The notes: generated by a model from the sequence alone, not told the origin. 64,000 nt of DNA from an uncultured virus (IMG/VR IMGVR_UViG_3300025803_002109) (IMGVR_UViG_3300025803_002109); one strand, 5' to 3'. Shown: positions 1-64,000, counted from the first letter of the stretch. A program made the numbers and translations.

Positions 1-43
1 GCGTTGCATAGGGTACCCTCTGATACCAATACGAAACAGAGGT

Positions 44-256
44 TCATTCTTCCTCGGAATTCCCGATATTAGAATATATCATGGATGTAACGTGAGCAAT
101 CAGCGCGAGAAGAAGGTAGGCTACGGTGATTGGGATTCCAAAAATCAGGATTACTACCCCAGATATCGGTTCCTCGATTACACTTGAAATTAGGACGACC
201 ATTGCCACTATGTAAACAAATAGCAGTAGGCCTTGTATCACTAAACTATCTCTCAT
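44..256 (-). CDS. Small membrane protein (2 TM)
   Basis: 70 aa, two hydrophobic helices, acidic C-terminus (SEEE) as in other small ORFs here. Confidence 0.55.
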   Translation of the reverse strand: MRDSLVIQGLLLFVYIVAMVVLISSVIEEPISGVVILIFGIPITVAYLLLALIAHVTSMIYSNIGNSEEE

Positions 257-492
257 GTTTTCATTATATTAGATTTTGCTTTACAGGGTAGCGAATACTG
301 AAACTATAGCGCCCCCCATTGCTTATTTGGAATAACTAATGGGTTATGATGTCAATCCCAATGGTTCAGATTTGAGCATAGTTACCGTTACACTGCAATA
401 CAGCGTATTCGCTACCCTTACGCTCGGGTATAGTCGTATGGGTCCCACTCAGTATTTTTTGTCGGCACTAATTTCAAAACAGCAGACTCCCC

Positions 493-1239
493 GTGGTTAT
501 CTCAATGGAAGACGAGGAGAACTGGTGGTTACTCGATCATCTATCCGAAGAGAGTGAATTGTCTGAAGAACAAAATCCACCTAATGAACTCCTCCCCGAG
601 AGCATCGGAAGAGAAAAAACAGATTCTATTATTGAAGAAACTAGTTCCGTAATCGAAGAGACATACACTCGACAACAATATCCCGCACAATCTGAAGAAA
701 ATGGATTTCTTGGTTTCTCTTGGCTAACAAGAGGTGAGGCTGTCACATTCATAGTGATTTTTATCCTAGCCTTTTCTTTTGTTGTGGGAGGGATTTTACT
801 AATGCCATCTGCTCCTACTTACGAACAAAATGAAGCGGTTATTCTGACATCATATGCTGATTACGACATATATGAGGCAAGTAGTTGTGATGACGATAAT
901 AATGGAGGTCTTGATTGTGATTATTGGACTAAAATTGAGTGTTGGGCAGATATCGATTTGTATCACGTTGTCGATTCCGTCAATTATACAACACAATTGA
1001 ATAGATGGGAAGTATATGATGAGAATTACCATCGAGATGCTGAATCAGATTGTATCAGTTTCGTTGAAAACGAGACTCTATCTCCTGGTGTCGAAATTCA
1101 GATTTTCTACAATGTGGAGAATCCTGAAAAGGCGTATCAGATTCCTCCTATCCACGCTGGAGAAATACTTTTCACTACTGGAATACTATGTTTTGGATCA
1201 CTACCATTGGTTTTTCTATACATAAGGTTCAATTATTAA
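493..1239 (+). CDS. Two-TM membrane protein with Cys-containing external loop (DUF3592-like layout)
   Basis: Acidic N-terminus, TM, beta-rich loop ending GVEIQIFYNVENPEKA, C-terminal TM. Confidence 0.65.
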   Translation: MVISMEDEENWWLLDHLSEESELSEEQNPPNELLPESIGREKTDSIIEETSSVIEETYTRQQYPAQSEENGFLGFSWLTRGEAVTFIVIFILAFSFVVGGILLMPSAPTYEQNEAVILTSYADYDIYEASSCDDDNNGGLDCDYWTKIECWADIDLYHVVDSVNYTTQLNRWEVYDENYHRDAESDCISFVENETLSPGVEIQIFYNVENPEKAYQIPPIHAGEILFTTGILCFGSLPLVFLYIRFNY

Positions 1240-1255
1240 TTTCTGGAGGGATACA

Positions 1256-1498
1256 TTGGGAATAATTTCTGACTATATGAAATATGAAGTAGAGCAGACT
1301 AAATATTCACTTTGGAATATTATTCGCTATCCTCTTTGGAGCCTCTTGAATGTATTCGCTTTCTTCTTGTTTATAGTTCCTTGGCAACTATATCGCTATG
1401 ATATTTTGACTACATTCGAAGCCATCGGAATTAATTTATTGATTCCAATTTCATTATCTACTTTTGTATTCTTTTGGCCAGACAAGTCACCATATTAG
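1256..1498 (+). CDS. Small membrane protein
   Basis: GGAGG Shine-Dalgarno before TTG; two hydrophobic segments. Confidence 0.6.
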   Translation: MGIISDYMKYEVEQTKYSLWNIIRYPLWSLLNVFAFFLFIVPWQLYRYDILTTFEAIGINLLIPISLSTFVFFWPDKSPY

Positions 1499-1571
1499 AT
1501 TAATTTAGATTAATTATATTTTGTAATTTAATTTAATACTTTTTCCAAAAGTTAGTTAATTATTTCATTTC

Positions 1572-1583
1572 GCCGCTACCGGC
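1572..1583. promoter_or_regulatory. Palindromic operator candidate GCCGCTACCGGC
   Basis: Ends 15 nt before the TATA box at 1598; its reverse complement sits at the same distance before the RNR TATA box. Confidence 0.4.
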
Positions 1584-1616
1584 ATAAAGTGCTTCTATTA
1601 AATACCTAGTGTTTAT

Positions 1617-2504
1617 ATGAAAACTATGAACGTCCATAGTCCACACAGTTCTATGAAACATTTGGATCGAGTTCATATAATTATGCCTATTCATAATGTT
1701 CCCTATGATTCTTTTAAGCGAGCAATTCAATCAGTTATGCGTCAATCATTTAGAAAATGGAGATTGACTATTATCGAATCCGAAGAATCTGTAGCCTTAA
1801 GTTCAGTTCGAAAAGAATATGCAATCGATGCGGCAACCGAAGATTCTAGAATAGTTTATAAAGTTCAAAAAAGACCCGGAGTTTCTGCAGCCCGAAATGA
1901 AGCCATAGCAGAAGAAAACACGCCTTTAATCGCTTTCCTAGATGGAGATGATTGGTGGGAACCGCAATATTTAGAAATTATGGCCGGATCCGCTTTTGCG
2001 AATCCAAACACAGATATGTTTTTCTGCCGAGCAGTCTATCAAAACATTGTAGTGTCTCAAATTACTGGTGCAAATGATGTGCATATACTTCCTTTTGAAG
2101 AATATGAAGATATAGAATATGTTCACGAAGATCTAATGCATTATTATTTTATGACGACACCTGTTTATCCTTCTGGATTAGTTGTTCGAAGAGAGGCAAT
2201 GGAGCAAGTAGGAAATTTTGATGAAACTTTAAATCGTGTAGAAGATGTAGATCTTTTAATGAAATTAACTATGCCAGCAATAGAAACCGGTATCGCTAGA
2301 AAAATTCTATACTTGCCATATGATCTCATGTTTAGAGATATGTCTAAAGAAGATACTAAAGTTCCGGCCTGGAATACTCCAGAAGAGTTTCAAGATATTT
2401 TAGTTTCTCGTTATCCACTTCCGTGGCCTCATTCTAAACCCGAACATATTTCAGAGATAGAGTGGAGTTGTATCCTAGATTTAACTGCCAACTTAAGGTC
2501 TTGA
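1617..2504 (+). CDS. Glycosyltransferase family 2 (GT-A fold)
   Basis: IIMPIHN, RAIQSVMRQS, GVSAARNEAI, IAFLDGDD (DxD), VGNFDE...EDVDL motifs. Confidence 0.9.
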   Translation: MKTMNVHSPHSSMKHLDRVHIIMPIHNVPYDSFKRAIQSVMRQSFRKWRLTIIESEESVALSSVRKEYAIDAATEDSRIVYKVQKRPGVSAARNEAIAEENTPLIAFLDGDDWWEPQYLEIMAGSAFANPNTDMFFCRAVYQNIVVSQITGANDVHILPFEEYEDIEYVHEDLMHYYFMTTPVYPSGLVVRREAMEQVGNFDETLNRVEDVDLLMKLTMPAIETGIARKILYLPYDLMFRDMSKEDTKVPAWNTPEEFQDILVSRYPLPWPHSKPEHISEIEWSCILDLTANLRS

Positions 2505-2541
2505 ATACACAAGAGCAACCCCTAGGACAAAGTATATATAC

Positions 2542-3015
2542 TTGGTTTTCCCTGATATGGTTATGGGACTATGGCTACACGCAGATTCGCTGGACGATAT
2601 TGAGATAATTTTGGATGGTGATCCAATAGATGATTCTTTTGTTGCTTATGAACTAACAAATATTCATTCTACAGAAGAAGTAGAATTCATGTCTATGGCT
2701 AAGAAAATAGTTATTGACGCAGACTATGATTTATTATTTTCTTTATTCGGTTCACCGAATGTAAACACATCACCCACACTACTAGATACCAATGTAGAAT
2801 GGGATTTGAAAGTTAGAGCCTATGCGGGCAGAGAAGGTTGGGAGGCTGGACACATTTATGCAGCGAGCGAAAATTATACTATCAGGATTTATGATGGAGA
2901 TGCTAGTGATTCAGATAATTTTAGATTAAATACTCGATGGAATGTTGCTAGTGAGATTTCTCCTATCGTTTTAGAAGAAGATATGGAAAATATTTTAACA
3001 GGACAGAGGAGATGA
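2542..3015 (+). CDS. Hypothetical protein
   Basis: 157 aa acidic ORF, first of a tightly packed run. Confidence 0.65.
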   Translation: MVFPDMVMGLWLHADSLDDIEIILDGDPIDDSFVAYELTNIHSTEEVEFMSMAKKIVIDADYDLLFSLFGSPNVNTSPTLLDTNVEWDLKVRAYAGREGWEAGHIYAASENYTIRIYDGDASDSDNFRLNTRWNVASEISPIVLEEDMENILTGQRR

Positions 3016-3019
3016 TTAA

Positions 3020-3310
3020 ATGGCTTATTTATTAAAAGTAGATGGAACAATGGAATATATGGGGCAAAACCCTCCACTTAAATTACTACAGAAGGCTGTT
3101 GGTGGTTGGATAGAACCTGTCATGATGGCTAATGGAGATATTATGTATTGTAATGAAGAAGGTAAAATAATGGATTTGCCACACAACCCTGCCGCCAACA
3201 AACTTATTAGTTTTGCCTATGACTACATAGTAGGAGATGTGGTCGTTATGAGTGATGATATGCCGAGTCCAACGAATGAGAATTTATTAAAAACAGGTGA
3301 TGATGAATGA
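3020..3310 (+). CDS. DUF3846-like protein
   Basis: LQKAVGGWIE...YCNEEGK...LPHNPAAN...IVGDVVV pattern. Confidence 0.75.
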   Translation: MAYLLKVDGTMEYMGQNPPLKLLQKAVGGWIEPVMMANGDIMYCNEEGKIMDLPHNPAANKLISFAYDYIVGDVVVMSDDMPSPTNENLLKTGDDE

Positions 3311-3546
3311 AAGATAAACAAATGTTTAGAATAAATGAGGCCAGATTAGATTATCTAATGACACTATCTGGAGATGAATTAGTAGCCGAAATATGCCGTA
3401 TGACAGATTCCGTAATATCTCATTTACAACTATTAGATAGGGTAATTATTTCTGGAGAAATAGACCAGCGTAAAGCACTACTAACTTCTGAAGTAGATCT
3501 TAGAGCCAGTTTAGGTATTGAATTACTTCCGTATGGTTTGGAGTAA
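3307..3546 (+). CDS. Hypothetical protein
   Basis: ATGA overlap with upstream gene; AGGTGA Shine-Dalgarno. Confidence 0.65.
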   Translation: MKDKQMFRINEARLDYLMTLSGDELVAEICRMTDSVISHLQLLDRVIISGEIDQRKALLTSEVDLRASLGIELLPYGLE

Positions 3547-3561
3547 ATAGGGGTTGAATAA

Positions 3562-3855
3562 ATGAAATCTAATTATTCTATTCCCGCCGGTGAACCGTGT
3601 CATTCATGCAACAATTATGTGCATGATTTGTCAATTCATCCGATTACCAAAAAATTATCATGTTTTCTTTGTATTAGCAAAATAAAGTCTCCTTGTGATA
3701 TTTGTAAAGATGACGTTCCATTAGGAACGGGGGCGCATATCCCAACAATAGAGGGGAGAAATTTTCATTCGGTTTGTGATAAATGTGCCGAACTGTATGC
3801 TTCTGATGATGAGGCTTTTCAAGATATGGTCGCACAAGTGAGGCGAGAAAGATGA
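3562..3855 (+). CDS. Zn-finger protein
   Basis: Four CxxC pairs (CHSC, CFLC, CDIC, CDKC). Confidence 0.7.
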   Translation: MKSNYSIPAGEPCHSCNNYVHDLSIHPITKKLSCFLCISKIKSPCDICKDDVPLGTGAHIPTIEGRNFHSVCDKCAELYASDDEAFQDMVAQVRRER

Positions 3856-3953
3856 CCGCATTCGACAAGGCTTGGGGTATCGCTAAAGAAGCAGATTGGG
3901 ATACGAGTTTTAATTTCAAAGAAGATCGATATTTAAGTATGGAGGACTAATTA

Positions 3954-4508
3954 ATGAATATTTTTGTTCTCGATGAGGATCCGGTGAAAGCCGCACTATC
4001 ATTATGTAAAAAACACATCAATAAAATGTGTTTAGAATCAACACAAATGTTAGTAAGTGCGCTTCGATTTAATGGGGCACAAGATTCAGATCTTCCTTTA
4101 ACTCAATCTGGAAAAGTTTGGAAAGGAGGTTATGCTAATCATCCTTGCACTCGTTGGACGCAAGAAAATATTTCTAATTGGTATTGGCTATGGTTGCACG
4201 GAACAACGCTAGCGGCCAGATATCAAACTTATCATCCCGAATCTAGAGTTCACGCTTGCTATCCTGTTCTAATGGAATTGCACAAAATCATGGAAAAATT
4301 TATGCCAATTGGAAAGTTAACTAAATTTGCTCAAGCCATGCCAGATGAATATATGGTTTCCGAAAATCCGGTAATAAATTATCGCCATTATTATTCACAC
4401 GGAAAAAAGTATATGAATTCTGGGAAGGGACCTCAGTGGCATAACTCCCATGAAATTCCTAGTTGGTTTCCTACTACTGATTGGGTGGCTCCACAGAACT
4501 CTAATTAA
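3954..4508 (+). CDS. Pyrimidine-dimer DNA glycosylase (T4 endonuclease V/DenV-like family)
   Basis: MNIFVLD...KH.NKM.LESTQML, YANHPCTRW, FAQAMPDEY, YRHYY; GGAGG Shine-Dalgarno. Confidence 0.85.
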   Translation: MNIFVLDEDPVKAALSLCKKHINKMCLESTQMLVSALRFNGAQDSDLPLTQSGKVWKGGYANHPCTRWTQENISNWYWLWLHGTTLAARYQTYHPESRVHACYPVLMELHKIMEKFMPIGKLTKFAQAMPDEYMVSENPVINYRHYYSHGKKYMNSGKGPQWHNSHEIPSWFPTTDWVAPQNSN

Positions 4509-4562
4509 TTTAAATTAATTTAATTAATCTTTAAATAGTAGTTAACTCTATCAATAGATTGT

Positions 4563-4826
4563 ATGGCTAGCCTTCCAGAACAATTTTATCAAACCGAGAA
4601 AAAACCTTTGCATATCGCAGGTTATACTCTAGCACTAGGATTAGTAATCGTGGGAGTAGCAGAAACAGTTCATGGAATTTACTATCGAATTGTAAATAAG
4701 GGTGGTAGCATTGCCAGCCTTTTATTAGGTCCGGAAACTTTAATTGCAGGTGCCGGAGTTGCTTATCTTTATCTTAGACAAGCCGGAGTAGTGGGCAGTG
4801 TTAAAGATTTAAAATCCGGTTATTAA
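4563..4826 (+). CDS. Small membrane protein
   Basis: Two hydrophobic helices; TTAAATAG box at 4531. Confidence 0.75.
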   Translation: MASLPEQFYQTEKKPLHIAGYTLALGLVIVGVAETVHGIYYRIVNKGGSIASLLLGPETLIAGAGVAYLYLRQAGVVGSVKDLKSGY

Positions 4827-4881
4827 AATTCCTTTAAGGTTATTTCATACAGAAATAATTAACCTAACAGAGGAAAAATAA

Positions 4882-4989
4882 ATGAATCATTTGTTGAAGA
4901 ATATGAAGGATTTATTAAACACATTAATAATTATTTTCGTTTTAGCAGGAACTGCACTTCTAATTAGTCTCGGTAAAGGATTATACTGA
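4882..4989 (+). CDS. 35-aa membrane peptide (not in ORF track)
   Basis: GAGG Shine-Dalgarno; MNHLLKNMKDLLNTLIIIFVLAGTALLISLGKGLY. Confidence 0.4.
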   Translation: MNHLLKNMKDLLNTLIIIFVLAGTALLISLGKGLY

Positions 4990-5266
4990 TGGAGATGACT
5001 GGGGTTGAAAATTTTGATAGTAAATGATTGGAACCTGGTGACACAGATATTGCTCCAGTAGTTTTACTAATAGGATTTAAATTAATTAACCTGGGTTTCT
5101 AAATTATTGGAATGTTTGGAAAGCAGTTCGAGGGTCTAAACCCATAGTAAAATAAATTCTAGATAAATTATTCTTTTGCATTATCCAGAAGTATCAAATA
5201 GTTCATAGTTAGTCTATACAATAATTGGGGGCGTGAATACATGAGTAAAAATTTGGAGTTGATTAA

Positions 5267-6451
5267 TTGAGTAGTAGTTCAATTCCCCCTCAAAGATATG
5301 TTCTTATTGATGCTGGATATTTTATAGGTCGTCAGACTAGATGGTGGCGGCCTAGAGCCAGTCCACGCCGAAGGTGGGGCATCTATAAAAATAATCCTAC
5401 TACTGAAAACTATAGTAAATATATTGAATCTTGTGCTAAAGAACTTAAAAAAGATATTGGATTTCTAAAGTTCAGAATTAATAATTCTGGGTTCGGTAAA
5501 CCAGATACTAAAATAATCGTTTGTTATGATGGAGTTCAGGGTAAAATAAAAAGATTAAATAAATTTGAGGCTTATAAGGCTCACCGAAATGCGGGTTCTG
5601 AATTTAAATCTGAAGATGGATCCATTCCAGACCTTCGAAAAAACTTTATTGAATATGGATACGATCCCTCTGCTTTAGTTTCTTTTTCTCCAAAATCTAG
5701 AATGACTGATTGGAGTTCTCTTTATGAGGCCGACAAAGAAGCCGATGATTTAATTGCCGAAAAAGTATTATCTATTTTAACCGACCGAGCGTCACATCCA
5801 GATAAATTTAATCCTAAAATATTAATTATTTCTTCCGATGCCGATCTCTGGCAACTCTGGAAGTATACAGATCCCACTACTCCAAAAACTTTTTTAGGAA
5901 ATACTGCGGATCCCTCAGATCCAATAGTTCCCACTAGTATACTATTTCACAATATGAAAGAAATCATTACTCCAGATTCTGCTATGGAATTGCTACGGTC
6001 TACTAAGTCCAGTAAATCCGGAACTTATAGCACTTCGCTCCCGTCTTGGAGTCTTTATGCCGATCTCAAATCTATTACTGGAGATAATTCTGATAACATT
6101 CCGGGTTGTCCCGATACTGGTTTCGCCCGTGCCTCCCGTTTAATAACTACCTACCAGGGTCTTGAATACATTCCAGATGAATATCTTACTATTTATTTCG
6201 TAGCCGATCCAAAATATATTTCTGAAAAATTAGAAGCCTGGAGAGCAGAGAATAATTATACTTACAAATATTGTATAGAAACTTATGGGAACTTTTGTAA
6301 GTCACTCATGAAACAAGAAATCAAAAAGATTTGGGGAGAAGACTATCTAAAAATAAAAGATATCGTAGGTGATCAAGGATTTGTTAGCACTAATTATAAA
6401 TCACATTGTCTAACTTACCGAGAAATCATAAAATTGCCTTTCGATTGCTAG
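5267..6451 (+). CDS. 5'-3' exonuclease / flap endonuclease (PolI 5' nuclease, T5 D15, T4 RNase H type)
   Basis: LIDAGY, VCYDG, YKAHR, EADDLIA, ISSDADLWQL, GDNSDNIPG (H3TH). Confidence 0.9.
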   Translation: MSSSSIPPQRYVLIDAGYFIGRQTRWWRPRASPRRRWGIYKNNPTTENYSKYIESCAKELKKDIGFLKFRINNSGFGKPDTKIIVCYDGVQGKIKRLNKFEAYKAHRNAGSEFKSEDGSIPDLRKNFIEYGYDPSALVSFSPKSRMTDWSSLYEADKEADDLIAEKVLSILTDRASHPDKFNPKILIISSDADLWQLWKYTDPTTPKTFLGNTADPSDPIVPTSILFHNMKEIITPDSAMELLRSTKSSKSGTYSTSLPSWSLYADLKSITGDNSDNIPGCPDTGFARASRLITTYQGLEYIPDEYLTIYFVADPKYISEKLEAWRAENNYTYKYCIETYGNFCKSLMKQEIKKIWGEDYLKIKDIVGDQGFVSTNYKSHCLTYREIIKLPFDC

Positions 6452-6862
6452 CGTTAACTTTTCTTTCATTTGAAAACAAATATCTTCAGATCTACTCGGA
6501 TCCACTCCTAAATAAAAATATTCTTCGGATCCCTGGTAGAAACTTTCTTTGTATTTTTTTCTTTTGATATAACTGGGTAATCTATCAATCAACCATTTGG
6601 CCTGGTTTTCTTTTCTTAGTAAACCCCAATATTCTACAATTATTGGATACTCAAATTTCCAGCCACCTTTACCATAAATTATCCAGTCAGGAGTAAAAGT
6701 TTCTTCTCCAAATTGAACTTTCGGTTCATAAACATAATCGAATCCATGAGTATATATCCAATCATCTAACTTAGCCTCCGCCCAACTAACAACATTATTA
6801 CCGGCACGAGTTTTAACTTTCGAGGAAGCCGATTTTCCTCGTGGCTTAGATTTGGCCATCAT
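6410..6862 (-). CDS. PD-(D/E)xK restriction-endonuclease-like nuclease
   Basis: SWAE.KLDDW...YVYEP...FTPDW...IIVEYWG; TATA-like TCAAATAG about 29 nt upstream on the - strand. Confidence 0.7.
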   Translation of the reverse strand: MMAKSKPRGKSASSKVKTRAGNNVVSWAEAKLDDWIYTHGFDYVYEPKVQFGEETFTPDWIIYGKGGWKFEYPIIVEYWGLLRKENQAKWLIDRLPSYIKRKKYKESFYQGSEEYFYLGVDPSRSEDICFQMKEKLTLAIERQFYDFSVS

Positions 6863-6955
6863 TTAATTAATATTATTTTTCTACTATTTGATAACTCGTG
6901 ATATGACGGACATAAGAAAACAAGTTCAGAAGTGTTAAATAGGTAGTCTTCAGTA

Positions 6956-7237
6956 ATGAGAATAATGACGAACGAGATGCGTATTTCAATTAGAAATTTA
7001 GAAGAGGCCATAGAGTTTTCAGGGCCTACAGGAGAAGGAAATCATCGATTAGTATATCATTTACTTTGTATGCTTCAAGAAGCCGGTTGGAACTGGAGAA
7101 AACAATATAGTATAGTTCTTTATGACGAAGAATCGGAACCAGAATATGACCCCTTATATGCTAATTATTTAGATAATTTGGCTTGTGGTTTAGATGCTGG
7201 AAAGTGGCCCTCAGATTATAAAGATGAAGAGGAGTAA
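6956..7237 (+). CDS. Hypothetical protein (start probably 6965)
   Basis: TTAAATAG at 6935 is 30 nt before the ATG at 6965. Confidence 0.7.
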   Translation: MRIMTNEMRISIRNLEEAIEFSGPTGEGNHRLVYHLLCMLQEAGWNWRKQYSIVLYDEESEPEYDPLYANYLDNLACGLDAGKWPSDYKDEEE

Positions 7238-7243
7238 TTCTTT

Positions 7244-7603
7244 ATGGATATCAGCAATGAAATTCTAGGAATTTATGCTTTACTAGGTTTAATTACCTCT
7301 GGCATAGGATACCTTATTTTACTTTTAAGAGAGATGCGAACTGATGTAGAATGCACACATGAGACTATGCATGAATTTTATGAAGAAACATTACCCGAGT
7401 TATATACCTTGATGACATTAAGTTTGACGAATAGTGAATTGTCTGATTTAATGTCAGAGTCTCAGAATATATCTGATTCCGAAAATTCCGCAATCATAGC
7501 CGACTGGGACGCAGGAATCACAAATAAAATTATTGAAAATATTTTCCAGGAATCCGCTGAAGATGATTGTGATTGTAATTGCAGTCATGATTCCGAAGAG
7601 TAA
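7244..7603 (+). CDS. N-terminally anchored acidic protein
   Basis: One N-terminal TM; C-terminal CDCNC. Confidence 0.7.
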   Translation: MDISNEILGIYALLGLITSGIGYLILLLREMRTDVECTHETMHEFYEETLPELYTLMTLSLTNSELSDLMSESQNISDSENSAIIADWDAGITNKIIENIFQESAEDDCDCNCSHDSEE

Positions 7604-7642
7604 TCATAAATCTTATATAGGTAGTAATATATACCATATATT

Positions 7643-8176
7643 ATGCACTTCGGAGATGATTACGACCCTAGAGATATATTTAATCACGAATTCAATTTTG
7701 ATAATTGGGTTGAACTAAAAGATGAAATTCTTTCTAATAAAGATTTTTCACTTAGGGAACAGTATGAACAACTTAAAGCAACAGTAGACGAAGTAATGGA
7801 AGAAGTGCCTTATTCAGAATTCACCGCAGATCTAGGAATTGAATCCACTAGTAACTCTCCTTCTAACTCTCAAATGAGAGAAGACATTTTACATCGTTCT
7901 TGGCAAGTCCTCTATCCAGAGGCACTTTGGATTCACGTAACTTATGATTTTAATGCTTTTGGATTCGGTAAACATCGTATCATGCCCGAAATATGTTATT
8001 CGGATTGGCTGGCAGAAAAAGGATTCATTGTAATCGATGAATCTGGCTATCCTAGTCTTCAAGATGAAGATGTAGTCGCCGTCATTGGCAGTTATAAAAC
8101 TGTGATTCGCTCTAAGAATTCTCGAGCAGCATCTAACAAAGATACTCGAAAAGGTTCTATGAAGGATTGGAGATAG
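7643..8176 (+). CDS. Hypothetical protein
   Basis: TTATATAG at 7613, 30 nt before ATG. Confidence 0.75.
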   Translation: MHFGDDYDPRDIFNHEFNFDNWVELKDEILSNKDFSLREQYEQLKATVDEVMEEVPYSEFTADLGIESTSNSPSNSQMREDILHRSWQVLYPEALWIHVTYDFNAFGFGKHRIMPEICYSDWLAEKGFIVIDESGYPSLQDEDVVAVIGSYKTVIRSKNSRAASNKDTRKGSMKDWR

Positions 8177-8191
8177 GGAGGTCTTGAATAC

Positions 8192-8974
8192 ATGAGTTGG
8201 ACTATTGATATTCACGAAGACGCTTGGTTTGCTTTGCATTTGAACGGAAGCCATGAGGGACTGCCCGAAGGTGATTTCAAATACGAAAGTAATAATAGAG
8301 TTGCCCTCGTAGAAAGAAAAACTTGGTCGGACGCTTACAACTCTTGGAGGTCTAAAAGATTAGAAGATCAACTTTCTCGAATGCTTCTTCGAGAAGATGT
8401 CAATCATCCCTCACAAGTAATTTTACTAGTCGAGGGTCGCAAAGAAACTTTATTTGGATACGGCTCCGGAAGTTCTAGAAAAACTAATGCTGACAGCAAA
8501 AAGCAAGCCGAGAATTTACAAGCATTTTTAAATAGAATTTCTGCTGAAATTTGTCCAGTCGTATATACTTCGGGACAGTCTGGAACTTTGCGTTATCTCA
8601 AAGCATTGGCTACTCGTTTAGATTCCGGAGATTTTGGAGATCTAGTTCGTAAGCCGACCATAGTTAGTTCTTCTCGAAATCAATCTCATGCTTTCTTAGA
8701 AACAATTCCTGGAATTGGAAAGACTACGGCTAAGAAAATTGCGGCTCATTATAATTCTTTTAGTGAATTCTTTATGGATTTAAATTCTTTTTCTTTTGAA
8801 GCCGAAACTAATCAACCCGGATCCTCTGATCAAGAACTTATGAAAACTTTTTTATGGAAGTTAGGTCCTGCCAAAGTTAAATCTCTAAAAACATTTTTAA
8901 CTGCCGAAGACAACTGGGTCAGCCATCAAACTAAAACTCCGAGAGAGGTCTTGAAGACAATAGGTGGTAGTTAA
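8192..8974 (+). CDS. ERCC4-type (XPF/Mus81/Hef) structure-specific nuclease with HhH
   Basis: GDF...VERKTWSD (GDxnERKx3D), RLEDQLSRM, LLVEG, IPGIGKTTA. Confidence 0.9.
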   Translation: MSWTIDIHEDAWFALHLNGSHEGLPEGDFKYESNNRVALVERKTWSDAYNSWRSKRLEDQLSRMLLREDVNHPSQVILLVEGRKETLFGYGSGSSRKTNADSKKQAENLQAFLNRISAEICPVVYTSGQSGTLRYLKALATRLDSGDFGDLVRKPTIVSSSRNQSHAFLETIPGIGKTTAKKIAAHYNSFSEFFMDLNSFSFEAETNQPGSSDQELMKTFLWKLGPAKVKSLKTFLTAEDNWVSHQTKTPREVLKTIGGS

Positions 8975-9156
8975 TGACACCTCAATTTATTTGTAAGGCG
9001 TGTGAACAAGCCATAGTATATTATGAAAAACCAGGAAACTATCGATGTTTTTGTGGAGATGTAGTTTTAACTTATACTGTGCAAGGATATATTCGCACTA
9101 ATTGTGCCGCCGATAAAGTAGAAGTAATTTGGCCAACTGATGACTCTGAAGAATAA
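8974..9156 (+). CDS. Small Zn-ribbon protein
   Basis: CKAC...CFCG; TAATG overlap with upstream stop. Confidence 0.65.
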   Translation: MTPQFICKACEQAIVYYEKPGNYRCFCGDVVLTYTVQGYIRTNCAADKVEVIWPTDDSEE

Positions 9157-9281
9157 ATTAACAGAACAATTAAATAACAAAAGGAAGGACACGTATATGT
9201 GTCCCTTAGTAAACATAGTTTAGGTTATGATTTGTTCTTAGTTCAAGAAGTTAAGATCTCCAGTAAAGAGGAAGAATAACT

Positions 9282-9422
9282 ATGATATACAATTGTCCAG
9301 TTTGTCGAATGCCTATCGAATTAGGAGCCCCATTTACTACGGACAGAACTGGTCGCCGTCATCATTTGCACTGTAATAAAAATACAGTCGTTAAATTTCC
9401 TTGGGGGAATCGAAAAGTATGA
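9282..9422 (+). CDS. 46-aa Zn-finger peptide (not in ORF track)
   Basis: MIYNCPVCRMPIELG...HHLHC; GAGG Shine-Dalgarno; ATGA overlap with next ORF. Confidence 0.55.
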   Translation: MIYNCPVCRMPIELGAPFTTDRTGRRHHLHCNKNTVVKFPWGNRKV

Positions 9423-9610
9423 GTTTATTATCAGATATTCCTAATACCGACACTAGACCTTGTGCGAAGTGTGAAGATAATCTAAGTTCTAGAAAACTTT
9501 GTTTACTTTGTGATACTATTTATTGTTATAGCACTCCTATTCAATTTTGTTGTTATGGGAGTCATGATTGCATTGGATATGATGATAATGGGAATCCCGT
9601 ATTAGGATAA
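9419..9610 (+). CDS. Small Cys-rich Zn-binding protein
   Basis: CAKC, CLLC, CC..HDC; ATG at 9419 overlaps the previous stop. Confidence 0.6.
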   Translation: MSLLSDIPNTDTRPCAKCEDNLSSRKLCLLCDTIYCYSTPIQFCCYGSHDCIGYDDNGNPVLG

Positions 9611-9651
9611 CTACCCATATTCTTATATAGCAGAGAGAAGTAATAAATGAT

Positions 9652-11541
9652 ATGCGTGGATCATATCAATGTTGTATTTGTGAAAATAATTTTTCTGGAT
9701 ACGGTCATAATCCTCAGCCAATAGACGATACTGAAGGGGCACGATGTTGTGATAGATGTAATTCTAGCGTAGTGATCCCAGCCAGATTGAAAAATTATAT
9801 TCTTGGATCGGAATCTTCAGATAAAGAAGATGCGTGGGGTTTGGAAAAAAGTAGTGCTATCTTAGCCGGAGTTTTCGGAATTGCCCTAGAAGGATTATTG
9901 AATCGTTTAGAAGATTCAGTAGTCGACTTAATGTCGGGCGAAGATAAACCTCATGAAGTAGCATATTATACAGATTGTATTGATTATCTTTGTAGTGGTA
10001 TGGCTGACACTCTTGAAGCCAACTCTGAAGAAATGGATCCTGCAATTGTAGGTTCGATAGTAAGTATGCTAACTATGACTGCCGTAAAGATATCTTCCTA
10101 TGAACAAATTCCAGAAATCAAAATGGCAATGGATCATTTAGATAGTGACTCTGAAGAATCTTCTGATGCTATTGCAGAGATCGTTGCCGAAGAAACTAAT
10201 GAGTTCGGAGAATCTTTAGATATCGATATGTGGTCTGCTGAAGGATCTGGAAAAATTGATAAGTGTCCTGTTTGTGAAGGAACTCAAGTTCTAGAGCAGA
10301 TGGAAATGAAAACTTCTGACTTATGTCTAGGACATAGTGATGCTTTTGATGATTTAAATTTGGATGTTCCCTATGCCGCAGAAGATTCTGAAGAATGCAG
10401 CACCGAAGGGTGTGAAAATGAAGCCGGTTATTTTGACAAGGCCAAAACAATTCCAATTCCAAAAGGCATTTGTAAGCGTTGTTTCATTCGCCCTATCAAT
10501 CCCGAAACCGCCCAAGAATTAAGAGTGATGAGGCGACAAGAGAATTCATACAGAGCAGAAGAAGATGAAGAAAAAGATTTGGATATAGATAGATCCTCAG
10601 TCACTCGCCGAGAATCTATAAGAGAGTCTCCAGAGTATTATGTTCATAGTCTGGATGAATATTTCGGACCTTATTATTCTATAGAAGATGCAGAAGATGG
10701 CGTAGAAAGATTAGTATCTAAAGGAATTTATATTATTGGCATAACTAAAGGTCAAAATGAGTGGATACAAGATCTTACTGAGCAAGAAGCAGAATCCTTC
10801 GGTTCTGAAGGCCAAGTAAGTAGTTGCTCCGGTAATGTATATCTTGATGATTGGGATTTCGATTATGAGGGATTTGATAATAAAAAACAGATTAACATTA
10901 ATGACCCCAATCTGGACATCGAAGATGTAGTGTCTCCAGACATAAAAGCCACTATTTGTTGTAGTTCCAGTGGTGAGTGTCAAGAACAAATATTTGACAT
11001 AGATCAAGTATTAGAAATAATTTATGAGAAAGAACTTTCATTAAATGATCTTGCGAAAGCAGGTGTAATGGAAGAAATTCTAGAAGAAATGGGACTGAAC
11101 TGGGATGAAGAAATAGGTTATTCTGCCGAAAGTTACCAGGGTCAAATTGGAGATATAGAAAGTATTTCTCGTTGGATGAGAAACACCGCAAATGCCGGAA
11201 CAGATTATGATGATTGGTATTGGGATGGTGAAAAACTAATGGTTTATGCGGTCGACCCTATTGCTGGAATAGATACGGAAGAAGAATATACTAAAGCAGA
11301 TCTAATGGAATTAGGAGTATTAGAAGATATGTTCCCTAATATGGATGAGTTTTCTGAGGGTGAAGAATTTTCTGCAGAAACTATAGAAAAGTTTTTCGAA
11401 CAAATTGAAGCCTTGCTTAACAAAACGGCTGGCAATTCTTGGAGTTTAGATTCTGATGGTTATCCAGAGGAAAATCCACCTAAAGTAAATATCAACATTT
11501 CTATGGAGCCTGAGTCTCCAGAATTCTTCGAAGGTCTTTAA
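9652..11541 (+). CDS. Acidic modular protein with Zn fingers and repeated [FYW]-x-[AS]-E motifs
   Basis: TTATATAG at 9623; N-terminal CCIC...GHNP.P...CCDRCN finger; WSAE, YAAE, YRAE, FGSE, YSAE, FSAE. Confidence 0.85.
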   Translation: MRGSYQCCICENNFSGYGHNPQPIDDTEGARCCDRCNSSVVIPARLKNYILGSESSDKEDAWGLEKSSAILAGVFGIALEGLLNRLEDSVVDLMSGEDKPHEVAYYTDCIDYLCSGMADTLEANSEEMDPAIVGSIVSMLTMTAVKISSYEQIPEIKMAMDHLDSDSEESSDAIAEIVAEETNEFGESLDIDMWSAEGSGKIDKCPVCEGTQVLEQMEMKTSDLCLGHSDAFDDLNLDVPYAAEDSEECSTEGCENEAGYFDKAKTIPIPKGICKRCFIRPINPETAQELRVMRRQENSYRAEEDEEKDLDIDRSSVTRRESIRESPEYYVHSLDEYFGPYYSIEDAEDGVERLVSKGIYIIGITKGQNEWIQDLTEQEAESFGSEGQVSSCSGNVYLDDWDFDYEGFDNKKQININDPNLDIEDVVSPDIKATICCSSSGECQEQIFDIDQVLEIIYEKELSLNDLAKAGVMEEILEEMGLNWDEEIGYSAESYQGQIGDIESISRWMRNTANAGTDYDDWYWDGEKLMVYAVDPIAGIDTEEEYTKADLMELGVLEDMFPNMDEFSEGEEFSAETIEKFFEQIEALLNKTAGNSWSLDSDGYPEENPPKVNINISMEPESPEFFEGL

Positions 11542-11601
11542 GCCATAACTACTTGCTCAAAGTATATATAGGTAGTTGCCATAATTAGATAATAGATTTC
11601 T

Positions 11602-11895
11602 ATGGCAGTTCCAGATTATAAAGATGCAGTTTGGCTAAAGAATGCTTACTTGCATAAGAAACAAACTATGAATGCTATTGCTAGTTCTTGTGGAGTATCT
11701 CCAATGACTATTCAAAATTGGTTAGATAGACATCAAATTCCAACTCGTCCTCGTGGTCGCACAGTTGCTTCATCTGTGGCTCCTCCTCGACTGCGAACTC
11801 AAGGATACGTCACTATATCTATTAAAGAATATGATAACTTGAAGCAAGCCAAACTTAGATTAGAAAATCTAAATAATCAAACTATAATGGAGTGA
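11602..11895 (+). CDS. Helix-turn-helix DNA-binding protein
   Basis: YKDAVWLKNAY...TMNAIASSCGVSPMTIQNWLDRHQIPTR. Confidence 0.8.
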   Translation: MAVPDYKDAVWLKNAYLHKKQTMNAIASSCGVSPMTIQNWLDRHQIPTRPRGRTVASSVAPPRLRTQGYVTISIKEYDNLKQAKLRLENLNNQTIME

Positions 11896-12689
11896 ATGAT
11901 ATGATGAAATCTCAATCTGAAGAAAATGATTCCTTAGTTATTGGTAATTTTTCGGCTACTCTATCTGCAGGTCATGCTAAAGATTTGTTAAAAGGTTTGG
12001 AATCTCTGGGCGATCAAACAATATTTACTTTCTCTGCTGATAAAGGATTGGAAACCGGAATGGTTTCTAATGACGTTTCTACTTTAATTCGTTGTCAACT
12101 GGTTCCCGAACTTTTTGAAGAATATACATTTGTAGGAGATGCTCCTATAAAACTAGGAGTAGTTTTAGAAAGAGTAAAAGATATCACTAAAACATTGACT
12201 ACTAAAGATACCTTAAAATTTGTCTATGATTCTAAACAACCTAATATCCTTCTGATAGATGCAAATAATATGCGAAGAACTATTAGACTAGTTAAACTAG
12301 GGTTGCTAAAAGAAGTTCCTGTAATGCCCATTCCCGAAAATGGATGGGATTATAATTTTGATATACCTCTAAAATCTGTAAAAGATTATCTTAAAGCAGT
12401 GCCCAAAGGATTTTCAGAATTCAGTGTAATTGTAAATAAAAGTTTGGAAACTTTTACTCTATTGACTAGTGGAGAGTCTCCTATAGAACTTTCTTTAGTT
12501 CCTGAAAATTGGAATTGCACTGGCGATTCACGAACTCACTATGGCGTAGAAAAATTAGCCGCCGGAATTTCGATGGCTAAGAAAACCAATGCCACCATTT
12601 ATGGCGGAGATAGTTTGCCAGTTCTGATACAATGGAATCATGCTGAGAACTTTAAGTGCGAATGCGGGGTTGCACCCCGAATGAAGTAG
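11892..12689 (+). CDS. pcn: PCNA sliding clamp (divergent, archaeal type)
   Basis: About 250-aa core; L.PELFEEY, LGVVLERV..I.K, YGVEKL, LPVLIQW, terminal VAPR (canonical LAPR). Confidence 0.8.
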   Translation: MNDMMKSQSEENDSLVIGNFSATLSAGHAKDLLKGLESLGDQTIFTFSADKGLETGMVSNDVSTLIRCQLVPELFEEYTFVGDAPIKLGVVLERVKDITKTLTTKDTLKFVYDSKQPNILLIDANNMRRTIRLVKLGLLKEVPVMPIPENGWDYNFDIPLKSVKDYLKAVPKGFSEFSVIVNKSLETFTLLTSGESPIELSLVPENWNCTGDSRTHYGVEKLAAGISMAKKTNATIYGGDSLPVLIQWNHAENFKCECGVAPRMK

Positions 12690-12730
12690 AATTAAACTTA
12701 ATAAATTAAATTAATAGGAGAGAAAAACTT

Positions 12731-12955
12731 ATGAGAACTAAACCTACCAACTATCAAGCCGCTAAACAACTAGTGCAACCTGGCGAACATATTACAGTTA
12801 GTCAATTAATTAGTCGTCTTCTAGATTCTGGTCGCCGAGAATTACCTACTAAAAGAGAATTAAGTGCTCGTATGACTAAGGATCCCGAATTTTTAATTAT
12901 TACTCGTTCCAATGGTAATCAACCTACTGTCTTTATGAGATCTAATAAATTTTAA
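12731..12955 (+). CDS. Small winged-helix-like protein
   Basis: ITVSQLISRL...PTKRELSARM...F..beta-hairpin; GGAG Shine-Dalgarno. Confidence 0.6.
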   Translation: MRTKPTNYQAAKQLVQPGEHITVSQLISRLLDSGRRELPTKRELSARMTKDPEFLIITRSNGNQPTVFMRSNKF

Positions 12956-13014
12956 TTTCATTAATGCAGTCATTCCAAGTCTCAAATCCATTTCTTTGTT
13001 TTTATTATATTTCT

Positions 13015-13054
13015 CCTACTGCGAGGGTCAAAAACCGCCGGTAGCGGCAGTAGG
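13015..13054. promoter_or_regulatory. Inverted repeat enclosing palindromic operator candidate GCCGGTAGCGGC upstream of RNR
   Basis: CCTACTGC (13015-22) / GCAGTAGG (13047-54); 12-mer at 13037-48 ends 15 nt before TTAAATAA at 13063. Confidence 0.4.
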
Positions 13055-13102
13055 GCGAAGCCTTAAATAACTGAACACCACCATGCTAAAGTCTGTGATA
13101 TT

Positions 13103-15121
13103 ATGACCGCCGAAGAAAACCCAACCAGCACCGAAGACAACTCTACCCACTATCAACCTCTCGATTTTGCCAACACTATTTTTCAGCAAAGATATTCTTT
13201 AGGAGGAGAAGAAGATTGGGCAGACTCTTGTAAAAGAGTTGCTAATTATATTGCTGCTGCCGAAGTAAATGGATCCCGATCCAAATGGGAAGAAAGATTT
13301 TTCCATTCTTTAGTTCACAATCATTTTATTCCTGGAGGAAGGATTTGGTATGGTGCGGGTCGTCCCAAAGGTCAATTACTAAATTGTTTCGTAGTTCCTA
13401 CCGAAGACTCTAGAGAAGGTTGGGGTAAAACTGTTTCCGATATGTTAATCATTTCAGGAACTGGAGGAGGCGTAGGAATGAATTTCTCTCCTATCCGCCC
13501 TCGTGGAACTAGTATTCAAGGAACTGGTGGAGAAGCCACTGGTGCGGTATCACTCATGGAAGTTATTAATCAGACTGGAGAAGTTATCAAGTCTGGTGGC
13601 GGTCGCCGAACTGCTTTAATGTTATGTTTAGATTATAGTCACGGAGACATCATGGAATTTCTACACAAGAAATTTAATAAAGTCGCCCTAGAAACTGTAG
13701 AAGAAATCGATGAAGCCTTAACTACGGCTTTTCCATATTTGCCTCCGGCAGAACGCAGTAATATGTTGACCGCTATTGCGGGAGATGTAGAAAATAATTC
13801 TGAACTAAACCTTTCTGATTCTGAAGTTCTGAGAACTATTTTAAGACCGCTGATCAAACACGAAAAAGATCAGATATTAAAGAATGCTAATATATCTGTG
13901 CTAGTAGATGATGACTTCTTTGCTGCGGTCGAAGCCGATGAAGAAATCCAAATTACTTGGAGAGGTAATGAAGTTAGTTCTTACCGTGCCAAAGATCTCT
14001 GGGATTTATTAATTCAGAATGCATGGGAATCCGGAGAACCTGGAATTCTAAATATTGGTTTAGCCAATAAAATGAATAACATTCATTATCATAAGCCATT
14101 GATTTCCACTAATCCTTGTGGAGAGATTTGGTTAGAAGCCTATGGATGCTGTGATTTAGGAGCCATTAATTTGAGCAATCACATTGCCTACGACAGCAAC
14201 GGAAATCCAGATTTTGATTGGGAATTATTGGCCTCTACTATCACTACTGGAGTTAGATTTTTAGATAATGTGCTAGACGTAAATAATTATCCTCTGGCAG
14301 AGATCGAAAAGAATTGTAGAGAGGTTCGAAGAATCGGATTAGGAGTTATGGGATTAGGTCATGCTTTAGTAAAATTAGGATTACCTTATAACCGAGCCGA
14401 AGGTCGAAAGAAGGTAGACAAATTATTTAACTTTATCAAAAAGATTTCCTATGAAACCTCTACTTACCTTTCGGCAGAAAAAGGTTGTTTCCCCGCCTTC
14501 GATGCTGAACAATTTTTGGCCTCTGGTTTTTGTGAAACCCTTCCTAAGTCCATCAGATCTAAAATTGCAGAATATGGAATGCGAAATTGTGCCGTGCTAA
14601 CTATTGCTCCTACTGGAACTACTAGTTTAGTTGCCGGAACTAGTTCTGGTATTGAACCTATATTTGCGGCCGGATATTCTCGAACTTATTATGCTGACTC
14701 AGAAAACTCAAACGAGAGGGTCTTGAAGACAGAAGTGGTTATTGACCCCTTGTTCCAAGAATTATGGGCGGCTACTAATGGCAGTGATCAAGAACTTTTA
14801 GAGAAATCCTTTTTAGGTGCCATGGATATTGGAGTGGAAGATCATTTGAGAATGCAAGTAGTTTGTCAGAAACATATTGATAACGCAGTTTCAAAAACTA
14901 TCAACTTACCTCATGAGTATCCAATTGAAGATTTCAGCAATATGATGTTGAAATATGGTCCTCAACTAAAAGGAACAACTGTATATCGTTCTGGAAGCCG
15001 AGGTAATGAACCTTTGACTCCTATGAAAGCATCCGAAGCCATTGAATATTTGAATAAACAATATGAATTTGAAGTGGCGGCTGCTATGTCTGATTGTCCT
15101 TCGGGAATTTGTCAAATATAA
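13103..15121 (+). CDS. nrdJ: Class II (adenosylcobalamin-dependent) ribonucleotide reductase
   Basis: PGGR, LLNCFV, GGGVG, RRTA, TNPCGE, CDLG, GLGVMG, APTGT, SSGIEP, SKTIN, KGTTVYR, C-terminal CPSGIC; no small subunit nearby. Confidence 0.9.
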   Translation: MTAEENPTSTEDNSTHYQPLDFANTIFQQRYSLGGEEDWADSCKRVANYIAAAEVNGSRSKWEERFFHSLVHNHFIPGGRIWYGAGRPKGQLLNCFVVPTEDSREGWGKTVSDMLIISGTGGGVGMNFSPIRPRGTSIQGTGGEATGAVSLMEVINQTGEVIKSGGGRRTALMLCLDYSHGDIMEFLHKKFNKVALETVEEIDEALTTAFPYLPPAERSNMLTAIAGDVENNSELNLSDSEVLRTILRPLIKHEKDQILKNANISVLVDDDFFAAVEADEEIQITWRGNEVSSYRAKDLWDLLIQNAWESGEPGILNIGLANKMNNIHYHKPLISTNPCGEIWLEAYGCCDLGAINLSNHIAYDSNGNPDFDWELLASTITTGVRFLDNVLDVNNYPLAEIEKNCREVRRIGLGVMGLGHALVKLGLPYNRAEGRKKVDKLFNFIKKISYETSTYLSAEKGCFPAFDAEQFLASGFCETLPKSIRSKIAEYGMRNCAVLTIAPTGTTSLVAGTSSGIEPIFAAGYSRTYYADSENSNERVLKTEVVIDPLFQELWAATNGSDQELLEKSFLGAMDIGVEDHLRMQVVCQKHIDNAVSKTINLPHEYPIEDFSNMMLKYGPQLKGTTVYRSGSRGNEPLTPMKASEAIEYLNKQYEFEVAAAMSDCPSGICQI

Positions 15122-15179
15122 ATTATGGTGTGATGTTACTTATTAAGTAGTAGGGCATATCATTTTTTAACTGATAATA

Positions 15180-17078
15180 ATGCTTAGTAGTAGGGTATTA
15201 GTAGGTATTTCATTAGCCGTTTGGAATAGTTTTGCGGCTTATCAAGTTGCCAGTTCAACGGCCGCTGGAGAAATGGGCAATCCTAAAACTTATGGTTATG
15301 GATTAGCATTCACTACTGGGCTGACTGCTCTTTGGATCTGGAGTGGAATTTTAGATAAAAAATCTCTAGCACTAGACCCAGAAAACTTTTCTGGAGTTAC
15401 GGGCTCCGAGGATCCGGAAAAAGAAAATTTAGAATTTAAGTTTACTTCTACTTTGGAAGCATTAAATTATGCTCGCTGGAAAGAAATTATAGGTGCAGAT
15501 ATTTACAAAGAAGGTGCTTGGGAATTAATACAGAATGAAGAGGCTAAATCAAAAGAAACTGGTAAACCAGTATCCAAAAATAAAATAAAAAATAAAGTTC
15601 TAGCACTAGCAGCCGAGGATCCGGATTATATTCCTAGAATAGAAGAATCTTTTGACGAACTTCGATTTCCTCGAAAACTAAGTATTAATTATGGAGCCAA
15701 TCGGGAAAGTAATCTGGATCTAGTGATTCCGCCTAATATTAAATACGATGGTGTAGTCGAAGAAGCAGTATTTTTAACTGGTAGTGGCAAAACTGAAGTT
15801 ACCATCGGATTATCATTTTTACAAGAAACCAGTGCCGGAACTTATTATCCCTTTGTATTAAAAATTAAAGGCCAGGGAAATGATTATACTCAAGCCACTA
15901 GAAGTTTACAAAAGAATGTAAATTTTGTTTTGAATACTGAACCTTGGGATGCCTCTGGAGGCACACCCATAGATATAGATAATGATGGAATTTATGATTT
16001 AGTTTTAGATCCTCGAGGAAATATTAAGAAACCCTGGTGGACCGAAAAAAGATCCGAGGAAAGTTGGGATGATGAAGTCCCAAATTGGGCTGAATCTGCA
16101 ACAAAAAATCTTCCGGAAATTCCCTGGAATTTAGAATATGTTCCTAATGCTAGACTATCCAAAGATTCTTGGTCGCTAGGATCTCCAGCAAAATCTTCTG
16201 ATCAAGATATTCAAAAACTAGAAAAAGAAATTAGACAAAATATTCATACTAATCAGTTTCTAGAAGTAGGCTGTCCAATTTGCGGTAGTATCAATCAATT
16301 TACTAGAAAAGTTTCCGACAACGGAATTCGATACAATTGTCAAGATTGTATGTATACTTCTGGAGAACATTATGTATCCTTAAAATCCAGAGGAGATAAA
16401 ACTTTGGCCGACTTTGGAATGAATACGCAATGTGGAGTTTGCGGAGAATCCGTTAAAGCATATACTAACTCTCAATTTAAAAGACATTTGAAATCACACC
16501 AGCAGGAAAAAAATCTGGGATCGGAATCTAGAAAGGATCCCGGATCCAGTTACTTCAAAAACTTTTCTGCCGAAAAGAAATCTAATCCAACCAGTCTCCA
16601 AAAAACTTATGGAAAGAAAGGAGCCCGGATCCGCCGTAGAATTAAAAAAGAATTAATGGAAGAAAATATTTTTGGAACTAAGTCTGGACAATGGTCTGCT
16701 CGTAAATCTCAAGAATTAAAACGCCGTTATGAATCTGCTATGAATTCTAAAGGATTAAAACCATATGCAAGTTCTGCACGATCATCTTCACAAAAAGATT
16801 TGTCCCGTTGGACCAAACAAGATTGGTCTACTGCATCGGGTAAAAAATCTTCAGTTACGGGAGAACCTTACTTCCCTGCCAAAGCAGTGGCCGCTTTGAA
16901 GAAAGCCAAATTATACAAGAAAGCAAGATCTCAAAAAAGAAAAGCCACGAGATTAGGTAAACAACGTGCCACCTATACTCCAGACATTCAAGCCATTGTC
17001 GCCAATTATAGATCCGAGGAAAATCAACCAGACATTCAAAAAGTTTTAGAGTTACCTCTGGAGGGAAGATTTGAGTGA
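15180..17078 (+). CDS. Mosaic membrane protein: 2 N-terminal TM, Zn fingers, basic DUF5872-like domain
   Basis: CPIC/CQDC ribbon, C2H2-like CGVC...H...H, GQWSARKSQ...LSRWTKQDW.T.SGK.S..TGE.Y.P.KA. Confidence 0.8.
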   Translation: MLSSRVLVGISLAVWNSFAAYQVASSTAAGEMGNPKTYGYGLAFTTGLTALWIWSGILDKKSLALDPENFSGVTGSEDPEKENLEFKFTSTLEALNYARWKEIIGADIYKEGAWELIQNEEAKSKETGKPVSKNKIKNKVLALAAEDPDYIPRIEESFDELRFPRKLSINYGANRESNLDLVIPPNIKYDGVVEEAVFLTGSGKTEVTIGLSFLQETSAGTYYPFVLKIKGQGNDYTQATRSLQKNVNFVLNTEPWDASGGTPIDIDNDGIYDLVLDPRGNIKKPWWTEKRSEESWDDEVPNWAESATKNLPEIPWNLEYVPNARLSKDSWSLGSPAKSSDQDIQKLEKEIRQNIHTNQFLEVGCPICGSINQFTRKVSDNGIRYNCQDCMYTSGEHYVSLKSRGDKTLADFGMNTQCGVCGESVKAYTNSQFKRHLKSHQQEKNLGSESRKDPGSSYFKNFSAEKKSNPTSLQKTYGKKGARIRRRIKKELMEENIFGTKSGQWSARKSQELKRRYESAMNSKGLKPYASSARSSSQKDLSRWTKQDWSTASGKKSSVTGEPYFPAKAVAALKKAKLYKKARSQKRKATRLGKQRATYTPDIQAIVANYRSEENQPDIQKVLELPLEGRFE

Positions 17079-17485
17079 AAAAAGATTGGTTAAAACAACT
17101 TCATGAAGATCATGATGTGTCTAAAAATGATTTTTTATTTACTGATTGGATGCCCGCCATTACAATGGTTATTATTATTTTATTGGCGTTTGCCGGAGAC
17201 TCTGGAGAAATGCGCCGAAATAATTTAACTAGTTCTATCTCTGAATGTGAATTTTATGAAGGAGAAATAGTTTCTAAAGAATCAGGAGATAGTAAACCGC
17301 ACACCTTATTTGTAGTTTCTAATATTGGAAATTATGCAGTCTATGTTACCGAGACTACTTATGATTCAGTCGAAGTAAATGATAATTATTCTGGATTAGT
17401 CTGTAATTCCGATAGTGTTTTATTTCAATTTTTCGGATTCCTTTTTGAAAATCGACCGCAGATAATAGATCTAAGTGGAAACTAG
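17075..17485 (+). CDS. Membrane-anchored protein
   Basis: GTGA overlap with upstream stop; one TM then small beta domain. Confidence 0.7.
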   Translation: MKKDWLKQLHEDHDVSKNDFLFTDWMPAITMVIIILLAFAGDSGEMRRNNLTSSISECEFYEGEIVSKESGDSKPHTLFVVSNIGNYAVYVTETTYDSVEVNDNYSGLVCNSDSVLFQFFGFLFENRPQIIDLSGN

Positions 17486-17540
17486 TTCTATGTTAGTTTT
17501 CATTAGCCAAGAACCTAAATGTGCTATCCGCCCCAATCCA

Positions 17541-17557
17541 GAGGAAGTAAGGAGGGT
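17541..17557 (+). repeat. 17-bp element GAGGAAGTAAGGAGGGT, copy 1 of 4
   Basis: Exact copies at 17541, 29304, 47206, 60708. Confidence 0.9.
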
Positions 17558-17590
17558 TTTGAAGCCATAGGCTTTAAAGAAGAATATAAA

Positions 17591-17800
17591 GGCGGACCGG
17601 GAATGTGGGATTACACACTCCAAATGGCGCAAGGCTCTCCGTTGCATCTTTGCCATTACTGCTCACCCGGATTTTAACCGGCGATTCTCTCCACTTGGCC
17701 GTCATCGGAGGGTCTGTTTCCCTCGTCTATTGCATACCTTAACCTCACCTAATCGGTTTATTCAGTCACGGTCCTCGCCCACAGTCTTAAGTTGTGGGCT
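17591..17800 (-). ncRNA. Structured ncRNA of about 210 nt, manA-motif-like
   Basis: Own TTAAATAG box (17830-17823, - strand); 5' hairpin GCCCACA/TGTGGGC; GGACCG pairs with 3' CGGTCC; T-rich tail; GTGACTGAATAAAC...GGTTAAGGT and AGTAATG segments recall manA RNAs (from memory). Confidence 0.65.
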
Positions 17801-17920
17801 AATCTTGACTTATGGTGATGACCTATTTAATAGTATGCTTGTTACTAAGTGTTATCTTGCCGACTTCATAATAAGTTAATCATTATATAGTCGGTCGGGA
17901 AATCTACTGAATACCTAAAG

Positions 17921-18154
17921 GTGAATATAATGATAGATGCTGTAATTGATTTTGCTATGAACCCAAAAATACTAGCCGGAACTATGTTCCTTCTTGGTCT
18001 ACACCAGTTTGACTTCCAGAAGGATATCCCAGTGATAGGATTCTTTAGCCGAAGTAACTTCGGTGATATGGATCTTTTTATGGGAATAACCCCGCTAAAG
18101 GCTTTGGGGGCTATTGCTCTTATTGACGGATTCTTATTGCTTCGATCTCTATAA
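17921..18154 (+). CDS. Small membrane protein
   Basis: Two hydrophobic segments; AGGTGA Shine-Dalgarno suggests a start a few codons in. Confidence 0.7.
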   Translation: MNIMIDAVIDFAMNPKILAGTMFLLGLHQFDFQKDIPVIGFFSRSNFGDMDLFMGITPLKALGAIALIDGFLLLRSL

Positions 18155-18198
18155 ATAGAGAATTGAATTGATAGTTTCTGTAATGAAGGTGAATAACC

Positions 18199-18375
18199 AT
18201 GAATGCTTTGGAATTTGAAACAACTTGTTCGAGACTCTCGGATAATGTTGCGGAGGGCGTATTGCTTACTGATTCCTTGAAAGCCGCTACTTCTGCACAG
18301 CATAACTGTCTAACTCGTATTCACGCCGTATTGATGAAGTGGGGGTCGTCAAACGATGTCCAACCGAAAGAGTAG
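18199..18375 (+). CDS. 58-aa hypothetical protein (not in ORF track)
   Basis: AGGTGA Shine-Dalgarno; MNALEFETTCSRLSDNVAEG...QPKE. Confidence 0.55.
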   Translation: MNALEFETTCSRLSDNVAEGVLLTDSLKAATSAQHNCLTRIHAVLMKWGSSNDVQPKE

Positions 18376-18691
18376 GACTTCTGACGATGATGTTGCACAA
18401 GAGTTCGTGCAAGATCTTTTAGAATTAGTTACCCAGTCGATCGTGGCTAATGAACATACCAATGCCGCCATTATTCGTTTACAAGAACAACAAAAAGTTA
18501 CTGCAGACGATCTCAAACAATTATTAACTTTAGTTCGAGATGGCAATGGTCGCCCACCTTTAATTTCTCGTTTAGAAGCATTAGAGCGAACTGAACAAGA
18601 TATTCAAAAGAAAAACGCTATGTCTTGGGAAATCCTTTTGGTTGCTTTACCAGGGATCCTAGCATTTTTATCTACTATGGGTGCTATGTAG
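18356..18691 (+). CDS. Coiled-coil protein with C-terminal TM (tail-anchored)
   Basis: GNGRPPLISRLEALER then WEILLVALPGILAFLSTMGAM-stop. Confidence 0.75.
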   Translation: MSNRKSRTSDDDVAQEFVQDLLELVTQSIVANEHTNAAIIRLQEQQKVTADDLKQLLTLVRDGNGRPPLISRLEALERTEQDIQKKNAMSWEILLVALPGILAFLSTMGAM

Positions 18692-18747
18692 GTCTTGAAT
18701 ACATTTAGACATCTATATCATCATTCTTATGATGTGAAAGATCATGG

Positions 18748-18924
18748 CTAATAAAAATATGCCGACAAGAAAAATATTGTAGAGTGCAACGAAGTTAGCA
18801 TTAAGGTAGTCCATACTTCTTCATAATATGCGGAAGCCACTTCTGCTAAATGCAAAGTTCCGTAAATTACTAATCCAAATTGGGCTAATCTTCCTATGCT
18901 ATTACGAATGTTGAATTTACTCAT
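18748..18924 (-). CDS. Small membrane protein
   Basis: GGAG Shine-Dalgarno before ATG at 18924; two hydrophobic helices. Confidence 0.6.
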   Translation of the reverse strand: MSKFNIRNSIGRLAQFGLVIYGTLHLAEVASAYYEEVWTTLMLTSLHSTIFFLSAYFY

Positions 18925-18926
18925 CT

Positions 18927-19205
18927 TTAATTCTCCTTTATAGTTTCGTTCCAGGATTCTTCCCACTTCTTACTCATGGGGCTGACTAAACGATATCCAT
19001 TTGGTAACGACTTTACCTTATTATTAGTAATAGACACTACATCTCCTTCAAAGTTTTGTCGTATCCAGTCGTGAGCCGATTTAATTAGTTGTGGATCTAC
19101 ATTTTCACCCACTATTTCTAAATGAGCCATTAGTCCATTTTCACCCTCTGCAGTTATTCGTGTTGTAGGGGGCATTACTTCCATGTTCTGACCTTTAGGA
19201 TTCAT
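18927..19205 (-). CDS. Hypothetical protein
   Basis: TTATATAG 29 nt before ATG on the - strand. Confidence 0.7.
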   Translation of the reverse strand: MNPKGQNMEVMPPTTRITAEGENGLMAHLEIVGENVDPQLIKSAHDWIRQNFEGDVVSITNNKVKSLPNGYRLVSPMSKKWEESWNETIKEN

Positions 19206-19290
19206 GATACTGTTAGATCATGCTTCCTATATAACCTTTCCGGTCTTGAATACAGGAACCTTCATATAGTAAGCCTCCACAATATATACT

Positions 19291-19608
19291 ATGCCTTATC
19301 TTGTAGCAGATGAAAGATTGGATATCGAAGGTATCATTCCTCATTTGTCGAAAGCAATTTTAACTCCTGGAACAACTTTGCCAGGAAATATAAATTTTGC
19401 AGTTTCTTCATTAGTAAATGAAATTGTAGCGGATCGGGGTGAAAGTTATGCTTTGTATAACACCATATTGGGGGCTTTGGAATGTTCTAAGTTAGAAATA
19501 TACCGAAGAATGGTTTCACCTTATGAAGATAAAAAGCAAAAACAAAATGGTGATGTTTTTAAATCGGCGTTACCTCTCAGTCAAACGACTTTAAAAGATT
19601 TTAATTGA
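19291..19608 (+). CDS. DUF6899-like phage protein with C-terminal PIP-box-like tail
   Basis: GNINFAVS.L...SYALYN..LGALECSKLEIYRR.VSPYEDKK...NGDV; ends QTTLKDFN. Confidence 0.75.
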   Translation: MPYLVADERLDIEGIIPHLSKAILTPGTTLPGNINFAVSSLVNEIVADRGESYALYNTILGALECSKLEIYRRMVSPYEDKKQKQNGDVFKSALPLSQTTLKDFN

Positions 19609-19617
19609 AGTGATAAT

Positions 19618-19947
19618 ATGCCCTATGCAGACCCAGAAAAGAAAAAGGCTTACATGGCCAAATATAACAAACAATGGTATTCTCAAAATAAAGGAACCAG
19701 GAAATTAGTAGAACGAGCAGTTGATCGTAAGAAGTCACTGCGACAAAGAAAGAAAACTTGGTTGATATCAGCCTTGAGTTCTTGTGACTGTGATACTGAA
19801 AATGCAGAAGTTGTCATTAAAGACACCGACCAAAGAATACGTTGGGGTCCTAAAGATGATTCTGGAAATCCAAAAGCAATTTACGATTATTCATGGTCGG
19901 AATTACAAACCAACTTACCGAACTTCGAACTTCGATGTAATTGTTAA
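19618..19947 (+). CDS. Basic protein resembling a degenerate phage HNH protein
   Basis: MPYADPEKKKAY...WY N-terminus and terminal ELRCNC, but no HNH His/Asn core. Confidence 0.6.
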   Translation: MPYADPEKKKAYMAKYNKQWYSQNKGTRKLVERAVDRKKSLRQRKKTWLISALSSCDCDTENAEVVIKDTDQRIRWGPKDDSGNPKAIYDYSWSELQTNLPNFELRCNC

Positions 19948-19994
19948 TAATTTTAATGTGAAGCATTAAATAGCAATTCGATATAGTTCATTAT

Positions 19995-20987
19995 ATGGAT
20001 AGTCCTGCAGAAATCGTTGAGATGCAATCTCAACTACCAGTGTATGCTGCCTATACGCCAAATCTTTTACCTTCTACATTTTTTGTAGATGATGACGACT
20101 GGCGAGCAGATCCCTCTATGTGGGCTAATGATGACTTTACTTCTGCATTTGTAGAAAATTCCGGATTAGTAGCATCTGATCTGACAAATAATCTTCCAGT
20201 AACTGAATCTGAATTCCGAGCCGAAGATGAAAATTATATGGTTTCTAGTGATGCTCATAGACTTGACGAAGGCTCTGCGAACATTCAAAAAATAGTTAGT
20301 TCTGATGCATCCATTGATTATCCAGAATGGTGGAAATCTAAACTTACAGTAGCCGCTACAGAAGTTGATCAATTATCTGACTTTTTATCTTTCGTCACTT
20401 CTAATAAAACTATGTGGTCTGGATTTTCAGCAGAAAGTTCAGTAGCCGAACCAGAATTTACAGAAGAAGGATATCCGATAATGATAGAAGATATAGCATT
20501 TCCTGGATTGTCTTATGTATATTATGAATTACGCCCTGGAGTTGACGGATCCTCCGAAGAAATCGTTTATATTTTAAATCCTTTTACTGCAGACAGAGAA
20601 TCTTTAGAAGAAATTAATGCGGCTCTGGACAGTGGTTATTTAGAATTATACAAAGTTATACCAGTCAGTGAAATGGAAAAAGAATTTGCTGCCGAATATC
20701 GTCCTGGTTTGATCAAGGCTAAAAAATTAGATTTAATTCCTCCTGCAGAGATCACTGCTGGAAAGTTTTTAGGAATGGGAACTTGTTCTGGATGTAACAC
20801 TATGGACACGGAAATTTTCCAAGGAGTTCCTTATTCTCTCTGTGAATCTTGTTATGATGAAATGTATTTAGCACCTTGTAGCGTTTGTAATATAGAGGGT
20901 GACGTTCACGATATGTATTTAGATGAAGATATGGGCATTGAAGACGTATTGATTTGTGATGAGTGCATCGATAATTATGCTAAGTAA
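19995..20987 (+). CDS. Acidic modular protein with FxAE motifs and C-terminal Zn fingers
   Basis: TTAAATAG at 19966; FRAE, FSAE, FAAE; PEWWKSKL module; four CxxC. Confidence 0.8.
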   Translation: MDSPAEIVEMQSQLPVYAAYTPNLLPSTFFVDDDDWRADPSMWANDDFTSAFVENSGLVASDLTNNLPVTESEFRAEDENYMVSSDAHRLDEGSANIQKIVSSDASIDYPEWWKSKLTVAATEVDQLSDFLSFVTSNKTMWSGFSAESSVAEPEFTEEGYPIMIEDIAFPGLSYVYYELRPGVDGSSEEIVYILNPFTADRESLEEINAALDSGYLELYKVIPVSEMEKEFAAEYRPGLIKAKKLDLIPPAEITAGKFLGMGTCSGCNTMDTEIFQGVPYSLCESCYDEMYLAPCSVCNIEGDVHDMYLDEDMGIEDVLICDECIDNYAK

Positions 20988-21028
20988 CTATTTATAGGTA
21001 ATAACAGCAGAAACACTAATAGAGTGCT

Positions 21029-21568
21029 ATGAGTATTTCCCAAACTAAAAGTCCTACTTGGGTATCCGTAAACACCCCTCTTGGCCTCACTTACACTACC
21101 ATTCAGGTCTTGAATACAAATACTGGATTAACTAATGAATCTTTTTATGTTATGGGTAAAAATATCTGGAAGCCCATGGATTTAATAAATATTAATTCTG
21201 ATACGATTCAGTGTCACGGATTAAAAATAAATATATTAGAGTCAACTACACCTCCACAAACGATTCAGAAAATCAATGCTATGCAAGAAACTCAAAAAAC
21301 TTTTTTAAGTTCTATGTTATTTACTGTCCAAGAACAACATGATGTCGAAGCAAATATTGCCGAATTTTGTGTAGTCAATGATATAGATTTTGATTTTTGG
21401 GCTAATTATCTATCTGATACTCAAATTATTAGGTGGGCTACCGCCAGCCAAGATAATATTATGTCGGCTCAACAATACTTAAAAATATTCCACAATGATC
21501 CGGACGCAGCCCTAAAAATTATGAAAAACTTACGTAATTCTTTCGTAAAGGCATTACACCATGCTTAA
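21029..21568 (+). CDS. Hypothetical protein
   Basis: 179 aa ORF with upstream TTTATAG box. Confidence 0.7.
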   Translation: MSISQTKSPTWVSVNTPLGLTYTTIQVLNTNTGLTNESFYVMGKNIWKPMDLININSDTIQCHGLKINILESTTPPQTIQKINAMQETQKTFLSSMLFTVQEQHDVEANIAEFCVVNDIDFDFWANYLSDTQIIRWATASQDNIMSAQQYLKIFHNDPDAALKIMKNLRNSFVKALHHA

Positions 21569-21650
21569 TATTAAATAATTGAAACCATATAATATGTATT
21601 AGAGGGAACAGCGGGTTCCCTATGAATGCCAAGAAAAAAGAGAAATTAAT

Positions 21651-23288
<1,638 letters not shown>

Positions 23289-23303
23289 ATAATTACGTAA
23301 AAA

Positions 23304-23343
23304 GTTGAGTGGGGTGAGGGATCTCCTCCCTCGCCTCCTCAAC
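23304..23343 (+). terminator. Strong GC-rich hairpin after the GQ/TSP3 gene
   Basis: GTTGAG.GGGGTGAGGGA tctcc TCCCTCGCCTC.CTCAAC. Confidence 0.55.
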
Positions 23344-23384
23344 ACTCCAAAAGTTTTTTATAGTAACGCAACTTATCAAGAACT

Positions 23385-23663
23385 ATGGAGGAAAATCACA
23401 ATCCTTTCAAAAAGAATTCTAAAGATAAGGGAAAAAATTTAGGATTCGATATAATCCGTCCTGGTCAATCTAATTTTAATATTCCGGTGGCTCCGGCCGC
23501 CGACACTCCAGACTGGGTGCATAGACTTTCAAGTGCAAACCCCTCTGAAAAAGCCGAATCAAAGAATCAAGAGATTCTCGAAAATACCTTCAAAAAACTT
23601 CAAGAATCCTTATTAAATAATAACTCCAAAAAATACGAACCTTCAAGTAGCAAGCAAGAATAA
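23385..23663 (+). CDS. Hypothetical hydrophilic protein
   Basis: TTTTATAG about 29 nt before ATG. Confidence 0.7.
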   Translation: MEENHNPFKKNSKDKGKNLGFDIIRPGQSNFNIPVAPAADTPDWVHRLSSANPSEKAESKNQEILENTFKKLQESLLNNNSKKYEPSSSKQE

Positions 23664-23682
23664 AATAAATTGGTGATAATTC

Positions 23683-24189
23683 TTGGCAGTTCGCAGACAA
23701 GTTTATGAATGGTTAGTTCAAGATTTAGGTCAATTACCACCTAAACGATTAGATCAATTAACTAGACCGCAATCTATCTTTTACTCTCAAATAGGCAATG
23801 CTACTCTTAAAAATCGTCAACGAACCTCAGACGATGAATTTATTGTTATTCAGTATTTCGGATCTACTCCTGGAATTTGGCCGCAAGGGGCTACCGGATT
23901 ATATGCTACTGGAAATAATTGGGTTCCGGGAGGATACGTTAATTTTATTATCGATACCACTACTTATTTTCAAAATCCAGATGATCTTCCTGGTGTAGGA
24001 CTTTCTGGAACGGCACAACCATTTCCAATATCTACTAACTATTCTCCTGCATTTGTAGGATCCTGGGATTTAGAAATTCCTCCTGATACTAATTGGGATA
24101 TAACTTATTTCGTTTCCAATGGTTTTGTAGATCCAGTAGAGGATTTTCCTTTGACCCCCGTTAGGTCATGGGTTACCAGAATAGTTTGA
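23683..24189 (+). CDS. Beta-rich hypothetical protein (possibly structural)
   Basis: GGTGA Shine-Dalgarno before TTG; aromatic/Pro/Gly-rich. Confidence 0.75.
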   Translation: MAVRRQVYEWLVQDLGQLPPKRLDQLTRPQSIFYSQIGNATLKNRQRTSDDEFIVIQYFGSTPGIWPQGATGLYATGNNWVPGGYVNFIIDTTTYFQNPDDLPGVGLSGTAQPFPISTNYSPAFVGSWDLEIPPDTNWDITYFVSNGFVDPVEDFPLTPVRSWVTRIV

Positions 24190-24206
24190 ATGGAGGTCTT
24201 GAATAC

Positions 24207-27107
24207 ATGGGTTTAGCGTTTCGTTTGAATACCAGCAACTATCCTTGGTTTCAAAATTTAGAAAATTGGTTAGATGCTTCCGGAGTTGCCGCCGGAACAT
24301 TAACTGATGTTAATGCTAATGGAACTCGTTTGAAAGGTTATGGATATGTAGGAGCCCCCGTAAATACTGGACCGACAGTAGATCAAGGAATTTGTATCGC
24401 TCCCACAGGAGAATATATTATAAGAGATGGAATTTATATTAATGGAGTTTGGATAGTAGTAGGTTCTTATCGTTGTTATGTTTCTTCGAACGGAGCCGGA
24501 GTATTACCTACTCGAGATGGATATGCTTGGGATGGATTTATTTTATTACATCGTGGCTACTCTAATATTAATAGACCCGTAGGAGAAATAACTACTGCTG
24601 ATTTACCAGACCCTTCTATGTATTCTTTTATTCCTATGAGGATGCCCTTAGATACTTTATCAGATCCCGCTACTCAATGGGATGATCCCGATGTAGGATT
24701 ATATTCTATTGATTTCATTAGATATAATGGAGAGGCTAACGAAGTATTAGCCACACAAGATGGATTAGCGTTTTGGGTAACCGGCCATAGTAACATTGAC
24801 CCTACTCTATATCCCGCTTATGGATTAGTGCAGCCTCCAACTTCATTAGATACTTGTGCCCATATATCTTCTTGGTATTTTGATCCAGATAATTTATCGG
24901 GTCGAACTAATAGAGAAACTCCACTCACTTACACTTTATCTCAACAAGATTCCGGAGTATTTTCATTATATGCGGATTACTTTACTCCTCAAGATCCGAC
25001 ACTATCACAATATTTCTCTCGACCTTATGGAATTGAAAAATATGTTGCCGTTACTACCGATGCCATAAATGGTGTCGCTCCTCCAGATTATTCTTTTATT
25101 AATTTTAATAATGGTATGTTGCCCGATGGAACTGGTGGTGGAGCCCCTGGTCCAGATAGAAATGCAGTCAATCGTGGTTATTGGCCTATGAAAGCCTTTG
25201 GAGTAAATGCTTTAGGTAGTGACAATCCAGCCATTCTAAATCAAGGTATGGCATACGTTTCAGGAACTGTGGGGTTGCTGAATGCGGCGGGCACAGAAAT
25301 TGAAAACACTTGTCCGATGATAATATCTAGCATTATTACTGGTAATCTTCCTACTGCAGATCCTGCAGCATATTACTTTAATATGAGTCCGGCTCATGCC
25401 TGTCCTTTTCAAGCCTATACGGATCCTTTCCGAAAAATTTGGTTTAATGAAATTACTAGAGGGTCACCACCGGCAACACCCCCTTACTATAATTTATTAG
25501 GTGCGAACGCTATTTTTACTAATCCTCCCGCTGAAAATATAGATCCACAATTTGCCGCCGTTCAAATAACACCAATAATTATTGGAGTAAATAATATAGA
25601 TGTGGCCGGAGTTATTTGTGCGGGCACTTATACTTATTATTCGGTTACTGGTTCGGGAGACATTCCAGTAGCCTTCGTTTGGCAAGTTCGTAGTGGTGGT
25701 TGGGAAACTGATACTGGAATACTTTGTCCTACTGATTGGGAAACTATCGGCCGACAATATTCTACTTTTACTATTGCCGAAGAAGATATTGCTTACAATA
25801 CTACTGGAACAACTTTATGGGATATCGATCATCAAGAAACTGTAGGATATGCGGGCAATTGGCAACGTCTGCCTCCCAACGCTAACAATTCCGGAACGCC
25901 TTCTCGATTAGGATTTGGAATTTTTGGTGGCTATTCTGGAGTTACTGGAACTGGAGCCGCTGCGTGGGTTTATGATAGCACCGCTACTTCAGGTGCCGCC
26001 ACCGCTACTGGATTCGATTGTGAAAGTATTTTGAATAATATTGGATCCGATATTGAAGCCGGAGTTATTGGAGGTGTGGCCGCCGACTTTAATTTAATTT
26101 CCTGCCAATGGGACAATGACCGAGATCAATGGCTAATGTTAGGAAGTGATACTACTAACGGAGTTAAAATCATTTCTTCGGATTCTATCTTTTCAACTTT
26201 CTTAGATCAGACTGCAAATTTCCAAGGATTCCCGGCTACTTCTACTTCTGCGAATTATACTCCTATTTCTATGAGTAATTCTTTAGACGGTTTCGTATCT
26301 TTTGGTCGCACTTCTACGAGTGTGATCGGTTCTCGAAATGGAACTTTAACTACTGCTCCTACTGGAACAGCCAATAGAAACTTAACTAATACTTTGGGAA
26401 ATTTTATTTATGATCAATCTTTAGGAACTACTCTTCCCGTAGTTAGAATAGATGGAAGCACCGGCAGAAATGCTCAAGTGTGGGTAGATTATATTTTGTT
26501 TGATGGAAATGATTCTTTGATTGCTTCAACTTTGAAATCTTGGGGAATTAAAGTTACGGTAGAAAATGTAGAATGGTTCAAGGCTCGTTTGTTAGTCGGA
26601 GGAGACATCAAGGCTACTGCCGAAGAAATTGAAAATTGGGTAGAGGCTCAAGGAGCAGAATATCGAGAAATGCTAAAATATAAAGAGCGTCAAGGTAGAC
26701 TCCGCCGCCGCCGAAAACAAGTTTCTGGATACATGAGAGAAATCGAAGATAAACTTGGACCTATGACTATTGATACTGAACAATTAGCCGATTGGGTTCC
26801 TAGAGGAAGTTCCGCTTCACTTCGCAAACGTGAATCTGGTGGAGCATTAATTACACCCCCACCAACTTCCGTTGAGGCTATGGTAGAACGTGATACTAGA
26901 GTAGGTGGCACTCCTTCTGGAAATCAATTGCCAGGAGATATTCCGGCTGAAGAACCCGGAACTCCGGCTGGTTCAGATCTACAAACTATCGCTAGCCCAA
27001 CGGGTTCTAAGAAAGAGCCTGGAGAGTCTCGAGATCCAGACGAATCATTGGACGAATCCTATGCTGCCGAATCAGAAAAATCTAAATCTGAATCCGACCG
27101 GTCTTGA
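24207..27107 (+). CDS. Large beta-rich protein with basic helical and acidic C-terminal regions (possibly structural)
   Basis: ORF open from 24168, but GGAGG Shine-Dalgarno favours ATG 24207; T/G/N/P-rich body; RLRRRRK patch. Confidence 0.8.
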   Translation: MGLAFRLNTSNYPWFQNLENWLDASGVAAGTLTDVNANGTRLKGYGYVGAPVNTGPTVDQGICIAPTGEYIIRDGIYINGVWIVVGSYRCYVSSNGAGVLPTRDGYAWDGFILLHRGYSNINRPVGEITTADLPDPSMYSFIPMRMPLDTLSDPATQWDDPDVGLYSIDFIRYNGEANEVLATQDGLAFWVTGHSNIDPTLYPAYGLVQPPTSLDTCAHISSWYFDPDNLSGRTNRETPLTYTLSQQDSGVFSLYADYFTPQDPTLSQYFSRPYGIEKYVAVTTDAINGVAPPDYSFINFNNGMLPDGTGGGAPGPDRNAVNRGYWPMKAFGVNALGSDNPAILNQGMAYVSGTVGLLNAAGTEIENTCPMIISSIITGNLPTADPAAYYFNMSPAHACPFQAYTDPFRKIWFNEITRGSPPATPPYYNLLGANAIFTNPPAENIDPQFAAVQITPIIIGVNNIDVAGVICAGTYTYYSVTGSGDIPVAFVWQVRSGGWETDTGILCPTDWETIGRQYSTFTIAEEDIAYNTTGTTLWDIDHQETVGYAGNWQRLPPNANNSGTPSRLGFGIFGGYSGVTGTGAAAWVYDSTATSGAATATGFDCESILNNIGSDIEAGVIGGVAADFNLISCQWDNDRDQWLMLGSDTTNGVKIISSDSIFSTFLDQTANFQGFPATSTSANYTPISMSNSLDGFVSFGRTSTSVIGSRNGTLTTAPTGTANRNLTNTLGNFIYDQSLGTTLPVVRIDGSTGRNAQVWVDYILFDGNDSLIASTLKSWGIKVTVENVEWFKARLLVGGDIKATAEEIENWVEAQGAEYREMLKYKERQGRLRRRRKQVSGYMREIEDKLGPMTIDTEQLADWVPRGSSASLRKRESGGALITPPPTSVEAMVERDTRVGGTPSGNQLPGDIPAEEPGTPAGSDLQTIASPTGSKKEPGESRDPDESLDESYAAESEKSKSESDRS

Positions 27108-27164
27108 AGACAGAATACTTTAAGTAGTTGTAAATTCAAATAACTAATCCAAGGAGGTATCCTT

Positions 27165-27611
27165 GTGCCGACATATGAGGAATTTAGACAAATAATTACT
27201 TTGCCTTATTCACCCGTTATTTCTACCTATCAGACTGCTACTATACCTTCTGGAATCGAATTACAAGAATTAATGATTTCTCCTGGATCCGATGCCATTA
27301 CAGATACCTTTTTAACTATTTTAATAGACAATGAAGTCTTATTTTCAGGTAAAATACCTACCTCTGGATTCAAAATAGACATTTTAGATAGCCATAGTTC
27401 TGATAAATCACTGCCTTTACCCCGTAGAATGACTGTTTTTTCTTCTCCAGAATCAGAATTAGATAATATTTTAGATAAAGGGCAATCATTTCGTCAAATT
27501 GGTGACGCTACCGGTGAAATTATATTAAATTTCATCGGAATGTGGAGACATCCCGTCATTCATACCCATTATTCTGAGTATGATCAGAGATTTGGAATAG
27601 AATATGCGTAA
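27165..27611 (+). CDS. Hypothetical beta-rich protein
   Basis: AGGAGGT Shine-Dalgarno before GTG. Confidence 0.75.
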   Translation: MPTYEEFRQIITLPYSPVISTYQTATIPSGIELQELMISPGSDAITDTFLTILIDNEVLFSGKIPTSGFKIDILDSHSSDKSLPLPRRMTVFSSPESELDNILDKGQSFRQIGDATGEIILNFIGMWRHPVIHTHYSEYDQRFGIEYA

Positions 27612-27644
27612 TCTTTAAATAATTAAACTAACTATATTATTACT

Positions 27645-27758
27645 GGCCTGAAGGTAAGCAATTACCAATGAGGAGTTAAAGACACACTTCTTGCTTTTTC
27701 GTGTTTCTTCCTCGTAGGGTGGCCTCCGATGCAATAACATCGGCAACTCCTCCCCTAC
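27645..27758 (+). ncRNA. Candidate structured ncRNA of about 115 nt
   Basis: TTAAATAA at 27615 predicts a start at G27645; stems GGTAA/TTACC, GAGGAG/TTCCTC (or GAGGAGTT/AACTCCTC), GACAC/GTGTT, CCGATG/CATCGG, GTAGGG/CCCTAC; no ORF. Confidence 0.5.
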
Positions 27759-27760
27759 AT

Positions 27761-27794
27761 TTAAATTAAATTAAATTAAATTAAATTAAATTAA
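27761..27794. repeat. (TTAAA)n pentanucleotide tandem repeat
   Basis: Six full units plus TTAA; shorter AATTA tracts follow several other genes. Confidence 0.9.
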
Positions 27795-27847
27795 TCTGCA
27801 ATTCAGATGTATTAAATACTAAGACTTATTAAAGTAATCCATCAAGG

Positions 27848-29092
27848 TTGACTATTACTATGGCCTCACTAATTTTATTTACTGGAAAAGGAGGAGTGGG
27901 TAAAACCACCGTATCTTCTGCTACTGCCTTACACTATGCTAGTCTTGGAAAGAAAACAATTTTAATTTCTACCGATCCTGCTCATAGCACAGACGATACA
28001 TTAGGAGTTACATTAGGTTCGGATAAAATTGTGCCCGTTGCCCCCAATTTTTGGGCTAAAAATATTAATTCCGAAGCCGCCGCATCTAGATTTGCCGAAA
28101 CTCTGAAACAAGGTATGGAAAAACTTTTTGGAAATTCTATTCCTGGCTTTGATCCTGAAATCTTTTCTGACATGGCTACCTTTCCAGGAATGGATGAATA
28201 TTTTGCCTTAGATGAAATTCTAAAGTTAGTGCAATCCACTGATTATGATATCGTAGTTTTCGATACGGCTCCTACTGGACACACTTTGAAAGCCTTGAAT
28301 GCTCCCGCTGCAATTAGAACATTTATTTTGCGTATTCTTCGAATGCGAGCCAAGATTGAATCTATCAAAGGAATTTTTAAGGCTCGAGATAATACCGTTC
28401 CAGAACTAATAAATAATTTGGAACAAATTTGTGAAAAGGTAGAGAGATTAACTTATATTTTAAGAAATCCCGAGTTTGTATCCGTAAACTTAGTTAGCAT
28501 ACCTACGGAATCCGGATATCAAGAGTGTGCCCGAACTATAAACTTTTTAGAAAGAATGAATATTCCCATAAATAATATAGTAGTCAACAATGTCATGCCT
28601 AACTTTGGAAAATCAGAATGGGAAGCCGCTAACGAACACCCTAGTATTCAATTAGTTAAAAGACATTATGATTCTCAACAACCTCACTTATCCAACTTCA
28701 AAAAGTTGTGCCAAGAACATCAATTAAAATTAGTAGGAATGAGTTTGTTACCTTTCGAACCACGAGCGGAAAAATTAAAAGATTATGCAGACATACTTTT
28801 TAGATCACCATCTAACGGAGGCTTCGACTGGAATCCGAAGCCTATTTTTGATGGCGATAGTTCGGAAGATCTAGTTCGCATGAATTTACCCTACATCGGA
28901 AAACTCGAAAAATCAGATTGGAAAAATTTAGGTTCTGATGGAACTAGTCCTGGATATTCATTTGGTAGTTTTCAATTCGGAAACACTTGGGACGGTATCT
29001 ATCGAATAGATGAAAGTATTTTGGATCCAAATGCTACGTATATTAAAAGAAAAACTGGAGAACACACAGTTACCTTTAGTAAAGTAAATTAA
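27848..29092 (+). CDS. ArsA/Get3 (TRC40)-family ATPase, single domain, with probable C-terminal alpha-crystallin-like domain
   Basis: GKGGVGKTT, STDPAHS, PGMDE, FDTAPTGHT, VVNN; helical insert after DTAPTGH; C-terminal extension of about 85 aa; start probably ATG 27860. Confidence 0.9.
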   Translation: MTITMASLILFTGKGGVGKTTVSSATALHYASLGKKTILISTDPAHSTDDTLGVTLGSDKIVPVAPNFWAKNINSEAAASRFAETLKQGMEKLFGNSIPGFDPEIFSDMATFPGMDEYFALDEILKLVQSTDYDIVVFDTAPTGHTLKALNAPAAIRTFILRILRMRAKIESIKGIFKARDNTVPELINNLEQICEKVERLTYILRNPEFVSVNLVSIPTESGYQECARTINFLERMNIPINNIVVNNVMPNFGKSEWEAANEHPSIQLVKRHYDSQQPHLSNFKKLCQEHQLKLVGMSLLPFEPRAEKLKDYADILFRSPSNGGFDWNPKPIFDGDSSEDLVRMNLPYIGKLEKSDWKNLGSDGTSPGYSFGSFQFGNTWDGIYRIDESILDPNATYIKRKTGEHTVTFSKVN

Positions 29093-29303
29093 ATTATATT
29101 AAATTGGAAAATAAATTTAATTAGTTCAGATACTGATGACGATGATGCCGATGATGCTGATGATGCCGATGGATTAATTCTCCATAATACTTATATAGGT
29201 AATCCCAGTCTACTAGAATCAGTGAAAGTGGTGCACTCACGAACTTCCCCATCCCGCACCAATTAAATTAAATTAAACCCAATTCTACGCCCTCATTATA
29301 ACT

Positions 29304-29320
29304 GAGGAAGTAAGGAGGGT
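29304..29320 (+). repeat. 17-bp element GAGGAAGTAAGGAGGGT, copy 2 of 4
   Basis: Exact match; intergenic. Confidence 0.9.
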
Positions 29321-29338
29321 CTTTGAGCCTACGGAGAT

Positions 29339-29512
29339 ATGATTATGGAAACTGATACTCTATTATTAATTGTGGCTGCACTGGGAACTATTCAAGCAAT
29401 TCATGGATTGGGGTTTCTATATGTTTTACGTTGGATGCTCTGGAGAAATCAACAGTTGACATTATTATTGACAGAATATTATAGTAAAATAAAACCTGAA
29501 AAGGAAGACTAA
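29339..29512 (+). CDS. 57-aa membrane protein (not in ORF track)
   Basis: MIMETDTLLLIVAALGTIQAIHGLGFLYVLRW...; GGAG upstream. Confidence 0.55.
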   Translation: MIMETDTLLLIVAALGTIQAIHGLGFLYVLRWMLWRNQQLTLLLTEYYSKIKPEKED

Positions 29513-29543
29513 TATTATATAGTCGTGATATTTAATAATAAAT

Positions 29544-30110
29544 ATGACTTTCGGACATGATGTTTTTCAGAGAGGATTTGCTGCGGAAGTTTTGTTTCGT
29601 GCATCAGACGATCACGCAGAAATATCTTATCGATCACACAGTAAAAATACAATTGGAGGTAAAGTAGTTTGTAAAGAACTTACTAGTCCTTATAATGTAA
29701 CCTATTCTTCTGGAGGTTCAAAGTCTGGAATGAAGGCACAAAATTACAGAACATTAGAGGATGCAAAGACTGCTGCCGAGAAATATGACTTAACAGGAAA
29801 ATGGGTCTATCTAGGTGATTTATCTCCATCTTTGGATGACTGTAGTAATGATGTCGAAAAAACATGCCCAGAGGGACAAGTTCGTAAATTTAATACTGCG
29901 ACTGATACCTGGGAATGTGCTCCCGTAGAAAATGGTGATGATGTTATGGGATGCATGGATTCTGATGCAAATAACTACGACTCAAAAGCGACTGTAGATG
30001 ACGGCTCTTGTAAGTATGATGAAACTGGTGGAGATGATGAAGAAGGCAGTAATCTAAATACTATATTCTTAGTGGCTGCTGTAGCCGTAATAGGCTCTAT
30101 GTTTATCTAA
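29544..30110 (+). CDS. Tail-anchored protein with GCMD...NY...DDGSC module
   Basis: TTATATAG at 29515; GCMDSDANNYDSKATVDDGSCKY; C-terminal IFLVAAVAVIGSMFI. Confidence 0.8.
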   Translation: MTFGHDVFQRGFAAEVLFRASDDHAEISYRSHSKNTIGGKVVCKELTSPYNVTYSSGGSKSGMKAQNYRTLEDAKTAAEKYDLTGKWVYLGDLSPSLDDCSNDVEKTCPEGQVRKFNTATDTWECAPVENGDDVMGCMDSDANNYDSKATVDDGSCKYDETGGDDEEGSNLNTIFLVAAVAVIGSMFI

Positions 30111-30145
30111 GTATTTTACAAAATAATAAATAGTAGTTCAATAAA

Positions 30146-30580
30146 GTGATTAATATGTTCGGACACAGTGCTTGGGATACTACAGTTAAATATTCCGAGG
30201 GGAGATCTTCAAAAATAATTTCCAAAGGCTATAAAGCAGAAGGAGATGATATAATTGGAGGTTCTCCAGATAAGTCTTTAGAACGCCGACCAAAAGCCGG
30301 TTCCATTACTGACTGTCAAGTTAGTGAGTGGAGTGACTGGGAAGTTTCTAATGATGGTTGTATAGAGATTCGCACTCGTAAGGTTGTTAGAGAACCTACT
30401 TGTGGTGGAAAAGAATGTCCTATATTAGTAGAAGAAAGACCAGTTGGTGCAACTGACTCTGTTTGGGGTTGGAGTGAATGGACAGCAGATCCAAACGATC
30501 CTTGTTTCGAAATCCGAAAAAGAATTATGAGATCTCCTGCTACTTGTGGAGGAAATCCAAACGATCCTTTACTAAGTTGA
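30146..30580 (+). CDS. Protein with two thrombospondin type-1-like repeats (start probably 30155)
   Basis: CQVSEWSDW...C.EIRTR.V...P.CGGK.CP.L.EER; second copy WSEW...CFEIRKR...P.TCGG. Confidence 0.75.
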   Translation: MINMFGHSAWDTTVKYSEGRSSKIISKGYKAEGDDIIGGSPDKSLERRPKAGSITDCQVSEWSDWEVSNDGCIEIRTRKVVREPTCGGKECPILVEERPVGATDSVWGWSEWTADPNDPCFEIRKRIMRSPATCGGNPNDPLLS

Positions 30581-30589
30581 GGGAAAATT

Positions 30590-30748
30590 ATGGATTTTTA
30601 TGCAGAAGTTGATGAATCAATCCAACGCCGACCTTCTGGAGTTTGTGAAGACACGTCTGAATCTACTTTAGATATTTCTACTATTCTAAAAAGTCCTGTT
30701 ACTATTGTAGTCGGTCTAGGATTAGTAGGGTTCTTATTATTAGGTTGA
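30590..30748 (+). CDS. 52-aa tail-anchored protein (not in ORF track)
   Basis: MDFYAEVDESIQRRPSGVCED...PVTIVVGLGLVGFLLLG; same frame as both neighbours. Confidence 0.65.
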   Translation: MDFYAEVDESIQRRPSGVCEDTSESTLDISTILKSPVTIVVGLGLVGFLLLG

Positions 30749-30760
30749 GGATAGATTAAT

Positions 30761-31018
30761 ATGGAGAAGTGTATTAATTGGAGCGATTGGAAAGAAGATC
30801 CAAGAAATAATTGTTTTGAAACTAGATCTTGTTTAGAATTTGAGAAAGTAGAGGAAGATGATTCACTTTTAAGGAAATTGTTTTTTGCAGAATCGGATCC
30901 GAATTCTTCTAAAGATACTATAAAGAAAGTAACCTTTTCTACCGGAGCAATACCATTTGTATTGACAACAACCGCCTTGATCGGTGTATCCGCTTTATTA
31001 ATCGGTAAAATAAAGTAA
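30761..31018 (+). CDS. Tail-anchored protein with partial TSP1-like motif
   Basis: CINWSDWKEDP..NCFETRSC; C-terminal TM. Confidence 0.75.
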   Translation: MEKCINWSDWKEDPRNNCFETRSCLEFEKVEEDDSLLRKLFFAESDPNSSKDTIKKVTFSTGAIPFVLTTTALIGVSALLIGKIK

Positions 31019-31052
31019 CTATTAAGTAGGTAAATGCTATATCCTACAATCC

Positions 31053-31454
31053 ATGAGTTCTCCAAACGGCCTCACCTTTGATTGGGATGATGTGGGTCTT
31101 GAAGACAAAAAGGTTCAAGATGCTCTCTCATGGCTTAATTTTAATTTTGGCCAAGGAAATGTTTGGTATCGTCTTTCTTCTTCTGGAGATGGACTTCATA
31201 TTATTATTGCACGAATGATAGTTGATCCAAAAACTTTGAATAGATATATTGAACCAATTCCTATGGCTGCCGAAGATCAAATTAGTTATCGTAAGAAAAT
31301 GGCCACGGATCCTTGGAATCTAGAATGTCAAGGAAGATTTATTTCCGATGCGGCTCGAAAGTTAGGTGGCCGAAATACTTCTCGTATTTTTATCGTAAAA
31401 AATGGAAACATTTCTGGAGATTGGAATTGTTGGATTACTGAAACTATGGTGTAA
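31053..31454 (+). CDS. Small protein with archaeo-eukaryotic primase (AEP)-like motifs
   Basis: TFDWD (motif I, DxD) and RLSSSGDGLHII (motif II, SGxGxH); TTAAGTAG at 31022. Confidence 0.5.
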   Translation: MSSPNGLTFDWDDVGLEDKKVQDALSWLNFNFGQGNVWYRLSSSGDGLHIIIARMIVDPKTLNRYIEPIPMAAEDQISYRKKMATDPWNLECQGRFISDAARKLGGRNTSRIFIVKNGNISGDWNCWITETMV

Positions 31455-31456
31455 TC

Positions 31457-31633
31457 ATGCCTTCTATTCCAGAACCTGAATATCGTTGGCTTAAAATGAT
31501 GTTTGAGTATAAAATTCTAATGGGATATAAATATCAAATCGAAGATGAATTACCTACAATAGAAATTGAAGAGATTATGGATGCCGTAGAAAACAATTTA
31601 AGGCTTCAAGAATACTCCCCACAGAAGTATTAA
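31457..31633 (+). CDS. 58-aa hypothetical protein (not in ORF track)
   Basis: MPSIPEPEYRWLKMMFEYK...; fills the gap between two genes. Confidence 0.55.
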   Translation: MPSIPEPEYRWLKMMFEYKILMGYKYQIEDELPTIEIEEIMDAVENNLRLQEYSPQKY

Positions 31634-31658
31634 ATACAAAGAATCACAACTACACATT

Positions 31659-32081
31659 ATGAACCAAGAAGAAACACGATATTGGCCAAGAGTCGGACTA
31701 TACGTAACTCGGAAGACTGCTAATGAATTTATTTCTCGTATGGGAAATACTGGAAATGTTTTAGATGATGACCTCGAGGAGTTTGTGCAAAATACTACTC
31801 CAGACCCTCTGTATTTAACTGCGGAGGTTGAAGAATTATTTAATTCTGAATATGAGTCTCAAGATATCACTCCGGACAATAAAGCCATACTAGAATTGAT
31901 GCAATTCGAGTCGAAGAAAAAGGAATTTATTTTACAACACAAAGGAGATGGTATGACTTTACAAGAAGCCAAAGATGCTTACAAAGTGGAATTGGATAAA
32001 AAGGTTTTCAATGCATTGCCAGAATCATCTCAAAAAAGAGTTTTAGAACTAAAAGAAAAGAATGAAGCAGAAGAAGAATAA
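31659..32081 (+). CDS. Hypothetical helical protein
   Basis: TTAAATAC at 31630, 29 nt before ATG. Confidence 0.75.
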   Translation: MNQEETRYWPRVGLYVTRKTANEFISRMGNTGNVLDDDLEEFVQNTTPDPLYLTAEVEELFNSEYESQDITPDNKAILELMQFESKKKEFILQHKGDGMTLQEAKDAYKVELDKKVFNALPESSQKRVLELKEKNEAEEE

Positions 32082-32096
32082 TTTGGGGTTGATTAA

Positions 32097-32525
32097 TTGA
32101 GCGACTTCGACAAGAGACAACGGCCACTACCTTTAACAGAAACTTTAGTTTTTGATATCGTAGATTATTTATTGAAGCATGAAGGTTATGGATATTCTAC
32201 GCAGATCTCATCTTTTATGGTATCTCATAAACCCAGAAGATATACTTCTAGAGAAGTTGTAGGGATATTAAGAAATAGACCTATGTTTCGTCATGCACAA
32301 TCCAAAGATAGAAAAGGCGGTATTCGTTGGAGATTAGATTTACTACAATTAGAAAGATACTTAGCCCAAAAAGGATTCCAAGAAAGAGCCAATGAATTAG
32401 GTTTGTATGATAAGATGAGAGAATTAAAATTATCTCAGATCACTAATACTGTAATGGTATTAGAAGAAATGGATACTATGAATATTAATGAAGTTTACGA
32501 AAAAATTGCTACTTTGTGGAGTTAA
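32097..32525 (+). CDS. Winged-helix DNA-binding protein
   Basis: IVDYLL...YSTQI...YTSREVVGILR..PMF...IRWRL. Confidence 0.65.
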   Translation: MSDFDKRQRPLPLTETLVFDIVDYLLKHEGYGYSTQISSFMVSHKPRRYTSREVVGILRNRPMFRHAQSKDRKGGIRWRLDLLQLERYLAQKGFQERANELGLYDKMRELKLSQITNTVMVLEEMDTMNINEVYEKIATLWS

Positions 32526-32542
32526 GGTATGGTGGGATTTAC

Positions 32543-32665
32543 TTGGATATTGAAGAGTGGCATAAACAACATAGAGAAGTATCAGCACTTATTAGAACCG
32601 TAACTACTTTACTCAATGTGATTATTTCTGCGGCGGTCGCTGTGAAAGTATTTGATTTAATCTAA
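32543..32665 (+). CDS. 40-aa hydrophobic-tailed peptide (not in ORF track)
   Basis: TTG start after GGTGGGA; MDIEEWHKQHREVSALIRTVTTLLNVIISAAVAVKVFDLI. Confidence 0.45.
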   Translation: MDIEEWHKQHREVSALIRTVTTLLNVIISAAVAVKVFDLI

Positions 32666-32710
32666 TTTATCCATTTTTATCCGAAGTATCCCATTCTCTA
32701 TCCGAATCTA

Positions 32711-32718
32711 TTAAATAG
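32711..32718 (+). promoter_or_regulatory. Archaeal TATA box (representative of about 20 similar sites)
   Basis: TTAWATAG or TTAAGTA 29-30 nt before ATG at 7613, 9623, 19966, 29515, 31630, 32711, 49647, 50592, 54479, 58032, 59169, 62428, 63347 and others. Confidence 0.8.
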
Positions 32719-32739
32719 TAAGATGTAATAGGTGGAAGT

Positions 32740-33654
32740 ATGGTATTCTTCATTCGCCGTTATCTAAAAGGAGTTAAGAATTCCGGCACGAATGATATTC
32801 TAACTTCCGAAACCGAAATTAATACGGCTATGTTTTTACAGTTGGCCGAAATGACAGGTCCAGGAAAATATATTCTAGGTGAAAGAGGTCGTGGAATCCG
32901 TGGATTCAAAAAAATTACTGATACGATCATTACTCCGGCTGATGAATTAAAGGTTTTTGCAGCCGAAGGTGAAGAAATGGCTTCTGAAATCGTTGAAGCC
33001 GAAGAAGCAGTAGAAGCCGAAACTGAAGAAGCAGTAGTGGATTCTGGTTTGGATGCTGAAACTGTATCAAAAGCCTCTGCAGTATCAGAAACTCACCAAT
33101 CAGATTATCAATCCAATAAGTCTAATCCTCGAATTTCAATGAAATCATCTCGTTCCTTAGAATCTATGAGCGACAGTGAACTTTATGAAACTCTGGAAGC
33201 CATGACTAATACTCGTTTAGAAGCCGAAAATTTGGCTTCATTTCAAGCCGATATGAATAATATTATGGGTGAACTTCGTTCTCGTGGATCTATAGGAGCA
33301 GTAGATTCGAGTAAAGAAGCAGATAGTGATAAAGTCGTTATTGGAGCCGGTTTTAGTCCTATGAAAGCATTTGCTATCGGCACAGTAGCCGGTATTGGTA
33401 TCGGAGTAATCGGCACTATGACTTATTATAAGAGGCAACTCGATGACGTAACTGTAAAGATGTCGGAATTAGAAGCCTCTATTAGAGAGGCAGAGACTAC
33501 TATTCAATCTCAAGATCGCCGCATACAAAAATCAGAGGAAGACAAAAGCAAGGAAAAAACTAGGAAACCAAAACAAAAAGATCCATATGATCTAGATTTT
33601 CAATTCCTCAGTGACTTTCAAAGAAACCAAGGCGGTTCTCGATTTAGTCCATGA
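32740..33654 (+). CDS. Membrane protein with coiled coil and AE motifs
   Basis: TTAAATAG at 32711; TM AFAIGTVAGIGIGVIGTM then heptads. Confidence 0.8.
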   Translation: MVFFIRRYLKGVKNSGTNDILTSETEINTAMFLQLAEMTGPGKYILGERGRGIRGFKKITDTIITPADELKVFAAEGEEMASEIVEAEEAVEAETEEAVVDSGLDAETVSKASAVSETHQSDYQSNKSNPRISMKSSRSLESMSDSELYETLEAMTNTRLEAENLASFQADMNNIMGELRSRGSIGAVDSSKEADSDKVVIGAGFSPMKAFAIGTVAGIGIGVIGTMTYYKRQLDDVTVKMSELEASIREAETTIQSQDRRIQKSEEDKSKEKTRKPKQKDPYDLDFQFLSDFQRNQGGSRFSP

Positions 33655-33663
33655 GGTGAAAGT

Positions 33664-34239
33664 TTGAGTGATGATATAGAAAGTTCGGTTGAAGAAGAAG
33701 AAGAAGTCGTAGAGGAAATGTCTCCTCAATTGCTTAAACTACAAAATTTACTAGAGCAGAAGAAAACTCTTAATCGTTACAAAAATATATTAGAGTTAGA
33801 GAAAGAAGTTACTCTCAAAAGACAATTTTCTCGATTTATGGGAGTAATTGGAATTGATAATCAATCAGTAATCGAAGATTATTATCCTCGATTTAGAGAT
33901 ACTTTACGAGTAATGGACAAAGAGGAACTAACTACTAAAGAACGATTAATAGAAATAGTAGAATCTGATTTTCTTTTTGATATTATGCGTTTAAAAACTA
34001 CTAGTCGTGAAAGAGAATTACGTAGAGTAACTAAAGAACTAAGTAGATTTATGCATCAAGCCGCTTTAGACTCTGATGACGAAGATTCCATGTTCGTTCA
34101 AAAATTACTTTCTAATGCTTTGCACATGGTAGCCTCCGAAATAGAACCTAAAGAAAATCGTCAACCGAATCAACCTATGTTAGATGCTTGGGTCAAGGCT
34201 CTACGCCGAGGTATGGAAGAGTATTTAGATGATCTTTGA
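33664..34239 (+). CDS. Hypothetical helical protein
   Basis: GAGGTGA Shine-Dalgarno before TTG. Confidence 0.75.
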   Translation: MSDDIESSVEEEEEVVEEMSPQLLKLQNLLEQKKTLNRYKNILELEKEVTLKRQFSRFMGVIGIDNQSVIEDYYPRFRDTLRVMDKEELTTKERLIEIVESDFLFDIMRLKTTSRERELRRVTKELSRFMHQAALDSDDEDSMFVQKLLSNALHMVASEIEPKENRQPNQPMLDAWVKALRRGMEEYLDDL

Positions 34240-34296
34240 TAGAGTTGAGGTCACTAGATAAGAAGTAATAAATACTAATAGGAGACTAAGGATAGT

Positions 34297-35610
34297 ATGA
34301 GCGAGTTTGAAGACACAATTATCAAAGAATCGTCACTAGGTTCTACTCCAATGAACCCTCGTTCCAATAATAATTCTAACTCCTCTGAAGGAAAAAAGAG
34401 TGATACCAATTCCAAAAGTAATTCTAAGAAAAAGGCAAACAAATCTTTGATAGATTTAATTATGAAAGAGGGAGAAAATGCTTCCACTTTAGCCGACAAA
34501 TATAGCCTGGATCCAGAACTTACTCAAAAAGTTTTAGTCCCTCTGTTAAACTTTTTAGAAAAATACGAGATAGGTAATGAAGTTGCGAGTTCTCCTACGG
34601 CTCAAGGTCTAGGAGATTTGGCTAGTATTATCAGTGACGTGGCTCCAGTAATTCGTAATGCGGCCTCTTATTTTGAAGGACGTGCCACTAACTTATCTGT
34701 AGAAGATGAAGCCTTTTTGGCTAAAATTCGTGAAGCCCAAGAAGGTAATGCTGGAGGATTATTTTTAGATGATGATGGATCAATTTCTGAATTCGGAGAC
34801 TCGGGAATGTCATCAGAAATATCTTTTGGAGAATCTGTAGAAGACCCAGAAAGCCAGCACTTAGCGGAAGAAAATATTGGAAACTCCTACTATGATGGTC
34901 CAATTCCACTCGGAACTAATCCCTTTAAGGATGGCGTAGATTGGGCATCCGTGCTAGGTGCAGATCCTGCATTTTCAGACCGAAAATCAGTCGGCTATAC
35001 TTATACTGATATGATGCCTAGTTCTGATTTAATGGTTAAAGGTTTGGCTGACTTGGCTCGAGAAGCCGGATTAGATCCAGACAGAGTTGCCAGTTCCGAC
35101 ACTCAAAGTAAAATTAATGGAACTTCTTATTCTACTGATGCTTTCTCTGCTGGAGTAGCCCCTAACACTTCTGAAAATCTTTCTGAGATTCAATCTGCTA
35201 TGAAGAAAGAACAGGCAAGACAAGCCAGTCAATCGAAAGTTATATTTGGTAAAGAAGGATTAAAAACTCCAGAAAATATTACTACTTATGATCCCTTAAA
35301 TGTTCCCGGTTTCCAATCACCGCCGGTCTTGAAGACACGGTTAGAATCCGCTGAAGAAATTGCGAATCGTTCAGGTATAGATTTGAATGCTGTGGAAACC
35401 GTTGAAACTTTCGAAGAGTCAGAATCTGAAATAGTTTGGCTAACTGATGAAGAAGCCTCCGAACAAGGTTATGAAGAAATGGATATTGAAGATGAAACTG
35501 ATGACTTAGGATTAAGTCCTTTTACTTTTGACGGACCCTCTGTAGAACAATTTGAAGAAGTCAAAAAACAAATAGAATTTGGTGAGGCTTCTGATGATGG
35601 ACAAGAATAA
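34297..35610 (+). CDS. Acidic, largely low-complexity protein
   Basis: 437-aa ORF in an operon-like run. Confidence 0.8.
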   Translation: MSEFEDTIIKESSLGSTPMNPRSNNNSNSSEGKKSDTNSKSNSKKKANKSLIDLIMKEGENASTLADKYSLDPELTQKVLVPLLNFLEKYEIGNEVASSPTAQGLGDLASIISDVAPVIRNAASYFEGRATNLSVEDEAFLAKIREAQEGNAGGLFLDDDGSISEFGDSGMSSEISFGESVEDPESQHLAEENIGNSYYDGPIPLGTNPFKDGVDWASVLGADPAFSDRKSVGYTYTDMMPSSDLMVKGLADLAREAGLDPDRVASSDTQSKINGTSYSTDAFSAGVAPNTSENLSEIQSAMKKEQARQASQSKVIFGKEGLKTPENITTYDPLNVPGFQSPPVLKTRLESAEEIANRSGIDLNAVETVETFEESESEIVWLTDEEASEQGYEEMDIEDETDDLGLSPFTFDGPSVEQFEEVKKQIEFGEASDDGQE

Positions 35611-36016
35611 TACTTTGAATCCAGTTTGGGTTCGTTATACCTCATTGCACATAGAAGATTGGCTTCGTTGGATGCGAGGAGTTCATCTTCGCTCTTATGT
35701 AGAACTTACGGAGAGATTTATTGATTTAAATCCACACTACATCCCTACTGGCAAAGAAGAAAATTTATCTTTGCTGGATAACTTATTGATGGATCGAGAA
35801 TTCGTAGAAAGTTTATCAGACACTGGAATCAAAGTTTGGGCTGATTCTAGTTTGATTGAGTTCGTGCGTGTGTTAGAAATATATTCTGGAAGATACTCTG
35901 AGATCTCAATGGTAGTCAATTTATTCAAGCGACAAATTCGATGGCTAGATCGATTATATAGATTCGCTCGAGCAGAAATAATTCAAGACTTACGTGAAGC
36001 CGGACGAAAAATTTAG
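35579..36016 (+). CDS. Hypothetical helical protein (start probably 35594 or 35597)
   Basis: GGTGAGG precedes ATGATG; overlaps upstream stop. Confidence 0.7.
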   Translation: MVRLLMMDKNNTLNPVWVRYTSLHIEDWLRWMRGVHLRSYVELTERFIDLNPHYIPTGKEENLSLLDNLLMDREFVESLSDTGIKVWADSSLIEFVRVLEIYSGRYSEISMVVNLFKRQIRWLDRLYRFARAEIIQDLREAGRKI

Positions 36017-36081
36017 TCAATTAATGAAGATACTATCCTTTAAGGACAACCTTCATATAGTAGTTCACAGAACTTCATTGT

Positions 36082-39000
36082 ATGAGTTCCGCCGGTATCA
36101 TGTCTTTTACTAAAAATATGGCTATGATTACTAATATCATTTCTCAAGGAAATAGCAGACAAAAATTGAGTGATCAATTAAAAGGTCAGGCTCAAGTTAT
36201 CACAAGAATGCTAACTGACAATGCAATGGTAGAACCTAGTATTTTGAAGACCTTTATGGATGCTGATAAAGCCAACGGAGATACTAAATACGCAGATTAT
36301 ACAATCAAAAATATGTGGCAAGGAATTACGACTATCTCTTTGGATGGCGATAATTTTACTTCTAAAAAAATCACCTCTGTTCAATTCGGCCCATGGACCG
36401 GCAGTAACAAACCTACTTCTGGTAGCCGTTGGGCCTCCAACGGATTAAAAGGAGTATTGAGTAGTAATAGGAATCGACTTCAGTATTGTGTTCCTAAAGG
36501 ATGGAATACAAACATGTGGTCCCCCTTTGGATCTCAGGGGAGTAATACTGACGAAATTGGAAAAGCCGGTTTACAATATACTCTCTGGTATATATGGGGT
36601 GCTTGGTTTGATGAAGTTACTGAACAAGTAATGACTGCTATGATGACTAGTTCAACACCTATATTTAATAGTGATGGCGATTTAGATACCGTATCTTCTA
36701 ACTTTTCTCCAATATCTATTCGAGAATCACTTTCCGAATATATTAATAGAGTCTATCCTGCAATTTTAAGTCCAGCAGTAGTGTCAGAATTAGAAAACTT
36801 CTTTAATACTGGTGAAGCCACCAACAGCCGCACAGGAACATATAGACGAGGTAGTGCCGATGAAGAATTAGTTAATGGACCTCTGATTTTTACTAGACAA
36901 TTCCTATGTCAGTCCTATATAACTGGCGGTATGAATTCTGCGACTGATTATAAAGATGCTATCGGCCAAATGGCTATCAATAGTCCAGGAACATATCCCT
37001 ATTATTATTACCAATATCCAGAGACTACTATTATACAAACGATGGCTCAACCAAGTTCTCGTTTATCCGTTGCAGCCGGACCAGTAGAATATGCGAATCC
37101 TGCCAACACTAACACTCCTGCCACTATTTCTATTAAGGCAAACCAATATGGATTTCAAAATACGGGGGCTTCCCTAACGTGGCAAGCCATAGGTAATCCA
37201 GCACAGTTAATCGAGTTTACAGATAGGGCTGGTTCTGCCGTTGAAGTAATTCGCTCTCTAAGTCAATTTGGATCTGCGGGTAAAACTAGTGGCCGTATGC
37301 AAATTGGTAAATATGGTTCCGCTAAAACTAAAGCCACCTTCCCCTATGATGGAAATATTACTACGGAAGAAGGAACTCTAGATCAACTAGGTTATTGGAA
37401 TAATGGACTAAATGCGACTAATTTAGATTCAGTAATAGAATCTGTATATCAAACCAATATGCCTCAGATGAGTAATTTTGCTTCTGCCGCCGTAAATGTG
37501 TCTTCTGGACCTACGGGCAGTCCTGGCATGGCTCAACAACAAGGAGGCATGGGTGGTGCTACTGGAGGATCCAAGACATCAATTACTAAAGATTATCAAG
37601 ATTTAGAAGTTTATGGTGAAAGTTTACCCGGCAAACCTACTAGAACTTGGTCCCCTCGAGGAATTAAAACATACTTTTCAGAAGTCAGTGATAGAAATTC
37701 CATAAACATGAACAAAACTTGGTTAGTAATTAAAATGACTCCAGATCAAGATTCCTATAATAAAATTATGAAATCCTGGAATAAAACTAATATGGGTCAA
37801 TTGTCTACTGCAGCGAAGTCTAATGTAAAAACTCTTATTGCTCAATATCCAGAATATATCGAAATGGCTTTCAACCCTGGTAGTCCAATTTTAATACGCC
37901 GAGGTCCAAGAATGTTTGATACTAAAACCGGAACAGATGCCGTTCCTGCAGATACCGATTGGCTAGAATGGAAATGGTCCCGAGATCATCCTTCTACAGT
38001 TGTTTCTACCAGTTCATACTTTGAGTTTGTAGATGATGAAGATCCGCAATCAGGAATATATTATAACATTAAAACCCCTCTTGGAATAATAAAGATTCTA
38101 AACACTCCTGGCTCAAAACTAGCCGTTATACAAAATTGGTTTACTGAGGGAGGTATATCTATGCGTTCTTTATCTGAGGATTTATTGATTATTCCTTGGC
38201 AAATTAATAGTGGTAATCCTGATTTTAAACCTCACGCTTTAATAGATACTAAAGGAGTAGCCGTAGACTTTTATCAGCGATCTGCTGTGACTTATGAAGA
38301 GGCAGACTTAGAATTAGACTATCCCGATGCCTACACAATATTCTTAGATAAAGAGTCCATAGAAGTAGAATTTTTCAACGCCGATAAATTGGCCAAAAAA
38401 GATCCGATTTTGTTTGCTCCTATTGCTTGGAACAATAATACGGCTAGAGAGTTAGATTTAGATAAAGAATATTTGAAATTAGAATTATTAGTAGAGACTA
38501 ATACGGACACCTATACTGGATTCGATTATGCTTCCAAAGATTTCAAAACAGAAATGCTTTATTTCCCTGGAGATGAAAGATATCTTCAATTAGATGAAAT
38601 TACTTTTGGTAGTTCTGGAGAGATGACTAAGAAATCTATTGAACCTTCTAAAGTTGGATCCGGTCGATCAATATCATCTATAAAAGTTTCCTCTGATATG
38701 GATTTGGCTAAAATTGAATTCCGATCTGGAGAAGAAATAACTTTCCCAGATGCACTAAACAGATTCTTTTCTGCCGAAGAATATATCAATGGACAAACAT
38801 TGTCTGGAGTAGGAATTAAGATGACTATTGAAAAGTATAAGAAACCGATTACTAATAATAATGAACTAGTCGGTTCTCTAAAAATAAGTCGTTCTATTAA
38901 AAACATTCCAGTTTCATTTTATGGCCGTATGGCGGATCAAATTATTGCTACTGATGGTAAAGAAGAAGTAGAGTTAGTCGGTTCTGGTGGACTAATCTAT

Positions 39001-39093
39001 GAAGATGAAAGTGGAAATATGGTAGTTATATTACCTAGTCCGGATCCTAGCAAAGGCTTAGTAAAGTTTAAGTTGGTTTGGAAAGAAAAATAA
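36082..39093 (+). CDS. Large hypothetical protein heading the MoxR/vWA operon
   Basis: 1003 aa; TCATATAG at 36053; 4 nt from the next gene. Confidence 0.85.
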   Translation: MSSAGIMSFTKNMAMITNIISQGNSRQKLSDQLKGQAQVITRMLTDNAMVEPSILKTFMDADKANGDTKYADYTIKNMWQGITTISLDGDNFTSKKITSVQFGPWTGSNKPTSGSRWASNGLKGVLSSNRNRLQYCVPKGWNTNMWSPFGSQGSNTDEIGKAGLQYTLWYIWGAWFDEVTEQVMTAMMTSSTPIFNSDGDLDTVSSNFSPISIRESLSEYINRVYPAILSPAVVSELENFFNTGEATNSRTGTYRRGSADEELVNGPLIFTRQFLCQSYITGGMNSATDYKDAIGQMAINSPGTYPYYYYQYPETTIIQTMAQPSSRLSVAAGPVEYANPANTNTPATISIKANQYGFQNTGASLTWQAIGNPAQLIEFTDRAGSAVEVIRSLSQFGSAGKTSGRMQIGKYGSAKTKATFPYDGNITTEEGTLDQLGYWNNGLNATNLDSVIESVYQTNMPQMSNFASAAVNVSSGPTGSPGMAQQQGGMGGATGGSKTSITKDYQDLEVYGESLPGKPTRTWSPRGIKTYFSEVSDRNSINMNKTWLVIKMTPDQDSYNKIMKSWNKTNMGQLSTAAKSNVKTLIAQYPEYIEMAFNPGSPILIRRGPRMFDTKTGTDAVPADTDWLEWKWSRDHPSTVVSTSSYFEFVDDEDPQSGIYYNIKTPLGIIKILNTPGSKLAVIQNWFTEGGISMRSLSEDLLIIPWQINSGNPDFKPHALIDTKGVAVDFYQRSAVTYEEADLELDYPDAYTIFLDKESIEVEFFNADKLAKKDPILFAPIAWNNNTARELDLDKEYLKLELLVETNTDTYTGFDYASKDFKTEMLYFPGDERYLQLDEITFGSSGEMTKKSIEPSKVGSGRSISSIKVSSDMDLAKIEFRSGEEITFPDALNRFFSAEEYINGQTLSGVGIKMTIEKYKKPITNNNELVGSLKISRSIKNIPVSFYGRMADQIIATDGKEEVELVGSGGLIYEDESGNMVVILPSPDPSKGLVKFKLVWKEK

Positions 39094-39097
39094 GGAG

Positions 39098-42000
39098 ATG
39101 ATGGAAATGAGTGATGAAGAAATTATTGAAACCCCTATTATTGATGAGCCTACTCTAGAAGATGAACTTATTCCTACCGAATCCATGATGAATTCTATGA
39201 TAGAAGACTCTATTGCCGATATGGTAGATGAAGATGAAGATGAGTCTCCTGGAACTATGAGTTCTGCTGTCAAAGATTCAGTGTCTTTGGAAACCAGCAT
39301 AAATAATATTCTAAAAACTTATTTGGGTGATCAACTGTCAGAAACTCTTCTAGAATATGCTGACATAGTTAATCCTGAAGAAATAGACTCTGCCGACAAC
39401 GTATTAATATTTGGAGGACGCACTCGAAATGAAATTAAATTTGCTCAACTCCGCCAAGGTTCAAGTCCTGCAGGTGGAGTCGAAATACTTTCTGGTATTG
39501 AAGTCGGTTCTCTTTCTCCCAGCAATGCATTCTCCGATGAAAGAATTAGAAAAACTTTAGAAAATAAAGTTCTTCGTTTAAACGCTGGACCTAAGAGTGA
39601 GGATAAGAGGGCTGAACAAGCCCAACGGCTATCCAATATCCGCCGTTCAATTAATTCCCTTACTTCCGTCTTTGGGTTTGATGACCCTAGACAAGCGGAA
39701 GCATTTATCGCCGCTTGGTTAATGAAAGATTCCACTTGCCGATTATCTGGAATTCCAGGAACTGGTAAAACTACTGTAGTCGAGTCGGCTGCATTACTTA
39801 TGGCTAACTCCTATGGATTCGATGATCAAATAAGATTTTATCCTAAAGATGCTTCTGATCCAGAATCAGAATTCCTTATCTTTGAAAACGGTCAACAATA
39901 TGAAGCCTACCTAAATCAGAATAAGGATGGTATTCGAGATCTCTGGAATAACTGGAGATTTACTGAATGGTATTCTATGAATCCAGAACAACCCACTGAA
40001 AAAATTGCTAATTTAGGCTCCTCTGGTTCTTATCTATATGATTTTGGTTTCTTGGCTAAAAAGTATTCCGTGATGGAGGGACAAGTTGCTACTTATCGCC
40101 CAAAACTTGGAAGTATCTCTCCGGATCTCTATCGTAAAGCCCTCTTAAATTGTTGGCTATATAAAGAGAAGGGGATTAATCCATTAGATGGTTCCGAATA
40201 TAACATTTACAAAATCATGCCGATCAACCTAGGTCTTGAAGCCTTTGGTCCTGGTAGGGATGGAAAAATTACGGCGGGAGAATCACACCCTAATGATCCT
40301 AATTATAAGGCTCAATTCACAGTAGATTATGCAAAACTTTTGACTCCCGGTTTAAAAGAAAAATTAACTGGTAACATGACAATGGCTGATTTATTACAGT
40401 CTTTAGACTTTAGAACGGACGCTGGCCGTAATGAAGGATTTGCCCTTCGTGAGTGGTTAATGTCTCATTACTATGATGAGAGAAGAGATAGAGGAGATGC
40501 AGGTCGAAGTTCCATAAAGGGAGAAATGCTAAGAGAGATTGGTATTGCTAAAATCGATTATGATAAGCGAGCCGATGAAGTCCTCTATGGTATGGATATT
40601 AGACAAGTTTCTAGAAAAGATCCAAATGATCCTGGAAAAACAATTTCCGCTTATGATTTCGAACCAATACCAAGACCAGTTGTTACGCAACCTATCAAGT
40701 TCTTTAACGAAGCAAACCGTTCTCAATCTGGAGTAGAAGATGCAATTCTAGGATTGATTGCTGAAAAGACTGTAGAATATCGTGGACGTTCATTCCGTTC
40801 TCCTTCTTTCGTGGCTTGGATGGATACTAACCCTCACCAAAAAGGAAACGATTTGGCTTTCGTAGATCGAATTGATATGGAACTTTTATTCAGCACACTG
40901 ACTCTAGGAGATAGATATATGCAGTTGAAGTCTCAATATAAAGATAGAACTGTCAATCAAGATACAGATGCTCTCAGCCAACCTCAAGATTTAGTTATTT
41001 TTGATTCCGAAATTGGTATGGCTTCTGATTCACCTAACCGTGCCCGTTCTATGCGAATTACAGATTTGATGAAACTCTGGAAATATATCGATGGAATACC
41101 TTTCACTAATGGTGGTCGTTCAATGATGGGCTATGATGGATTAAGAGACATTTCTTTGATATCAGTTATGTTTACTCAAAGATACATGACACGCCCTACC
41201 GAAACTACAATGGGATCTGATCAAAGTAGAACGGCTCAGTTACCCGATTCACAAAACATTCACAGCAGTCCTTTAATAGATATTTCAAAGACTACTAATC
41301 AAGATCTTTTAGAAGGAAACTCTCCGACTACTATGTTCGAAACAGATAACGCTTCGTCTTTTGGATCTATCGGAACTGATGGTTCTCTACAAGCACCCGC
41401 TTTATTCAAGAGAGTTTTAGGATTCAGGTTTACTAAATCTTTAGTAAAACTTTCTCGAACATTAGCCTTCTTAAGAGGAAAAGATTTCGTTACTAGAACT
41501 GAAATTTTAGATGCCCTTCCATATGTTATCGGACATCGTATGGGTCCTGCCCGTGCCGGTAATGACCCTAAAGGTAGAGATCTCGGAACTGTAACTGGTG
41601 GATTAGGTGTGCTACCTTCTGAACAAGAATTAATTAGAGAACTTTTAGTTTCTGGATATGTAAAGCCAGTTTCTGGAGAGAGTTCAGATGATGGTTCCTT
41701 GAAGTTCGAACCGCTATATGAAGCACAAGCGAATCCAAACACAAATTCTCGAAAAAATACATTACTTGATGTTTGGGATACCGTTTATCAAAGATGTATG
41801 GCTACTTTGGCCTCCTGTGATAACTTTGCTCAATATGAAGCCAAGATCCTTCGTCCATTAAAACAAATGTTAAATGGAGAAGATGCAGATAATGCAGAAA
41901 ATACTACTCCTATTCATTGGCATATTGCTACTATGGTAGTAGAGCAAGAAAGAAAAGAAAAAGAACTTTCTCGATGTCTTCGAACTGATGATGGCCTAAC

Positions 42001-43312
42001 TTATCGCCAAAGATATAACAAATACTTCCGAGCCATCAATATTCCAACCGATGTTAATGAATCATTAGATATGCAAGCCCCTAGCACTGCTGAAGGTATT
42101 CAAATTGATTACAGTTTATTAGATTATTATATTTTGAGATCTAAAATTGCCTCCGATCCACTGCTCTTTACTGATGATAGAACTTATTTACTTGACTTAG
42201 TAGAAGCACGTATCTCTACGTTTGCTGGACCGGCTTTCAATGTGGCCGCTGAGGATGCTATACAAGTTCCAATTGGATACTCTACTTACTATTTGTGGAA
42301 TGATTCCAGTCCACTAATTCAAGATTACATAGTTCATCCAAATCCTGGAACTTACAATATTTCCACATATAATGATGCTTTGGGTGCTTACGGCCAACTA
42401 ATGCAAAACAGTAAGAAAATTGATGTCGCTGCCATAATCGGAGAAATCAGTTCCGAGGACGATGCGATATTTAATTTAACTAATGATGCTACTGTAGGGC
42501 TTTCTTATGAAATGTCCAACCAAAAGATGCAAATTTCGGGATCCTATCTTCATCGTAAAGAAAGTGATGGATCTTACTTGGAAATAGATAGAACTACGGC
42601 TCGATCTCCTGGAACGTATTTGGCTAGTATGGATGCCATTACTGATAATTTCCGTGCTTGGTGCGATTCTGGAGTAATAATGTCTAGCAATGGCAGTATT
42701 ATAAGTTCTAATGCAGATTTCGAATTGACTATGGAAGATTGGGAACTCGCAGTAGAAGCCGTCTTAGCCAACCCTAATCAAGATATTGCTCAAACTTTAT
42801 CAGATGCGGGCATAGATCCTACTTGGGAATTTGCTTTTGATGATTCTGGTTTATTCTTTTGCTTCGATCTAGCACACCATAGTTCTTCTCGTAAAGCAAA
42901 CACTTTACTAGTTATGATGAAAGAACAAGGATTGATTGATGAAGATGCTACTGATATTCCAAACGATAAATTAAAACTATGGGTTTGGATCGCCGCTAAA
43001 AAATATATAGATGACGATGCTGCCACAGCAACTTGGAGATATATTACTACTTATGGAATTACTAGTGGTTTCTTAGCCGATACAAAAATAATTAGAAAAG
43101 GAACCGGTCAATATGAAATGACAGTTCCCGGAACATTTGTAGCCATTGATAGTCAAGCATTTTATGACGCTTGTGGAAAGGCTAGCAATTGGTCCCCGGC
43201 AGGAGATGATACAGTTCCATTTATGGATGCAGGAAATTTGACCGAGGCTGATGCGGGAGCATACCACCAACTATTTTTAGGTGCTTTATTCCGTGCCAAC
43301 CAGGGGTCTTGA
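39098..43312 (+). CDS. Very large MoxR-type AAA+ ATPase
   Basis: Walker A GIPGTGKT; DEVLYG; Walker B-like KFFNEANR; AILGLIAEKTV; sensor DTNP; AFVDRID Arg finger; ALPYVIGHR. Confidence 0.85.
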   Translation: MMEMSDEEIIETPIIDEPTLEDELIPTESMMNSMIEDSIADMVDEDEDESPGTMSSAVKDSVSLETSINNILKTYLGDQLSETLLEYADIVNPEEIDSADNVLIFGGRTRNEIKFAQLRQGSSPAGGVEILSGIEVGSLSPSNAFSDERIRKTLENKVLRLNAGPKSEDKRAEQAQRLSNIRRSINSLTSVFGFDDPRQAEAFIAAWLMKDSTCRLSGIPGTGKTTVVESAALLMANSYGFDDQIRFYPKDASDPESEFLIFENGQQYEAYLNQNKDGIRDLWNNWRFTEWYSMNPEQPTEKIANLGSSGSYLYDFGFLAKKYSVMEGQVATYRPKLGSISPDLYRKALLNCWLYKEKGINPLDGSEYNIYKIMPINLGLEAFGPGRDGKITAGESHPNDPNYKAQFTVDYAKLLTPGLKEKLTGNMTMADLLQSLDFRTDAGRNEGFALREWLMSHYYDERRDRGDAGRSSIKGEMLREIGIAKIDYDKRADEVLYGMDIRQVSRKDPNDPGKTISAYDFEPIPRPVVTQPIKFFNEANRSQSGVEDAILGLIAEKTVEYRGRSFRSPSFVAWMDTNPHQKGNDLAFVDRIDMELLFSTLTLGDRYMQLKSQYKDRTVNQDTDALSQPQDLVIFDSEIGMASDSPNRARSMRITDLMKLWKYIDGIPFTNGGRSMMGYDGLRDISLISVMFTQRYMTRPTETTMGSDQSRTAQLPDSQNIHSSPLIDISKTTNQDLLEGNSPTTMFETDNASSFGSIGTDGSLQAPALFKRVLGFRFTKSLVKLSRTLAFLRGKDFVTRTEILDALPYVIGHRMGPARAGNDPKGRDLGTVTGGLGVLPSEQELIRELLVSGYVKPVSGESSDDGSLKFEPLYEAQANPNTNSRKNTLLDVWDTVYQRCMATLASCDNFAQYEAKILRPLKQMLNGEDADNAENTTPIHWHIATMVVEQERKEKELSRCLRTDDGLTYRQRYNKYFRAINIPTDVNESLDMQAPSTAEGIQIDYSLLDYYILRSKIASDPLLFTDDRTYLLDLVEARISTFAGPAFNVAAEDAIQVPIGYSTYYLWNDSSPLIQDYIVHPNPGTYNISTYNDALGAYGQLMQNSKKIDVAAIIGEISSEDDAIFNLTNDATVGLSYEMSNQKMQISGSYLHRKESDGSYLEIDRTTARSPGTYLASMDAITDNFRAWCDSGVIMSSNGSIISSNADFELTMEDWELAVEAVLANPNQDIAQTLSDAGIDPTWEFAFDDSGLFFCFDLAHHSSSRKANTLLVMMKEQGLIDEDATDIPNDKLKLWVWIAAKKYIDDDAATATWRYITTYGITSGFLADTKIIRKGTGQYEMTVPGTFVAIDSQAFYDACGKASNWSPAGDDTVPFMDAGNLTEADAGAYHQLFLGALFRANQGS

Positions 43313-43316
43313 ATAC

Positions 43317-44555
43317 ATGAGTATTAAATCATTTTCCGAGGCTCAGGCACAAGCCGCCTATAACGCTGAATTAAATGCACCGGCTGCATTAATTGATGCC
43401 TGGACTGAAATACTTCCTTTACAAGCAGGAACAAAATTGAATAGTGGTGGTTCCATTACTGATTTCGATATTGGTTCTGGATATCACGGCCCTGCCACTA
43501 ATATGGGAAAAATCTTTATGCCTCTACAGTATATACCCATGTGTATACCAGAAAATTATCATATGTTTGATCCTAGATTCGTAGATATTATGATTAAATA
43601 TGTTGCCGGTTTCGTCTTGGCTCACGAAATAGGACACAACAATATACATCCTGGCCAGTCTGCCGGAGATTGGGCAACAGCAATTAAAGATATTGAAGTA
43701 GATGAATCTGATAAAGTTATGTGGATGAATTTTATTTCAGACATAATGGTAAACTATAATGTTAATAATGCTACTGCTCTTTCTGGAGGTGTCTCTGAGA
43801 CAGACAGAGAAAATTATATTCTAAACACTACTTTAGGAAATCATGTATCCATGTTTTTAAGAACTCAACACAATCCTGCCCATATGCAAGAAGTTTTAGA
43901 TGCCAAAAGAACTTATACAGGAGTTCCTATTTCAGATAATCGACAAGTAAAAGACGACATTGTTCCAGATGAAGATCCTCTTTGGCATTATTATAGTGGA
44001 TTAGGAAGAGGAAATCAATATTTCCCTTCTTTGGCACAATCTGTTTGTGAAAATCATCCTAAAGAATATTTACAAGTTCGACCTCGAAAGACTGGAAACC
44101 CCGGAGAAACTAGGTTAAGTGATTCTAAATCTTATACAGTAGTCGATGTTGAAACTTATGATGGAAAACATAAGGATGAATTAATTGCAGAGTCTAATAA
44201 GAAAGCATCATCAGCACCTTATAATTTATTACCTTATTATCAACCCATTGCTAAAATTAAAATTGGTTCTGACTGGTATGATGCACGATATTTTGATGAC
44301 ATTTGTCCATTATCTGGGAAAGTAATGTGGGGTGGATCTACCTGGAATTATTGGTTACAATCAGAAACAAAAGAAACTTGGGATCAAAAGGTAGGAGGAG
44401 ATGATAATCGAGCACAAATTGTTCATTTATTATGTAATGAGTGGGGAGGCCACTATGCAAATGAGGGATTTGCTGGAAAAACAGGATACAAAGCCGGTGA
44501 TGCTTGGATAGATGCTTTTGCACCCGTAATGCACCAAGTTTTTAGATATGAGTGA
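43317..44555 (+). CDS. Zincin metallopeptidase-like protein (DUF2201 N-terminal-like)
   Basis: FVLAHEIGHNNIH (HExxH) followed by NFISDIMVN; ORF open from 43281, likely ATG 43317. Confidence 0.75.
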   Translation: MSIKSFSEAQAQAAYNAELNAPAALIDAWTEILPLQAGTKLNSGGSITDFDIGSGYHGPATNMGKIFMPLQYIPMCIPENYHMFDPRFVDIMIKYVAGFVLAHEIGHNNIHPGQSAGDWATAIKDIEVDESDKVMWMNFISDIMVNYNVNNATALSGGVSETDRENYILNTTLGNHVSMFLRTQHNPAHMQEVLDAKRTYTGVPISDNRQVKDDIVPDEDPLWHYYSGLGRGNQYFPSLAQSVCENHPKEYLQVRPRKTGNPGETRLSDSKSYTVVDVETYDGKHKDELIAESNKKASSAPYNLLPYYQPIAKIKIGSDWYDARYFDDICPLSGKVMWGGSTWNYWLQSETKETWDQKVGGDDNRAQIVHLLCNEWGGHYANEGFAGKTGYKAGDAWIDAFAPVMHQVFRYE

Positions 44556-44570
44556 GTTGGAGGAAATAAT

Positions 44571-47141
44571 ATGGGTTATGAAGATAATGCTTTCAATACC
44601 AAAGAAGGAAAAGATATTTTGAAACAAAATTTTAGATTAGTTTTTGCTCCCTCAAGAAAGGATCCAACTCAGATAGAAAGCAAAGATTTACAAACAATTA
44701 CTAAACATTTCGTATCAAATACCAAACAGATCATAAATAATATTAAAAGATTTGCTAAAGGTTATACTCCTATCAAACCTTCGGATGCTTATGAAAGTGG
44801 TATTTATGTTTGCCCTCATTGTCAACGCCGAGATTGGATGTGGCTTTGGGAGTATAAAGATTTAGGATACTGGGATCAAAATTCAATTTCTACTGGAAAT
44901 CTAAATTTTAATTTAACTTCTGGATTTAGTAAAAAAGATTATAGATCAAATACATTCCCTTCTATCGCTCACGTAACCTGCAATACTGTAAATTATTGTC
45001 CAGAGTGTAGCATTACTAGTTTAGACTCAACAGTTTGCCCTAATTGCAGTGGAGATACTAAGAAAGTAGGTTGTGGTAAAGATTCATATGCAATTCACTA
45101 TACCCCTCCAATAACTGCCTCCACTTATGGGGCTACTCAAATAACTGCAACTAACAATTCTACCCATAAATATGTAGAGAAAAATATTTCAGAAACCTCA
45201 CAACAAATCAAATATCAATCAGGAATTAGAACTGCTTTTGAGTATCAAAAAGAGTCAGTAGCCCCTAGGGAGTTCACAAACGATTCTACTAGTTCAAATA
45301 TTTATTCTAGTGATTATCCTAATTTTGAACAAAAAAGAGTAGGAATTCCTAGTTTAGTAGTTGGATATTCTTCCAGTTCATTAATTAAAACCAATGATAA
45401 TGGGACTATGGGGAAGCCGTTAGTTGAAAGATATCCTATTTCACCTATGCGTATGTTGATTTCAAACCCTCCAGCGAGATATAAATGTAATCATAGAGAT
45501 CATTGGATTTTCGGAAAAGATGGAGGTTGGTATAGTAGTTCTGCATATGCGATTACTTCTCGTAGTCTAGGTGAATCTTATTGGTGTGATACCGTAGATC
45601 CAGAAACTGGAAGACAACATGGAAATAGATATACTCAAAAGGATTTAAGTTTTGGTCGTTCAGATTTGTTAAATTGCCGAATTACTAGTCCTAATCCATT
45701 ACCAGAGGATGCAATCCAAGGGAGAACTTTTGGTGGAAAGCCAATTTATCGTATAACTCTACAGTATGAAAGCAATGTTAATTATCGTGGTAGCGACTCA
45801 ACAAACCTTACTGATGATAGTAATTGGTCTACACCATTTTCTAGCACGGTGCAAAAGTCTCTTTATTTGCCTATGGTTTTTAGTTTAATGGAAATCCCAC
45901 AGAATGTAACTGAAGTAGATATGAATCCTGGCGGGCGAGAACCTTGCCCCAACGATCCAGCAATAGAAGAAATTGTGGGATCTTTCAAAGCCGACTTGAC
46001 AGCCCAAGAAGAATTGCCACCAGAAACTAGAATTGATAAAACTTTAACCGTAGAAAAACTAATTGATGAAGGCCGTCAAGATGTAGTAGATATTTTAAAT
46101 CAATATGCTAGAGGATTTATTAATGATGAAATTTCTCCTTTACTACTAGAAAATACTAGTAACCGAGGCATTCTTTTGAACAAAAAATATCGTGGCTGGG
46201 TTGATTTATCAGATCCAATCGAAAACGCCGGTGGATTTACAGTTCCTCGTAAATTATTCTTAAATAATAAAGTAGACAAAGCCAAGACTTGGTTAAAAGA
46301 TTATTGCCGAAATACTTTATTTAATAATGATATCGCTCCATCTGGGAAAATAATTTTTGGTAATTTTGGATGGGTTGCTTCAGCACGGAATAGACGAAGC
46401 CATACTAGCCAAATACGTTCCCGAACTGATGACCGAGTATTACACAAACCTAATTATACATGGCTGACTTCTACTCGACATATCGAACCTAATATTATTC
46501 CGTTAATCGTAGGAACTAATAGTAGTATTACTACTTCTCAATCTCCTTGGAGTGCGGAGTTTAAGCGAAAATTAAAAGGCACTAAAGTTGCCGGATCTAC
46601 TACACCGATGAAACCCTATATAACTAGTTCTCCTAGTTCATTCTTACCTCTCACTTTATTGGCTTACACTAGTTTACCAGTGGCCGGAATAGGTGGAACT
46701 GTCTCCAAAGCAATAGATACTGAAATTAAAGATCTTAATATGCTACACTATGTCGCCACCGGTCTAAGTTATGTAGATGATGAAATGATGACTAGTTATA
46801 CCATTATGCGTTGTGAAACTTGTAATGAAATTGTGGACTCTGGAGGAGTCCTACCTTATCGCATTGGCCGAGGAGAAGTAGATGCTGCTGGAAAAGTCAC
46901 CGGAATTAATAGGAACTTGACTCAAGAATACTTTGATATCGAACAGGCTCACGAAACTAATGGGGGCGGTAAATACAAACCATATGTTAGTCAGTCTGGT
47001 GCGAATATTTGTCCAGCGTGGGGAATCGATGAACCGGCAGCCAATAAATATGGTAAAGAAATGTTACTAGGTGGTGTAACTGGACAGGATGCTTCTAAAT
47101 CACTCACTATTAGCGTCAGGAAAGAAAAGGACACTAAATAG
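44571..47141 (+). CDS. Large multi-Zn-ribbon protein
   Basis: CPHC, CPEC, CPNC, GCG, CNH..H, CETC; GGAGG Shine-Dalgarno. Confidence 0.8.
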   Translation: MGYEDNAFNTKEGKDILKQNFRLVFAPSRKDPTQIESKDLQTITKHFVSNTKQIINNIKRFAKGYTPIKPSDAYESGIYVCPHCQRRDWMWLWEYKDLGYWDQNSISTGNLNFNLTSGFSKKDYRSNTFPSIAHVTCNTVNYCPECSITSLDSTVCPNCSGDTKKVGCGKDSYAIHYTPPITASTYGATQITATNNSTHKYVEKNISETSQQIKYQSGIRTAFEYQKESVAPREFTNDSTSSNIYSSDYPNFEQKRVGIPSLVVGYSSSSLIKTNDNGTMGKPLVERYPISPMRMLISNPPARYKCNHRDHWIFGKDGGWYSSSAYAITSRSLGESYWCDTVDPETGRQHGNRYTQKDLSFGRSDLLNCRITSPNPLPEDAIQGRTFGGKPIYRITLQYESNVNYRGSDSTNLTDDSNWSTPFSSTVQKSLYLPMVFSLMEIPQNVTEVDMNPGGREPCPNDPAIEEIVGSFKADLTAQEELPPETRIDKTLTVEKLIDEGRQDVVDILNQYARGFINDEISPLLLENTSNRGILLNKKYRGWVDLSDPIENAGGFTVPRKLFLNNKVDKAKTWLKDYCRNTLFNNDIAPSGKIIFGNFGWVASARNRRSHTSQIRSRTDDRVLHKPNYTWLTSTRHIEPNIIPLIVGTNSSITTSQSPWSAEFKRKLKGTKVAGSTTPMKPYITSSPSSFLPLTLLAYTSLPVAGIGGTVSKAIDTEIKDLNMLHYVATGLSYVDDEMMTSYTIMRCETCNEIVDSGGVLPYRIGRGEVDAAGKVTGINRNLTQEYFDIEQAHETNGGGKYKPYVSQSGANICPAWGIDEPAANKYGKEMLLGGVTGQDASKSLTISVRKEKDTK

Positions 47142-47205
47142 CATAAGTTAATATAGCAGACAGAATAAAGTAAAACTATTAAATTAAATTAAATAAATTA
47201 AAATT

Positions 47206-47222
47206 GAGGAAGTAAGGAGGGT
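47206..47222 (+). repeat. 17-bp element GAGGAAGTAAGGAGGGT, copy 3 of 4
   Basis: Exact match; here it also provides a Shine-Dalgarno for the vWA gene. Confidence 0.9.
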
Positions 47223-47230
47223 CTTTAAGT

Positions 47231-48313
47231 ATGGGAGGAACATTTGAGCAAACCGCAATTGTTACTAAAGATCCCTATGCGTGGTTGTCTGAATCTCCGA
47301 TAGAGGCAGATCCCGCCGATTATCCTGAATTTGAAAATCCATTGGAAGTTGTAGTTCGTTCATTAAATCAGATGATATTTCCTTCACCTAAGAAAATTAA
47401 ATTTCCTGAAGAACCAACTGGTCGAAAATCTTGGATGCCAGGTATTGATCCAGAATCTAGAGTAATTCCTGAGACTATTGTTCCTGGAATTCTAGAAGGC
47501 AATCCTCTACAAAGAGTTATGCAATATACTCCTTCAGGAGATCCGACAGAAGGTGAAGCCACCTTCATTAATTTTATTTGTGATTGTTCAGGTTCGATGA
47601 GCCGATCAGATATGGGTTTGTTGCCTAATGGAGATCAATGTGCCCGTTGGGAAATGGCTAGGATTATTTGTTCTAGCATTTTAGAAGTTGCTAAAACAGA
47701 AGAACACTATTTCCAAGTAATAGGATATGATACTTCTGCCTGGGATATTTGGGAAGGTCCTTCTAATGATTACGATGCGGCTCTAGATTATATTTTAAGA
47801 TTTAATGCTGATGAATCCTCCGACACTGGAGCCCAGGCTCCATTCTTTCCAAGAGGTGGCACTGCTGCCGGAACAGGAATGGCTAGAGCATTGGAAAACA
47901 TGGAAAAGTTTGTAGTAGGAGGTAAATGGAAGGTTAAAAATTGTTATACTTTCGTTATTTCAGATGAGGATCTGTCATTTGGTGAGGCTAACAATAAGTC
48001 TAACCGCACAGTTGGTTATTGGGATGAAAAGTTACGGGCTTATGGTCCAGTTTTCTATGCCTTTACTACTCAAGTTCTTCCCGATGGATCCGTAAATGAA
48101 AAAGTTTCTGGACAAATGGTTAGAGCAATTAAATCCTTAAAAGAGCAATTAGACAATCATTATGCCGGTAGATATAAAGTAAGCGATTGTTCGACAAGTT
48201 TTGGATTATTTTATGATCCGATTACTAAGAAGACGATTGGAGGGGGAACTTTTATAGAAGTTTGTCAAGGAAGGTCTAATGTAGCCTGTGAAGGAGCATT
48301 TAGTGACAAATAA
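47231..48313 (+). CDS. von Willebrand factor A (vWA) domain protein
   Basis: MIDAS FICDCSGSM, GGT...GMARAL, FVISD. Confidence 0.85.
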   Translation: MGGTFEQTAIVTKDPYAWLSESPIEADPADYPEFENPLEVVVRSLNQMIFPSPKKIKFPEEPTGRKSWMPGIDPESRVIPETIVPGILEGNPLQRVMQYTPSGDPTEGEATFINFICDCSGSMSRSDMGLLPNGDQCARWEMARIICSSILEVAKTEEHYFQVIGYDTSAWDIWEGPSNDYDAALDYILRFNADESSDTGAQAPFFPRGGTAAGTGMARALENMEKFVVGGKWKVKNCYTFVISDEDLSFGEANNKSNRTVGYWDEKLRAYGPVFYAFTTQVLPDGSVNEKVSGQMVRAIKSLKEQLDNHYAGRYKVSDCSTSFGLFYDPITKKTIGGGTFIEVCQGRSNVACEGAFSDK

Positions 48314-48389
48314 AATAATGAATTCTTTTTATGTGCTTGTTTAGATGTGAACCCTTAAATATCTGTAGGTCATAACTAAAAGTGATTAT

Positions 48390-49646
48390 ATGTCTGACAT
48401 TACTCTGGGCGACCACATTAAATTTCCGGCTTACGGAGAAAAATCTGTATCTTCGCAAGTTGTTTTCGTTACTGGTAAGAGAGGTTCCGGAAAATCTTAT
48501 ACCGCTGGTGTGATGATGGAAGAATTTGATAAGGCTCAGTTACAATTCGTTTGTTTCGATGTTTTGTCTGCCCATGCCGGTATGGATGCATTACCTAATG
48601 TAGAATCTATCCGTCCTCGAGAAGATGAAACTATTGATATGAATTTATTAGTCTCTAAGATCGCTACCGGAAATAAATCTTTAATTATAGATATTGGAGG
48701 ATGCACATTACCTAAGCAACAACTTTTAATTGCTGATTATTGTGAGGCTCTAATTGATGCCAAAATTGGCCATAACCATAATAAAACTTTAATGACTATT
48801 ATTGAAGAATGTCAGGATTTCGTGCCCCAACAAGGACGGCCAGTTTCATTTTCACCAATTGTTAGACTTTGTAAGTTAGGTCGTGGATTAGGTTATGGTT
48901 GCACTTTGATTACTCAGCGACCTGCAGCCTGTAACAAAGAAGCCTTATCACAAGCGGCAGTATATCTAACGCATAATGTGATAAATAGCCGTGATCTCAA
49001 GGCTTTGGAAGAACAGTTGTCATTTGGAACTGATCGAGAAAGAGTAAAAAGAATTCTACAAGGTGTCAATGCGGCTCAAAAAGGAGAAGTCGTAGCCTAT
49101 GCTCCCGAATATTTCCGAGAAACAGGATACATTCGTATTGGTAAAATCCGTGGCGACCGCCGAGTTAAACATACTGGTGGTAACATTTCCGCTTCGCCAT
49201 TAACCAGTAATAATTCTGAATCTTTTGCTGGAACTAGTTCTCCTTCTGGAGAAATGATTGGAGACTATAGTAATTCATCCAATAATATTTCTTTTGCCGA
49301 AACTAGTTCTCCTACAGGTCTAGTTACTTTAGAACCTATTAGCAGTTTAGGAGGGGCTGGTGCAGCCTCCTCTTTGTTAACTAGTAATATGGGATTCAAA
49401 CCTTTAGATCCCTATGCGGCCTCTGAAATGGGTGGCGATAGATATCTTACCGACATGGATTTAGATTCTTCTCGAGAAGAAATTTTGACTTGGGATCCTC
49501 CAGTAACCTATGAGGGTCTTGAAGACATGAACTCTGATACATTTCTATCAGAGGAAACCAAAACATCTTTTATTAAAGGTCCTATTTGGGGCTTTGGTGT
49601 CGCAGTAATGATTGCTTCGGGTGCATATTTCGTAGTAAAGAAATGA
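48390..49646 (+). CDS. HerA/FtsK-superfamily ATPase (DUF87-like) with C-terminal TM anchor
   Basis: VTGKRGSGKSY, CFD, IIEECQDFVP, GRGLG...ITQRPA; Ser-rich linker; IWGFGVAVMIASGAYFVVKK-stop. Confidence 0.85.
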   Translation: MSDITLGDHIKFPAYGEKSVSSQVVFVTGKRGSGKSYTAGVMMEEFDKAQLQFVCFDVLSAHAGMDALPNVESIRPREDETIDMNLLVSKIATGNKSLIIDIGGCTLPKQQLLIADYCEALIDAKIGHNHNKTLMTIIEECQDFVPQQGRPVSFSPIVRLCKLGRGLGYGCTLITQRPAACNKEALSQAAVYLTHNVINSRDLKALEEQLSFGTDRERVKRILQGVNAAQKGEVVAYAPEYFRETGYIRIGKIRGDRRVKHTGGNISASPLTSNNSESFAGTSSPSGEMIGDYSNSSNNISFAETSSPTGLVTLEPISSLGGAGAASSLLTSNMGFKPLDPYAASEMGGDRYLTDMDLDSSREEILTWDPPVTYEGLEDMNSDTFLSEETKTSFIKGPIWGFGVAVMIASGAYFVVKK

Positions 49647-49675
49647 TTATATAGGTGATTTCCTTATAATCAGTC

Positions 49676-50599
49676 ATGAGTTTACCAGTTGCTTTTCAAG
49701 CCGGAGACTTAGTTATTATTCCAGAGGGTGAATATATTGACATCTGCGTCACGCATGAAGATAATCTAACTTCAACGCACACAGTTAAAATCAAAGACTA
49801 TCTTAATATGTCAAATATCTTTTTTCGAAGGAAATATAATCTTCCCAAAAATTATGATCGGTCGATTAATAATAGTAGAATATTATCCAGAGGTGTAGAG
49901 TTAGTTCAACTAATTAGTCCCGTAGAAAAGGGTAAGGGTCAATTAATATATGAAGCCGGAGATTGGCTAGTGAGGTCTTTACCCATAGAACATCAAACAT
50001 TATCGGAAGGAGTTAGTTATAGTTTAAATAAGTATCCAATTAAAAAATTAACTCCTACAAAAAAGTGGATCAAAGTTGTCGCCAAACCATTAGTATGGCC
50101 TTATCAAGCATTTGAAAGATGGTATCCAATTAGTGATATTTTCTTTACTAGGATTCCAAGATTAGTCCCCTATGTAGAATTGTATCGGCCTATGAATAAT
50201 TGGGATAAGAATACTTTTGTTTGGTGGGAGGTATACAATACATCTGATTTTAAAAATGGTTATTTTATTCCAAATTTAGAATACTTAGAAGATATCATCT
50301 TTCTTCCTTTCGCTGTTCAAATGGATAGTGACGATAATAAAAAATTAAAAAATTCTAAGGGACCTGGTTGGTTAGTAAAAATAAAAAAAGATAAATGGTG
50401 TAAAGAAATTGGATCCGGCAGAACTCATTTTCAAAATGAAAATTATTTACATATAGATACGTATCAAGAAAACGGCTTTGATTATTTTTATGTCCCTTTG
50501 ACACAAATTTCTATTAGTTTCCACTGTCCAGTTACCTTTGATGAATCTTTATCAGTCTTAGGAAATGGAATCCCCTGTGAAATACAACCTATTAAATAG
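49676..50599 (+). CDS. Hypothetical protein
   Basis: TTATATAG at 49647, 29 nt before ATG. Confidence 0.75.
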   Translation: MSLPVAFQAGDLVIIPEGEYIDICVTHEDNLTSTHTVKIKDYLNMSNIFFRRKYNLPKNYDRSINNSRILSRGVELVQLISPVEKGKGQLIYEAGDWLVRSLPIEHQTLSEGVSYSLNKYPIKKLTPTKKWIKVVAKPLVWPYQAFERWYPISDIFFTRIPRLVPYVELYRPMNNWDKNTFVWWEVYNTSDFKNGYFIPNLEYLEDIIFLPFAVQMDSDDNKKLKNSKGPGWLVKIKKDKWCKEIGSGRTHFQNENYLHIDTYQENGFDYFYVPLTQISISFHCPVTFDESLSVLGNGIPCEIQPIK

Positions 50600-50620
50600 T
50601 CGTGCAGTAAATGTTCTACC

Positions 50621-51571
50621 ATGCGTATCATTGATAGAAATTCCATGATAAGGAATCTACCTAATACTCCAAAGATTGCAGCACTGCCTTCAGTGAACAT
50701 AGTTAGAGATTCACTTCCTGCCCACAATGCTGAAGCCCAAGGATTAGTTGCCGCCGGTCCAAGACCTGCACCTCCTGTGCTACCTAATATGCCCTCTCTA
50801 AATATTCCATCTCCTAATAGTTATTCATTGGCAGACTTTGCTGCTGGTAGAGGAGCCGGACAAGGTGTTGTTCCTAATACGCCTTTGCCAGCCACTCCTA
50901 ATGCTCCAAAAGCAATGAGATTAAAGTTAGACGCTGATTATGCTCGCCGTGATCAAGATCTTTCAAGATATAATTTGAAATCTTCTAACTGGACTCCATC
51001 CGCTCAGTATTCTAGACCATCTCACACAATGGAGATTTATGGTGTCGGTCGATCAGTAGATATTTCTGGTATGAACCGCATGAAAGCAGAATCTTTTATG
51101 AGTAATGTCAATATTCACGGTCCATCACACAATTTCGGTGGAGATCCAAGATTTGAAGCACAACACGCTGCTGTTAGACCTACTGCTGCACAATTAAGTC
51201 CAAACCACGCTCTACGTTCTCAAAAGGATCTTCGAATGACTGAATTCATGAGAGCCAATAGTGGTCCTGCCGCAACTATTTCTGGATTCGATAGAACTGG
51301 AATAGCAAAGAGAATGATGGCAGAATCTACACCAAAAAGAATTCCACTTCAAAATTTACCAGTTCGCCCAGCGGCTAACTTACCTAGTGCCCCTAGAGTT
51401 ACACATTTAATACCTAAGTCTCATGGAGTAAAATTAGAAGCAAATTACATTGCACCTCCAATTCGTGGTGCAGATCTTGGTGGAAAGTTTAGTTCTATGT
51501 CTTCAGTATCTGGAAATATAGGAGTTCATCCTGGTCGTGCTTTCGGTGCTGACGCACATCTATTCCGCTAA
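50621..51571 (+). CDS. Basic Pro/Ala/Arg-rich disordered protein with xAE motifs
   Basis: TTAAATAG at 50592; HNAE, MKAE, MMAE, FGAD. Confidence 0.8.
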   Translation: MRIIDRNSMIRNLPNTPKIAALPSVNIVRDSLPAHNAEAQGLVAAGPRPAPPVLPNMPSLNIPSPNSYSLADFAAGRGAGQGVVPNTPLPATPNAPKAMRLKLDADYARRDQDLSRYNLKSSNWTPSAQYSRPSHTMEIYGVGRSVDISGMNRMKAESFMSNVNIHGPSHNFGGDPRFEAQHAAVRPTAAQLSPNHALRSQKDLRMTEFMRANSGPAATISGFDRTGIAKRMMAESTPKRIPLQNLPVRPAANLPSAPRVTHLIPKSHGVKLEANYIAPPIRGADLGGKFSSMSSVSGNIGVHPGRAFGADAHLFR

Positions 51572-51621
51572 ACTTAGTAGAGTAGACATCATTAAATAGT
51601 CGGAACAAGCAATCTTAATCG

Positions 51622-52041
51622 TTGTCTATGCCTCGTTTAAAATCTGAAGCGATAGTTCGTGCTCAATGTGATGCGGGACTAGCCGCTTACTTAGCAGAAA
51701 TACATAAGAAAGATTTAACCAGTTCTGCCGGAACAGGAATTTTTCTAGGAACTATCATTAGTGGTTCTATCTGGGGTATCTCTAAAGTTCTAAATGAAAA
51801 GTTTGGACTTTTAGAATATTCTTTTATTTTTGGTGGTGCTTTATTATCTTCGATTTTATCTGCAGTATTAACTTGGAATAATTCTGATGGAAAACACGAA
51901 TTAGATTTTGAAACTGTTTGTGGATCATTAGAAGAATCAGACGAATCAGAAGAGGATGAAGATGAAGAAGATACTGATGTTGAGGCATCTGAGGAGTATT
52001 ATTCAGAAGAAAAATTACTTCCTACTAAAATATTAATGTAA
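51622..52041 (+). CDS. Two-TM membrane protein with acidic tail
   Basis: TTAAATAG at 51592; two hydrophobic helices. Confidence 0.75.
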   Translation: MSMPRLKSEAIVRAQCDAGLAAYLAEIHKKDLTSSAGTGIFLGTIISGSIWGISKVLNEKFGLLEYSFIFGGALLSSILSAVLTWNNSDGKHELDFETVCGSLEESDESEEDEDEEDTDVEASEEYYSEEKLLPTKILM

Positions 52042-52055
52042 AGAAGGTAAGTTAT

Positions 52056-52856
52056 ATGGAACATAAAAAGAATTGTGGATGTGGAAAAGATCCGTGTATT
52101 ACCTATGGTGCAGAATCCAATAGTGCAAACGATGATATTTCACTTATGATGGGTATTATAGATGAGATAGAAGCCAATGATATTTGGAATGAAACTATTA
52201 ATGAAATGATCCGCCGAGGAAAAGCAGTTCGTAGACCAGATGGAAAAGTTATTTTTTCTGACAGAGTTCCTCAATTCGATATCATAGAAGATATTGCTCA
52301 ATATACAACCTCCGAGATTAAGTCGGCTGAAAATTCAGACTATTGGATGACTTTTGGAAGAGTAGATTATAATTGGGTTACGGATCCAGAAGATATGGAA
52401 TTAACCGATGAAAACTTTTCTATTATTGATGCACACATCCGTGAGCAGGTTCGTTATATAATTGATAATGATAATGATAATTCATCCGGTGAAAGCAATC
52501 TTTCGTCTGGAGATTTAAATCTCACTCAAGAAGATGAAGATGAGTTTACAATTTATTACTACTGGGGAACTCCCTTTACTACTGGAGTAAATTCTGCAGA
52601 AAATATTGAGGGTAAAGACTTAAGCAGTTTTACTTCTAAAGAACTTACAGAAAGTTCTGCGATTCACGGAGACTTTGATCACGCCTCAATTAATTATTCC
52701 GGACACCAGAACTTGGAAGTCCTAGATGCAGAAGAAAATATTGCTATAGCGGATCCCAGTTTTTGGATGAATTATCCGATCACTAGTATGTTGGCTACTG
52801 CAGGAATTTTTGCCATCGGAAAGACGCTATTAAATAGTAGAAAGGGGGACATATAA
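52056..52856 (+). CDS. Acidic modular protein with C-terminal TM
   Basis: CGCGKDPCITYGAE start; KSAE, NSAE, LDAE; hydrophobic C-terminus. Confidence 0.8.
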   Translation: MEHKKNCGCGKDPCITYGAESNSANDDISLMMGIIDEIEANDIWNETINEMIRRGKAVRRPDGKVIFSDRVPQFDIIEDIAQYTTSEIKSAENSDYWMTFGRVDYNWVTDPEDMELTDENFSIIDAHIREQVRYIIDNDNDNSSGESNLSSGDLNLTQEDEDEFTIYYYWGTPFTTGVNSAENIEGKDLSSFTSKELTESSAIHGDFDHASINYSGHQNLEVLDAEENIAIADPSFWMNYPITSMLATAGIFAIGKTLLNSRKGDI

Positions 52857-52858
52857 AC

Positions 52859-53251
52859 ATGAAGTCAGATCAAAGTAGTCCCAAAGATTCAATTCAAGAC
52901 GTTCTAGATGGCTATCGAGCCGTCAATAAAGGAGGTTTCATGCTATTAACTCCACTTCTTGTAGGATTAGGACTTGTGGAAATTTATAAGAGAGTTTCAG
53001 ATAAGCCAGAATCTTCTGAGGTATCTGCTGCCGAAGTAGCCGACAATTCAGAGACTTCAGAACCTTTTGACAGAATGCCAGGGGCTACTCAAATAGTAGA
53101 CAATATGGTTCAAAGGCGTAAAGCCAATAACGTTTTATTTGAAAAGAATGCACCTACTTTGTGGCCGTCTGGAGGATTAACTGTTGTAAATATGATAGAT
53201 GCCATTCAAAGAGGAGACAATTTACCAGAGTTTCCAACTACTAAAATATAA
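52859..53251 (+). CDS. Single-TM protein
   Basis: FMLLTPLLVGLGLVEIY; SAAE. Confidence 0.75.
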   Translation: MKSDQSSPKDSIQDVLDGYRAVNKGGFMLLTPLLVGLGLVEIYKRVSDKPESSEVSAAEVADNSETSEPFDRMPGATQIVDNMVQRRKANNVLFEKNAPTLWPSGGLTVVNMIDAIQRGDNLPEFPTTKI

Positions 53252-53270
53252 ATGCTGGAGTGATTGATAA

Positions 53271-53966
53271 ATGAGTTATGAAATTTTTCCACTTGTTATT
53301 GCTGGAGTTTTTGTCTACAGTTTTAGAGATCAAATAAAATCTTTAGTAGGTTTCCCGATCGAGTCTACCGAAGAATCAGAAGTTAAAAATTCTGAATATA
53401 GTTTAGAATATATTAATCCGGAACCTGTTTCTGGATCTACTGACATTCATGGTGCCGAGAACACTAATGCCCCTGTAAATTATCAATCCGAATATCGATT
53501 TAGATCTAATCCTCATCAAGCACATGGCAGAGGTTTTGGTGCTGAAGGAGCCTCTACTCAATTAACAAAAGAATTAATGTTATCTACTGGAGAAGTTGGA
53601 CCGGGACAAATTTATCAACCTAATGCAGATTATGGTCCTGGAGTTCATGTGGGCTTCGCTTATAATGATTTGACTCCTCTAACTAGTTCCGGACAATCTA
53701 CTGGAGTTTCCGTTCATGCACCCTTGGCCTTCAATCCTCGAGATTACCAAACTATTTCTGGGGCTACTGGATGGCCAGTAAATACTCCCGATAATCGTGG
53801 TGCTTCTCGAGGAGCCTATGCAGATCAATTTTCTAATATGAGTGGTTTTTACGATGTTGCTAATGATGCAATGCCCGAATACCGTTATCCATTCCCTTGG
53901 AGTGCTTCTTATAATCCACTAGGACCGGCTCCAGCAAATAATTATCAACGCATTGGAACTATGTAA
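53271..53966 (+). CDS. N-anchored low-complexity protein
   Basis: N-terminal TM; HGAE, FGAE; G/P/Y/N-rich. Confidence 0.8.
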   Translation: MSYEIFPLVIAGVFVYSFRDQIKSLVGFPIESTEESEVKNSEYSLEYINPEPVSGSTDIHGAENTNAPVNYQSEYRFRSNPHQAHGRGFGAEGASTQLTKELMLSTGEVGPGQIYQPNADYGPGVHVGFAYNDLTPLTSSGQSTGVSVHAPLAFNPRDYQTISGATGWPVNTPDNRGASRGAYADQFSNMSGFYDVANDAMPEYRYPFPWSASYNPLGPAPANNYQRIGTM

Positions 53967-53981
53967 GGGGGTCTTGGATAC

Positions 53982-54476
53982 ATGAGTTTTAATAATTATG
54001 GAAAAATGAAAGATTCCTATGTATTGAAAGATTCTCACAGTAAGGCTAATTATAATATGGGTGATGCTCGTTTTATGGCCGCAGATACGGCTAGCAAACC
54101 TATGTTAGTTGTTGATGGCGGAGTAACTATGGATGCATTAGCATTTCGTAATACTTCACCCGTTACTCACTATACTCCTGAACAATTAGGTATGAGTGTA
54201 AGAGGGACTCCTTTTGAAAATGGAAGTCGAGGGGATACTTCTGAAGGACTAGGATCTCCTGACGAATATGGAAATGAACCACCTAACAATGCATACCCTG
54301 TAACTTATGATAAAGGAACTAGTTCTCCTATGGATCAAGGATTATACTTAGCAGAAGATAATTTAGTAAGTAAATTAAATTCTGGCATAATCGGAATGGT
54401 ATCTAAATATTGGGGAATTGGATTAATAATTGGAGCCATTGGTTATTCTGGATACTATTTAGGAAGCCGCCGGTAA
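53982..54476 (+). CDS. Tail-anchored protein
   Basis: Ends YWGIGLIIGAIGYSGYYLGSRR. Confidence 0.8.
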   Translation: MSFNNYGKMKDSYVLKDSHSKANYNMGDARFMAADTASKPMLVVDGGVTMDALAFRNTSPVTHYTPEQLGMSVRGTPFENGSRGDTSEGLGSPDEYGNEPPNNAYPVTYDKGTSSPMDQGLYLAEDNLVSKLNSGIIGMVSKYWGIGLIIGAIGYSGYYLGSRR

Positions 54477-54507
54477 GTTTATATAGATGCTACTCCCATC
54501 TTAATAC

Positions 54508-56637
54508 ATGAGTATGAGCATCCCTACACCATTACAAATTGGACTAACTTTAGGTGGTGCAAAGATATCTCCTGTCTGGGCTTTTGGAGGTAAAAACACT
54601 CCTGGTTGGCAAGATTCTACTTTCACAATTATTGGAGACTATGATAAAATTACAGAATATGTAACTGAGGCTTTCAATAACCAGACTATGCCCAGTAATA
54701 TAAAAATTCGAGATGTTTTCGATCATAGCAACTCATATAAACCCTCAAATATAATTTCTAGTAATGACTTTCACGGTAATTACATTATATTTGCTATTAC
54801 TCCCGTTTTAAGTAAACTTACTAAAACTGGTAGCATCCAAGTTTGGCAGGAAATAGGAGTAATCGCTATTGAAGATAAATGGATTGAGAATGACTATCGA
54901 TTAATCGCTGCCAGTCAATCTAATCTCTCAACATCTATAGAAGGGTTCAGGAATAGCCTAAATAAAATTAAAAGTGAGTCTGATTATCCTGCCTATGGAT
55001 CCTTATCAAAATATGATATACTCAAAAATCCAGAGACTAAAGCATTCACTATTACTATTCATGGAAAACTTAATTCTACCAATATGGTAGTCACCAATCC
55101 TACCGAAATAATTCCTAAAGGGGGTCGAGATTTATTGACTCAGTTATATTCAGAAATGGAATCTGATATGTCTAAGAAAATTTCTCGCAGTAATTATGAT
55201 ATTGGATTACCTACTAAAAAATCTGTTTCAATTCCAGCAATTCCAAAAGTAACACCTATGTTGGCTAAAGACTTTTCAAAAGGGCATGGAAAAAGAATTG
55301 TATATCCGGCTCTAACTCAAAGAAAGTTTGATGGAGTTAGATGTTTATGTCATGTCTATTTAGATGATAATGGAGATTTCATAACTAAATTCATGTCTCG
55401 CCGTGCAGTAGAATACACTTGGTTAAGTGGCACTTATGATTCTCAAAATGTTTGGCAACCCTCTAAATCAGACATATCTGCTACTATTAAAAACATATTC
55501 AGTGGATTATTTTTAAACTCTACAAAATTACTTTCTTTTAAAGAGTTCCAGCGAAGAAACAAAATGGCTAAGGGAACTCCAGTATATACTATAGATAATG
55601 AAGATGAATTACAAGTAGTAAATGGAAATCTACCTACTAAGGATCTCGAAATTGCTTTGGCAGAAAAAAGTTATAACGATTACATTAAACTCGATGATAC
55701 GTTCTGGAGATCTGCATTCTCAACTAATTTAGAATATGTTGGGGATGAGCCTTGGTTCGAGAGTCAATCTACTCATAAAGTTATAGATTCCAAACGCCTT
55801 AGAATGATGAAGCAAATTCTTAAAGACGGTATATATTTAGACGGCGAATTATATTCGCATCAATTAGAATTTGATAGAATATCTGGTTTGTGTCGTAAAA
55901 AAACTTTTGACGAAAAGGATCAGAAGGATATATCTAAATTACAATATCGTATGTATGATTTCTTTTATGCTCCCTCTGAGGAAACATATGAACTATTTTA
56001 TAAATTTTCTGATAAAAAAGATGATGTAATGAAAAATTTTAATGCTCTTTGTATGGATAAAGTCGGTTATCATGCTGCCTATACTGACCGTTATGGAGTT
56101 CTTGCTAGTCTATATCAAGCCTATGTATTCTCTTTAATTGATGATATGGATCCGCTGATGAATAAAAGTGAAATAAAAAAGTTATCAGAATTTGATGCTG
56201 GACTACCAGTCAACTTAACGCAAAACATTTTAGTTAATTCTGAAAATGATTTAGAAAAAATTCATGACACTTTCGTAGATGAAGGTTATGAAGGACTAAT
56301 GATTAGAAATCTAAAAATGCCCTATGATTTTAGTCGTTCTTGGAACTTAATAAAATACAAGAAAATGAAAGATTCAGAATTCAGTATAGTGGGGGCTAAA
56401 CAAGGAACTGGAAACGCAGCCGGGGCCATAATTTGGACTTGTGAAACTGCAGATAAAGAACATACCTTCGAAGTTGTTCCTTTAGGAACAATAGATTCCA
56501 GGAAAAAACTTTGGAATGAATGGAATTTAACTCCGACTAAATTTATTGGTAAGCCACTCACAGTGCAATATCAAGAACTTACTCCTAAAGGAATTCCTCG
56601 TTTCCCTAAAGGAATTAGCATTCGTGATTATGAATAA
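54508..56637 (+). CDS. lig: ATP-dependent DNA ligase with N-terminal extension and insertions
   Basis: PMLA, QRKFDGVRC (KxDG), LDGELY, YDF, EGYEGLMIR, LIKYK, OB domain ending IPRFP. Confidence 0.9.
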   Translation: MSMSIPTPLQIGLTLGGAKISPVWAFGGKNTPGWQDSTFTIIGDYDKITEYVTEAFNNQTMPSNIKIRDVFDHSNSYKPSNIISSNDFHGNYIIFAITPVLSKLTKTGSIQVWQEIGVIAIEDKWIENDYRLIAASQSNLSTSIEGFRNSLNKIKSESDYPAYGSLSKYDILKNPETKAFTITIHGKLNSTNMVVTNPTEIIPKGGRDLLTQLYSEMESDMSKKISRSNYDIGLPTKKSVSIPAIPKVTPMLAKDFSKGHGKRIVYPALTQRKFDGVRCLCHVYLDDNGDFITKFMSRRAVEYTWLSGTYDSQNVWQPSKSDISATIKNIFSGLFLNSTKLLSFKEFQRRNKMAKGTPVYTIDNEDELQVVNGNLPTKDLEIALAEKSYNDYIKLDDTFWRSAFSTNLEYVGDEPWFESQSTHKVIDSKRLRMMKQILKDGIYLDGELYSHQLEFDRISGLCRKKTFDEKDQKDISKLQYRMYDFFYAPSEETYELFYKFSDKKDDVMKNFNALCMDKVGYHAAYTDRYGVLASLYQAYVFSLIDDMDPLMNKSEIKKLSEFDAGLPVNLTQNILVNSENDLEKIHDTFVDEGYEGLMIRNLKMPYDFSRSWNLIKYKKMKDSEFSIVGAKQGTGNAAGAIIWTCETADKEHTFEVVPLGTIDSRKKLWNEWNLTPTKFIGKPLTVQYQELTPKGIPRFPKGISIRDYE

Positions 56638-56690
56638 TTTAATTCCTAAGTTATTAAGTAGTCGTGAACAGTTAGTTTTAACTGATTATT

Positions 56691-57146
56691 ATGTCTCGAA
56701 AATGGAGATTAGGCGATAGAGTCACTTCCATTGCAGTATCTTCTTATCCAGGAGTAGGTATAATTGAACATATTCGTTTCGATGGTATTGATGTTATTTG
56801 GAAAGATGGTTCTTGGAGTCAAGAAAGACCTATTGATTTAATTTTTGCGGGTAAACCTACGGATCCAGTAGTAAAAAATGCAGAATCTATTAATCTAACT
56901 AATCTTAAGGATCCGATCAATGAAAGAATTTTACTGAATCCAATTTTAGATGTTGTTCCGATGGCTTTTGGAAATGGTTCTCTAGAACCTTTAATTTCCA
57001 ACTTGAAAAAAAGTAATTTGCCGAAGTTAACTGGACAGTTTCCGAACGTTGCTCAAGAAAATTTTCAGATATATCAAGAAATAGATATTGCAGCCATGCA
57101 ACCTGGGGCTCCTATTCCAATGTTTTCTAAGGGTGTGATATTTTGA
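56691..57146 (+). CDS. Protein with N-terminal SH3/KOW-like barrel
   Basis: WRLGDRV...GVGII...IDVIWKDG. Confidence 0.7.
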   Translation: MSRKWRLGDRVTSIAVSSYPGVGIIEHIRFDGIDVIWKDGSWSQERPIDLIFAGKPTDPVVKNAESINLTNLKDPINERILLNPILDVVPMAFGNGSLEPLISNLKKSNLPKLTGQFPNVAQENFQIYQEIDIAAMQPGAPIPMFSKGVIF

Positions 57147-57994
57147 GTGAACAGTGGAATGCGGCTTATCGAGCCTTAACTGATATTGGAATTGATTTAC
57201 AATATGGCCGATCTATTCCAGGTAACTGGAAAATTATGGGACAAGATTCAGTCGGACCTTATGAAATTATTTTTGCAGTGCCTCCAGAATACTTTTCCGG
57301 TTATGAAAGAGGAAAAGGACAACAAACAATTGGAGGTTTCGGAACTGCGGGAGTAAATAAGTTTGGAATTGAAATTCAAGTTCGAACCGAAGAGGGAGAA
57401 GTGGGCACAGATCGAGTATTAGAAAACTCTCCATTTGAAAGGCAGATGGAATTATATGATGACGCTGTTATGGCTCTTCAAAATGTTTCTAATCCACCTA
57501 TCCAAAGTATTACTCAAGTCGGAACTACAGCAGGGAGATCACCATTAAATGATTCTGGCCGAGAGTGGAGAATTGGAGATATCGTAAATGTTTCTCGACC
57601 TACTGGGGACGGCGGTGGATTTACTAAAGGAATGATAACTCGAATATATCCAACTACGGTGCAGATTACTTGGAATCCAGATGCACAGCATAGATTTCCT
57701 TGGACTACTACTGAGAAAAAACAACATTTAATTTTTGTATATCATGATGAAGAATGGGAAACTAGTATCCGATCATCACAAACTAAATCTTTTATTGCCG
57801 AATATAGAGCCGAACATGACTCTGCAGAAATCACCGGTTATGAATTTCCGGCCGATAGTATTGATGAAGTGGCTGAAAATCCTGACGCTATGCGAGGAAA
57901 ACCACCAACTTGGACAGAATTAGTAGAACCAGGTTACATTATAAATACTTCTCCATTGCCATTTGCGGAAAGAGTTTTACCCCGCACAATTTAA
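57143..57994 (+). CDS. Hypothetical protein with SH3/KOW-like barrel
   Basis: WRIGDIV...KGMITRI...VQITW; FIAE, YRAE. Confidence 0.75.
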   Translation: MSEQWNAAYRALTDIGIDLQYGRSIPGNWKIMGQDSVGPYEIIFAVPPEYFSGYERGKGQQTIGGFGTAGVNKFGIEIQVRTEEGEVGTDRVLENSPFERQMELYDDAVMALQNVSNPPIQSITQVGTTAGRSPLNDSGREWRIGDIVNVSRPTGDGGGFTKGMITRIYPTTVQITWNPDAQHRFPWTTTEKKQHLIFVYHDEEWETSIRSSQTKSFIAEYRAEHDSAEITGYEFPADSIDEVAENPDAMRGKPPTWTELVEPGYIINTSPLPFAERVLPRTI

Positions 57995-58060
57995 TTTAAC
58001 GTAGAATTTAATAACGTTTATAGAGAAGGTTTTAAATATCAGAGGGATAGAATATCAAGT

Positions 58061-58426
58061 ATGAGATTCACGTATGGCAGTTTAGTTGCTAGTTTTATAC
58101 TAGGAGCATTCAGTATGCAAATGTTCGGAAACAAAATAATGTCTAAGGCTGCCGAAGTAGTTACTTCGGAACCCCTTATGACTAGAAACATGACCCCGGC
58201 TGACTATGAATCAGCCTATGTAGAATCTTCAGGCACTACTGCAGACATAGTTCCAGTATCACTTTCTCAATCTTTCGTAGGTTCATACTTAGGTAAACAA
58301 GTTATGGATTTACAAAACACTACTCGCACTTTCAATGATAGTCTGACTGCTGGACCTATTACGGATGTGGAAGCCTTTTATGAAAATCCTTTCGTAACCG
58401 ATCCCTTCCGAGGTGGAAATCAATGA
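58061..58426 (+). CDS. N-anchored protein
   Basis: TTAAATAT at 58032; N-terminal hydrophobic helix. Confidence 0.75.
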   Translation: MRFTYGSLVASFILGAFSMQMFGNKIMSKAAEVVTSEPLMTRNMTPADYESAYVESSGTTADIVPVSLSQSFVGSYLGKQVMDLQNTTRTFNDSLTAGPITDVEAFYENPFVTDPFRGGNQ

Positions 58427-59115
58427 GTGAAAGTTTGTTGCCCACTGGAAAAACTTCATTATCTGATCTTTTAATTTATGGAGGTGGAGCCGTAATTTTA
58501 GGGGCTTTGGCTCTTAAAACTATGAGAGATAAAAATGTATTCGGTGCGAGTTCAGCGGCTGCTTACAGTGGTGGAGGTTATTCTGCATTACCTATGAATG
58601 AAGGTGGTGGATTTTACAAAACAATTACTAACACCCCTAACATGGACAGCCATGCTACTCAATATTCTATGGGTCCAGAATCTACCGGATTAGATCAATC
58701 CGCACCTTCTACCTTACTTCGTTCAGACTATGTAGAACCTTCTACTCCTGTTCAAGTAGATCCATTTAATGGATACGTTCCTCGACTTCCAGTAAATGCA
58801 GTTCGCCCTATGATTCCAGTTATTTCAGGAATTGGTGCTAACGCTATGGTATTATCTGCTGAAGGTAGTCAAGGTCGTTCTCGATCTGGCGACAATCAAG
58901 CCAATTCTACGGATGACTCCGGAGTATTAAATGGCCGTTTTGGTCGCCCTGCCTTAGTTCCTGGAACTAATGAAGGTTATTTAGATATGGCTACTGGTAT
59001 GACTAAGACTATGGATGAATGGCGAAGATCATATAGTTTATCTAGAATGAGTGATACCTTAGTTAGAGGTATGCCTATGTCTGGTGGTATTCCAGTTATG
59101 TTACGCCGAGTATAG
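58423..59115 (+). CDS. N-anchored Gly/Ser/Pro-rich protein
   Basis: LLIYGGGAVILGALAL; LSAE; ATGA overlap. Confidence 0.8.
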   Translation: MSESLLPTGKTSLSDLLIYGGGAVILGALALKTMRDKNVFGASSAAAYSGGGYSALPMNEGGGFYKTITNTPNMDSHATQYSMGPESTGLDQSAPSTLLRSDYVEPSTPVQVDPFNGYVPRLPVNAVRPMIPVISGIGANAMVLSAEGSQGRSRSGDNQANSTDDSGVLNGRFGRPALVPGTNEGYLDMATGMTKTMDEWRRSYSLSRMSDTLVRGMPMSGGIPVMLRRV

Positions 59116-59197
59116 ATTGTAATTAAATGTAATTAAATTTAATTAAATTAATTGCTGTGCCCGAAACATTAAGTATCTGTTCTCAACTACTATTACT

Positions 59198-60709
59198 ATG
59201 GCTAATCTTTTAGTAGTATATGATGCCTACTACGCTACTGATTGGAAAAAATTAGTATCTCCTCGTTCTCCAAGTATATGGTCGGGCGAAGAAGTCGCCC
59301 CGGAATTAATGCAGAGGCTAATGTCTGGCGAAGACTTAACTGTTGAAGAACTAATGAAGTTGTCCGGTGCTACTGATGAGTTATCCGGATTATCTACTAC
59401 TCTAGACAAAATTATTGAAGATTTCGGAGTTCCTCTTTCCTGGAACGATGAAGATGACTTTGGAAAGTTTTTATCCGATATTCAAAACAAAGAAAGTTTT
59501 AGGAAAGAAATCCAAAATAAATTATCTTCTGCCGAACCGGCTGCTTGTTTTGCTATGACTGGAGAAGTTTATCGAGCCGTAGAATCTGCTGGTGACCCTA
59601 ACAAAATATTAAAATATTTTAGACCTTTAATTCTTTCTTGGAATGATCAGGATCCCGAGGCTAATTTATTTAATAATACGGTTCAGTATAAAACTAATTT
59701 TATTTCTGGAAATCTAATTCAAGATCCATATTACAAACTAAATTTTAAATTAGTGGCCATTAACTCAGCAGAAGCAGAAAAAAATTCTATGTCTGAAGAT
59801 GATGCCTGGTTTGCTAAGAATTTTCCAACTAAAGAAAATACCCCTATTGATCCCGAATTTATTTTTGGTAATCTCCCGAATCCTTTATTTTTCAATTCCA
59901 TAGATTCCAGATCTGCTTTAAACACTCCTATTCCCATACTAGAAATTCCTGAATTAACAGATATCTCTTGGCTGTCCACTCCTGGAAATAACTTTCAGAT
60001 GATTTGTCAAAAAGTTATGGATATTCAAGTAAAAAATCTAGAGGCTATGCAAGACTCTAAAGAAGTAGATGCCGATATAGTTTATGCTCCAATTAAATAT
60101 TTAATTAATTTACCTCTACAAGAGTTAGAATATATTTCTAACTTAGAAGTTCTAGAAAAACATAATATATTTACTGATGATGAGTCCGGATTTAATGAGC
60201 AAAAGATTCCGCAAAGTATGGAACAATATCTGACTAGTCAGTGGGCCGGAAAAGATCCCAATATGGTTATCAAGAATACTCAATCTATTTGGGTAAGTCT
60301 TTCTGGAGTTAGAGGTCCCGTAAACTATGTTCTGGGCTTAGAAATTTTAGGAAAGTTTTTGGCTGCTGGTGTTACTGATCCAGTAGAGATTTCTGAATCC
60401 TCTCAAATAGACTCCGAAAATGTTCCGGTGTCTTGGCCAGCAAACAAAACTAGTGACTGGGAATGGGAATCACAGCAAGTTTTTCGATATTTGAATGAAA
60501 ACTTTAATCCAGAAGGAAAAGAAACCGGAGTAGCCCCTAACAGATCCTTCAAAGATTATGTTAAATTAGTCCATTCTGCAGAGTCTGGAGATGAAAAATC
60601 TATTACTAAAATCCAAGATATTATTTCTGATATCTCGGAAATATTGGCAATCCTGCAATCCGAACCAAAAAATCAAAATTTGGTATCTCTAGACGTTTAC
60701 GATTACTGA
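59198..60709 (+). CDS. Hypothetical acidic protein
   Basis: 503 aa; TTAAGTAT at 59169, 29 nt before ATG. Confidence 0.8.
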   Translation: MANLLVVYDAYYATDWKKLVSPRSPSIWSGEEVAPELMQRLMSGEDLTVEELMKLSGATDELSGLSTTLDKIIEDFGVPLSWNDEDDFGKFLSDIQNKESFRKEIQNKLSSAEPAACFAMTGEVYRAVESAGDPNKILKYFRPLILSWNDQDPEANLFNNTVQYKTNFISGNLIQDPYYKLNFKLVAINSAEAEKNSMSEDDAWFAKNFPTKENTPIDPEFIFGNLPNPLFFNSIDSRSALNTPIPILEIPELTDISWLSTPGNNFQMICQKVMDIQVKNLEAMQDSKEVDADIVYAPIKYLINLPLQELEYISNLEVLEKHNIFTDDESGFNEQKIPQSMEQYLTSQWAGKDPNMVIKNTQSIWVSLSGVRGPVNYVLGLEILGKFLAAGVTDPVEISESSQIDSENVPVSWPANKTSDWEWESQQVFRYLNENFNPEGKETGVAPNRSFKDYVKLVHSAESGDEKSITKIQDIISDISEILAILQSEPKNQNLVSLDVYDY

Positions 60710-60724
60710 GGAAGTAAGGAGGGT
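60708..60724 (+). repeat. 17-bp element GAGGAAGTAAGGAGGGT, copy 4 of 4
   Basis: Exact match, overlaps the upstream TGA; continues into CTTGAACCCA. Confidence 0.9.
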
Positions 60725-60785
60725 CTTGAACCCATAAAGGGTTGTTTAGTAATCAATCTTAAATAGTCGTGTAGAGAATATGTAA

Positions 60786-61529
60786 GTGATGTCCGAGAGT
60801 GATCTATCTGCTCAACTGTCTGAATTGGCAGAAGAATTTAATGTTCCTGATGAAGATCCAGAACCTAAACTTGATGCTTCTGCACCTTTAGAAGATGGTC
60901 CGATAACACAAATGCCAGATGAGGCTATGATGGCTGAAGTAGAAATTGCCGGTGAACAAACTTATTTAGAAGAAACTAATCAAGTTCCTCTACAAAATCC
61001 TAATCCCTTACCTCCTCACGAACCAGAAAACTTAGAAGGTCCTGTTTTTGAAAACTATCGAGAGGATCCTGCTGATTATCAATTTCAAGCAGAAATGGAT
61101 TCCGATAAAGTAAGTATTGCATCCATGCCTTTTGCAGATTATATGGAATGGGTATTTCCACCAGAAGGTGAGAAAGGTCACGAGGACGGCCAAGAAACTT
61201 TAGAGATGGTTTGGGGTAATCTCATGGCTGCCGGATATGATGTAGATATCAGAAAAGTAAAAATTGCTGGAGCCCTTTGGAGTCGCCGTCATTATAATGG
61301 TGAAGCCATAAAATCTGCTAGATATATTCTAAAAAGAGTTCCTGCCTCTAAATTAATCGATTTTATTCCACCTTCATTACATCGTAGAGATTGGGAAGAC
61401 TTAGTTCCAGCGGATGTTGCTATGTCGGCTGAAAATAAAACTATGAGTAATTCTCAAAAAGAATTTATGCTAGGAGTTGGAGTAGTATCTGCATTAGTTC
61501 TTCCAATTTTAATGTCAAGGCGAGGTTAA
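60786..61529 (+). CDS. Acidic tail-anchored protein
   Basis: TTAAATAG at 60759; FQAE, MSAE; ends FMLGVGVVSALVLPILMSRRG. Confidence 0.8.
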   Translation: MMSESDLSAQLSELAEEFNVPDEDPEPKLDASAPLEDGPITQMPDEAMMAEVEIAGEQTYLEETNQVPLQNPNPLPPHEPENLEGPVFENYREDPADYQFQAEMDSDKVSIASMPFADYMEWVFPPEGEKGHEDGQETLEMVWGNLMAAGYDVDIRKVKIAGALWSRRHYNGEAIKSARYILKRVPASKLIDFIPPSLHRRDWEDLVPADVAMSAENKTMSNSQKEFMLGVGVVSALVLPILMSRRG

Positions 61530-61533
61530 TTTC

Positions 61534-62418
61534 ATGAGCAAAATACTTCCCGTAATTTTATTAGTTGGAGGACTGTATTATTTTTCTACCACTGCAAGTG
61601 GAGAGTCTCCAGTTCAAGGTTGCATGGATGAAACAGCAACTAATTATGATCCAGATGCTACTGAAGATGATAGTAGTTGTAAATATGAAAACGGAAACGG
61701 AAATGGGGGTGGTGGAGATGATGATGATGTTATTAGTCCAATTCCGGGTTGTCCACCAGTTGGAGGAAATAAAATATGGGTGAAAGAACAAAACCCTTCA
61801 ATTCATCTGGGAACTAGTGATGCTTTGAATGATATACACATTTATGAAGTGACTACAAATCAAGAGAATTATTATCCTGGAACTCAAGTAGATATTACTT
61901 GGGAGGCAAAAGTAAAAAATAAATCAAAAAGTAGATGTGGAGAAAATATCCTAAAGGCTAATAAAACTTGTTGGTTTGCCCCTACAGATGGCACTGCACT
62001 AGGAGATTATGAAGGACCACTTAACTGGAAAGTTTTTTTAATTAAACCAGATGGAACACAATATGATTCCAGATCTGAACTGGTTGTAGGTGATTTTTTC
62101 CAAGGATACACTGATTCTAATATAGAACTCTCTGATGCAGAAAAAAGTTGTAAACCAAAAGATTGTTTGAAAGTATTAAGAGGCACTAGAGCCAAATATC
62201 AAGTTGCCTTTGACTTAGGTGCTGATGCACCAGTAGGTCAATATTCAATAAGATTCCATGCACCGTATGGAGATAGTGACAATTTTGCTACTTGGACTCA
62301 AATACCAGTCTTTAAAGTTTTACCCTCTGACTGTAATCCAGAAGGTTTCTCGGCTGAGTCTACAAAAATAAATTATGAAACTCGTTTTGCTAGCAATCAT
62401 GACTTTATGTTATACTAA
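61534..62418 (+). CDS. N-anchored protein with GCMD module and Ig-like beta sandwich
   Basis: N-terminal TM; GCMDETATNYDPDATEDDSSCKY; YYPGTQVDITW...DAPVGQYSI; FSAE. Confidence 0.8.
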   Translation: MSKILPVILLVGGLYYFSTTASGESPVQGCMDETATNYDPDATEDDSSCKYENGNGNGGGGDDDDVISPIPGCPPVGGNKIWVKEQNPSIHLGTSDALNDIHIYEVTTNQENYYPGTQVDITWEAKVKNKSKSRCGENILKANKTCWFAPTDGTALGDYEGPLNWKVFLIKPDGTQYDSRSELVVGDFFQGYTDSNIELSDAEKSCKPKDCLKVLRGTRAKYQVAFDLGADAPVGQYSIRFHAPYGDSDNFATWTQIPVFKVLPSDCNPEGFSAESTKINYETRFASNHDFMLY

Positions 62419-62456
62419 GGCAATTCATTAAATAGTAAGACAGGTGAATAAATAGT

Positions 62457-63350
62457 ATGAATCTGGATCTCAATATCCAAAATACTCTTAAGCGTTCTGC
62501 TATGGAAGGTGCTATGCACGGAGTCATGGATAACTATGGAGGTCAATATCAATTGACTTCATATTCTGAATCTGCTAAATTAGCCGAACAAGTATGGGGA
62601 GTTCCAGTAGGAGTAACTGCTCCTAATTCATTATCTCGTGCCTCTTCATCTCGTGGCAGCGGTCAAATTAAAAAGGCAGAACATAAATCTAATTCTAAGG
62701 CTGCTCCAGCCGATGTAAGAATAGGTCAATATCGAGTTCAATATCTTCCAGAAACAAATGAATGGAAACTTTCTATTATTTCTATGGGAGATGAAGGAGG
62801 CTTTTGGGCTAAACTTTGGAGAGCACTTTCTGGAGAAGAATTGGAAACAGAAAGAGTTACTATACAAAAGTCAGGCACGTATGCGGAAAACAGATTTTTA
62901 ACTGAGTTAGAATTCCGAAAAGATATTTCAAGGGCTGACAAACAATCTATTATCTCCTTTGTATTAGATCACAGTAAAGCCGTCTTCGATAATAATTATA
63001 AACTAACTGAAGATTCTCTTTTTGGACCTCCAACTAATGTAGCCTATGCAGAAACTATTCAAGGTCCTTTTGGAGCCTCAATGGCAACCACTAAAAAATT
63101 AGAAATGGGTCGTGCAGGATCACAACCTATCTCAAACTTTAATCGTAGTCCAGGAATAAATCTTGGTTCTACTCACTCTCGCACAGTAAATACTGATATG
63201 GGTTCTTTCCATACACCCCAACCATTAAGCCGAGTTCAATCCGGTTTAGTAAGGGATGTATTAGGTAATCCTGTCAATCAACACATAACTCCTGGAGTTC
63301 ATGTGCCTTCGTCTGCAGTAAATCAGCATAGATCCGGACGGAGTTTTTAA
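62457..63350 (+). CDS. Hypothetical protein
   Basis: TTAAATAG at 62428, 29 nt before ATG. Confidence 0.8.
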   Translation: MNLDLNIQNTLKRSAMEGAMHGVMDNYGGQYQLTSYSESAKLAEQVWGVPVGVTAPNSLSRASSSRGSGQIKKAEHKSNSKAAPADVRIGQYRVQYLPETNEWKLSIISMGDEGGFWAKLWRALSGEELETERVTIQKSGTYAENRFLTELEFRKDISRADKQSIISFVLDHSKAVFDNNYKLTEDSLFGPPTNVAYAETIQGPFGASMATTKKLEMGRAGSQPISNFNRSPGINLGSTHSRTVNTDMGSFHTPQPLSRVQSGLVRDVLGNPVNQHITPGVHVPSSAVNQHRSGRSF

Positions 63351-63376
63351 ATAGTAAGCCCAAGAGATGATATAAC

Positions 63377-64000
63377 ATGACTAACCTTATAGACCAGCCA
63401 GCCAAAATCGCCAAGAGCGTTTTTGATCTAGGAAAAGGCGAACTCAAAGAATCCACACTATACGCAGGTATATTAGGACTCGGAGCCGCTTCCTTGATTG
63501 GATCCGCTTTTATTATGTTGCCCTTTCAAAAGTTACCTTATGGAAATTATATCCGTATGGCTTCTTTAGTTCTTGGTGGTGCTGCACTCGTAGGTTGGTC
63601 CCGTAAGCAGTCTGCTGATATGAAGGCTGCCGGAACAATGGCCGGAACTGTAATGGCCGCTGCTGGTGTGCTTAAAGGTGCCGCTGACTTCGGACTAGGT
63701 AGACTTCCTGGTGCATCTACAGTTACTTCTGCTATTGAAGGTGGTAGCACTGCTTCTTTCGGTTCAGAATCAGAAGTTATGGATGACAGAAATGTAATCG
63801 GACAAGATGGTGCTAACTTCGACACACGTCCAATCGCTGAACCTGGCGATAATGTTGCCGCAGTTGGTGACGAAATGGATGCTGGAGTTGCTGCAATGGT
63901 TGGCCGCTTCAAGCCACAAGAAAGAGTTCCTGTAGATTCAGTTATGGAATCTTCTACAATGGCTGGAACAATCACTCAAAACTTTGGTGCTGACACTATG
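63377..64000 (+). CDS. Membrane protein with three Gly/Ala-rich hydrophobic segments; runs off the window end (not in ORF track)
   Basis: TTAAATAG at 63347; open for 208 codons: MTNLIDQPAKIAK...LYAGILGLGAASLIGSAFIML...SFGSESE...NFGADTM. Confidence 0.8.
   Translation, partial: MTNLIDQPAKIAKSVFDLGKGELKESTLYAGILGLGAASLIGSAFIMLPFQKLPYGNYIRMASLVLGGAALVGWSRKQSADMKAAGTMAGTVMAAAGVLKGAADFGLGRLPGASTVTSAIEGGSTASFGSESEVMDDRNVIGQDGANFDTRPIAEPGDNVAAVGDEMDAGVAAMVGRFKPQERVPVDSVMESSTMAGTITQNFGADTM

Follow-up and report, generated by a model that had tools for sequence, protein, structure and literature searches.

The window, that is, the whole stretch of 64,000 nucleotides analysed here from an uncultured virus (IMG/VR IMGVR_UViG_3300025803_002109), carries a gene for a Get3-like ATPase, which is followed on the same strand by a membrane microprotein and several short ORFs ending in a hydrophobic tail anchor (Table 1). 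Get3/TRC40 is the cellular ATPase that places tail-anchored proteins into membranes, and it is regarded as a housekeeping factor. The start of the viral gene is probably the second of the two listed, since its relatives and an Atlas copy begin at residue 5 (MASLILF). Read-through of the same-frame ORFs 30146, 30590 and 30761 was considered and ruled out, since a separate GAGG-type motif and ATG go with each of them; the use of all three stop codons as terminators also counts against it.

Table 1. Genes and protein regions of the ATPase module and tail-anchored ORFs elsewhere in the window (KD, Kyte-Doolittle).
Feature	Position	Strand	Remarks
111-aa tail-anchored ORF	18356..18691	+	tail kept in 3/3 orthologues (family 4/4)
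Upstream block of the ATPase module	23683..27611	+	168-aa, 979-aa and 148-aa ORFs; syntenic in relatives
Get3-like ATPase gene	27848..29092	+	ORF from TTG 27848, 414 aa; probable ATG 27860, 410 aa
Nucleotide-binding core and putative helical client-binding subdomain	27860..28813	+	residues 5-322; P-loop, DPAHS, DTAPTGHT, TRC40-type insert
C-terminal domain	28814..29089	+	residues 323-414; predicted beta-sandwich, alpha-crystallin/CS-like
57-aa membrane microprotein	29339..29512	+	N-terminal hydrophobic helix, then conserved W..LWRN..LT.LL
188-aa tail-anchored ORF	29544..30110	+	Cys-rich motif
144-aa ORF	30146..30580	+	TSP1/spondin-like WSxW domain below Pfam cut-off; without hydrophobic segment
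52-aa tail-anchored ORF	30590..30748	+	own GAGG-type ribosome-binding motif
85-aa tail-anchored ORF	30761..31018	+	WSDW motif; own GAGGA ribosome-binding motif
49-aa tail-anchored ORF	32516..32665	+	tail kept in G001 orthologue
418-aa FtsK/HerA-type (packaging-type) ATPase, tail-anchored	48390..49646	+	tail kept in 5/5 genomes
266-aa ORF	52056..52856	+	weak C-terminal hydrophobic segment, KD 1.36
164-aa ORF	53982..54476	+	borderline C-terminal hydrophobic segment, KD 1.57, kept in G001
247-aa tail-anchored ORF	60786..61529	+	tail kept in G001 and G003

Profile searches agree with the initial annotation that the product is a single-domain ATPase of the ArsA family. It matches Pfam ArsA_ATPase at 1.6e-61 and NCBIfam TIGR00345 (GET3_arsA_TRC40) at 205 bits, over the curated cut-off of 135; the ArsA equivalog TIGR04291 gives 114 bits, below its cut-off of 650. 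In an alignment of 29 clade members, switch I (D43-P-A-H-S) and switch II (D139-T-A-P-T-G-H-T) are invariant in all 29, and the P-loop (deviant Walker A, GKGGVGKT) is conserved in at least 90%. Invariant L301-P302 and E304-P305, together with near-invariant R306, align with the VPLL..E..G segment of archaeal Get3 and form a candidate adenine-contacting A-loop. The helical insert noticed after DTAPTGH is present as about 30 aligned residues that archaeal Get3 also has and that are missing from either half of tandem ArsA. The CxxC of Get3 is indeed missing: the protein has three Cys and no C..C, and the clade alignment holds no invariant Cys column. The segment aligned to the CxxC zinc hinge is Cys-less, about 11 aligned residues longer than in archaeal Get3, and contains an invariant Trp.

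The AF2 model of the ATPase (pLDDT 81, pTM 0.83) finds its best fold matches in archaeal Get3/TRC40 from M. jannaschii (3ug6) and M. thermautotrophicus (3zq6), with Foldseek E of about 1e-23 and VIA Z of 24-26 (for 3zq6, Z 25.9 over 281 aligned residues at rmsd 3.7), spanning about residues 2-323. Among the best 20 VIA matches, 15 of the 16 other Get3 entries have Z 22-24.5, and the remaining three matches are two ArsA1 and one mycobacterial Get3-like protein. The archaeal proteins are likewise single-domain SIMIBI ATPases, with equal core and helical lengths and the TRC40-type insert, but they are only 28-33% identical to the viral ATPase, which differs from them in its Cys-less hinge segment, its added C-terminal beta-sandwich and its origin in a virus-like element.

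Source annotations name relatives of the gene 'arsenite-transporting ATPase', as would suit an arsenic-resistance auxiliary that energises a host arsenite pump. The superfamily fold and the DTAPTGHT signature are indeed common to ArsA (1f48, 9nbl) and the viral ATPase. ArsA, however, is tandem, carries metalloid-binding cysteines, is without the insert and lies in ars operons, and none of this holds for the viral ATPase. It is a single domain of 410 aa rather than an A1-A2 tandem, it scores far below the ArsA equivalog cut-off, and where the ArsA halves have Cys it has other residues. No ars genes had been noticed nearby, and a Pfam scan of 53 window ORFs and 142 ORFs of the related genome G003 found no match to ArsB, Acr3, ArsC, ArsD or ArsR. 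Bacterial ArsA reaches Z 19.7-21.5 against the model; set against Z 25.9 for 3zq6, the value of about 21 joins the insert, the single domain, the absence of the ArsA cysteines and the absence of ars context in pointing to a Get3-type protein and not an arsenical-pump ArsA. Phylogeny separates the two in part. The free tree places the viral clade with Poseidoniales-type Get3 (SH-aLRT 88), away from ArsA, which lies past a starred branch of 0.66, but holding the viral clade and the ArsA group together is not rejected by the AU test (delta lnL 2.71, p 0.446). The viral clade has a long stem (1.28); its placement is weak, and this counts against a role in tail-anchor targeting. Taken together, we regard the arsenic-resistance reading as extremely improbable.

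The shared SIMIBI class also raises a ParA/MinD-like ATPase that positions or partitions the linear genome. Weak matches to phrog_164 (2.8e-12) and NCBIfam ParA_partition (1e-7) cover residues 5-143 and 12-55, the N-terminal third or less; the best ParA/MinD profiles give 20-32 bits against cut-offs of 180-508 over residues 5-60, and PrgP gives 19.7 bits against 400 over residues 9-144. Full-length matches, on the other hand, are to Get3 only, and the helical client-binding subdomain missing from ParA and MinD is present and conserved, which makes this alternative very improbable.

In the free tree the viral clade lies nearest to the CxxC-less Get3 of the Poseidoniales (Marine Group II; L004, L008, L010, L011 and others), which has the same Get3 core followed by a C-terminal beta-sandwich and which, in two Poseidoniaceae genomes, is the sole family member of full length. 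At 30-39% identity these are the best cellular relatives of the viral ATPase and the likely donor lineage of the viral gene. Their tails match Pfam ArsA_HSP20 at E 2.8e-5 to 0.12 in four of five forms, against none of five viral proteins for ArsA_HSP20 or HSP20 at E<=1, and hhalign pairs viral with cellular tails at 9-38% probability over the first half.

The C-terminal extension of the ATPase had been likened to the alpha-crystallin domain of some Get3 homologues. It proves to be a domain conserved across the 29-sequence alignment, and modelled alone it forms a beta-sandwich (pLDDT 71.8); the likeness itself is modest. Against 48,161 PDB representatives the best VIA matches are nearly all small-heat-shock/alpha-crystallin or CS/p23 domains, with a top Z of 6.7, and the alpha-crystallin domains of Get3d reach Z 5.5 (AtGet3d) and 5.0 (NosGet3d), all under the VIA caution line of Z 8. 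The alpha-crystallin-like call comes from this wide search; for the same domain, a Foldseek search of the model turned up nothing at E<=1e-3 and the ESM Atlas gave no usable match. Get3d of cyanobacteria and chloroplasts (8elf, 8egk/3igf) likewise joins a Get3 core without CxxC to an alpha-crystallin domain. Its core match is weaker than that of archaeal Get3 (VIA Z 19.3), and the viral ATPase scores 75 bits against the NosAFP equivalog cut-off of 325, over the first 162 positions only. Passages of one paper describe Get3d as binding tail-anchored proteins in vitro and as being without the A-loop, and note that some functional Get3 proteins also lack CxxC (PMC10248533). An A-loop region does seem to be retained in the viral clade (LPFEPR against archaeal VPLL..E..G), unlike in Get3d as those passages describe it (PMC10248533). 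Going by the models, the combination of Get3 with an alpha-crystallin-like domain may thus occur beyond the photosynthetic Get3d clade.

The ATPase gene belongs to a lineage of virus-like contigs of 84-166 kb, two of which have inverted terminal repeats. It is element-encoded, as had been proposed, and a core gene, present within a conserved syntenic block in all five genomes compared (the window and G001-G004). These relatives came from alignment-based contig scans; single-protein scans of genome and viral contigs gave no match. One relative encodes PolD, TBP and PCNA, from which we infer an archaeal host, probably Poseidoniales. We regard the window as a large virus-like element, uncultured and associated with marine archaea. 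Such a gene was said to be unusual for a prokaryotic virus, and the surveys bear this out: the BFVD viral structure library holds no Get3-like fold, 50,697 phage records yielded partial matches only (<=34% identical, in six records), and full-text literature searching found no report of a virus-encoded Get3. The Get3/ArsA family itself is already known; what is new is the ATPase as a conserved core gene of this virus-like lineage. Tail-anchored proteins of eukaryotic viruses use the TRC40/Get3 route of their hosts into membranes, whereas in the present case the element supplies its own gene for the factor.

Nine ORFs of the window had been listed as ending in a single C-terminal transmembrane segment. 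A Kyte-Doolittle scan of 19 residues, a crude criterion with a maximum of at least 1.7 counted as clear, retains seven of them (18356, 29544, 30590, 30761, 32516, 48390 and 60786, where 32516 is the ORF earlier given as 32543); 53982 is borderline and 52056 weak. With a single crude gene caller and a single criterion applied to all genomes and loci, tail-anchored ORFs number 4 of 76 in the window, where the caller misses 30590, 30761 and 32516, and 11 of 206, 12 of 239, 12 of 213 and 17 of 160 in the four relatives. This corresponds to 5-11%, against 1.4% (15 of 1,099) in 80 cellular control loci, a 4- to 8-fold enrichment (Fisher p 0.03 for the window, 1e-3 to 3e-8 for the relatives). Among orthologues the sequences drift but the tails are retained, as in the packaging-type ATPase and the 18356 family, and the claim that the ATPase occurs genome-wide with tail-anchored proteins stands. 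The crudeness of both the hydropathy scan and the gene caller nevertheless weakens a targeting role built on these calls.

Immediately around the ATPase the picture is more variable. The microprotein (48-58 aa) occurs in all five genomes, directly 3' of the ATPase in four, and the G001 lineage has two tail-anchored genes one to two genes 3' of it. In G002-G004 the adjacent tail-anchored trio is not kept and N-terminally anchored ORFs stand there instead, which counts against targeting. RNA-library contigs match the ATPase at 100% identity, and one of 1,778 nt corresponds to 29238-31015, covering the microprotein and the three tail-anchored genes, in both cases with possible DNA carry-over. The X12 contigs leave bins 27000-27166 and 31676-32000 uncovered, and in X16, X19 and X20 coverage is limited to 5-7 of the 30 bins. 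The TSP1-like and Cys-rich heads of the adjacent tail-anchored ORFs look extracellular, although a tail-anchored protein keeps its head in the cytoplasm, and this counts against targeting. The 979-aa ORF of the upstream block has ESM Atlas matches that are all <0.9 and serve as leads only.

A virus-encoded Get3-type tail-anchor targeting factor with putative clients is the reading we favour, at roughly even chances. It draws on the family and fold, the invariant motifs, the syntenic core position in five of five genomes, the enrichment and retention of tail anchors, and the downstream tail-anchored genes in G001. Furthermore, the hydrophobic/polar pattern of the helical subdomain resembles the archaeal Get3 pattern (r 0.68 over 51 columns and r 0.75 over 61; reached by 0 of 2,000 shuffles), with hydrophobic residues at 45.6% against 40.1%; Met content, at 4.7% against 7.6%, counts against it, as does the absent canonical zinc hinge. 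A complex prediction run without controls, with two copies of residues 5-322, two ATP, two Mg and the last 42 residues of ORF 30761, gave no answer (score 0.01, mark 0.32) and weighs in neither direction. Support also comes from the RNA-library contigs over the ATPase and tail-anchored genes and from EMC3/DUF106 (PF01956), found as one gene in each of two Poseidoniaceae genomes and in none of three viral records. Pfam finds no Get1/Get2/EMC3-like receptor in the element, which again counts against targeting.

The same architecture could instead serve a general ATP-dependent or holdase chaperone, in which the Get3 core and alpha-crystallin-like domain keep aggregation-prone viral proteins soluble while particles assemble and the nearby tail anchors are incidental. 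Redox-switched holdase activity of yeast Get3 requires the CxxC, which the viral ATPase is without. The C-terminal model does resemble sHSP/CS chaperone domains, the nearest cellular forms carry an ArsA_HSP20 domain, and the MoxR-like AAA and vWA-like proteins also encoded in the window suggest that the element invests in chaperones. For Get3 proteins with an alpha-crystallin domain, passages in the Get3d paper bring up a role as general chaperones (PMC10248533), and magroviruses are described in another paper as carrying chaperonins (PMC5434244). The viral C-terminal domain is, however, too diverged for HSP20 profiles, the helical client-binding subdomain keeps its amphipathic pattern, and tail-anchored ORFs are enriched with conserved tails; we therefore consider a general chaperone unlikely.

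If the gene encodes a targeting factor, then, by analogy with cellular Get3, the two helical subdomains of an ATP-bound dimer would come together to form a hydrophobic groove. Freshly synthesised tail-anchored proteins could have their C-terminal transmembrane helix shielded there, as perhaps could membrane proteins of very small size, the clients being the element's own, including the three downstream genes and the FtsK/HerA packaging-type ATPase. The dimer would then pass them to a membrane, of virion or host, where the insertase may be a host Oxa1-superfamily protein (EMC3/DUF106-type) or a viral receptor, for which the conserved microprotein 3' of the ATPase is a candidate. In place of the missing zinc-CxxC hinge, the alpha-crystallin-like domain may act as a dimer or regulatory contact. 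That a Get3 gene lies beside tail-anchored genes suggests, short of proof, that the element supplies the means to build or remodel a membrane itself.

On an alternative reading with the same biochemistry, the clients would be sent to the membrane of the host cell, where they could serve in egress structures, receptor masking or superinfection exclusion, for example, and the particle would be free of lipid. Archaeal viruses build egress structures from small membrane proteins, and no capsid or envelope protein was found by Pfam and PHROGs in the window, nor any capsid, envelope or membrane-scaffold protein in it or in G003. The tail anchor of the packaging-type ATPase is, however, conserved in all five genomes, and packaging at a particle-associated membrane would explain this more easily; we hold a purely host-membrane destination to be distinctly unlikely. 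Adjoining the packaging-type ATPase is a conserved, Pro/Gly-rich ORF of 316 aa (50621), whose relatives (56 proteins, no Pfam) are confined to the lineage and which shows no similarity to its neighbour 49676.

A more specific version of the targeting role, possible but doubtful, is an undescribed lineage of linear archaeal viruses of roughly 95-166 kb, probably of Poseidoniales, with a minimal GET pathway consisting of the alpha-crystallin-tailed Get3, the microprotein as dock and a conserved tail-anchored structural set, among whose members would be TSP1-like adhesins and the ATPase that packages the genome. Since tail-anchored proteins have their heads on the cytoplasmic side, the virion membrane would assemble inside the cytoplasm. 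The adhesins would in this way reach the particle exterior without crossing any membrane.

To our knowledge, no receptor is known for tail-anchor insertion in archaea. If the viral clade does target tail-anchored proteins, it would offer a simple, testable system for this process and suggest a way in which a prokaryotic virus could equip a membrane with proteins, working from its cytoplasmic face. Large virus-like elements of marine archaea would also stand out as an abundant group that has yet to be described; the ATPase clade comprises more than 100 protein clusters in metagenomes.

The window is AT-rich (GC 0.34-0.43) and carries nearly all of its long open reading frames (ORFs) on the + strand. 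The ORF for the Get3-like protein, hereafter the viral ATPase, opens with TTG; because all relatives and an ESM Atlas copy start at residue 5 (MASLILF...), its true start is probably the ATG at 27860. The product matches the Pfam family ArsA_ATPase (1.6e-61) and scores 205 bits against the NCBIfam subfamily model GET3_arsA_TRC40 (cut-off 135), with only 114 bits against the ArsA equivalog (cut-off 650). As the initial annotation had claimed, the CxxC of Get3 is absent: the protein has three Cys and no C..C, and an alignment of the 29-sequence clade contains no conserved Cys column. In the same alignment, switch I (D-P-A-H-S) and switch II (D-T-A-P-T-G-H-T) are invariant and the P-loop is kept in 90% or more of the rows. 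The helical insert described after DTAPTGHT is likewise borne out by an alignment that includes named cellular homologues, in which about 30 residues are common to the viral clade and archaeal Get3 and missing from both tandem ArsA halves. Where the ArsA halves have cysteines, the viral clade has other residues, and the CxxC position is occupied by a Cys-less segment, about 11 aligned residues longer, with an invariant Trp.

The viral ATPase has the fold of Get3, its ATPase motifs are intact, and its helical subdomain is amphipathic and conserved. For an AlphaFold2 model built on the clade alignment (mean pLDDT 81.4, pTM 0.83), Foldseek ranks archaeal Get3 first in the PDB (3ug6, 3zq6; E about 1e-23). 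VIA-align, whose matches to Get3, ArsA and NosGet3d span residues 2-323 only, gives Z 25.9 against 3zq6 (281 residues, rmsd 3.7) and 21-24.5 against diatom, yeast and human Get3, compared with 19.7-21.5 for bacterial ArsA and 19.3 for NosGet3d. In the helical subdomain, the arrangement of hydrophobic and polar residues tracks that of 24 archaeal Get3 sequences (r 0.68 for 51 columns, 0.75 for 61 columns), values equalled by none of 2000 shuffles. Hydrophobic residues make up 45.6% of this subdomain in the viral proteins versus 40.1% in archaeal Get3, and Met is lower (4.7% versus 7.6%). We infer a client-binding groove in the viral ATPase, which would be lined by hydrophobic positions conserved in helices 75-130 and 145-206.

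The C-terminal extension (approximately residues 323-414) is conserved across the clade; its proposed resemblance to alpha-crystallin holds as a modest predicted-fold match, with a weak sequence link. Modelled alone on a 28-row alignment, the domain forms a seven-strand sandwich (pLDDT 71.8), for which Foldseek returned nothing in the PDB at E<=1e-3, the weak top rows being CS and small-heat-shock domains. A Foldseek-independent VIA search of 48,161 representative chains places the alpha-crystallin domain of AgsA first (Z 6.7), and sHSP/alpha-crystallin or CS/p23 domains account for nearly all of the best 43 matches. Among these, AtGet3d (8elf_B 385-456) and NosGet3d (3igf 298-369) contribute their alpha-crystallin domains at Z 5.5 and 5.0. 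As all these values lie below the VIA caution line of Z 8, it is the uniformity of the match list that leads us to propose an alpha-crystallin/CS fold. The Pfam model ArsA_HSP20 detects the domain in bacterial long forms (1e-16 to 1e-22), weakly in four of five Poseidoniales-type forms (2.8e-5 to 0.12) and in none of five viral proteins, and hhalign pairs viral with cellular tails at a probability of 9-38% over the first half only. Excerpts of PMC10248533 describe the alpha-crystallin domain as unique to the Get3d clade. CxxC-less cellular Get3 homologues of 387-447 aa with a C-terminal ArsA_HSP20-type domain occur in Poseidoniales and allies (loci L004, L008, L010, L011 and L043), and the same architecture is seen in Acidimicrobiia and Gammaproteobacteria (L012, L030 and L053).

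In the unconstrained tree the viral clade groups with Get3 and apart from ArsA, the affiliation that the initial annotation had set against its view, but the test of the two is not decisive. This quick IQ-TREE tree (LG+C20+F+G4 by PMSF) was computed from 307 columns and 108 rows: 15 viral sequences, 80 cellular homologues known by name, and 13 tandem ArsA divided into their halves. The viral sequences form one clade (SH-aLRT 100), whose stem is long (1.28). This clade joins ten CxxC-less forms from Thermoplasmatota/Poseidoniales and one deltaproteobacterial sequence (SH-aLRT 88), a group nested in an assemblage of archaeal Get3, and tandem ArsA is placed past a starred branch of 0.66 (long branches are flagged in the tree). 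When the viral sequences are constrained to group with ArsA, the best tree nevertheless survives the AU test (delta lnL 2.71, p 0.446), so that the position of the viral clade is not secure. A Poseidoniales-type origin is suggested as much by shared characters (the insert, the missing CxxC and the C-terminal beta-sandwich) as by the tree. Full-length members of the family number exactly one in each of two Poseidoniaceae genomes, of the Poseidoniales type, and one in each viral record.

The ATPase is a core gene of an archaeal virus-like lineage. Relatives made up 7,974 of the 8,000 candidates that a word-indexed search scored; the 120 best have 44-98% identity and lengths of about 380-430 aa, and contigs carrying some of them reach 151 kb. 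Across 185,579 prokaryotes, taken as one genome per species, relatives are encoded by 590 of 603 candidate stretches, the closest (Poseidoniales and other archaea) reaching only 39% identity. IMG/VR yielded relatives in 5 of 43 candidate stretches; these lie on contigs of 84-166 kb and are 48-58% identical. Within a library of 1.84 billion representative sequences, the viral clade amounts to a handful of clusters, beyond which the next matches are tandem proteins of approximately 650 aa (31-39% identity). The window is colinear over about 60 kb with three related IMG/VR records (G001-G003), and in all five genomes (the window and G001-G004) the ATPase gene is preceded by homologues of 168-aa, about 970-aa and about 148-aa ORFs. 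IMG/VR classes both G002 and G003 as ITR, and the length of their terminal inverted repeats varies greatly, from about 3.6 kb in G002 to about 110 bp in G003.

Judged by gene content, the host of this lineage is archaeal, because G003 encodes the PolD large subunit DP2 with all three Pfam domains (1e-83 to 1e-105), TBP (5e-46) and PCNA. A Pfam scan of 142 of its 223 ORFs also found PolX, an archaeo-eukaryotic (AEP) primase, an XPD-like helicase, an Hjc-like resolvase, UvdE, three C5 methyltransferases and a class II RNR. Its DP2 shares 44-46% identity with the counterparts in two Poseidoniaceae genomes. We know of no PolD-bearing virus. The label 'virus' follows from the IMG/VR classification and from ORF 48390, an FtsK/HerA-type ATPase that is the lone virion-related signal (DUF87 2.6e-4; phrog_2666 'terminase large subunit' 1.8e-16; PDB HerA chains at about 3e-4); no capsid protein was recognised by Pfam and PHROGs in the window or by Pfam in the 142 G003 ORFs.

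A full-text literature search, at the level of listings and abstracts, found no report of a virus-encoded Get3. Neither ArsA nor Get3 is mentioned in excerpts of the magrovirus paper (PMC5434244) or of a Poseidoniales virus paper (PMC11706807); the supplements of both could list such genes. In BFVD no Get3-like structure turned up, the top-scoring entries being generic P-loop kinases (query-normalised TM-score <=0.32), and 50,697 phage records yielded partial matches in 6 (<=50% of the query, <=34% identity).

Tail anchors are enriched and conserved in the viral lineage. Of the nine tail-anchored ORFs initially named, seven (18356, 29544, 30590, 30761, 32516 [initially 32543], 48390 and 60786) carry a single hydrophobic segment at the extreme C-terminus, with maxima of 1.73-2.13 in a 19-residue Kyte-Doolittle scan, while 53982 is borderline (1.57) and 52056 weak (1.36). 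Enrichment was counted by a single criterion throughout with a crude gene caller (longest non-overlapping ORFs of at least 50 aa, both strands). The count for the window is low because the caller takes a longer antisense ORF in place of 30590 and 30761 and drops 32516.

Tail-anchored ORFs in the viral genomes and in cellular loci (Fisher p against the 80 cellular loci)
Set	Tail-anchored/ORFs	Share	Fisher p
Window	4/76	5.3%	0.03
G001	11/206	5.3%	1e-3
G002	12/239	5.0%	1e-3
G003	12/213	5.6%	4e-4
G004	17/160	10.6%	3e-8
80 cellular loci	15/1099	1.4%	reference
10 Poseidoniales-type loci	1/109	0.9%	

The tail is kept, with drifting sequence, in the packaging-type ATPase 48390 (five of five genomes) and in the families of 18356 (4/4), 60786 (3/4) and 32516 (2/2). 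The three tail-anchored genes adjoining the ATPase gene have no orthologues in G001-G003 at 1e-4, a short common Cys motif excepted, and the G001 lineage has other tail-anchored ORFs, of 319 and 198 aa, one and two genes downstream of its ATPase. ORFs 30146, 30590 and 30761 lie in the same frame, but each is provided with a separate GAGG-type motif and ATG. Genes here end in any of the three stop codons. The Cys motif (GCMD..A.NYD..AT.DD.SCKY) is common to ORF 29544 and a second window ORF with an N-terminal hydrophobic segment, and is the only BLAST link to G003 and G004 ORFs.

A microprotein of 48-58 aa (57 aa in the window), which combines a hydrophobic helix at its N-terminus with an invariant W..L.RN..LT.L segment, is encoded in all five genomes, directly 3' of the ATPase gene in four. 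Its length would not suffice for co-translational targeting, which makes it a possible client of the ATPase; alternatively, it may provide a membrane docking site. The search of the element gave no Get1- or EMC3-like gene, whereas two Poseidoniaceae genomes have a single PF01956 gene apiece. Because the head of a tail-anchored protein stays in the cytoplasm, we speculate that the TSP1-like, Cys-rich heads encoded by the genes next to the ATPase would fit a particle surface only if the membrane were acquired inside the cytoplasm. In the mechanism we propose, an ATP-closed ATPase dimer would shield the tails of viral tail-anchored proteins and hand them to a membrane via either a docking protein of viral origin or the host's Oxa1-type insertase. 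The alpha-crystallin-like domain might stand in for the lost zinc hinge or serve as a regulatory contact; a comparable stabilising or regulatory role is discussed for Get3d in excerpts of PMC10248533.

The 5-kb stretch around the ATPase gene is near-complete (share of sampled words 0.77-1.00) in 15 runs labelled as estuary, freshwater or sediment and present at small shares (0.05-0.19) in five more from freshwater, seawater and marine samples; the 20 runs represent 17 studies, and nine may be the source sample. In the X12 RNA library, the ATPase gene is represented in four pieces (27858-29208) by contigs 100% identical to it, and one 1,778-nt contig (29238-31015, 100% identity) runs from just upstream of the microprotein gene to 3 nt short of the stop-codon end of ORF 30761. 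Pieces of the stretch occur in three other RNA libraries. A contig is not a transcript and DNA carry-over is possible in such libraries; the 1,778-nt contig hints at one transcription unit apart from the ATPase gene.

Coordinates of features in the window and in G003, a 160-kb relative colinear with it (L090, L091 and L095 are parts of G003)
Feature	Coordinates	Strand	Size
ORF with two hydrophobic helices	1256-1498		80 aa
ORF upstream of ATPase gene	24168-27107		979 aa
Viral ATPase ORF	27848-29092	+	414 aa
Microprotein	29339-29512		
Tail-anchored ORF with Cys motif	29544-30110		
Protein with MoxR-type AAA lid	39098-43312		1404 aa
Protein with HEIGH metalloprotease motif	43281-44555		424 aa
Protein with vWA-like DCSGSMS motif	47231-48313		360 aa
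Pro/Gly/Ala/Asn-rich proteins	50621-51571; 53271-53966; 62457-63350		
ORF with Cys motif and N-terminal hydrophobic segment	61534-62418		
G003 genes DP2, TBP, PCNA, PolX, AEP primase and Hjc-like resolvase	L095:6627-10190	-	
The same G003 set, also	L090:15740-16378; L091:11072-11806		

Several other window ORFs merit mention. The conserved ORFs of the module include 23683, 24168, 27165, 34297 and 50621. The MoxR-type, HEIGH-motif and vWA-like proteins, just upstream of the packaging-type ATPase, may constitute a MoxR-vWA chaperone set. Three conserved Pro/Gly/Ala/Asn-rich proteins, two of which have an (R)(A/G)FGA(D/E) motif in common, have relatives confined to the lineage (56 proteins, no Pfam) and are possible structural proteins. 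Spindle-shaped archaeal viruses have major capsid proteins of the same size and pattern as the ORF with two hydrophobic helices, which has a BLAST match in none of the four relatives. Finally, the large ORF upstream of the ATPase gene, conserved in the module and bearing a long acidic/Ser-rich tail, has Atlas feature matches (all <0.9) to viral beta-propeller-like and rotavirus VP4-like clusters, and may encode a receptor-binding protein.
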